From Psychrobacter sp. HD31 (lineage in GTDB: Bacteria > Pseudomonadota > Gammaproteobacteria > Pseudomonadales > Moraxellaceae): a DNA stretch of 32,000 bases. The notes beneath the pieces were generated by a model. The model saw only the letters and a list, made by a program, of their open reading frames with translations, did not search any database and was not told the DNA's origin. Numbering within the stretch: position 1 is the stretch's first letter; each line of letters starts with the position of its first letter. The stretch spans positions 1,890,001-1,922,000 of the forward strand of contig NZ_CP142525.1 in NCBI RefSeq assembly GCF_051097895.1. Direction: 5' to 3'. The position numbers were made by a program, and so were the translations under genes. Shown one piece after another: positions 1 to 32,000 of this stretch.

Positions 1-1246
1 TTGAATTACTAGATAGATGTTTACCGACTTTGTCTTGTGATAAAAATCCGTAATAATCATTGGTGCTGGCTAATGCATCATAAATATTATTTGCTAAATG
101 ATGGTGATTGTTATCGGATGAGTTTTCGTAGGCTCTTGCAAGCCAATATTGCCATTTTGGTTGTTGTTGTTGTTCTGGGCTCATTTGGGTAATAGCGATG
201 TTTAAATCGTCCCATTCACTGTAGCGAATAGCGGCTTGGGCATAGTCTTCGGCTTCTTCATAGTTAAACGATACATTGCTACTTTTACGAAACCAATCAA
301 CAGCTTCTTGACTAAAACCATCATCTGTATTCATGTTCATGCGTTTAACGGCAATGGTGCGATACGCGTGCTGGCGAGTTTCATCAGACAATAAGTGTTG
401 GCTTCGAGCATTATCCTGGCGGATGTCATAATCAAGTTGCATCGCAGCCTCACGGTATGATTTGTCAGTTAACCTACCAATGGCATAAAGATATAAGTAT
501 TGATTGACATCATTATAGGGTTCATAAGCCATACGGCTCATAAAGCCAGTAGGGTTTAATTGAATTTCTGACAGTTGTGAGTAGCCAATGGTATTACCAA
601 GCGAACTTGATAATGCCAAAATATCGCCAGTTTTGCCTTTACGTAACATGCGGTACAGACGATCTTTTTTATCTTGTTGGTTGACAACATAACTATGGGT
701 AAGCTCAGTAGCAAACTGCTCGCATAATGCAGGTTGTTTGTGCGTGTTTAACCAAACTTCTTGTTTAGCAAGCGATAACTGCATGCTATCACCACCATGA
801 AGGTTGCCAAGTGCAATGGCACAGTTCTCACTTTTATCGGCATTGGTTATATAGGAGGAAACTTGTCTGACAGTTGCGTAGTCACCAGTGCTTGCTTTTG
901 ATTCGGCATAGTCAGCAACCAGTTTTTCTGCCATGACAGTGTTTGGGTACTGTTGCACAAAGTTGATGACCGCGTTTGGGTGCAGGCTGTTGATATCATT
1001 ATTTAAACGCCAGTAAGTTGGGTACATGGCAAACAAACTACCACTCATCATTTGTTCGTAAGTATATAGGGCATTGATATCACCACTATCGCCAGCGCGC
1101 TGAGCATCTGTAAAATAACTCACACCGTTGTCATAGTCATTTTGAGCCATGGCGGTTTGGGTAATAGTCGCACTAGCAACTAAAGAGACAATTGGTATTA
1201 GCAACCATTTTTTATTTTGAGTTTTTTTATTAACAGCTGCTTGCAT
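1..1246 (-). CDS. slt: Soluble lytic murein transglycosylase (Slt70-like), N-terminal part; the 3' end lies beyond the window
   Basis: Absent from the ORF track because it runs off the edge. The reverse strand is open from ATG (1246-1244) to position 1. It begins MQAAVNKKTQNKKWLLIPIVSLVASATITQTAMAQNDYDNG..., a signal peptide. It continues ...YWRLNNDINSLHPNAVINFVQQYPNT... and ...PKWQYWLARAYENSS...IYDALASTNDYYGFLSQDKVGK. This matches the superhelical U-domain pattern of E. coli Slt70 as I recall it (...YLEYRQITDDL...VTNFVRANPT... / ...EWRYWQADLL...RGFYPMVAAQRIG). The catalytic domain would lie outside the window. Confidence 0.7.
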   Translation of the reverse strand, partial: MQAAVNKKTQNKKWLLIPIVSLVASATITQTAMAQNDYDNGVSYFTDAQRAGDSGDINALYTYEQMMSGSLFAMYPTYWRLNNDINSLHPNAVINFVQQYPNTVMAEKLVADYAESKASTGDYATVRQVSSYITNADKSENCAIALGNLHGGDSMQLSLAKQEVWLNTHKQPALCEQFATELTHSYVVNQQDKKDRLYRMLRKGKTGDILALSSSLGNTIGYSQLSEIQLNPTGFMSRMAYEPYNDVNQYLYLYAIGRLTDKSYREAAMQLDYDIRQDNARSQHLLSDETRQHAYRTIAVKRMNMNTDDGFSQEAVDWFRKSSNVSFNYEEAEDYAQAAIRYSEWDDLNIAITQMSPEQQQQPKWQYWLARAYENSSDNNHHHLANNIYDALASTNDYYGFLSQDKVGKHLSSNS

Positions 1247-1487
1247 AACGGCTCCTAACGCTTTATTGAGATGATTATAAGTTGAGAATAAAATGCTCAT
1301 ACAAAAATCATATTAGCGTATGTCTATTTATGTTTTATCTTTTCTATTTTATGTAAATTATTATAAACAATAATAGCAAGATATTGTTGCTATTTTGTCA
1401 ATGTTAGGTAGTGGTTATTTTAATTGAAGATAAGTTACAAAAAGCTTATGTATTTATGCGATGATAAAATTAAGCAGTTTTAAATTA

Positions 1488-1496
1488 TGTTATAAT
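1488..1496 (+). promoter_or_regulatory. Candidate extended -10 element (TGTTATAAT) for miaB
   Basis: TGnTATAAT lies 37 bp upstream of the miaB ATG, in the 286-bp AT-rich divergent slt/miaB intergenic region. There is no good -35. TATAAT-like hexamers are frequent by chance in AT-rich DNA. Confidence 0.25.
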
Positions 1497-1532
1497 TAAA
1501 GGTCGTTGTTTTTTTGAACCTGTCTGTTATTA

Positions 1533-3035
1533 ATGGATTTTTTATCTATGAGTGCCACTGTATTTAACCCAAAATTTGATGCGAAACCAGCTACCCAAAA
1601 AGTAGTAAACAATCAAAAGATTGCTATCGACAATATTGAGGTAGACAAAAACTTGCATGCTGAAAAAACTAAAAAAGTTTTTATTAGCACGCAAGGTTGT
1701 CAAATGAATGAATATGACTCAGAAAAAATGGGTGATGTACTGGGTGACTCTCATGGCATGATTATAACCAATAATATTGATGAAGCAGATGTTTTGATTA
1801 TGAATACCTGCTCGATTAGAGAAAAAGCGCAAGAAAAAGTATTTAGTCAACTTGGGCGTTGGCGTAAGCTAAAAGAGAAGAACCCCGATTTGGTTATTGG
1901 TGTTGGTGGCTGTGTGGCATCACAAGAAGGGCAAAATATCCAAAAAAGAGCGCCCTATGTGGATATGATTTTTGGTCCGCAAACCTTGCACCGTTTACCA
2001 GAGTTATATGATGAATCTACGAAACAAACAAATGTGCAACCAAAAAATCGTATTGGTACAGTGGATGTTTCATTCCCGAGTATCGAAAAGTTTGATTTTT
2101 TGCCAGAACCAAAAGTAGAAGGCTACAAAGCATTTGTTTCTATTATGGAAGGGTGCTCAAAATATTGCTCATTTTGTGTTGTTCCTTACACACGTGGTGA
2201 AGAGTTATCACGCCCTTTAGATGATGTATTGGCTGAGATTGACAGTCTGGCAGAACAAGGCGTACGAGAAATTAATTTGCTTGGTCAAAACGTGAATGGC
2301 TACAGAGGTGAAAAAGATGACGGTACGATTTGCCGTTTTGCAGAACTGCTGCATTACGTTGCCCATGTTGATGGGATTGAGCGTATTCGATACACCACAA
2401 GCCATCCTTTAGAGTTTACGGATGATATTATTGATGCTTATGCAAAATTACCACAAATGGTATCTCATCTGCATTTGCCGGTTCAATCGGGTTCAAACAA
2501 TGTGCTTAAAGCCATGAAACGCAATCATACGATTGATGTTTATATCAACCAAATTAATAAATTATTGGCAATTCGTCCTGACATGCATTTGTCGAGTGAT
2601 TTTATTATCGGCTTCCCTGGTGAAACAGAGGAAGACTTTAATGAAACTCTGCAGTTAGCAAAAGACTTAAATTTTGATCATTCTTACAGTTTTATTTACT
2701 CAAAACGTCCAGGTACGCCAGCCAGCGAGTTACCAGATGATATTCCGCTATCGGTTAAAAAAGAGCGTTTGGCTGCGTTTCAAAAAGTGATTGTTGATTC
2801 AACACTTAAAAAGACCGAAGCGATGGTTGGTCAAACGCACCGTGTGTTGGCAGAAGAGGTAGGTAACCGCCATACCGATCACTTGCATGGCACAGCAGAT
2901 AACACCCGCTCGGTTATCTTCCCTGTTGAGGAAGAACAAAAACAAGCCTTGTTGGGCAAGTTTGTAGAAGTGGAAATTACAGAATATGTCAGCCCGCATC
3001 TGGTGAAAGGTAAACTATTAAAACTATTAGATTAG
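1533..3035 (+). CDS. miaB: tRNA-2-methylthio-N6-dimethylallyladenosine synthase MiaB (radical SAM methylthiotransferase)
   Basis: [24 protein letters not shown]...[49 protein letters not shown]...[12 protein letters not shown] is near-colinear with E. coli MiaB. The radical-SAM motif [11 protein letters not shown] is present, and there is a C-terminal TRAM-like region. The start could also be the ATG at 1548. Confidence 0.95.
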
Positions 3036-3125
3036 TTTTGTTTTTTAACACTTAAAAGTGGCTATATAAATTTAAACCGATTACTTAAATAGATTGCATT
3101 GGTTTAGTACTTTAAAAATGAATGT

Positions 3126-3782
3126 TTACAGTAGCTCCCAAAGCATTAGACCTGCAATGGTAATAAACAGCAAACCACAAATACGGTTTAACCAAATAAG
3201 GCGATTGTCTGTTTGTAACCAATTTGCCAAATTTTTACCGCTAAATAAATAAGCCGCTTGCCAAAAAGTTTCACTTAAAAATAATCCAAAAGTTAAAATC
3301 ACATACTGCGTAAGCAAAGGGGCATTAAAGTTAATAAATTTTGGGAAAAAAGCTGCAAAAAATAAAATGGCTTTTGGGTTAGAAAGTGAAACAAACATCC
3401 CCTTTTTAAACATTTGCCAAGGTTTGGCTTGTTTGGACTGTAACGCCTGTTGGGCTTGGCTAATGTGGTTTTTATCTGTCATTAGCTCGTTGTTGTTTTC
3501 TGCATGTAACCATGACTGCAACCCTAAAAAAGCCAAATAAAATGCACCGACTATTTTTATAATAGTTAAAGCCCATGGTAGCTGCTTGGTTAAGGTGTCG
3601 ATCCCAAGTAATGCCGACAATAACAACAAAAACAGCCCAAAACTGAGCCCTGCAATTGTCCATAACGTTTTCTTAACACCAAAATTAATACCATACTGAA
3701 AGGCCAATAACATATTAGGACCTGGTGTGGCAGAAATTAAAAAGGTACTACCAAAAAAAAGTAAAAAGGTCTCAATATTCAT
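3126..3782 (-). CDS. LysE/RhtB-family amino-acid efflux permease
   Basis: Multi-pass membrane ORF with the family N-terminal signature ...LFFGSTFLISATPGPNMLLAFQYG... and C-terminal ...NPKAILFFAAFFPKFI.... I place the start at the internal ATG 3782 (MNIETFLLFF...), which gives the usual ~218 aa. The track start at 3830 adds 16 non-hydrophobic residues. Confidence 0.8.
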   Translation of the reverse strand: MNIETFLLFFGSTFLISATPGPNMLLAFQYGINFGVKKTLWTIAGLSFGLFLLLLSALLGIDTLTKQLPWALTIIKIVGAFYLAFLGLQSWLHAENNNELMTDKNHISQAQQALQSKQAKPWQMFKKGMFVSLSNPKAILFFAAFFPKFINFNAPLLTQYVILTFGLFLSETFWQAAYLFSGKNLANWLQTDNRLIWLNRICGLLFITIAGLMLWELL

Positions 3783-3889
3783 ATTTAAATAGCTACATTG
3801 ATTGATTGTTTTGGGCAATACAGTTACCAAAAAACACTATTGCTGATGTAAAAAAACAGTATTATAGATTAGAACCTGTTTAATTATCT

Positions 3890-3903
3890 ACGATAATTAT
3901 CGT
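3890..3903. promoter_or_regulatory. Perfect 14-bp palindrome ACGATAATTATCGT in the lysE-family/mltG divergent intergenic region (candidate operator)
   Basis: Read directly: 3890-3903 equals its own reverse complement. TAATTATC also occurs just upstream (3881-3888). The palindrome lies 17 bp upstream of the mltG ATG. No regulator is identified. Confidence 0.3.
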
Positions 3904-3919
3904 AAACTTTTTTTAAATT

Positions 3920-5119
3920 ATGAAACATACCAAAAAACCAAGCAACCAAACATCGATAGACTCTGATAGACCAAATGAATCAACGGCTGACTCAGTGGTT
4001 GAAAAAAAAGAACCACAAATGACCAACAACAAACAAACATCACTGCCAAACAAGGCGGATAGTGTTCATTCTGTAGTTAAAAAGTTTTATTTTTTGCAAA
4101 AATATGCGAAACAATTTAGATTCGCTGTTTTTGCTGGGCTTATGTATGTGGGTGTTTTGGTTTATCAAACATTATTTGTGGGCATTGAGCAAAATAAACA
4201 AATGTTTGAAGTGCAAGAGGGACAAACTTATTATGGTGTGATGGCGCATTGGCAAAAACAAGTGCCATTGTTTTCTAACACGTTGGGCAAGCTGTTTGTT
4301 AACCTAAAGACAAAGGATACTTTACATGCAGGAACCTACCAGTTGCCAAAAAATCCTAGCTTTTTTAGAGCGATGAGTATTTTATCTCAAGGTTCAAATG
4401 CGGCAGTGGTTAAAGTGCAAATTATTGAAGGCAAAACAAGCAAAGATTTATATAAAAAGCTAAAAGCTACGAAGGGGCTAAAAATTGAGGTTTTAGATAA
4501 TCTTGAGCATATTAAGTCTGCTTTAGGTGTTACCCCAACGACCCCAACTGGCAAGTTTGAACAAAACTTAGAAGGCTGGTTTGCACCAGATACATATTTT
4601 TTTAGTGAGGGTACAAGCGATAAGCAAATCTTGTTAAAATTATACCAGCATCAGCAAAAAAACTTAGATGAAGCATGGCAAAATAGAAAGAAAGATTTAC
4701 CCTATAAAACACCCTATGAAGCTTTAATTATGGCCTCTATCATAGAAAAAGAAACAGGCTTAGCCGAAGAAAGGCAAAAAATAGCGGGTGTGTTTGTCAA
4801 TCGTTTAAAAATAGGGATGCGTTTACAAACTGATCCCACTATTATCTATGGGCTAGGTGAACGCTATGATGGTGATATTAAACGTGCCGATATTAATGAA
4901 AAAACAGCGTATAACACGTATCAAATTGATGGTTTGCCACCAACGCCAATAGCTTTGCCCTCAAAAGCGGCAATTCAGGCAGCACTTAACCCAGCGGATA
5001 CAAAAGCATTGTATTTTGTAGCAACGGGTGATGGCGGGCATAAGTTTAGCAATACTCTTGCAGCGCATAACCAAGCGGTAAAAGAGTATTTGAAGGTTAT
5101 GCAAAATAAAAACAAATAA
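3920..5119 (+). CDS. mltG: Endolytic murein transglycosylase MltG (YceG family)
   Basis: A TM helix (FAVFAGLMYVGVLVYQTLFVGI) is followed by the YceG core ...ALIMASIIEKETGLAEERQKIAGVFVNRLKIGMRLQTDPTIIYG...YNTYQIDGLPPTPIALPSKAAIQAALNP...LYFVATGDGGHKFS. The mltG-tmk adjacency matches E. coli (yceG-tmk). There is a ~60-aa low-complexity N-terminal extension. Confidence 0.9.
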   Translation: MKHTKKPSNQTSIDSDRPNESTADSVVEKKEPQMTNNKQTSLPNKADSVHSVVKKFYFLQKYAKQFRFAVFAGLMYVGVLVYQTLFVGIEQNKQMFEVQEGQTYYGVMAHWQKQVPLFSNTLGKLFVNLKTKDTLHAGTYQLPKNPSFFRAMSILSQGSNAAVVKVQIIEGKTSKDLYKKLKATKGLKIEVLDNLEHIKSALGVTPTTPTGKFEQNLEGWFAPDTYFFSEGTSDKQILLKLYQHQQKNLDEAWQNRKKDLPYKTPYEALIMASIIEKETGLAEERQKIAGVFVNRLKIGMRLQTDPTIIYGLGERYDGDIKRADINEKTAYNTYQIDGLPPTPIALPSKAAIQAALNPADTKALYFVATGDGGHKFSNTLAAHNQAVKEYLKVMQNKNK

Positions 5120-5141
5120 TTTTAAACATGAGCTAATAAGT

Positions 5142-5786
5142 ATGAATAACTTAACCGGGCGTTTTATCAGTTTTGAAGGGACAGAAGGTGTTGGTAAAAC
5201 AACTGCAATCAATAACTTGTGTCAAAAGCTGGAAGACGCAGGCATTGAGTATGTGCACACACGTGAGCCAGGCGGCAGTGATTTTGCAGAAAAGCTAAGG
5301 GATATCTTGCTAAGCCCAGCAACACAAATTAATGAAGATACTGAGCTTTTGTTGATTTTTGCAGCACGCAGTGACCATTTAGCTAACGTTATTTTGCCTG
5401 CATTAAAAGCTGGTAAATGGGTGATTTGTGATAGATTTGTAGATTCAAGTTTTGCTTATCAAGGGTTTGGGCGTAGCAGTGATAACGAAAATCATGCTAT
5501 TGCAATGCAAGCAAAAGTAAAGCAATTAACGGCAGACTTTGTAGAAAAAATGCCTGATTTAACTTTGTGGTTAGATTTACCCGTTAAAGAAGGTATTGAG
5601 CGTGCTGGTAAACGTAGTGCGGCTGATAGGTTTGAGCAAGAAGCTGTTGATTTTTTTGAGCGTGTACACCAAGGGTATCAATACTTAGCAAAAAACGAAC
5701 CTGAAAGATTCAAACGTATTAGTGCAAGTGGCACAGCAGAGCAAGTTGCAAAGCGTATTTGGCAAGCGGTTAACGAGAACGTTTAA
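5142..5786 (+). CDS. tmk: Thymidylate kinase
   Basis: P-loop FISFEGTEGVGKTT, then ...HTREPGG..., DRF.DSS.AYQG and the lid region. Size is 214 aa and it sits directly after mltG. Confidence 0.95.
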   Translation: MNNLTGRFISFEGTEGVGKTTAINNLCQKLEDAGIEYVHTREPGGSDFAEKLRDILLSPATQINEDTELLLIFAARSDHLANVILPALKAGKWVICDRFVDSSFAYQGFGRSSDNENHAIAMQAKVKQLTADFVEKMPDLTLWLDLPVKEGIERAGKRSAADRFEQEAVDFFERVHQGYQYLAKNEPERFKRISASGTAEQVAKRIWQAVNENV

Positions 5787-5808
5787 CACAAAGAGAGTGT
5801 TAAACGTT
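5778..5808. terminator. Perfect 12-bp hairpin between convergent tmk and ponA (possible bidirectional terminator or RNA-stability element)
   Basis: AACGTTTAACAC (5778-5789), loop AAAGAGA, GTGTTAAACGTT (5797-5808). The 5' arm contains the tmk stop codon (5784-5786). No U-tract follows on either strand, so it is not a canonical intrinsic terminator. Confidence 0.35.
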
Positions 5809-5862
5809 TAAAATATAAATCATACCCTTAACGTTTATTAGCACTAACGCCAGCCTAGTTCT

Positions 5863-8517
5863 TTATTGGGGTGGCAGAGTTTCTGTTTCTGCTACTGGGG
5901 TGGCAACACTTTCATTACCTTTGTTATTATTCGGCTTTTCTACACTGCCAGACGGTTTATTCTCTGGTGCTGGTGCTGGTGCTGGTGCTGGTGCTGGTGC
6001 TGGTGCTGGTGGCACAAAAGGTTTTATACCTTGAGGGGCACTAGGGTCAGCACTGTCAGTTGGATTTTGTTTTTTATTATTCGCGTATTCAACCTTTGGA
6101 CCCTCTTCGGTTAAATTAACACGGTTGGATTTTTGCACCTCAGAATCAGCCTGGTTTTTGGGTGCGACCCATTGATAAGGAACGCCACTTAGTTGATTAC
6201 GCATAAAGTCTACCCAAATTGGTAAAGCAAGTTTACCACCATAGCCCTTATTACCCAGTGTTGAGGGTTGATCAAATCCCATCCATACAACGGTTGCCAC
6301 AGTCGGCTGATAGCCAGCAAACCAGGCATCTCTAAAGTTGTTGGTTGTCCCTGTTTTGCCACCAATATCCATACGCCCGAGTGCTTGAGCTCTTTTGGCA
6401 GTACCCACCTGAATAACATCTCTCAAAATACTTGACATGTTTGCCGCTGTATCAGCAGAGATAATACGGGGTGCTTGTTCTGCACGTTCTCGGTTGGCTT
6501 GTATCACCTTCATGCGGTCATCAGCGGCGCTCGCATTATGGTTGTCAGTTGCGGTTTCTTTTGAAACCTCTTGCACTTTATCATCTTGTTTTTTGCGATT
6601 TTGGTTGGCTTGCTTGCTAACACCTTTTGGTTTTGCATTATCATTCACAATGGTTTTATTAAAACAGCTTGCACAAGCTCTGGCAGGGTTTGCTTGATAC
6701 AGCAACTCATGATCAAAGTTGTAAATTTGCTCAATAAAATAAGGTTGAATACGGTGTCCACCATTGGCAAAAGTTGAGTAGGCCGTTGCCATTTGAAGTG
6801 GAGAAGCTTGCCCAGCACCAAGTGCAAGTGACAAGGTGGCAGGCATTTTATTTTGGTCTAATCCAAATTTATCTAACAGTTGTCTTGCGTTGGAAATACC
6901 AACAGAGCGCAGCACTCTAATAGATACAAGGTTACGTGATAAATATAGTCCCTGACGTAGCGGCATTTCTCCAAGATAACGACCGTCGGAGTTTCTAGGT
7001 GTCCAACCGTCAATGGTCAGCTTGTTATCTGATACTAACGTATTTGGGGTATAGCCTTTTTCTAACGCAGCAGAATAAACCAGAGGTTTGATGGTTGATC
7101 CTGGTTGTCGCCAGCCATCAGTTGCACGGTTAAATTTGCTGTGATAGTAATCAAAGCCACCCACAAGAGCAATAACGGCACCAGTTTCCGGATTCAATGA
7201 TACTAAGCTGGCTTCTACCTCGGGTATTTGAACCAGTCGCCAGTACTTACTGTTGACATTATTAGCATTTGGTTTTAAACGAACAATATCACCAACTTTT
7301 ACAATTTGCGATGGTCGAGAAGGCGATCGTTTAACTTTATTTGCACTGATATATTCACGAGCCCATCGCATACCAGACCAAAGCACGGTTGCTTGAGTTC
7401 CGTCTTCAAGCTCTGCCTGAAAACTACTATTGGATACTTTTGTCACTTTAGCTGGGTACATACCCGCAACGACACGAAAGTTTTCTAATTTTGTTTTGCC
7501 ATCTGCCACATTGCCTAATGCACCGCGCCAGCCATGCAAGCGATCATAACGGATCAGGTGTCTTTTAACGACTTTATCTGCATTTTTTTGTGAATCACTG
7601 TCTATGGTTAAGCGTACTCTCCAGCCACTGTTCATGACACGAGGACCATATTGATTGATTAACTTGATGCGTGCCATTTCGGTTAAATATGGCATACGGG
7701 TATCAACCTGTTCGGCGTATAATTTTAGCCCAATTGGTTCAGCTATGGCTTGTTCATATTGCTCATTATTAATGTAGCCAAGCTGTTGCATGCGTTTTAA
7801 TATCCAGTTGCGTCGGCTCAATGCGCGTTCTGGATTTTTAACCGGGTTATAAGCAGAGGGTGCTTTTGGTAGCCCTGCAATCATGGCGGTTTCTGCTATG
7901 GTTAACCTGTCTAATGTTTTGCTGTAATACTTACGTGCCGCAGCTTTAATACCATAAGCCCCTTCACCAAGATAAATCTTATTAACATAGAGTGTCATAA
8001 TTTCATCTTTGCTAAGTTCTTGCTCAATTTTACGGGCAATAAATAGTTCAGTCAGCTTGCGGTTTAAAGTTCTTTCAGACGATAAGAAATAGTTTTTTGC
8101 TACCTGCATGGTGATGGTAGAGCCACCTGTTTGTGACTCATCACCGGTTGCGGCTTCGGTAAGGGCGCGCCCTAAACCTTTTACACTAATACCTGTATGT
8201 TCATAAAATGCGGAGTCTTCAGCTGACATAAACGCCTGAATCATGGTTTCAGGGATTTCTGCACGAGTGACAGGCATCGACATGCGGTTGCCATACAAAC
8301 CAATTAGTTTTTCATCATGGCTATAAATTTGCAGCGGCATTTCAAAGTCGGCAGTTTTTATTTGATTAACACTTGGCAAGGTTGGCTCAAGATATAATGC
8401 CATGCCATAAAACCCAACGGGTAAGGCTAAAGCCAAGACGATAATGAACGCAATAAAAGCAAGTAAAAGCTTAAAAATAAAGAAACTTAATTTGGCTGTA
8501 ATAGAAGATGAAGACAT
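5863..8517 (-). CDS. ponA: Penicillin-binding protein 1A (bifunctional glycosyltransferase/transpeptidase)
   Basis: N-terminal TM anchor; GT51 motifs (...FMSAEDSAFYEHTGIS...GGSTITMQVAKN...RKLTELFIARKIE...); transpeptidase motifs (PGSTIKP, SRN, KTGTTN). It is divergent from pilM, as in Pseudomonas and Acinetobacter. I place the start at ATG 8517 (MSSSSITAKLSFFIF...); the track start at 8589 adds 24 aa. There is a low-complexity C-terminal tail. Confidence 0.95.
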   Translation of the reverse strand: MSSSSITAKLSFFIFKLLLAFIAFIIVLALALPVGFYGMALYLEPTLPSVNQIKTADFEMPLQIYSHDEKLIGLYGNRMSMPVTRAEIPETMIQAFMSAEDSAFYEHTGISVKGLGRALTEAATGDESQTGGSTITMQVAKNYFLSSERTLNRKLTELFIARKIEQELSKDEIMTLYVNKIYLGEGAYGIKAAARKYYSKTLDRLTIAETAMIAGLPKAPSAYNPVKNPERALSRRNWILKRMQQLGYINNEQYEQAIAEPIGLKLYAEQVDTRMPYLTEMARIKLINQYGPRVMNSGWRVRLTIDSDSQKNADKVVKRHLIRYDRLHGWRGALGNVADGKTKLENFRVVAGMYPAKVTKVSNSSFQAELEDGTQATVLWSGMRWAREYISANKVKRSPSRPSQIVKVGDIVRLKPNANNVNSKYWRLVQIPEVEASLVSLNPETGAVIALVGGFDYYHSKFNRATDGWRQPGSTIKPLVYSAALEKGYTPNTLVSDNKLTIDGWTPRNSDGRYLGEMPLRQGLYLSRNLVSIRVLRSVGISNARQLLDKFGLDQNKMPATLSLALGAGQASPLQMATAYSTFANGGHRIQPYFIEQIYNFDHELLYQANPARACASCFNKTIVNDNAKPKGVSKQANQNRKKQDDKVQEVSKETATDNHNASAADDRMKVIQANRERAEQAPRIISADTAANMSSILRDVIQVGTAKRAQALGRMDIGGKTGTTNNFRDAWFAGYQPTVATVVWMGFDQPSTLGNKGYGGKLALPIWVDFMRNQLSGVPYQWVAPKNQADSEVQKSNRVNLTEEGPKVEYANNKKQNPTDSADPSAPQGIKPFVPPAPAPAPAPAPAPAPENKPSGSVEKPNNNKGNESVATPVAETETLPPQ
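5964..6011. repeat. Hexanucleotide tandem repeat (CTGGTG)x8 encoding the (Pro-Ala)n tract in the PBP1A C-terminal tail
   Basis: Eight uninterrupted CTGGTG units are counted directly. On the coding (-) strand they give ...PPAPAPAPAPAPAPAPE.... The unit length keeps the reading frame. Confidence 0.95.
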
Positions 8518-8707
8518 ATTTTTATTAAAAATCAAGCAAGATATAAAAAGGTATTGAACATCATTATACGATGAATAGTTAGGTTGCATAGCATAAATTA
8601 CATGAATTATAAAAAAATCTTTAATTAAATACGATTAACTTGAATCTTTGCTTTAATTAACGTAAGGTGGTTTTAACAAGGATTTTAAGCATTTTTAGGG
8701 ATGAAAA

Positions 8708-9742
8708 GTGAGTGTGTTTTCTCTGTTTTTTAATAAAAAACAGCAGCTTTTAGGAATAGATATTGGTTCGGCACAAGTTAAGATTGTTGAGCTGGTACGC
8801 AAATCTCAAGGCTTATTTCTACAAGCCTATGCCATAGAACCAATGCCAACAGGGTTAGTGATTGACAGAACGATCACAGATGCTGAGGCAGTTGGTCAAG
8901 TCATTGTTACAGCGCTTAACAAAACCAAATTTATTAGTACACAGGCAGCGGCAGCAGTTGTTGGCTCAGTCGTGATGACAAAAGTGATTGAGCTTGACTC
9001 AAAGCTCAATGATATAGAACGAGAAGCGCAAATTCGCCTTGAGGCAGACAAACATATTCCTTATCCATTATCAGAAGTTAATTTTGACTTTGATGTCATT
9101 GATCAATCACCACAAAACCCAAATGATGACAAAGTACTGCTTGCAGTATCGCTAACAGAAAATGTGGATTTAAGAGCAGATGCGTTAATATTTGCAGGGT
9201 TAGAGGCAAAAGTGATTGATATCGAATGCTATGCTATGCAAAGAGCCTTCTCTTTGGCTGTAAATGTTGGCGTTGATACGTTCGATGACAATAGGGTGAT
9301 GATTGATATAGGACATCAACAGCTGACGGTTTATGTGTTTAATGATAAAGAAATCATTTATAACAAAGAACAAGCAATTGACCTCAACGCTAGTGATTTC
9401 AGTCCATCGGGCGATAAAGTCGTGGTTAGTAAACTGACAGAAGAAATTAGGCGTGCTTTATTATTTTATCGTTCTACCCAATCCAGTCATTTAATGATAG
9501 ATGGGATTAAACATTTATTTTTATGTGGTGGGATTAATCCCTTGATTATGCAGGACCTGCAACAAGCATTACCGAAGTCTTTAATTGATGCAAATATCGC
9601 TTTTGAAAATCAAATCAAAGTGAATATTACCAATCCTTTTAATAATATGGGTGTTTCTCCTCATATTAATCCTACTCAGCTAGCACAAGATGCGCCCAGT
9701 TTGATGCTTGCTTGTGGCTTGGCAATGAGGAGTTTTGATTAA
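8708..9742 (+). CDS. pilM: Type IV pilus assembly protein PilM (actin-like ATPase fold)
   Basis: N-terminus ...KKQQLLGIDIGSAQVKIVEL... is typical of PilM. It is the first gene of a pilMNOPQ-ordered cluster. GTG start with AGGG 7 nt upstream. Confidence 0.9.
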   Translation: MSVFSLFFNKKQQLLGIDIGSAQVKIVELVRKSQGLFLQAYAIEPMPTGLVIDRTITDAEAVGQVIVTALNKTKFISTQAAAAVVGSVVMTKVIELDSKLNDIEREAQIRLEADKHIPYPLSEVNFDFDVIDQSPQNPNDDKVLLAVSLTENVDLRADALIFAGLEAKVIDIECYAMQRAFSLAVNVGVDTFDDNRVMIDIGHQQLTVYVFNDKEIIYNKEQAIDLNASDFSPSGDKVVVSKLTEEIRRALLFYRSTQSSHLMIDGIKHLFLCGGINPLIMQDLQQALPKSLIDANIAFENQIKVNITNPFNNMGVSPHINPTQLAQDAPSLMLACGLAMRSFD

Positions 9743-10335
9743 TGGTTAAAATTAATTTACTCCCTTGGCGAGCGCAGCAAAAACAACAAAACAATCAACG
9801 TTTTTTAAAACAACTGGTTTTGACAGCTTTGTTAGCACTCCTCCTAGGTTTGGGTATTTGGCAATTTTTTAACCAACAACTTATTCAACAGCAAGCTGCA
9901 AACCAATATATTTTAATCCAAACACAAGCCTTGGATAGTCAGCTTGGCTCAGTGGCAAAAATAAAAAACGTCAAACAGGTGATGAGCCAGCGTATTCAGG
10001 TAATCGATGCCTTACAAACACGTAGGACACAGATCGTCACTTTATGGGAAGATGTGGCAAAGTCAGTGCCAACAGGGGTGTACTTAACTCGTCTTAATCA
10101 AGATGGTGATATATTAACGTTTACGGGTATGGTCGCGCGTAAAAATGCCTCAAATGACTTGGCTATTTTTGTCAAACGTTTAAAAACCAGCCCCGTCATT
10201 GATACCGCAATTGTGAAAAATATTCAACAATCAAATACGGGTACTAAATTTAATCGATTTGAAGTGGTTGCGCAGCAGCGAGATGGAATCGAGGTAGATG
10301 ACGAGCAAAGCATGGACGTGGGAGAACAGCCATGA
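9742..10335 (+). CDS. pilN: Type IV pilus assembly protein PilN
   Basis: Carries the conserved PilN N-terminal motif KINLLPWR followed by a single TM helix. GAGGAG lies 9 nt upstream of the ATG, and the start overlaps the pilM stop. Confidence 0.9.
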   Translation: MVKINLLPWRAQQKQQNNQRFLKQLVLTALLALLLGLGIWQFFNQQLIQQQAANQYILIQTQALDSQLGSVAKIKNVKQVMSQRIQVIDALQTRRTQIVTLWEDVAKSVPTGVYLTRLNQDGDILTFTGMVARKNASNDLAIFVKRLKTSPVIDTAIVKNIQQSNTGTKFNRFEVVAQQRDGIEVDDEQSMDVGEQP

Positions 10336-11135
10336 GATTTTCTCGTAAAAATAAAGCAGATAAACAGAGGACAAATTCCAGTCGAGATTTTTATGTAAGT
10401 GAGCGTCATCAACTGACGATGCCTAAAAAGTTTAGGCAGTTTTGGCGAGACATACAAACGCTTGATATGCAAAATTATGGCAGCTGGTCGTTACCAATAA
10501 AAAGCATGGTACATGCGTTGATTATTGCCATTATTTTAGCACTGATTTGGATGTTCCCCATCAGTAGTAAAAAAGACGAAATTAAAATTGCAGAGGCACG
10601 TAAAGCGGTTTTGTTAGACACATATAAGCAAAAGGCGTTTCAGACACGCTATTTAAATGAATATAACAAACAGCTAACCATGCTTGATGCCAGCAACCAA
10701 AGGTTGCAAATGCAATTGCCAGATAGTCACCAACCCTCTTTGTCATCAAATCTTATAGACCAAATTAGTCAATTAAGTGTGTCGAGTAATGTTGAGATTA
10801 TGGACATTGCGATTGGACAGGCAATCGAACAAAAAAATTATATTGAAGAACCTATAAAAATAGAAGTGATTGGCGATTACAATGACTTAGGCAGTTTTTT
10901 AAGTCAATTAGTTAATATGACAAGAATTGTCACCGTGCACGATTTTAGTTTAACGCCTAATCAAAACAAAACAAGTGCACAGGAAAAACCGCTTCAATTG
11001 TCTTTACAACTAAATGCCTATCAAGCCAAAGTGGATGTTAAAGATAATATAGATGCCAGTGTGCAAGATGCTAATGACCAACCAATGGTTAACAGCAGCA
11101 GTAATAACCATGGAGAAAGCCAAAATGAGAAATAA
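10332..11135 (+). CDS. pilO: Type IV pilus assembly protein PilO
   Basis: NYGSWSLPIK + TM helix + coiled-coil + C-terminal ...EEPIKIEVIGDYNDLGSFLSQLVNMTRIVTVHDFSLTP matches the PilO pattern. ATGA overlap with the pilN stop, with GGGAGA 7 nt upstream. An alternative start at 10419 would remove a basic 29-aa extension. Confidence 0.8.
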   Translation: MRFSRKNKADKQRTNSSRDFYVSERHQLTMPKKFRQFWRDIQTLDMQNYGSWSLPIKSMVHALIIAIILALIWMFPISSKKDEIKIAEARKAVLLDTYKQKAFQTRYLNEYNKQLTMLDASNQRLQMQLPDSHQPSLSSNLIDQISQLSVSSNVEIMDIAIGQAIEQKNYIEEPIKIEVIGDYNDLGSFLSQLVNMTRIVTVHDFSLTPNQNKTSAQEKPLQLSLQLNAYQAKVDVKDNIDASVQDANDQPMVNSSSNNHGESQNEK

Positions 11136-11769
11136 TTTTAATTTTGGCGTGCTGGTTTTGACTATAGGGTGTTTATTACAGGCTGGCTGTGGTGATAAAG
11201 TGGCAGTTGCCAAACAAGAAATTGAAAAAATTCAATCAACCAATTCAACACAAACGATTGAGCCACTACCAAAAATTCGTAGCTATCCTAACAACTATTA
11301 TCAACCAGTGGTTAATACTCAATTGTTTTATCAAGCGAGCACTAACCAAGTTAAAAATACAACTACTGATGTAAACCAAAGTGATAAGCAACGAACAACA
11401 AACTTAAACAAAAGCAAAGTTGAGTCCGACATTAGTCGTAAAACAAATTTAGTGCCCAAACCTATGGTCAAGCAAGAACCCACATCAGTCGCTTCTTCTG
11501 CGGTTACAAAAAGCGGAGAAGCGTTAGTAGCCTTTAATTTTAATGGCTTTGTGTTTAAAGGTATTGTTATTACACCGCAAGCCGAAACACTTGGGTTGAT
11601 TGAATTGCCTAATAAACAGTTGATTACTGTTAAAAAAGGAGACTATGTAGGGAATAATCTTGGCAAGGTGACAGAAATTTCACAAAATTTTTTACAAATT
11701 GAGCAAAGTATTTGGGACGGAAACAAAGTTAAAAAAATTAAACAAACGCTATTTTTACCAGTCAAATAA
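11125..11769 (+). CDS. pilP: Type IV pilus assembly lipoprotein PilP
   Basis: I place the start at ATG 11125 (GGAGA 8 nt upstream, overlapping the pilO end). This gives MRNNFNFGVLVLTIGCLLQAGCGDK, a lipoprotein signal with lipobox LQAGC. The C-terminal beta-domain ...VKKGDYVGNNLGKVTEISQNFLQIEQSIWDG... resembles PilP. The position between pilO and pilQ fits. Confidence 0.75.
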   Translation: MRNNFNFGVLVLTIGCLLQAGCGDKVAVAKQEIEKIQSTNSTQTIEPLPKIRSYPNNYYQPVVNTQLFYQASTNQVKNTTTDVNQSDKQRTTNLNKSKVESDISRKTNLVPKPMVKQEPTSVASSAVTKSGEALVAFNFNGFVFKGIVITPQAETLGLIELPNKQLITVKKGDYVGNNLGKVTEISQNFLQIEQSIWDGNKVKKIKQTLFLPVK

Positions 11770-11893
11770 CTTTGATTATTTGAAAATTGTTTGAACGATT
11801 TAAATGATGTTTTTATGGATATAAAAGAGCAAATAGGGTGATAACAAGTTAATAAAAAGCTGAGTAGTTTTGACAAGGAATGTGAATAAAAAA

Positions 11894-13552
11894 ATGGATA
11901 AAAGATGGGATAAGGTGAAACGACTGCCTTTAGTAATGTGTATGAGTGTGGCAGTGATAAATGGTACACAAGCCGAGCAAATAGTACTAAATGGTGAAAT
12001 GATAGAAACAAAACTCATCACAGCTGAGCTTTTGCAAGATATTGTGCAGCCTCCTAGTAACCATTTAAATGGTTTAATTGATGAAACTACCGAAGCAATT
12101 AATCTATCGAATGCTAATAAACCCAACAAATTAAGCAACGTTAGTGCAATTAATGAGGATACACAAACAGCGCAAAATTTAGTTAACCGGCCAGAGAAAA
12201 CATATCAAGGTAAACCGATATCAATGGCATTTCAGGATGTGCCAATTCGTAATGTGTTAGACGTTTTAGCGCAAGTGACAGGGCTTAACATTGTAACCAG
12301 CGATTCTGTAACAGGAACAATGACACTTAGGTTAATGAATGTCCCTTGGGATCAGGTATTGGATGTTATTTTGCAAACACAAAACCTAATAATGCGAGAA
12401 GAAAACCAAGTGTTGATGATAACGCCATCTGATGAAGCAGCACAAAGGCTAGGGCGTTTTTCTCCATTGCATACAGAATATATTCGTTTAAATTATGCCA
12501 GTGTAAAAGATGTTCAAAAAATTATTAAAGAACGGCAATTAAATAATCAAAAAAATCCCTATATACCCACTACTGTTAGCCCTACTTATGCTAACTCTGC
12601 CAATGCTTCATCAACGCCTACATTAGTCAATAATTTAGTTGGCATAGCAAGTCCCAGCTTATTATCACCCCGAGGCACAGTCACGATTGATGAACGAACA
12701 AATATGTTAATTATTAAAGATACAGCCGCCAGTATTGAAAATATTAAAGGATTAATCAGCCGTATTGACATTCAAGTTGAGCAAGTCATGATAGAAGCAA
12801 GAATTGTGAGTGCGTCAGATTCTTTTAGTCGAGAACTGGGCGTTAATTGGGGTATTTTGTCAAATACAGTGGCTAATAATAATGACTTATTGATTGGAGG
12901 TAGCCAGCAAACCTTATGGGACTTACGTGATAATGATGCCAGCAGTTATAGAGGCTATGATATTAGCCGACCCAATAATTTAAACGTTGATTTGGGGATA
13001 GATAATGCCGCTGGGCGTATTGCTTTTGGTCTTATCAATTTATCAGATATCATGATTGATTTAGAGCTGTCTGCCATGCAAGCAGAAGGGCGTGGCGAAG
13101 TAATTTCTACACCCAAAATTTTAACGGGTGATAAACAAACGGCAAAAGTGGTTTCTGGCACACAAATACCGTATCAAGAGTCGGTTTCAAATGGTGTGAC
13201 TGCCACAAGGTTTATTGAAGCCGCTTTAAGCCTTGAAGTCACGCCAAGTATTACACCAGATGGTAACATTGGTATGCAATTAAATATTAATAATGATGCC
13301 CCTCGTCAATTAGCAACAGGGGAATATGCGATTGATACCAACAGCATTTCAACAAATGTCATTGTAAAAAATGGTCAAACGGTAGTGCTTGGTGGCGTAT
13401 ATCGCAATGCGATTTCTAATGCCGAAAACAAAGTCCCCGTATTAGGAGATGTGCCGGTTATCGGTAATTTGTTTAAACAAAAACTACGCAGCAACCAAAA
13501 AGAGGAGTTGCTTATTTTTGTTACCCCTAAGTTGGTTGGTCATACTAAGTAG
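11894..13552 (+). CDS. pilQ: Type IV pilus secretin PilQ
   Basis: N0/secretin-N region (ISMAFQDVPIRNVLDVLAQVTGLNIVTSDSVTGTMTLRLMNVPWDQVLDVIL) and the secretin C-domain ending ...VPVLGDVPVIGNLFKQK...EELLIFVTPKLV. The track start is TTG 11870; ATG 11894 (MDKRWDKVKRLPLVMCMSVAVINGTQA) is more plausible. Confidence 0.95.
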   Translation: MDKRWDKVKRLPLVMCMSVAVINGTQAEQIVLNGEMIETKLITAELLQDIVQPPSNHLNGLIDETTEAINLSNANKPNKLSNVSAINEDTQTAQNLVNRPEKTYQGKPISMAFQDVPIRNVLDVLAQVTGLNIVTSDSVTGTMTLRLMNVPWDQVLDVILQTQNLIMREENQVLMITPSDEAAQRLGRFSPLHTEYIRLNYASVKDVQKIIKERQLNNQKNPYIPTTVSPTYANSANASSTPTLVNNLVGIASPSLLSPRGTVTIDERTNMLIIKDTAASIENIKGLISRIDIQVEQVMIEARIVSASDSFSRELGVNWGILSNTVANNNDLLIGGSQQTLWDLRDNDASSYRGYDISRPNNLNVDLGIDNAAGRIAFGLINLSDIMIDLELSAMQAEGRGEVISTPKILTGDKQTAKVVSGTQIPYQESVSNGVTATRFIEAALSLEVTPSITPDGNIGMQLNINNDAPRQLATGEYAIDTNSISTNVIVKNGQTVVLGGVYRNAISNAENKVPVLGDVPVIGNLFKQKLRSNQKEELLIFVTPKLVGHTK

Positions 13553-13718
13553 ATAACAGTCAGTAAATAGCAGTAAGTAAATAACTTAATGTAACATGAG
13601 ATGTTAACCTAACTTCTGTTATTTTTAATCTACTTTACTCGATATTCCACATAAAAACTGGTAAGCAATCCAGATAACCGCTATCATAGATGCATTGTAT
13701 TAAAAGTAAGAATGATTT

Positions 13719-14276
13719 ATGGGCAAACCACTTGATTCCATATTTTTTGTTGGACCAATGGGAGCGGGCAAAACCACAATTGGTAAACTACTTGCAAAAA
13801 AGCTTGGGCGAAAATTTATAGACAGTGACTGGTATATCCAAGAATGCACTGGTGCAGACATTCCTTGGATTTTTGAAAAAGAAGGCGAAGAAGGCTTTAG
13901 ACAAAGAGAAACCAGCGCACTAGACGAATTAACCAAATTACCAAACTTGGTATTGGCAACAGGCGGTGGCGCGGTGATGCGCAAACAAAACCGTAAAATG
14001 TTGCAAGAGCGTGGTTTGGTCGTTTATCTTAATGCCAGTGTTGATGTGCAAGTAGAAAGAACCCGTAAAGACAAAAACCGTCCCTTGCTTAAAAACCCAA
14101 GCCCAAGGCAAGTACTGCATCGCTTGTATACGCACCGTCACCCTTACTATCAACAACTTGCAGATGTTGAGGTAATCACAGGGCATACTTACCCCAAGCA
14201 AATGGTTGCAGAAATTATTGAAGCCTTGTATAAACTTGGTTATGAGTTTGATATACAAGATAACGCAACCACTTAA
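13719..14276 (+). CDS. aroK: Shikimate kinase
   Basis: IFFVGPMGAGKTTIGKLLAKKLGRKFIDSD...TGADIPWIFEKEGEEGFRQRE...LATGGGAV...VVYL... is near-colinear with E. coli AroK. pilQ-aroK-aroB order is conserved. Confidence 0.95.
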   Translation: MGKPLDSIFFVGPMGAGKTTIGKLLAKKLGRKFIDSDWYIQECTGADIPWIFEKEGEEGFRQRETSALDELTKLPNLVLATGGGAVMRKQNRKMLQERGLVVYLNASVDVQVERTRKDKNRPLLKNPSPRQVLHRLYTHRHPYYQQLADVEVITGHTYPKQMVAEIIEALYKLGYEFDIQDNATT

Positions 14277-14347
14277 AAAAATTACGCTATCGGTTTTTAT
14301 CTTGTTAACAATCAAATAAAATTTATACCAATCAACCAGAAAAAATT

Positions 14348-15442
14348 ATGATGAAACCACAAACAATTACCGTAAATACTGCCAGTCATGATTACTTAAT
14401 TAACATCACTCAAGGATTAATTAACGATCCCCAACAGTTATACCAAACGTTGCAATCCTACATAAAAGGCAGCCAAGTATTGATTGTTACTAATGATGTT
14501 GTTGCACCTTTGTATTTAGCGCAATTAAAACAAGCGTTAGAGCAACACTATAAAGTGGTTGTTTGTGAACTGCCCGACGGAGAGCAGTTTAAAAACCAAG
14601 ACAGCATTAATAAAATATATGACCAGTTAATGGGACATCACTTTAACCGTGATGCTACCCTAATTGCCCTTGGAGGTGGTGTCATTGGTGACATGACAGG
14701 GTTTGCAGCAGCAAGCTTTATGCGTGGGGTGAATTTTATCCAAGTACCAACAACGCTGCTTTCTCAGGTGGACTCAAGTGTGGGTGGCAAAACAGGTATT
14801 AACCATGCACTTGGTAAAAATATGATAGGGGCGTTTTGGCAGCCGGGTTATGTTTTAGCCGATATGCAAAGTTTATCCACACTCCCTGCACGAGAGTTTT
14901 CGGCAGGTATGGCGGAGGTCATTAAATATGCTTTTATCATGGATGCGCCATTTTTAACATGGATAGAAGCCAATATTGATGCGATTATGTCGCTTGAATA
15001 CAGTGCGTTAAGTTATATTGTTAAACGTTGTTGTGAACTAAAAGCGCAAATAGTGGCAGAAGATGAGCGAGAATCCGGTAAACGCGCAATTTTAAATTTT
15101 GGGCACACCTTTGGGCATGTTATAGAAACACACCAAGGTTATGGCAACTGGCTGCATGGTGAAGCGGTAGCGGCAGGGATGGTTCAAGCGGCAAAATTAT
15201 CACACTCACAAGGCTGGTTAAGTGAGGATGATGTTAAACGCATTATTAACATTACGCAGCAATTAAATTTGCCGACCATGCCACCAGAAATTGAGGTACA
15301 AACGGCATTAGAGCTGATGCACCACGATAAAAAAACCATGTCTGGCAATATTAGGTTGGTTTTATTAAAATCAATTGGAGAGGCCGTTGTAACGAAAGAT
15401 TTTAGTCAAGATAAACTGGTAGAGGTTTTAAGCTCTCATTAA
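14348..15442 (+). CDS. aroB: 3-dehydroquinate synthase
   Basis: GGGVIGDMTGFAAASFMRGVNFIQVPTTLLSQVDSSVGGKTGINH..GKNMIGAFWQP and the metal ligands ...NFGHTFGH...HGEAVA.... 364 aa. Confidence 0.95.
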   Translation: MMKPQTITVNTASHDYLINITQGLINDPQQLYQTLQSYIKGSQVLIVTNDVVAPLYLAQLKQALEQHYKVVVCELPDGEQFKNQDSINKIYDQLMGHHFNRDATLIALGGGVIGDMTGFAAASFMRGVNFIQVPTTLLSQVDSSVGGKTGINHALGKNMIGAFWQPGYVLADMQSLSTLPAREFSAGMAEVIKYAFIMDAPFLTWIEANIDAIMSLEYSALSYIVKRCCELKAQIVAEDERESGKRAILNFGHTFGHVIETHQGYGNWLHGEAVAAGMVQAAKLSHSQGWLSEDDVKRIINITQQLNLPTMPPEIEVQTALELMHHDKKTMSGNIRLVLLKSIGEAVVTKDFSQDKLVEVLSSH

Positions 15443-15614
15443 TTGTTGGTTAATATAAAGCTAAAAAATGCCATATTAGGGCTAATCCCGTTATAATAGA
15501 TAAGTGGTTAAAATTTTGTTTTAATTGAATGAAAATCAGCTAATTTGATACGGTTTAAACGATAAAATTAGCCAAAATTTTAAAACTAGTCAGTGATAAA
15601 GTAGGTAAGTGAAG

Positions 15615-16739
15615 ATGTCGCAAACTCAATCAAAACGCAACGTTCATAACAAACGTGGATTGGCCTCTGTATGGTTAATTGCCACTTTGATTGTAACCTT
15701 ATTGACATTTACCTTGTGGATTTTTAGTGCGTCGGCGTCGGCAGTAGAAAGCGAAGAAGATGAAACGCAAGCTGAGCAAACAGAAGTAGAAAGTAGCTTG
15801 CTCAATGAAATATCATTGACGCGTCAAATTACCAATTTAGATGAACTCCAAAGCAGTGTCGCACCAATCAGCTTTGATGATATCATCATGGATATGCGTA
15901 ATTATCCTGCCGAATTTAAAGATAAAAAGTATTTGATTACACGACAAGGTAAGTGGACGATTCAGGTCATGAATGTGAGTGACCACAATATTATTAAAGA
16001 TTATTTAGAAACCAGAGAAGATAGAAGCGATTTTGCTTATTTTCGTTATATTGATGACTTTAAACAAACCCGCTACTTGCTAGTATATGGCGTAATGGGT
16101 ACCGAAGAAAAAATTAACAATTTGTTTGATAAAGTTGATTTTTCATTACCCAAAGGGGTAACTGCCAAACCAATCAAGTTTAGCAATTATCTTAGTAAAG
16201 TGGATAACTACGAGCGAGCTGATTCGATTGTTGCGATTACTAGCAAACAGCCGAGGGAAGTGAACCTTAAACCCACTAACCGAGAACTCGCTGCAAGAAC
16301 AGCAACATTGAAAATGAAAGACCCCACAGATGTGGTTAATACGGTGACGGCACCGAATAGTCCTAGTAATGTAAAAAATAATGACTTAGCGGCATCTGAT
16401 GCAAGTGATGAGTTAGAAAAGGCGCAAAATAATTCCGCATCAAACGAGGGTTCTCAAACGGTTGATGGTAGTAACAATGCTCAGGATGTGCAGCCGCAAA
16501 AAGAAAAGTCAAACCTTAATGACTCGGTGAGACCTGCCGATATACAAACAAAGGCTGATGCGCAGAAACCAACCAATGAGCCTAATAAAAAGACACCGGT
16601 AAAAAATAATGAGTCAAAGCCTGTTGCTAAAAAAGAGGAAACTAAAAAATCAGCGCCAGCAATAGCAAATAGCTCAAACAACAGTTCAACCAATGTTGGT
16701 TCTCAACCAAAGCAGTTTAATCCAGATGATGTTGAGTAA
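15615..16739 (+). CDS. DamX-like SPOR-domain membrane protein with a long low-complexity C-terminal tail
   Basis: N-terminal TM (LASVWLIATLIVTLLTFTLWIF), an acidic linker, then GKWTIQVMNVSDHNIIKDYLETREDRSDFAYFRYIDDFKQTRYLLVYGVMGTEEKINNLFDKVDFSLPKGVTAKPIKF. This parallels the E. coli DamX SPOR segment ([72 protein letters not shown], from memory). Its position after aroB matches damX in enterics. The ATG at 15615 has AGG 9 nt upstream; the track uses GTG 15609. Confidence 0.6.
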   Translation: MSQTQSKRNVHNKRGLASVWLIATLIVTLLTFTLWIFSASASAVESEEDETQAEQTEVESSLLNEISLTRQITNLDELQSSVAPISFDDIIMDMRNYPAEFKDKKYLITRQGKWTIQVMNVSDHNIIKDYLETREDRSDFAYFRYIDDFKQTRYLLVYGVMGTEEKINNLFDKVDFSLPKGVTAKPIKFSNYLSKVDNYERADSIVAITSKQPREVNLKPTNRELAARTATLKMKDPTDVVNTVTAPNSPSNVKNNDLAASDASDELEKAQNNSASNEGSQTVDGSNNAQDVQPQKEKSNLNDSVRPADIQTKADAQKPTNEPNKKTPVKNNESKPVAKKEETKKSAPAIANSSNNSSTNVGSQPKQFNPDDVE

Positions 16740-17281
16740 TAAGCACTCTTCATAAGTAAAGCTTGCAGAAAAATGTAAGTGAGGATGAATAAGCATAGCA
16801 TTTCATTACTTTTTTATTCAAAATGGTTATGTTGAGCATAATTATTTTTGACTGGATTTTTGTTTTATCATCTAATACTATGAAAGGTCGGCAAAATCGT
16901 ATCGTTAAGTTGTATTCTACAAGCTTTAAAGTGTTACTTATTAAATAGGGTGTTGATATGGGCGTTATTTAGCACTTTACTCCGTTTATTTAAAGCACTA
17001 AAAGCATACTATATAGTCAACAAGTCATTGGACTTAAACAAGTTGGTTATGTAAATTTATATAGTTTTTATGTTAAGACTTAACGTTTTAGACTGTCTTT
17101 TTTAAAAGATTTTCATATTTGTCATTCTTATTTTAACTAGCTTATTGCCAGTTACATATTTTATATATATGACGTTTGTTTTTAATTGCATAGCTAACAG
17201 CCATGTATTAGATTTATCTTATCAACAGACTGACAAGTGGATTACTTGTCTGCTGTTTTCTTAAAAGGGTATCAAAGCATT

Positions 17282-20200
17282 ATGACCAGACAATTATTTG
17301 ACCAAGACTTAGAACATTCAAGTTGTGGTGTCGGTTTTATTACCAATAAAAAAAGTATCCAAACGCATGAGTTGTTAGAACATGCTCATGAAGCGTTATG
17401 CAAAATTCCACACCGTGGTGGTATGAGTGCTGAAGGTGTTGGTGATGGTGCGGGTGTTAATATTGATATTTCTTTAAATTTTTATCGCCACCTTACCGAT
17501 ATAGAAGACTTAAAAGCCGGTGAATTTGGGGTCGGTAACTTTTTCTTCCCAAAAGATGAAACTCAGCACAAACGTTCAGAACAAGCAATCCGTGATGTTT
17601 TAAAAGCACACGATTTAAAAATACTATTGTGGCGAGATGTTGAAACTAACCCTGAAGTATTAAACCTTGCGGCGCAAAAATCGCAATTGGTTATCCATCA
17701 AGTCGTTTTTGCTAAGCCAAAATCAATCGAGTTAAGCGAAAACTCTCAAGAACATTTTGAAAAAGTCATCCACTTGGCGCTTAAAAAGATTGAAGCACTA
17801 TCATTAAATGATGAAAGTTTGGCAGGTTTGTTCCCACTTTCTATGAGCTCTAAAAGCCAAGTTTATAAAGGGCGTTTAAATAGTTGGGAGGTTGTACCAT
17901 ATTTTAAAGACCTGACTAACCCAGAGCATAAAATTCATACTTTATTCTTCCATACAAGGTTTTCAACCAATACAGCGCCAAACCCACTGTTTGCACAGCC
18001 TTTCCGTCGTATGGCACACAATGGTGAGCTAAATACCGACAAGAAAAATAGGTTGAGTGTTGCCGCGATTGCTAAATCACGTGGTAAGGAGCTTAAGTTC
18101 CCTAAAGGGCAGTCAGATTCGGCTAGACTTGATCAAACCCTAGCACGCCGTATGATTGAAGATGAAATGACCATCGACAAAGCATTGGTTGCGATGATGC
18201 CACCAGCATGGGAAAACGATATAAATTACTCAAAAGAAAGTAACCCCAAAGTTAGGGCAATGCTTGAGTATTTTTCATTATCTGAAGAAAAAAATGACGG
18301 ACCTGCTGCGATTATCTTCTTTGATGGTACTAAAGTTGGCGCAAGGCTTGACCGCCTAGGCTTGCGTCCACTTCGCTCGATTGAAACACATGATTATTTT
18401 GCTGTTATGAGTGAAGCTGGTCAAATTGACTTTGATCCAAGTACTGTGGTTGGTCGTGGGCGTATTAAAGCAGGTGGCATGGTGATGTTTGACCATGCAA
18501 GCCAACAAATTTTACGTTCGGATGAAATTTTAGAAGAATTAGCCAACGAGCAAAATTACCAAGAATTGTTAGATGCGGCAAAAATTGATATTGATGAGTT
18601 GCCCGAGGCTAAGCAAAGTGACTATGCCATACCAACTGATTTATGTTTGTCTGCTCGTCATGTTGCTTATTCATTAAACCAAGAAAGTTTTAGATTTTTC
18701 TTGGATCCGATGATGGCAGAGGCAAAAGAAAAAGTATCAGCCATGGGCTTTGGCTTAGCACCAGCGGGGATTGAACCTAATGAAGGTGGTATGTCTCGTT
18801 ACTTTAGTCAACGTTTTGCCCAGGTCACTAACCCTTCATTAGATAGTATCCGTGAAGCAGACGGTATGACGTTGCGCGTGGCATTAGGTGCAAAACCTAA
18901 CTTTAGCAATGGCTCAACCAAACAATTAATGATTGAATCGCCAATATTGCAGCCACAGCAACTAATGCAAATTAAAGCACTAGGGGATGACCAAGCGATT
19001 GGTGTTCAGACCTTAGATGCTTTGTATGTGCCGAGTGATGATGAAACAAAAAACCAAGAAAACTTAAAAGCAGCAATTGCTTCAGTTTGTGAGCAAGTGG
19101 CGCAACTTGCTGATCCAAAAAATCAACCTTCTGGTAATCCGCACGGTATCATTGTTTTGTCTGATGTTAATATCAGCAAGCAACATGCACCAATACCAGC
19201 AATTTTATTGGTGTCAGCGGTTAACCAACATCTTATTGCAAAAGGGCTGCGTTTTTATACCAACATTGTTATGGAAACAGGGCAAGCGGTTAGCACGCAC
19301 GATATCGCTTGTATCCTTGGCTTTGGTGCCTCAGCGGTATGTCCAGTTACTGTTTATAGCCGAGCATTAGAGCTTTATCAACAACCAGATGCGGTTGCCA
19401 AAGCTTTAAATAACTACCAAAAAGCAGTAGAAAAAGCCTTAATGAAAACCATGGGTAAATTTGGGCTGTGTACGGTAGAAAGCTACATTGGCGGTGAATT
19501 TTTTGAAGCCAACTTCTTAGATACGCAAGATGAGTACTTAGCTAAAGTATTCCCAAGTATTCGTTCACCACTTGGCGGTGCTAGTTTTACTGAAATTGCA
19601 AAAAGTGCGACAGATTGGCACAACAAAATTAAAGAAGTTCAGACAGAAGAGCAAATACCACTGTTAGGCTTATTTAAAGAACGTGGAGATGGTGCAGGTC
19701 ATGGTTTTGGTGTAACAGCCGTGCGTGAGTTTGTTGCCATGACAGAAGAAGACTTTAGCTATACAGATGAAGTTATCAAAAATGAAGAGGCGACATTATT
19801 ACCAAACGATACTAGCTATACCGATTTAGGCTATGAAAAACGCACGCCAGAACAAATTGATAAACATAGCATCACCCCAGCGTATCGTCATTTTGCCGAA
19901 GAGGTATATGCCGAGCGTGATGAGCGCCCTGCAACTTTACGTGATGTTTTAGTACTGCCTTTTGATGCTAGCAATGCCAAAATAGCTGATGACTTTGAAA
20001 CATTATTTAAAAAATATAGCAGCAAAGGTAATAACAATTTAAGTGTACAAGGCTTAACTATTACAGCCACTAGTGCACAAGAGTTAGACCAAGCTCAGGC
20101 AGACTATCAAATAACATTGGCTAACAAAAACTATGATGCGTTTGCCCAAGCTGCCAAAGCGGTGTTTGGTGACCAAGTTACTGCTCAAGTTGCCGACCAA

Positions 20201-22834
20201 GCTATTAATATTAGTGTAACGGGTGATGCAGCAAACTTTTTTGCACTGTTGCAAACCAGCAATCAAGCCATTTCGTTAGATGATGTGCAGCCTGCGCATC
20301 AAATTACCAAGGTGTTCTCAACAGGGGCAATGAGTCATGGTGCCTTGGTTGAGCGTGCTCACCAAGCGGTTGCTCATGGTGCCAATATTGCTGGTGCGTT
20401 AAGTAACTCAGGTGAAGGTGGTGAACAGTCTTACCGCTATAACTCAATCAAAGCAAGTAAAATTAAACAGTTTGCTTCTGGTCGTTTTGGTGTGTGGACA
20501 GGTTATGTTGCTGATCCATCGCTTGAAGAAATTGAGATTAAGATTGGGCAAGGTGCAAAACCAGGTGAAGGTGGTCAGTTGCCTGCCAAAAAGGTTAATG
20601 TTGAAATCGCGGCCGCCCGAAGTGGTACACCAGGGGTGGAACTTGTTTCGCCACCACCGCACCATGATACCTATTCTATTGAAGATTTGGCTCAGCTAAT
20701 TCATGATGCGAAATGTGCAAGGGTACGTGTTATTGTTAAGCTGGTATCTTCTGAAGGTGTCGGTACGATTGCGGTGGGTGTTGCTAAAGCTGGTGCTGAT
20801 GTGATTAACATCGCGGGTAACACAGGTGGTACAGGCGCAGCTCAGGTAACCAGTCTTAAGCATTCAGGTCGAGTGGCAGATATTGGTATTGCCGAAGTAC
20901 ACCAAGCCTTAGCAGAAAATGGATTGCGTGACAAAGTAGTATTACGTTGCTCAAATGCCCATCAGACTGGCTTAGATGTGGTTAAATCAGCCATTTTAGG
21001 TGGTGATAGCTTTGAGTTTGGTACAACCGCACTCATGATGCTTAAATGTGTGATGGCTAAAAACTGTAACGTTAAATGCCCAGCAGGTTTAACTACTAAC
21101 CCAGAGTTATATGAAGGTGATCCAAGAGCCTTAGCGCAATACTTTATTAACCTTGCGCACGAGGTACGTGAAATATTAGCGAAACTTGGTTATCGCTCAC
21201 TTGACGAAATACGTGGACAAACCCATTTGCTTAACTTAATTAATCATTCAGAAATGGTTGGACAAATTGATGCAACTGGTTTACTACGTCAAGTAGATGT
21301 GGTGAAAGTAGACAAGCCAATTTACTTAGAGGCTAATTTTGAGGTCGATGATTATTATTATGACCGCTTTATGCACAAGCTAATTAATGGTAAAGCACGC
21401 AAAATTAATATTAAAGGTCCTAAACTTAACAACCGTAATAAAACAGTTGGTGGTCAATTCTCGGTAGATGTAGAGCGTTTATTAAACTACACACTAACCG
21501 ATGAGCAAGTGGCAGAACAACCAGCCATTAAAGTACTGGCAAATGGACGAAGAGTATTAGAAGAAGACAGTGTTACCATTTATACTCACAACGCCGGTGG
21601 GCAAAGTTTTGGTGCCTTTAACACATCAGGTATTACCCTAATTAACAAAGGGGTGGTTAATGATGGTGTTGGTAAAGCCTTAACAGGCGGTTGTATCGTG
21701 GTTAAGAGCCCAGGTTTTGCTCGTCATTGGGATTCAGTAAGTGCCGACCGTAACGTTGTGGTGGGTAACTTTGCGTTATTTGGTGCCGTGGGTGGTGAGC
21801 TGTATGTAGAAGGACAAGCAGGCGACCGTTTTGGTGTCCGTAACTCGGGTGCGGTTGCGGTTGTTGAAGGTGTGGGTGATTTTTGCTGTGAATACATGAC
21901 CAATGGTTCGATTGTAAACCTTGGTAGTTATGGTAAAGGTTTTGGTAATGGTATGAGCGGTGGTACCGCTTATCAGTATGACCCAACTGGCGAAATTGTT
22001 AATCGTTGCTCAAAAGATTCGGTTGTCGCTTTACCACTTGCCGAAAAAGTAAAATTGGCAAGAGAGCAAGAGTACGCATTGATTGAACACTTGCAAGAGC
22101 ACTTGCGCCGTACGGGTTCTGAAGTCACGCAAAAAATATTGTCAGACTGGGATAACTCTCGTCAAGACTTTTATTATTTTGTGCCAGTAGCATTAATGAA
22201 TCATCACCGCAGTGAAAACATTGCTAAGTTGATTCCTCGTAAACAAATGATTGAAGAGCTAGCCGTAGCACTAGCCAAAAAACAAGCCAGCAGATTAGTC
22301 GCCGCTTTTGATGAGCATGAAAAATCTGGCACACCACTATTTGGCGGTATGATTCCATCGGTGGGTGATACGCATTCAGATCTTATGTCACAATATATTA
22401 ATGTGACAGGTGTGTGGCACAGAGCTTGCGAGCATTCGCAAAAAGCTTTAGGGATTGAAACGACCCTAGTTGATCTTGGCAACATAAAATGGCAAGCAGA
22501 TAACGATAAAATCAATGAGGGTGCTATTAAACTATTACGTACGCAAGAACGTAAGTTAATGGACAATCTATATAAAGATGTACGTGAAGCAATTGCCGAT
22601 TATAGTGATAACGCATTAGCAAGTTTACTTGCAAACAAACGTGTAGAAGACTATAAAGAGGCTCGTAGTAAGCGTGAAGTTACGGAGTCTAAAGCATATG
22701 GTACTGAAGTATGGATTGATGAATGTGATCGTGTAAATGCTAAAGAGTTGGCAGAGTTTGAATCGCTCGAACAACAATTGGCAGTCCATTACCTAAAATT
22801 TATTTTAGGCATGATGGCAACAGAAACAGTATAA
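17282..22834 (+). CDS. gltB: Glutamate synthase large (alpha) subunit-like protein, atypically long (Ntn-amidotransferase + central + FMN/3Fe-4S + GXGXG domains, plus an internal insertion and a C-terminal extension)
   Basis: Nucleophile Cys in ...LEHSSCGVGFI; RFSTNTAPNP..AQPFRRMAHNGELNT; DGPAAIIFFDG..VGARLDRLGLRP; FMN domain ...STGAMSHGAL...SNSGEGGE...KQFASGRFGV...IKIGQGAKPGEGGQLPAKKV...GVELVSPPPHHDTYSIEDLAQLIHD; Cys triad LKCVMAKNCNVKCPAG; GXGXG beta-helix (...GGQSFGAF..SG..L...G..NDGVGKALTGG.IVV...GN.ALFGA.GGELYVEGQAGDRFGVRNSGA.AVVEGVGDFCCEYMTNG.IV.LG..G.GFGNGMSGG.AY). The start is ambiguous: GTG 17237 (track) or ATG 17282. Both precede the catalytic Cys, which is exposed by propeptide removal in this family. 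Confidence 0.9.
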   Translation: MTRQLFDQDLEHSSCGVGFITNKKSIQTHELLEHAHEALCKIPHRGGMSAEGVGDGAGVNIDISLNFYRHLTDIEDLKAGEFGVGNFFFPKDETQHKRSEQAIRDVLKAHDLKILLWRDVETNPEVLNLAAQKSQLVIHQVVFAKPKSIELSENSQEHFEKVIHLALKKIEALSLNDESLAGLFPLSMSSKSQVYKGRLNSWEVVPYFKDLTNPEHKIHTLFFHTRFSTNTAPNPLFAQPFRRMAHNGELNTDKKNRLSVAAIAKSRGKELKFPKGQSDSARLDQTLARRMIEDEMTIDKALVAMMPPAWENDINYSKESNPKVRAMLEYFSLSEEKNDGPAAIIFFDGTKVGARLDRLGLRPLRSIETHDYFAVMSEAGQIDFDPSTVVGRGRIKAGGMVMFDHASQQILRSDEILEELANEQNYQELLDAAKIDIDELPEAKQSDYAIPTDLCLSARHVAYSLNQESFRFFLDPMMAEAKEKVSAMGFGLAPAGIEPNEGGMSRYFSQRFAQVTNPSLDSIREADGMTLRVALGAKPNFSNGSTKQLMIESPILQPQQLMQIKALGDDQAIGVQTLDALYVPSDDETKNQENLKAAIASVCEQVAQLADPKNQPSGNPHGIIVLSDVNISKQHAPIPAILLVSAVNQHLIAKGLRFYTNIVMETGQAVSTHDIACILGFGASAVCPVTVYSRALELYQQPDAVAKALNNYQKAVEKALMKTMGKFGLCTVESYIGGEFFEANFLDTQDEYLAKVFPSIRSPLGGASFTEIAKSATDWHNKIKEVQTEEQIPLLGLFKERGDGAGHGFGVTAVREFVAMTEEDFSYTDEVIKNEEATLLPNDTSYTDLGYEKRTPEQIDKHSITPAYRHFAEEVYAERDERPATLRDVLVLPFDASNAKIADDFETLFKKYSSKGNNNLSVQGLTITATSAQELDQAQADYQITLANKNYDAFAQAAKAVFGDQVTAQVADQAINISVTGDAANFFALLQTSNQAISLDDVQPAHQITKVFSTGAMSHGALVERAHQAVAHGANIAGALSNSGEGGEQSYRYNSIKASKIKQFASGRFGVWTGYVADPSLEEIEIKIGQGAKPGEGGQLPAKKVNVEIAAARSGTPGVELVSPPPHHDTYSIEDLAQLIHDAKCARVRVIVKLVSSEGVGTIAVGVAKAGADVINIAGNTGGTGAAQVTSLKHSGRVADIGIAEVHQALAENGLRDKVVLRCSNAHQTGLDVVKSAILGGDSFEFGTTALMMLKCVMAKNCNVKCPAGLTTNPELYEGDPRALAQYFINLAHEVREILAKLGYRSLDEIRGQTHLLNLINHSEMVGQIDATGLLRQVDVVKVDKPIYLEANFEVDDYYYDRFMHKLINGKARKINIKGPKLNNRNKTVGGQFSVDVERLLNYTLTDEQVAEQPAIKVLANGRRVLEEDSVTIYTHNAGGQSFGAFNTSGITLINKGVVNDGVGKALTGGCIVVKSPGFARHWDSVSADRNVVVGNFALFGAVGGELYVEGQAGDRFGVRNSGAVAVVEGVGDFCCEYMTNGSIVNLGSYGKGFGNGMSGGTAYQYDPTGEIVNRCSKDSVVALPLAEKVKLAREQEYALIEHLQEHLRRTGSEVTQKILSDWDNSRQDFYYFVPVALMNHHRSENIAKLIPRKQMIEELAVALAKKQASRLVAAFDEHEKSGTPLFGGMIPSVGDTHSDLMSQYINVTGVWHRACEHSQKALGIETTLVDLGNIKWQADNDKINEGAIKLLRTQERKLMDNLYKDVREAIADYSDNALASLLANKRVEDYKEARSKREVTESKAYGTEVWIDECDRVNAKELAEFESLEQQLAVHYLKFILGMMATETV

Positions 22835-22860
22835 ACATCAATCATACAAAGGATATAACA

Positions 22861-24612
22861 ATGGATAAGCAAAAGTTAGTAGATATCTTATCAGGCGGTT
22901 TACAGTCAGCAGCTTTGCCAATTGGATTGCCGTTAAACAAACAACAAAAACAATGGCTTGGCGGTTTTTTTGCAGGCTTGCAAACACAGTCAGCCACGGC
23001 TGGTGGGTTAGAGACCACAGGCAAACCTTTACTCATTATTTATGGTACTCAAACAGGCAATTCAGAGGCGGTTGCAGAAGATGCTGCCGCTGCTGCTAAG
23101 GCAAACGGGCTTGCACCAGTTGTGATGGATATGGATGATGTGGATGTTGCCACTTTAGCAAATACTGAACGCTTATTAGTGGTGACCAGTACCTATGGTG
23201 AAGGTGAAATGCCAGATAATGCTCACCTATTGTGGGAAGCCATTTGTGAAGAATCAGCACCAACATTGGATAAAACCTTTTACTCAGTATTGGCGCTGGG
23301 TGACTCAAGCTATGATGATTTTTGCCTTGCAGGCAAAGAATGGGATGAGCGTTTGCAATCATTGGGGGCAACTAAAATTGCAGACAGAGTCGATTGCGAT
23401 GTTGATTTTGATGAAGCCGCCAGTGGCTGGATAGAAACCGTATTGCCAATTATTAGCGAAAAAGGCTCAGATGAGGTGGCTGCACCAACAGCGGCTACTA
23501 ACAAGCCTGCTAAAAGCAAATTTAACCGTAAAAACCCATTGCCTGCCATTTTAAAAACAAAACGCATACTCACAGCGCCTGAGTCTAGTAAAGAGATTGT
23601 GCATTATGAGTTTGATCTAGCCGATAGTGGTGAAACCTATGTAGCCGGTGATGCACTAAACATTGTGCCAGTGAATCGTGATGATTTAGTGAATGAGTTT
23701 TTGGCATACTTTGCTGAAGAAGCAAATGACACAGTACGTCAGCAATTAACGACAGAGTTAGAAATACGCACACCGAGTAAAGAGCTGGTTAAACTGGTTG
23801 CCGAAAAAGGTGGCGATGATGAGTTAAATAGGCTACTTGCAAATAATGACCCAGAAGCTTTGGATGACTTTTTGTGGGGTAAAGACTGCTATGAGCTGGT
23901 AACAAACTATGCTGGTGATGATTTAACTCTAAATGAGTTTTTAGCCACCTGTAAGCCGTTGGTTGCACGTGCATATTCAATCTCCTCTAGCATTAAAAAG
24001 CATGAGAATGAGGTTCACCTGACCATTGGTAGCGTACGTTATAAAACAAACGAACGTCATCAAAATGGGGTTGCTTCAACTTATTTGGCAGATATTGCGA
24101 ATGAAGGGGATACCGTACACTGTTATTTCTCTCCAAATAAGAGCTTTAAGATTCCACAAGATGGCAGCTTACCTATTATCATGGTTGGTCCAGGCACTGG
24201 TATTGCGCCATTCCGCTCGTTCCTTGAAGCAAGAGAGATGACCCAAGCAACAGGTGACAACTGGCTACTATTTGGTGATCGTAACGCAGCGACAGACTTT
24301 ATCTATCGAGAAGAAGTAGAAGCAATGCAAGCAAGCGGATTGCTTACCAAATTGAGTTTAGCATTTAGCCGAGACCAAGCAGAAAAGATATACGTACAAG
24401 ACCGAATGAAAGAAGAAGGTGCAGAACTATTTGCATGGCTTGAACGTGGTGGCTACTTTTATATATGTGGTGATGCTTACCGTATGGCAAAAGACGTTGA
24501 TAAAGCCTTGCATGAGCTAATTGCCGAACATGGGAATATGAGTGATGATGAGGCAGTTAGCTATGTCAATCAGCTTAAAAAAGATAAGCGTTATGTTAGA
24601 GATGTTTATTAA
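22861..24612 (+). CDS. CysJ-like diflavin reductase, paralog 1 (flavodoxin-like FMN domain + FAD domain + NADPH domain)
   Basis: LLIIYGTQTGNSEAVAE...LLVVTSTYGEGEMPDNA...YSVLALGDSSYDDFCLAGKEWDERL (FMN domain); ...VARAYSISSS... (FAD); IIMVGPGTGIAPFRSF...FGDRN...YVQD...YFYICGDAYRMAKDV... ending RYVRDVY, like E. coli CysJ (...RYQRDVY). It starts 26 nt after the gltB-like stop, with AAGGA ~7 nt upstream and no intervening terminator. Confidence 0.85.
   Translation: MDKQKLVDILSGGLQSAALPIGLPLNKQQKQWLGGFFAGLQTQSATAGGLETTGKPLLIIYGTQTGNSEAVAEDAAAAAKANGLAPVVMDMDDVDVATLANTERLLVVTSTYGEGEMPDNAHLLWEAICEESAPTLDKTFYSVLALGDSSYDDFCLAGKEWDERLQSLGATKIADRVDCDVDFDEAASGWIETVLPIISEKGSDEVAAPTAATNKPAKSKFNRKNPLPAILKTKRILTAPESSKEIVHYEFDLADSGETYVAGDALNIVPVNRDDLVNEFLAYFAEEANDTVRQQLTTELEIRTPSKELVKLVAEKGGDDELNRLLANNDPEALDDFLWGKDCYELVTNYAGDDLTLNEFLATCKPLVARAYSISSSIKKHENEVHLTIGSVRYKTNERHQNGVASTYLADIANEGDTVHCYFSPNKSFKIPQDGSLPIIMVGPGTGIAPFRSFLEAREMTQATGDNWLLFGDRNAATDFIYREEVEAMQASGLLTKLSLAFSRDQAEKIYVQDRMKEEGAELFAWLERGGYFYICGDAYRMAKDVDKALHELIAEHGNMSDDEAVSYVNQLKKDKRYVRDVY
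24171..24527 (+). repeat. Near-identical 357-bp tract, copy 1 (NADPH-domain coding region shared by the two diflavin reductase paralogs)
   Basis: Aligned by eye to 26094-26450 at a constant offset of 1923 bp. There are 3 mismatches (24231, 24243, 24495), all synonymous. 24244-24494 is a perfect 251-bp run. Similarity drops sharply on both flanks. Confidence 0.95.
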
Positions 24613-24635
24613 ATTTTTAAACTTATAGATTGTGT

Positions 24636-24668
24636 AAAAAAGGCTGGATGGGTATCCAGCCTTTTTTA
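24636..24668 (+). terminator. Rho-independent terminator after diflavin reductase paralog 1
   Basis: AAAAA-GGCTGGAT-GGGT-ATCCAGCC-TTTTTT. This is a perfect 8-bp GC-rich stem (24642-24649 / 24654-24661) with a 4-nt loop and a T6 tract, starting 24 nt after the stop codon. The upstream A-tract makes it symmetric. Confidence 0.8.
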
Positions 24669-24768
24669 TTTGTGCTTTTTACCATATTTAGCTTGCTGTT
24701 AAAACTTAACTAGTTTACACTTGTTAACTGATTAAAGGTCTCATATCTATTAGGTTTAAAAGCATAAG

Positions 24769-26535
24769 ATGACAAAAGATAATCCTCAACAACAAGAACA
24801 AACAAGTGGTTTTTTTGGTTGGCTAAAAAGCCTATTAGGTCTTACCGAAATCGATATGGGGTTGTCAGATTTTGATGACAGTGCAGGCAAGCACCTCACA
24901 ATCATTTATGGCACCCAAACAGGTAACGCCCAGTCGGTTGCCGAGATGGTTGCCGAACAAGCCAAAGCCATCGGTTTAGACACCTCGTTAAGAGATATGG
25001 AAACCGTAGATATTAGTATTTTTAAAGAGCTGGAACACTTGCTTGTGGTTACCAGTACTTTTGATGATGGTGGTATGCCTGAAAATGCTGAAGCTTTGTG
25101 GGAGTCAATTTGTGACCCAAGTGCCCCTATGCTCAATGGGCTTAAATACTCGGTATTAGGTTTAGGCGACTCAACTTACTTAAATTTTTGTATGGCAGGT
25201 AAGGAGTGGGATGCACGCCTAGAAGCTTTAGGCTGTGTTAGCATGGTTGACCGTGTAGATTGTGATGTGGATTATGAAGCCCCATCAACGGCGTGGGCGC
25301 AAAACGTGCTAACCATCATTGCCAAAGCCTATGGTTTGCAGGACAATTTAGGCAACTTAACCAACCTAAGTAGCCAACAAGCCCCAACGCATGTGCAATA
25401 TACGCATAATCGTAAAAATCCATTAAATGCCAAAATGTTAACCAAAAAAGTGTTAACGGCGGCAAACTCTACTAAACAGATTATGCACTATGAGCTCGAT
25501 ATCAGTGAGCTGGCTGATTTAAACGGCAATAATGACAATATGCCGTTATATGCAGAAGGTGATGCCATTCATATCCTCCCAAAAAATAACTCAAACTTAG
25601 TACAAGACGTTTTAAGTTATTTTGCAGTAACCCAAGCCACGCAAGAGCATGCTGCATTGGTTAATCAATTTACTAATGAGATTGAAATACGCACACCAAG
25701 CAAAGAGTTGGTGAAACTGGTTGCCGAAAAAGGTGGCAATGATGAGTTAAATAGGCTACTTGCAAACAATGACCCAGAAGCACTCGATGACTTTTTGTGG
25801 GGCAAAGATAGCCTAACGCTTATCAAAACCTATGCGGATAAAAAAATAGCCTTAAATGAGTTTAAAGCGGTTTGTTCACCATTGGTTGCACGTGCTTATT
25901 CCATTTCATCTAGCCCCCATAAACACCCGCATCAAGTGCATATGACTGTACGAAGTGTGCGTTATAATACTGCTCAAAAAGAGCACAGTGGCGTGGCTTC
26001 AACCTATTTGGCAGATATGGTTAATGAAGGCGACACCCTACAGTGTTATTTTACGTCAAATGCCAGTTTTAAATTGCCAGAAGATGGTAGCCTACCTATT
26101 ATCATGGTTGGTCCAGGCACTGGTATTGCGCCATTCCGCTCGTTCCTTGAAGCCAGAGAGATGACGCAAGCAACAGGTGACAACTGGCTACTATTTGGTG
26201 ATCGTAACGCAGCGACAGACTTTATCTATCGAGAAGAAGTAGAAGCAATGCAAGCAAGCGGATTGCTTACCAAATTGAGTTTAGCATTTAGCCGAGACCA
26301 AGCAGAAAAGATATACGTACAAGACCGAATGAAAGAAGAAGGTGCAGAACTATTTGCATGGCTTGAACGTGGTGGCTACTTTTATATATGTGGTGATGCT
26401 TACCGTATGGCAAAAGATGTTGATAAAGCCTTGCATGAGCTAATTGCCGAGCATGGTAAAATGAGTGATTTAGATGCGATGGCGTATGTTAATAAACTGC
26501 AAAAACAAAAACGGTATGTTAAAGATGTTTATTGA
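24769..26535 (+). CDS. CysJ-like diflavin reductase, paralog 2
   Basis: Same three-domain architecture: LTIIYGTQTGNAQSVAE...LLVVTSTFDDGGMPENA...YSVLGLGDSTYLNFCMAGKEWDARL; VARAYSISSS; IIMVGPGTGIAPFRSF...; ends RYVKDVY. It is intact (no frameshift or stop). Only a weak Shine-Dalgarno-like sequence precedes the ATG. Confidence 0.85.
   Translation: MTKDNPQQQEQTSGFFGWLKSLLGLTEIDMGLSDFDDSAGKHLTIIYGTQTGNAQSVAEMVAEQAKAIGLDTSLRDMETVDISIFKELEHLLVVTSTFDDGGMPENAEALWESICDPSAPMLNGLKYSVLGLGDSTYLNFCMAGKEWDARLEALGCVSMVDRVDCDVDYEAPSTAWAQNVLTIIAKAYGLQDNLGNLTNLSSQQAPTHVQYTHNRKNPLNAKMLTKKVLTAANSTKQIMHYELDISELADLNGNNDNMPLYAEGDAIHILPKNNSNLVQDVLSYFAVTQATQEHAALVNQFTNEIEIRTPSKELVKLVAEKGGNDELNRLLANNDPEALDDFLWGKDSLTLIKTYADKKIALNEFKAVCSPLVARAYSISSSPHKHPHQVHMTVRSVRYNTAQKEHSGVASTYLADMVNEGDTLQCYFTSNASFKLPEDGSLPIIMVGPGTGIAPFRSFLEAREMTQATGDNWLLFGDRNAATDFIYREEVEAMQASGLLTKLSLAFSRDQAEKIYVQDRMKEEGAELFAWLERGGYFYICGDAYRMAKDVDKALHELIAEHGKMSDLDAMAYVNKLQKQKRYVKDVY
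26094..26450 (+). repeat. Near-identical 357-bp tract, copy 2
   Basis: Partner of 24171-24527 (see that entry). Confidence 0.95.
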
Positions 26536-26562
26536 TAAATAGTAACATCAACATGTTAGAAT

Positions 26563-26602
26563 AAGCTAAGTAGCAAAAGCAACTTAGCTTTTTTTGTTTT
26601 TA
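26563..26602 (+). terminator. Rho-independent terminator after diflavin reductase paralog 2
   Basis: AAGCTAAGT (26563-26571), loop AGCAAAAGCA, ACTTAGCTT (26582-26590). This is a perfect 9-bp stem followed by TTTTTTTGTTTTT. Confidence 0.7.
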
Positions 26603-26633
26603 TAGCCATGCAAATAAATAATAGGTATCAACA

Positions 26634-27164
26634 ATGAAAACCCTAATTTTATACTCAACCGTTGATGGGCAAACCAAAAAGATTTGCCAATATATTGCAG
26701 ACGAGGTAAAAGCAAATAGCAATAAAACAGTCGAAATGGCCATGCTAAGTGACTTTGCCAAACAACCAAATTTTGCTGATTATGATGACATCATCATAGG
26801 GGCGAGTATCCGTTATGGTAAACACCGTAAATATGTACAGCAGTTTATCGAGCAATATAAAACGGAGCTTGCGACAAAAAATACAGCCTTTTTTTCGGTC
26901 AACCTTGTTGCCCGTAAGCCAGAAAAAAATACTGCCACAACCAGCCCATATATGATTAAATTTTTGCAAACTACCGATTGGCAACCCACCCTTGCCGATG
27001 TATTTGCAGGTCAGTTAGATTATGCAAGATATGGTATTTTCGATAAAATAATGATTAAGTTTATTATGTGGGTAACTAAAGGTCCTACTAAAAGTGATAA
27101 ACCGATAGAATTTACGGACTGGCAACGTGTCAAAGCATTTTCTGACCAAGTAGCGGCTTGGTAA
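26634..27164 (+). CDS. hemG: Protoporphyrinogen IX dehydrogenase (menaquinone-dependent), HemG, flavodoxin-like
   Basis: MKTLILYSTVDGQTKKICQYIA...IIGASIRYGKHRKYVQQFIEQY...AFFSVNLVARKPEKNT...YARYGIFDKIMIKFIM...FTDWQRV is near-colinear with E. coli HemG as I recall it (MKTLILFSTRDGQTREIA...VIGASIRYGHYH...AFYSVNLVARKPEKRT...YPRYRWYDRFMIKLIM...YTDWEQV). 176 aa. Confidence 0.9.
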   Translation: MKTLILYSTVDGQTKKICQYIADEVKANSNKTVEMAMLSDFAKQPNFADYDDIIIGASIRYGKHRKYVQQFIEQYKTELATKNTAFFSVNLVARKPEKNTATTSPYMIKFLQTTDWQPTLADVFAGQLDYARYGIFDKIMIKFIMWVTKGPTKSDKPIEFTDWQRVKAFSDQVAAW

Positions 27165-27283
27165 CATATTAAAATCAACTTGGTTTGTAGTAAAATAAAC
27201 CAAATCGTAAACATGATATTACTAACCAAAATTTTAGTTTAATGACGACGGATGATGGTTATACAAAAGGATAAACATTAGTA

Positions 27284-28111
27284 ATGAGATTTTTAGAAAG
27301 TAAAAAAATAAGCTTTATTGGCGGTGGCAACATGGCTCAAGCCATGATTGGTGGTTTGTTAGCGAAAGGTTTTAAACCAAGCCTGATTACTGTAGCTGAG
27401 CCAAATGAAGCGGCGCGTAACAAGCTAGAAGAAAAAGGGCTAAAAACTGTTGATGCAGCAGTGAACCCAACTGCGGCAGTAGAAGGGGCTGATATTATTG
27501 TTTTGGCGGTTAAACCACAAATTATGGGGGCGGTTGTTGCTGAGTTTAAAGATGCTTTAACTGACCAATTGGTGATATCGATTGCAGCAGGCTTGCCAGT
27601 GAGTACCATATCAACCATGCTTGGTGGATACAAAACCATTGTGCGTGCCATGCCAAACACCCCTGCGATGCTGCAAATGGGCGCATCTGGGCTATATGCA
27701 CCAAGTGAGATAAGCGAAGAGCAAAAACAGTTAGCGCTTGCGGTTATGTCTTCTGCTGGTTTGGCATTGTGGGTAGAAGAAGAAGATCACCTACATGCAG
27801 TTACTGCGGTATCTGGCTCGGCACCGGCGTACTTTTTTTACTTTTTAGAAAACATGATAGAAGCAGCGGTAGATTTAGGCTTAACCCCAAAACAGGCATC
27901 TGCTTTGGCAATGCAAACCGCGCTGGGGTCTGCTCAAATGAGTATTGTGAGTGATACATCACCAAGTCAATTGCGTGAAAATGTGACTTCGCCAAACGGT
28001 ACAACGCACGAGGCAATCGAGTTTATGAAAGCGCATAAGGTCGGTGAACATATCCAACAGGCAATGAAAGCCTGTAGTGATAGAAGCATTGAGCTTAGTA
28101 AAGCGTTATAG
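27284..28111 (+). CDS. proC: Pyrroline-5-carboxylate reductase
   Basis: KKISFIGGGNMAQAMIGGLL...IVLAVKPQIM...VISIAAG......VRAMPNTPA....G......VSGSAPAYFFYFLENM..A.V.LGL....A......T..GSA.M.......P..LR..VTSPNGTT..A is colinear with E. coli ProC. Confidence 0.95.
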   Translation: MRFLESKKISFIGGGNMAQAMIGGLLAKGFKPSLITVAEPNEAARNKLEEKGLKTVDAAVNPTAAVEGADIIVLAVKPQIMGAVVAEFKDALTDQLVISIAAGLPVSTISTMLGGYKTIVRAMPNTPAMLQMGASGLYAPSEISEEQKQLALAVMSSAGLALWVEEEDHLHAVTAVSGSAPAYFFYFLENMIEAAVDLGLTPKQASALAMQTALGSAQMSIVSDTSPSQLRENVTSPNGTTHEAIEFMKAHKVGEHIQQAMKACSDRSIELSKAL

Positions 28112-28177
28112 TTTTAACTGTTAAACCCCTTTTTGCACTTAGCCAAAATTAAGTAATAAGAACTTGAGAACTAAAAG

Positions 28178-28750
28178 ATGACCCCATTAGCTTTTAACTT
28201 GCTGAGCATTGTGACCACGTTTGCAATGTTATTAATTTTTATTCGTTTTATGTTGCAGTTTGCAGGCATTAGCTCGCGTAACCCTTATGTAGAGCCTGCT
28301 TATAAAACAACTAAAATTGTTGATTTGTTTGAAAGCATTTTCCCTACTATTGGGCAGGGTCGTATTAGCCTTGCGGCAATCGCACTGATGTTTTTAATCC
28401 GTTTGGTTGATTTATCTGCCACTGCAGGTTTAGCAGGGCATGGCTTTACACCACTTGAGCTATTTTTTTCAGGTAGTTTAAGCCTTATTTTAGACTTTTT
28501 AGCAATGTGCCGTTATTTAATTATGGGCTCAATTATTTTAAGTTGGGTGGTAATGTTTACAAACTCTATGCATCCAATGATTGAAATCATCATGCAATTA
28601 GCCGAGCCCATTTTGGCACCGTTTCGTCGTTTGATTCCTAACATTGGTATGTTGGATTTATCGCCAATTATTGCATTTTTTGCTTTGGCATTGGCAGAAA
28701 GACTCGTTCGGTCTATTGCGGTTATGATTGCCCCAATGTTGGGTGGATAA
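28178..28750 (+). CDS. yggT: YggT-family integral membrane protein
   Basis: 190-aa multi-pass membrane ORF with duplicated YGGT-type halves (...IFIRFMLQF...; ...LSWVVMF...PILAPFRRLIPNIGMLDLSPIIAFFAL). It sits immediately downstream of proC, as in Pseudomonas (proC-yggT). Confidence 0.85.
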   Translation: MTPLAFNLLSIVTTFAMLLIFIRFMLQFAGISSRNPYVEPAYKTTKIVDLFESIFPTIGQGRISLAAIALMFLIRLVDLSATAGLAGHGFTPLELFFSGSLSLILDFLAMCRYLIMGSIILSWVVMFTNSMHPMIEIIMQLAEPILAPFRRLIPNIGMLDLSPIIAFFALALAERLVRSIAVMIAPMLGG

Positions 28751-28802
28751 AAGTAAATAGCTTGCTCAATGTCATCGCACAAAGGTAATAAAAGTAGTTG
28801 AT

Positions 28803-29960
28803 ATGAAGTTTATTCAAAACACGCCCTGTACTTTGGTTACAGGGTTTTTAGGTTCTGGTAAAACCACGTTAATTAACCAATTGCTTGCTTGTAAAAAAGC
28901 CGAAGCAAAATGGGGGCTATTGATTAATGAGTTTGGTCAAATTGGTATTGATGGAAAATTGATTGATGCAAGCGATGGCAATCAAGGGTTAGCAATACGG
29001 GAGGTCAGTGGTGGCTGTATTTGTTGTACAAGCCAACTACCACTGCAAATTGCACTGAGCCGTTTGCTTGCCGAGCACACGCCGAGTCGTTTGGTTATAG
29101 AACCAACGGGGCTAGCCCACCCTAAAGCATTAATAGAGCAATTATCTGAACCCCATTGGCAAACCAGTTTGAGCATGCAACTTGTTGTGTGTGTACTAAA
29201 TGCTAACCAATGGCAAGATATCCGCTATCAAGAGCATGATGGCTACCAGTCACATGTGCAATATGCCGATGTGGTGCTGATAAACCGTTATGAGGATATG
29301 AGTAAACCAATGCGTGAGCAACTCATCGACTGGATTATAGAGTATAACCCAAATGCTCAAATTGTATGGCACAGAAACACGGCTGATTGTATCAATAGGT
29401 TATATGCACAGATACAAACAGTCAGCCAAGTTATTTATCATGAACAACAAAAACAACGCCAGCAAGTGCGTATTTCACTTAATCCTTTATTAACAAACAC
29501 TGCTAACAATACGGTGAGCGTGGGTAATAATGGGCAATTTTTGCAACCCAAATTAGATGATGCCAATACAACTACAACTACAACCCAACCAACCAACGAT
29601 ACGGTAAATGAGGTGGTATCGTTACCTTATCGTTATCACGATTATCAACAGGGCATGAGTGTAGGGGGATGGCGTTTGCCAGCTAACTGGGTTTTTGAGT
29701 ATGGTAGTTTGCAACAATGGTTGTCTGCCATACCCAATTGGCAACGGATTAAGGGTGTTGTTAATACCGATGAAGGCTGGATGCGTTTTAATTTTACGCC
29801 AGATAGCTTAACCACGAGCCATTGCCCAGACCAATTAGAAAACCAATTAGAAATCATTTTGTTAGAGACGCATGCTGATAAACTCAGTGATGCAGATAGA
29901 GCAAAGGATTGGCAAACTTGGGATGCGCAGTTATTGCAGATGCGTTTATTTTCAGGTTAA
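28803..29960 (+). CDS. COG0523 (CobW/YjiA/ZigA-type) G3E-family GTPase, putative metallochaperone
   Basis: Walker A GFLGSGKTTLIN, the metal-binding CxCC motif GGCICCT, EPTGLAHP, and a CobW_C-like C-terminal domain (GWRLPANWVFEY...IKGVVNTDEGWMRFNF...). The interdomain linker is Q/N/T-rich. Confidence 0.85.
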   Translation: MKFIQNTPCTLVTGFLGSGKTTLINQLLACKKAEAKWGLLINEFGQIGIDGKLIDASDGNQGLAIREVSGGCICCTSQLPLQIALSRLLAEHTPSRLVIEPTGLAHPKALIEQLSEPHWQTSLSMQLVVCVLNANQWQDIRYQEHDGYQSHVQYADVVLINRYEDMSKPMREQLIDWIIEYNPNAQIVWHRNTADCINRLYAQIQTVSQVIYHEQQKQRQQVRISLNPLLTNTANNTVSVGNNGQFLQPKLDDANTTTTTTQPTNDTVNEVVSLPYRYHDYQQGMSVGGWRLPANWVFEYGSLQQWLSAIPNWQRIKGVVNTDEGWMRFNFTPDSLTTSHCPDQLENQLEIILLETHADKLSDADRAKDWQTWDAQLLQMRLFSG

Positions 29961-30062
29961 TGAAGCAATTTTTAGCAAACCGATAAAATATTACATCTCA
30001 CTGCTTATAATGGCTAATTAACCATTACTATAACCCGTTACTTTAGATACAGGAAAACAATC

Positions 30063-31001
30063 ATGAATCAGCAATTGCCGACTATTTCTATCATTGGTTT
30101 TGGGGCTTTAGGGGCGTTGTTTGCCAGTATTATTGCTAATCATATACCGTTTGAAAACTTGCGTATTGTGGCGGATGTAGAGCGATGCAAACGCTACACA
30201 GATAACGGATTGGCTGTAAATGGCAAACCGATAAAGCTTAATTATGTTACCCCTGAGCAAAGTCAATCATTAGTACCTGCCGACTTGGTGATAGTGTGTA
30301 CCAAGTATTATCATTTAGAGGCAGTTATGCCGTTAATACAAAGCCAAATAGGGGATAACACCCTGATTGTATCTGCTTTAAATGGTATTAGCAGTGAGGC
30401 AGTGCTTGCCGATGCGTTTGGTAAAGACAAAGTGGTGTATTCGGTTGCACAGCAAATGGATGCCAGAAAAGAGGGCAATCAGCTAATTTACCGTGATGCA
30501 GGGCAGTTGGTTATTGGGGCAATGACAAATGAGCCCACCGACATAACCAATGTTGAGCGTGTGCGAGATATATTTACCCAAGTGCAGCTCCCCCATAGTG
30601 TTAGTGCAGATATGCCAAAAAATTTGTGGGGTAAGTTGATGCTTAACACGGGCGTTAACCAAACGGTTGCTTTTTATGAAGGCACGTTTGATACGGTACA
30701 AGAAGTAGGTGAGCCTCGTGAGATGTTTAAAGCTGCCATGCGAGAGGTGATGGCGATTGCTAATGCTGAGGGTGTTGCCTTGGGTGAGGATGATTTTAAT
30801 CAGTGGGTAACAATTATGGATAATTTAGACCCAACAGCGATGCCATCGTTAAGGCAAGATTTAAAGGCAGGGCGAGACTGTGAGGTGGAGCTGTTTGCAG
30901 GGACGATATGCAAGTTAGGTAAAAAACATGGTATCGCCACGCCAGTGAATGATACTTTATATGAGGGTATTTATAAGCTGATGGAAAAAAATAGAGGTTA
31001 G
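30063..31001 (+). CDS. panE: 2-dehydropantoate 2-reductase family protein (ApbA/PanE)
   Basis: N-terminal Rossmann motif ISIIGFGALGALFAS; ...VIVCTKYYHLE...ALNGI...; LWGKLMLNTGVNQ; C-terminal ...PSLRQDLKAGRDCEVELFAG.I..LGKKHGIATPVNDTLY matches the ketopantoate reductase pattern (SM.QD...GR.TE.D...G). AGGAA lies upstream of the ATG. Substrate assignment is at family level only. Confidence 0.7.
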   Translation: MNQQLPTISIIGFGALGALFASIIANHIPFENLRIVADVERCKRYTDNGLAVNGKPIKLNYVTPEQSQSLVPADLVIVCTKYYHLEAVMPLIQSQIGDNTLIVSALNGISSEAVLADAFGKDKVVYSVAQQMDARKEGNQLIYRDAGQLVIGAMTNEPTDITNVERVRDIFTQVQLPHSVSADMPKNLWGKLMLNTGVNQTVAFYEGTFDTVQEVGEPREMFKAAMREVMAIANAEGVALGEDDFNQWVTIMDNLDPTAMPSLRQDLKAGRDCEVELFAGTICKLGKKHGIATPVNDTLYEGIYKLMEKNRG

Positions 31002-31005
31002 AGGA

Positions 31006-31092
31006 GTAGGTCGGGTTAGCGTAACCCGACTACGCATAGAGTATCAAATTAAAATATATCGAGTTATGCTCGTTTTCTCACTTATATGACCT
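31006..31092 (+). repeat. ~87-bp REP/MITE-like repeat, copy A (9-bp perfect stem GTCGGGTTA-GCG-TAACCCGAC)
   Basis: GTAGGTCGGGTTAGCGTAACCCGACTACGCATAGAGTATCAAATTAAAATATATCGAGTTATGCTCGTTTTCTCACTTATATGACCT. It begins 5 nt after the panE-family stop. It aligns with copy B at 31598-31689 (~80% identity by eye, in direct orientation). Confidence 0.7.
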
Positions 31093-31180
31093 TGTTTACT
31101 TTATTGTTTTCGGTTTCCTTGTATTGAGCAAGATGTTTGGTTAGACTGGTTTTGTTTTTTAAGTGATTTAAGGAGTTAGT

Positions 31181-31564
31181 ATGTCTCATAAGGTATTTCT
31201 TGGATTTGCGTTAGCGTCGTGTTTATTGTCAATAAGTTGTTTTGCTTCTGGTTCTTCTACCACTGAGAGTGCTCAAGTTGCTGAGCTTAACACCAGTGAT
31301 ATGATGTTGATTGAAAAAAATAAAGCAATGTTAAATATTGATGGTGTGGATTATAATTTTGATAGCTATATTAAGCTATTCCAACAACCGTATTATGTTA
31401 GCGTTTCTAGAGTGGATGGCAAACCAATGACTAGAGAAGTGGCGACAAAAGTTGCTACGGAGTATATCAAGCCAAGGGGTTGTACTGGAATTTTGGAACG
31501 TGATGCAAACCTTGATCAGAGCAATGCAGATAATTCTAAATGGATTATTGGTTTTTTGTGTTAG
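31181..31564 (+). CDS. Hypothetical small secreted protein or lipoprotein
   Basis: Strong AAGGAG lies 6 nt upstream of the ATG. Signal peptide MSHKVFLGFALASCLLSISCFASG, with a possible lipobox LASC. 127 aa with no family I recognise. Confidence 0.6.
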   Translation: MSHKVFLGFALASCLLSISCFASGSSTTESAQVAELNTSDMMLIEKNKAMLNIDGVDYNFDSYIKLFQQPYYVSVSRVDGKPMTREVATKVATEYIKPRGCTGILERDANLDQSNADNSKWIIGFLC

Positions 31565-31597
31565 TAAATGATAAATCCACACAATATTACCAGTAAA

Positions 31598-31689
31598 GTA
31601 GGTCGGGTTAGCGATAGCGTAACCCGACGAATGGAGTATTAAATTAAGATATGTCGAGTTACGCTCGTTCCTCTCTAACACGACCTACG
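31598..31689 (+). repeat. ~92-bp REP/MITE-like repeat, copy B, with 8-bp terminal inverted repeats
   Basis: GTAGGTCGGGTTAGCGATAGCGTAACCCGACGAATGGAGTATTAAATTAAGATATGTCGAGTTACGCTCGTTCCTCTCTAACACGACCTACG. The termini GTAGGTCG...CGACCTAC are inverted repeats. It has the same 9-bp stem as copy A with a 6-nt loop expansion, and a second small hairpin CGAG-TTACG-CTCG. Confidence 0.7.
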
Positions 31690-31699
31690 TTATAGGAGT

Positions 31700-32000
31700 T
31701 TAAGAAATACACAATGGTTTAAGTGTTGGCGTATAAAAGTAGACAAACTCTAATCCATCAGGTAGCAGTTCTTGTAATTCTTTATCTGGGAAAGTCTGCT
31801 GCATAATTAAGAATTTTTTAGGCTCTAATGTGATTGCTTTTAATGTAGAAAAGGCAGGTTCATTTTTATAGACAAGCTGCATACCATTTGTTGTAGGTTT
31901 TAAAGTGTATGTTTCTTTCTCTGTTTGGCGGTAGGTTTTGGTTTCTGCATTACATTTAAAACGATAGTTATGAGTGAGGTTGCCTTTAAAATTAATTACG
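31700..32000 (-). CDS. Hypothetical protein, C-terminal part (the 5' end lies beyond the window)
   Basis: The track ORF 31700-31882 stays open upstream in the same frame to the window edge (...VINFKGNLTHNYRFKCNAETKTYRQTEKETYTLKPTTNGMQLVYKNEPAF...). The real gene therefore probably starts outside the window. No family recognised. Confidence 0.45.
   Translation of the reverse strand, partial: VINFKGNLTHNYRFKCNAETKTYRQTEKETYTLKPTTNGMQLVYKNEPAFSTLKAITLEPKKFLIMQQTFPDKELQELLPDGLEFVYFYTPTLKPLCIS

What the first reader, a model, noticed from the sequence alone, without database searches (positions are those of the whole stretch)
17282..26535. gltD slot occupied by two CysJ-like diflavin reductases: candidate GltD-independent, diflavin-reductase-driven glutamate synthase
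Seen in sequence: a ~1850-aa GltB-like ORF has all four GOGAT alpha-subunit domains. After 26 nt, with a good SD and no terminator, comes a 583-aa flavodoxin-FAD-NADPH (CysJ / P450-reductase type) ORF, then a second 588-aa paralog. No ORF in the window has GltD hallmarks (N-terminal Cys clusters for two [4Fe-4S] centres plus FAD/NADPH Rossmann folds). No cysI-like hemoprotein is present either. Established knowledge: bacterial NADPH-GOGAT is GltB+GltD, with gltD directly downstream of gltB. The block ponA | pilMNOPQ-aroK-aroB-(SPOR protein)-gltB-gltD is conserved in Pseudomonas aeruginosa and Acinetobacter, so the cysJ-like genes sit exactly where gltD is expected. Ferredoxin-GOGAT shows that an alpha-type subunit can work alone when a small electron carrier feeds its 3Fe-4S/FMN centres. 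CysJ normally hands electrons from its FMN domain to a partner (CysI). Inference: NADPH -> FAD -> FMN (diflavin reductase) -> 3Fe-4S -> FMN (GltB-like) could be a distinct class of NADPH glutamate synthase. I do not know of a described example.
Basis: partly seen in the sequence, partly recalled or inferred. Interest (0 to 1): 0.8.

Follow-up and report, generated by a model that had tools for sequence, protein, structure and literature searches.

The report
Glutamate synthase paired with diflavin reductase
In this Psychrobacter genome the usual two-gene glutamate synthase (gltB-gltD) has been replaced, at the same spot, by a long gltB variant followed by a CysJ-like flavin reductase; this gene pair recurs in hundreds of bacterial species and probably forms an undescribed, iron-poor type of a central nitrogen-assimilation enzyme.

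Summary
Window 17282-22834 encodes a 1850-aa GltB-like protein with all four GOGAT alpha domains. A 583-aa flavodoxin/FAD/NADPH reductase follows after 26 nt, then a 588-aa paralog. The window holds no gltD and no cysI.

The window is Psychrobacter sp. HD31. Other Psychrobacter carry gltB(1487 aa)-gltD at exactly this position after pilMNOPQ-aroK-aroB-orf, so gltBD was replaced in situ.

The long GltB is an old, separate family:
- It is only 29-41% identical to canonical GltB.
- It has an invariant C-x5-C-x3-C cluster motif instead of C-x5-C-x4-C.
- It carries a ~165-aa insert and a ~200-aa all-helical C-terminal domain with no structural relative.
- It occurs in at least 537 species (marine Gammaproteobacteria, Methylococcales, Bacteroidota).

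In 70 of 71 informative loci a CysJ-like gene lies directly downstream, often overlapping, while other neighbours differ. No cysI is linked anywhere. Some genomes have gltB-gltD-gltBL-cysJL in a row.

Fur-box-like sites are enriched upstream of the pair (8/74 loci against 0/155 controls). This suggests an iron-sparing isozyme with 3 Fe instead of 11.

No publication describing the pair was found. Whether gltD is absent from the rest of the genome could not be checked.

The parts
16740..17281 (+). AT-rich (28% GC) non-coding region upstream of gltBL. It is presumably the promoter and 5' leader.
   Evidence: The region is 92% identical to the equivalent region of relative L004. No Fur-box, sigma-54 or Rfam match was found.
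17232..17250 (+). Conserved hairpin followed by a T-rich run, about 30 nt before the start codon. Its function is unknown; it may be a leader structure.
   Evidence: flags it as terminator-like. It is identical in L004.
17282..22834 (+). gltBL: the long (1850 aa) glutamate synthase alpha-type subunit.
   Evidence: It scores 1035 bits against the NCBIfam GltB equivalog (cut-off 1047). It is 29-41% identical to E. coli and Psychrobacter GltB.
17324..18565 (+). Class-II glutamine amidotransferase domain. The nucleophile Cys15 would be exposed after removal of a 14-aa propeptide.
   Evidence: Pfam GATase_2, E=1.8e-93. CGVGF, HTRFSTNT, NGE(L)NT and GQSDS are conserved across the family.
18656..19510 (+). 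Glutamate synthase central domain.
   Evidence: Pfam Glu_syn_central, E=4.3e-75.
19727..20224 (+). Family-specific insert (aa ~816-981) between the central and FMN domains. Its C-terminal ~100 aa (about aa 894-993) are predicted as a small alpha/beta domain that runs slightly past the insert into the flanking FMN-domain sequence.
   Evidence: The insert is absent from all PDB GltB/GOGAT alignments and from canonical GltB. AlphaFold2 gives pLDDT 80-96 for aa ~894-993 and low confidence elsewhere. No PDB fold match was found.
20216..21193 (+). FMN / 2-oxoglutarate (synthase) domain.
   Evidence: Pfam Glu_synthase, E=1.7e-104. GAMSHG, SNSGEGGE, QGAKPGEGGQLP, SPPPHHDTYSIEDL and GGTGA are conserved.
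21047..21079 (+). Putative [3Fe-4S] ligands Cys1256, Cys1262 and Cys1266 (KCVMAKNCNVKCP). The spacing is C-x5-C-x3-C.
   Evidence: All 120 family members have this spacing. Canonical GltB has C-x5-C-x4-C.
21542..22042 (+). GXGXG beta-helix domain, preceded by a ~35-aa family-specific insert that lies upstream of these coordinates (aa ~1400-1432, i.e. nt ~21479-21577).
   Evidence: Pfam GXGXG, E=3.2e-49. Alignment.
22244..22831 (+). Family-specific all-alpha C-terminal domain (~200 aa). It is a candidate docking module for the reductase.
   Evidence: AlphaFold2 gives mean pLDDT 89.7 and pTM 0.83, with 13 helices. No PDB fold match at E<=0.001. A profile search of 1.84 billion representative proteins gave only 131 hits; the longest (1704-1877 aa) match the length of the GltBL family and the rest are shorter proteins, mostly fragment-sized.
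22835..22860 (+). 26-nt junction between gltBL and cysJ1, with a Shine-Dalgarno sequence (AAGGA) and no terminator.
   Evidence: In other species the gap ranges from -13 to +152 nt in 68 of 71 loci.
22861..24612 (+). cysJ1 (gltBL partner): a 583-aa diflavin reductase with a CysJ-type N-terminal motif, an FMN flavodoxin domain, and FAD and NADPH domains.
   Evidence: It scores 573 bits against the TIGR01931 cysJ equivalog (cut-off 668). It is 37% identical to E. coli CysJ and 58-63% identical to the partner genes of Methylophaga, Vibrio, Pseudoalteromonas and Flavicella.
24634..24669 (+). Intrinsic-terminator-like hairpin (16 pairs followed by a T run) after cysJ1.
24769..26535 (+). cysJ2: a 588-aa lineage-specific paralog of cysJ1 with a diverged N-terminus and FMN domain. 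It is not part of the conserved pair.
   Evidence: It is 64% identical to cysJ1 but only 48-53% identical to partners elsewhere. It was seen only in HD31 and MAG L004.
24163..24522 (+). Gene-conversion tract in the NADPH-binding domain of cysJ1. It is 97-100% identical to 26086-26445 in cysJ2.
   Evidence: It contains a 251-nt exact run, while the rest of the genes are 50-70% identical. The L004 paralogs share their own substitutions in the same tract.
26086..26445 (+). The matching gene-conversion tract in cysJ2.

Best explanation
gltBL and cysJ1 most likely encode the two subunits of an NADPH-dependent glutamate synthase that uses a CysJ-type diflavin reductase in place of the iron-sulfur flavoprotein GltD.

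Proposed electron path: NADPH -> FAD -> FMN (reductase) -> [3Fe-4S] -> FMN (GltBL) -> 2-iminoglutarate. Ammonia would be channelled from the glutaminase site, as in other GOGATs.

What is shown here:
- The domain content and the conservation of catalytic and cofactor motifs.
- The in-situ replacement of gltBD in this Psychrobacter lineage.
- The near-universal, reciprocal and often translationally coupled adjacency of the two genes.
- The frequent placement of the pair among nitrogen-assimilation genes.

What is inferred:
- That the two proteins form a complex.
- That the family-specific insert and the helical C-terminal domain of GltBL provide the docking surface.
- That the net reaction is that of GOGAT.

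A further inference concerns why the pair exists. GltD carries two [4Fe-4S] clusters, so the pair would need 3 Fe per protomer instead of 11. Fur-box-like sites upstream of the pair in many marine lineages suggest it is an iron-sparing isozyme. In HD31, a small host-associated genome, it has become the resident GOGAT at the gltBD locus.

cysJ2 is a later duplicate. Its NADPH module is kept identical to that of cysJ1 by gene conversion, while its FMN domain has diverged. It probably serves another acceptor.
For: 1. All four alpha domains, the nucleophile Cys, the FMN/2-oxoglutarate motifs and three cluster cysteines are conserved.

2. cysJ1 keeps the FMN, FAD and NADPH motifs (TQTGN, YGEGEMPDNA, RAYSISSS, GPGTGIAPFR, SRDQ, C-terminal DVY).

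3. Typical Psychrobacter have gltB-gltD in the same slot. HD31 and MAG L004 have gltBL-cysJ there instead.

4. At least 537 species carry the long variant. In 70 of 71 informative loci a cysJ-like gene lies downstream on the same strand; 68 lie within -13 to +152 nt, and 18 of those overlap.

5. The association is reciprocal. The closest cysJ1 homologs sit on contigs that also carry gltBL, and two picked blind (V. sonorensis, Oleiphilus) have gltBL directly upstream.

6. No cysI, cysH or other partner is present in any of the 89 loci checked or in the window. cysJ1 falls below the cysJ equivalog cut-offs.

7. Several contexts link the pair to nitrogen assimilation: glnA...ntrB-ntrC-gltBL-cysJL in Methylophaga, amtB-glnK-amtB-gltB-gltD-gltBL-cysJL in Flavicella-type Bacteroidota, gltB-gltD-gltBL-cysJL in Vibrio fortis, and glnD nearby in Methylotuvimicrobium.

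8. Where both systems occur they are arranged as 1:1 pairs, gltB with gltD and gltBL with cysJL.

9. For the iron-sparing idea, Fur-box-like sites with <=4 mismatches lie within 300 nt upstream in 8 of 74 loci. The comparison figures are 0 of 155 intergenic controls and 0.38 expected from shuffles. With <=5 mismatches the counts are 16/74 against 4/155, Fisher p=6e-6. In four of these loci the upstream gene is co-directional.

10. Canonical gltB is a documented target of iron-sparing sRNAs (PMC5511505, PMC9410917).
Against: - There are no biochemical or genetic data. Nothing here shows an interaction between the two proteins.
- I could not search the rest of the HD31 genome, or the Methylophaga and methanotroph genomes, for gltD. 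GltD-independence is therefore positional inference only.
- The cluster motif spacing differs from every characterised GOGAT, so the cluster type is unverified.
- The added domains have no recognisable fold relatives, so their docking role is a guess.
- The HD31 upstream region has no Fur box. About half of the loci, mostly methanotrophs, have none either, so iron regulation is at best lineage-specific.
- Several Fur-like sites lie between divergent genes and could belong to the neighbour.
- Operon-level co-inheritance alone would also produce a conserved adjacency for two proteins that act in one pathway without touching each other.
Confidence: 0.7

Rival explanations
1. GltBL still works with a canonical GltD encoded elsewhere. 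The CysJ-like protein would be an accessory, for example an alternative or conditional donor or a reductive activator, and not the obligatory partner.
For: Some genomes carry gltD right next to the pair. I could not search whole genomes for gltD.
Against: In those genomes gltD is paired with its own canonical gltB. In HD31 gltD is gone from the conserved slot. GltBL is only 29-41% identical to canonical GltB and carries three family-specific additions. The adjacency is 70/71 and often overlapping.
Confidence: 0.1
2. The pair is a two-component oxidoreductase with a GOGAT-like architecture that catalyses a different reaction. Examples would be another 2-oxo acid or amide donor, or a reaction run in the glutamate-oxidising direction.
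For: The family is deeply diverged from canonical GltB. It coexists with canonical gltBD in several genomes. It has an altered cluster motif and extra domains. NCBI names it only 'glutamate synthase-related'.
Against: The glutaminase and 2-oxoglutarate/FMN site motifs are conserved essentially as in bona fide GOGATs. In HD31 it sits in the gltBD slot. In other genomes it is embedded in glnA/ntrBC or amtB/glnK/gltBD clusters.
Confidence: 0.12
3. The CysJ-like genes are ordinary assimilatory sulfite reductase flavoproteins, as currently annotated, and their position next to gltBL is incidental.
For: NCBI and JGI name them 'sulfite reductase flavoprotein subunit alpha'. The best PDB match is E. 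coli SiR-FP. They share the CysJ-type N-terminal motif.
Against: They score below both cysJ equivalog cut-offs. No cysI or cysH lies within 10 kb in any of the 89 loci checked or in the window. The adjacency to gltBL is conserved across Gammaproteobacteria, Bacteroidota and an alphaproteobacterial MAG while all other neighbours change.
Confidence: 0.03
4. GltBL is a ferredoxin- or flavodoxin-dependent GOGAT that takes electrons from a small soluble carrier. The CysJ-like protein would only regenerate that carrier.
For: Alpha-type subunits can work alone with ferredoxin (Fd-GOGAT; established knowledge).
Against: GltBL lacks the Fd-GOGAT-specific loop; the alignment to 1LLW skips chain residues 915-938. 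No small ferredoxin or flavodoxin gene is conserved next to the pair. The reductase carries its own FMN carrier domain.
Confidence: 0.05

Closest known systems
Bacterial NADPH-glutamate synthase GltB-GltD (EC 1.4.1.13; Azospirillum, E. coli and B. subtilis enzymes; PDB 1EA0, 2VDC, 6S6X, 7MFM)
   Same: The large subunit has the same four domains in the same order, with the same catalytic motifs and three cluster cysteines. NADPH is the likely donor. The organisation is a two-gene operon with the large subunit first. In Psychrobacter it occupies the same chromosomal slot.
   Different: The second subunit is a flavodoxin-FAD-NADPH diflavin reductase with no Fe-S cluster. GltD, by contrast, has two [4Fe-4S] clusters plus FAD. 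The large subunit is ~350 aa longer (a ~165-aa insert, a ~35-aa insert and a ~200-aa helical C-terminal domain), uses C-x5-C-x3-C instead of C-x5-C-x4-C, and is only 29-41% identical.
Ferredoxin-dependent glutamate synthase (EC 1.4.7.1; Synechocystis; PDB 1LLW, 1OFD)
   Same: An alpha-type subunit that does not need GltD and receives single electrons from a separate carrier at the [3Fe-4S]/FMN side.
   Different: The donor there is free ferredoxin. Here it would be the tethered FMN domain of a dedicated NADPH reductase encoded in the same operon. GltBL lacks the Fd-GOGAT loop insertion and has its own different additions.
Assimilatory NADPH-sulfite reductase CysJ-CysI (EC 1.8.1.2; PDB 6EFV, 9C91, 1DDG)
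   Same: The reductase subunit belongs to the same family (37% identical to E. coli CysJ) and includes the N-terminal motif that lies in the oligomerisation region of CysJ. The logic is the same: a diflavin reductase feeds a metallo-flavo/heme catalytic subunit encoded next to it.
   Different: The acceptor is a GltB-type protein and not the siroheme/[4Fe-4S] hemoprotein CysI. cysI is never linked. The protein scores below the cysJ equivalog thresholds.
Iron-sparing isozyme swaps under Fur control (flavodoxin for ferredoxin, FumC for FumA, MnSOD for FeSOD)
   Same: An Fe-S-rich component is replaced by an iron-free one. Fur-box-like sites lie upstream in many lineages. Canonical gltB is itself switched off by iron-sparing sRNAs.
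   Different: For this pair, iron regulation is only predicted from sequence, and it is not predicted for the window's own copy.

Membership tests
Glutamate synthase alpha (large) subunit family | Four domains in the order GATase_2, Glu_syn_central, Glu_synthase (FMN), GXGXG | tested here: met
   Pfam E-values run from 1e-49 to 1e-104. PDB GOGAT hits run from E=1e-214 to 1e-240.
Glutamate synthase alpha (large) subunit family | N-terminal nucleophile Cys plus conserved glutaminase and 2-oxoglutarate/FMN site motifs | tested here: met
   CGVGF, HTRFSTNT, NGELNT, GQSDS, QGAKPGEGGQLP and SPPPHHDTYSIEDL are conserved in 22 family members.
Glutamate synthase alpha (large) subunit family | Three Cys ligands of the [3Fe-4S] cluster with C-x5-C-x4-C spacing | tested here: inconclusive
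   Three invariant Cys are present, but the spacing is C-x5-C-x3-C in all 120 members. Cluster type would need spectroscopy.
Glutamate synthase alpha (large) subunit family | Score at or above the NCBIfam GltB equivalog cut-off (NF008730, 1047 bits) | tested here: not met
   The score is 1035.4 bits, just below the cut-off, and the match is split into two stretches by the insert.
Classical bacterial NADPH-GOGAT (GltB+GltD holoenzyme) | A GltD beta subunit (Fer4_20 plus pyridine-nucleotide-disulfide oxidoreductase) encoded with gltB | tested here: not met
   No GltD homolog is in the 32-kb window. Related Psychrobacter have it directly after gltB. The rest of the genome could not be searched.
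Ferredoxin-GOGAT | The Fd-GOGAT-specific loop in the FMN domain, and a stand-alone alpha subunit | tested here: not met
   The alignment to 1LLW breaks across chain residues 915-938, so the loop is absent. A dedicated reductase gene is attached instead.
Diflavin reductase family (CysJ / CPR / MSR / NOS reductase) | Flavodoxin_1 + FAD_binding_1 + NAD_binding_1 with FMN, FAD and NADPH motifs | tested here: met
   Pfam. PDB SiR-FP E=2.6e-107 and CPR about 1e-67. Motifs shown.
Assimilatory sulfite reductase flavoprotein CysJ (equivalog) | Score above the TIGR01931 (668 bits) or NF008197 (838 bits) cut-off | tested here: not met
   cysJ1 scores 573 and 454 bits. cysJ2 scores 534 and 404 bits.
Assimilatory sulfite reductase flavoprotein CysJ (equivalog) | Genetic linkage to cysI (and usually cysH) | tested here: not met
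   tblastn with E. coli CysI and CysH found no hit at E<=1e-6 in the window or in the 89 related loci checked.
Fur-regulated iron-sparing isozymes | Fur operator at the promoter and induction under iron limitation | tested here: inconclusive
   Fur-box-like sites are enriched upstream of gltBL across species, but none is present in the window. Expression could not be tested.

The most novel reading that the evidence does not exclude
GltBL-CysJL is a third electron-donor class of glutamate synthase, a 'diflavin-GOGAT'. In this reading it evolved as an iron-frugal isozyme needing 3 Fe rather than 11 Fe per protomer. It would be derepressed by Fur when the canonical, Fe-S-rich GltBD is shut down by iron-sparing sRNAs. 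It would be assembled through a previously unseen all-helical C-terminal domain and an alpha/beta insert of GltBL that dock the reductase. In some lineages (Psychrobacter sp. HD31, and possibly Methylophaga and type I methanotrophs) it would be the only GOGAT.
Probability: 0.35. Interest if true: 0.85.

Novelty: new variant of a known kind. Interest (0 to 1): 0.78.

Why it matters
GOGAT is one of the two enzymes through which most bacteria and plants bring ammonium into organic matter. Textbooks list three donor types: NADPH via GltD, NADH via a fused GltD-like domain, and ferredoxin. A fourth arrangement, in which a CysJ/P450-reductase-type diflavin protein replaces GltD, would have several consequences:

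- It would add a new class to a well-studied enzyme family.
- It would correct the annotation of hundreds of genes now labelled 'sulfite reductase flavoprotein'. That label inflates inferred sulfur-assimilation capacity in marine bacteria, methanotrophs and MAGs.
- It would provide a natural experiment on how the [3Fe-4S]/FMN core of GOGAT can be fed by different modules.
- If the iron link holds, it would connect nitrogen assimilation to iron limitation in the ocean and in host-associated niches. It would also explain how cells keep GS-GOGAT running when canonical gltB is repressed by RyhB-type sRNAs.
- The pair occurs in biotechnologically used methanotrophs (Methylotuvimicrobium buryatense 5G), whose metabolic models assume a standard GOGAT.

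Tried and rejected
1. The exact-sequence look-up of the window's GltBL found nothing. The organism was identified through cysJ1 instead.

2. Fur box, sigma-54 promoter and NtrC site searches in the window's own upstream region found nothing. Rfam searches of the window and of the leader also found nothing.

3. Sigma-54 consensus matches upstream of gltBL across loci were not enriched over controls.

4. Fold searches of the insert and of the C-terminal domain against the PDB gave only chance-level hits, such as designed proteins and helical bundles. The insert model is confident only for about 100 residues.

5. Eight literature searches returned no paper describing the pair. The terms covered glutamate synthase or GOGAT combined with diflavin, cysJ, sulfite reductase flavoprotein, iron limitation and methanotrophs. 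A Methylomicrobium alcaliphilum paper mentions GOGAT only generically.

6. I considered that the pair might be related to N-methylglutamate synthase of methylotrophs, which has GltB-like domains split over three subunits. I rejected this because GltBL is full length with an intact glutaminase site and has a redox partner that such an enzyme does not need.

7. I considered that cysJ2 might be the true cysJ of the genome. I rejected this because it is a recent paralog of cysJ1 with a shared gene-conversion tract.

8. A whole-genome check for gltD or cysI in HD31 was not possible.

Full report
**What is in the window.** The ORF map and the Pfam and NCBIfam scans give this gene order: miaB, a LysE-type exporter (-), mltG, tmk, mrcA (-), pilM-N-O-P-Q, aroK, aroB, a 376-aa ORF with no family hit, a long gltB-like gene, two cysJ-like genes, hemG, proC, a YGGT protein, a CobW-like GTPase and panE.

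The gltB-like gene runs from 17282 to 22834. The ATG at 17282 is the start, because in the 95%-identical relative L004 an indel destroys the frame of the longer GTG ORF. The 1850-aa product has GATase_2, Glu_syn_central, Glu_synthase and GXGXG domains. It scores 1035 bits against the NCBIfam GltB equivalog, just under the 1047 cut-off.

After a 26-nt spacer with an AAGGA Shine-Dalgarno and no terminator comes cysJ1 (22861-24612, 583 aa). A 16-bp hairpin with a T run follows at 24634-24669. Then comes cysJ2 (24769-26535, 588 aa). Both reductases are Flavodoxin_1 + FAD_binding_1 + NAD_binding_1 proteins. Their best solved relative is E. coli sulfite reductase flavoprotein (E=2.6e-107), but they fall below the cysJ equivalog cut-offs (573 and 534 bits against 668).

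tblastn with two GltD proteins and with E. coli CysI and CysH finds nothing in the window.

**Organism and the 'slot' argument.** cysJ1 is 100% identical to a protein of Psychrobacter sp. HD31, on a 2,174,416-bp contig, and cysJ2 is from the same record. The window's AroB is only about 69% identical to AroB of mainstream Psychrobacter, so HD31 belongs to a divergent lineage with a small genome. Its nearest relatives in the searches are MAGs: the closest (L004, GCA_002747095.1, 95% GltBL identity) is labelled only 'Gammaproteobacteria bacterium', and MAGs whose isolate names mark them as dolphin-oral (DOLJORAL78, DOLZORAL124) carry the pair at lower identity.

In Psychrobacter okhotskensis and Psychrobacter sp. 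AH5 the same block reads mrcA(-) | pilMNOPQ-aroK-aroB-orf(364-369 aa)-gltB(1487 aa)-gltD(473-500 aa). In HD31, and in the MAG L004, gltB-gltD is replaced at that position by gltBL-cysJ1-cysJ2. This is an in-situ replacement, not a rearranged neighbourhood.

**The long GltB is an old, distinct family.** It is 29-41% identical to E. coli and Psychrobacter GltB, which are 58% identical to each other. A database search returned more than 100 clusters of 1800-1860-aa proteins at 56-95% identity, named at most 'glutamate synthase-related protein'.

Alignment with a canonical GltB and with PDB GOGATs shows three family-specific additions:
- a ~165-aa insert between the central and FMN domains (aa ~816-981);
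- about 35 aa before the GXGXG domain;
- a ~200-aa C-terminal extension.

The glutaminase motifs (CGVGF, HTRFSTNT, NGELNT, GQSDS) and the FMN/2-oxoglutarate motifs (GAMSHG, SNSGEGGE, QGAKPGEGGQLP, SPPPHHDTYSIEDL, GGTGA) are conserved. The three cluster cysteines are invariant, but the spacing is C-x5-C-x3-C-P in all 120 members, against C-x5-C-x4-C-P in canonical enzymes.

AlphaFold2 predicts the C-terminal extension as a confident all-helical domain (pLDDT 89.7, pTM 0.83) with no PDB fold relative. A profile of it finds only 131 representative proteins among 1.84 billion; the longest hits (1704-1877 aa) match GltBL-length proteins and the rest are shorter, mostly fragment-sized. The insert is confidently modelled only for a ~100-residue alpha/beta unit, which also has no fold match.

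**The adjacency is the rule.** Three first look-ups gave the long gltB directly followed by a 586-600-aa Flavodoxin_1/FAD_binding_1/NAD_binding_1 gene, with all other neighbours different. These were Methylophaga frappieri, Vibrio nigripulchritudo and Pseudoalteromonas luteoviolacea.

The best 80 loci were fetched. They include:
- Flavicella and Aquimarina (Bacteroidota);
- Vibrio, Veronia, Psychromonas, Pseudoalteromonas, Alteromonas, Colwellia, Oceanobacter, Oleiphilaceae, Cellvibrionales and Piscirickettsiaceae;
- many Methylococcales, including Methylotuvimicrobium buryatense 5G, Methylobacter luteus and a Bathymodiolus symbiont;
- one Hyphomicrobiales MAG.

tblastn over all loci shows a cysJ-like gene downstream on the same strand in 70 of 71 loci that have enough downstream DNA. 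In 68 of them the spacing is -13 to +152 nt, and 18 overlap, which suggests translational coupling. Two loci have 1.4-1.9-kb insertions between the genes; in L044 the insert carries an Mrr-like nuclease and a toxin-like ORF. One MAG contig (L075) lacks the reductase.

The association is reciprocal. Two homologs chosen without that knowledge (Vibrio sonorensis, Oleiphilus) have the long gltB immediately upstream. No CysI or CysH homolog occurs within 10 kb in any locus.

**Link to nitrogen assimilation, and coexistence with GltBD.**
- In Methylophaga the pair follows glnA...ntrB-ntrC.
- In Flavicella-type Bacteroidota the order is amtB-glnK-amtB-gltB-gltD-gltBL-cysJL.
- Vibrio fortis has gltB-gltD-gltBL-cysJL, and Psychromonas has a canonical gltB about 5 kb downstream.
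- Methylotuvimicrobium has glnD nearby.

It is a self-contained second system. Where both exist, they form 1:1 pairs, gltB with gltD and gltBL with cysJL.

**Mechanism proposed.** Shown: the cofactor-binding and catalytic motifs of both proteins, their operon structure and their evolutionary coupling. Inferred: electrons pass from NADPH to FAD to FMN in the reductase, then to the Fe-S cluster and FMN of GltBL, and then reduce 2-iminoglutarate.

From memory, and not tested here, the FMN hydroquinone couple of E. coli SiR-FP (about -330 mV) lies below the 3Fe-4S and FMN couples of Azospirillum GltB (about -280 and -240 mV). The path would therefore be downhill.

The partner reductases share the CysJ-type N-terminal motif LP(F/L)NxxQ(K/R)QWLGGFxxGL. 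E. coli CysJ has LTPTQLAWVSGYFWGVL, in the region that mediates CysJ oligomerisation (established knowledge). A CysJ8-like scaffold is therefore possible. The family-specific helical domain and the insert of GltBL are the obvious candidates for the docking surface, but nothing here tests that.

**Why would such an enzyme exist?** GltD carries two [4Fe-4S] clusters (established knowledge). Replacing it with a diflavin protein cuts the iron requirement from 11 to 3 Fe per protomer. I tested one prediction of an iron-sparing role.

Within 300 nt upstream of gltBL, matches to the Fur consensus GATAATGATAATCATTATC were counted:
- With <=4 mismatches they occur in 8 of 74 loci. The comparison figures are 0 of 155 intergenic upstream regions from the same loci and 0.38 expected from shuffles.
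- With <=5 mismatches they occur in 16 of 74 loci against 4 of 155 controls (Fisher p=6e-6).

The best sites are in a Cellvibrionales MAG (2 mismatches), Marinifaba (3), Vibrio penaeicida and V. nigripulchritudo, an Alteromonadaceae MAG, Bacterioplanoides and Flavicella, where the site lies between gltD and gltBL. Sites lie 76-190 nt before the ATG. In four loci the upstream gene is co-directional, so the site can only serve gltBL.

Canonical gltB is a documented target of iron-sparing sRNAs: RyhB in V. cholerae and E. coli, FsrA in B. subtilis and IsrR in S. aureus (PMC5511505, PMC9410917). A Fur-derepressed low-iron GOGAT would complement that response.

There are caveats. Some target loci come from the same species. 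Several sites lie between divergent genes. Methanotroph loci mostly lack such sites, and so does the HD31 window itself. The last point would fit a copy that has become the housekeeping enzyme.

**The second reductase.** cysJ2 is 64% identical to cysJ1 but only 48-53% identical to partner reductases of other genera. It was seen only in HD31 and L004. It lacks most of the N-terminal motif and has a diverged FMN domain (TSTFDDGGMPENA against TSTYGEGEMPDNA).

Nucleotides 24163-24522 and 26086-26445 are 97-100% identical, with a 251-nt exact run, while the rest of the two genes is 50-70% identical. The two L004 paralogs share their own substitutions in the same tract. This indicates ongoing gene conversion of the NADPH module.

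Taken together with the terminator in front of it, cysJ2 looks like a separately expressed reductase with the same NADPH/FAD engine and a different acceptor-facing domain. Its partner is unknown.

**Comparison with what is known, and novelty.** The large subunit is a member of the GOGAT alpha family by domain content and motifs. It is not a member of the classical GltBD holoenzyme type, because no gltD is linked and the cluster spacing and extra domains differ. It is not the ferredoxin type either, because the Fd loop is absent. The small subunit is a diflavin reductase of the CysJ branch, but it fails the cysJ equivalog thresholds and the cysI-linkage criterion.

Eight full-text searches found no description of a GltB/diflavin-reductase enzyme. 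The library does not cover all journals, so prior mention cannot be excluded. I rate the finding as a new variant of a known kind: a further electron-donor class of glutamate synthase that is widespread and currently mis-annotated.

**Limits.** Nothing here demonstrates activity, complex formation or cluster type. Whole genomes could not be searched for gltD or cysI. Fur regulation is a sequence prediction only.

My estimates are as follows:
- About 0.7 that the pair is a functional diflavin-reductase-driven GOGAT.
- About 0.35 for the full iron-sparing, GltD-independent picture.

Noticed in passing
window 24163-24522 and 26086-26445: The two tandem cysJ paralogs share a 360-nt tract that is 97-100% identical, with a 251-nt exact run, in the NADPH-binding domain. 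The rest of the genes are 50-70% identical. The paralogs of relative L004 share their own substitutions in the same tract. This points to gene conversion, or concerted evolution, of one module only.
   Followed up: yes
window 24634-24669: A strong terminator-like hairpin (16 pairs followed by a T run) lies between cysJ1 and cysJ2. The second reductase is therefore probably a separate transcription unit. No terminator-like site was found between cysJ2 and hemG (26634).
   Followed up: partly
window 17232-17250 and 16740-17281: The 540-nt AT-rich region upstream of gltBL is 92% identical to that of relative L004. It contains a conserved hairpin with a T-rich tail about 30 nt before the start codon. 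No Rfam family, Fur box or sigma-54 promoter was found there. The regulatory logic of this copy is unexplained.
   Followed up: partly
L039 4660-4678; L015 7611-7629; L055 7761-7779; L024 7715-7733; L008 7805-7823; L002 9688-9706: Fur-box-like sites (2-4 mismatches to GATAATGATAATCATTATC) lie upstream of the long gltB in several unrelated marine lineages. They are enriched over intergenic controls and over shuffles.
   Followed up: yes
L044 13336-14773: In one Methylococcales-like MAG, an Mrr-type restriction-endonuclease-like ORF and a PemK/MazF-like ORF are inserted between gltBL and its reductase gene. L077 has a similar 1.9-kb gap that I did not examine.
   Followed up: partly
L075 8968-12709: This is the only informative locus without a cysJ-like gene after the long gltB. 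The downstream ORFs I read by eye from their translations as an HPPK-like protein and a thioredoxin-reductase-like 322-aa flavoprotein; no family search was run on them. It may be a MAG rearrangement or a different donor.
   Followed up: no
L019 7897-15144; L092 2531-7968; L085 13445-15186: The long gltB and/or its reductase appear frameshifted or split in Psychromonas sp. KJ10-2, Vibrio sonorensis and a Psychromonadaceae MAG. These could be sequencing errors or pseudogenes.
   Followed up: no
window 11870-13552 versus L088 6801-9161: PilQ of HD31 (560 aa, TTG start) and of L004 (570 aa) is more than 200 aa shorter than PilQ of typical Psychrobacter (786-794 aa, with an AMIN domain). The N-terminal AMIN region seems to be missing in this lineage.
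   Followed up: no
L093 1-1994 and 14561-15940: In Oleiphilus the pair lies between acnB and, about 5 kb away, a class II (iron-free) fumarase gene, fumC. fumC is a classical iron-sparing isozyme. This is suggestive only.
   Followed up: no
An ORF of similar size (346-369 aa), also without a Pfam hit, occupies the same position in L004, L088 and L089; sequence similarity between them was not tested.
   Followed up: partly
window 10332-11135 and 11053-11769: The pilO-like and pilP-like ORFs overlap by 83 nt as called mechanically. L004 shows a similar overlap (1454-2248 and 2154-2873). The true pilP start is probably further downstream.
   Followed up: no
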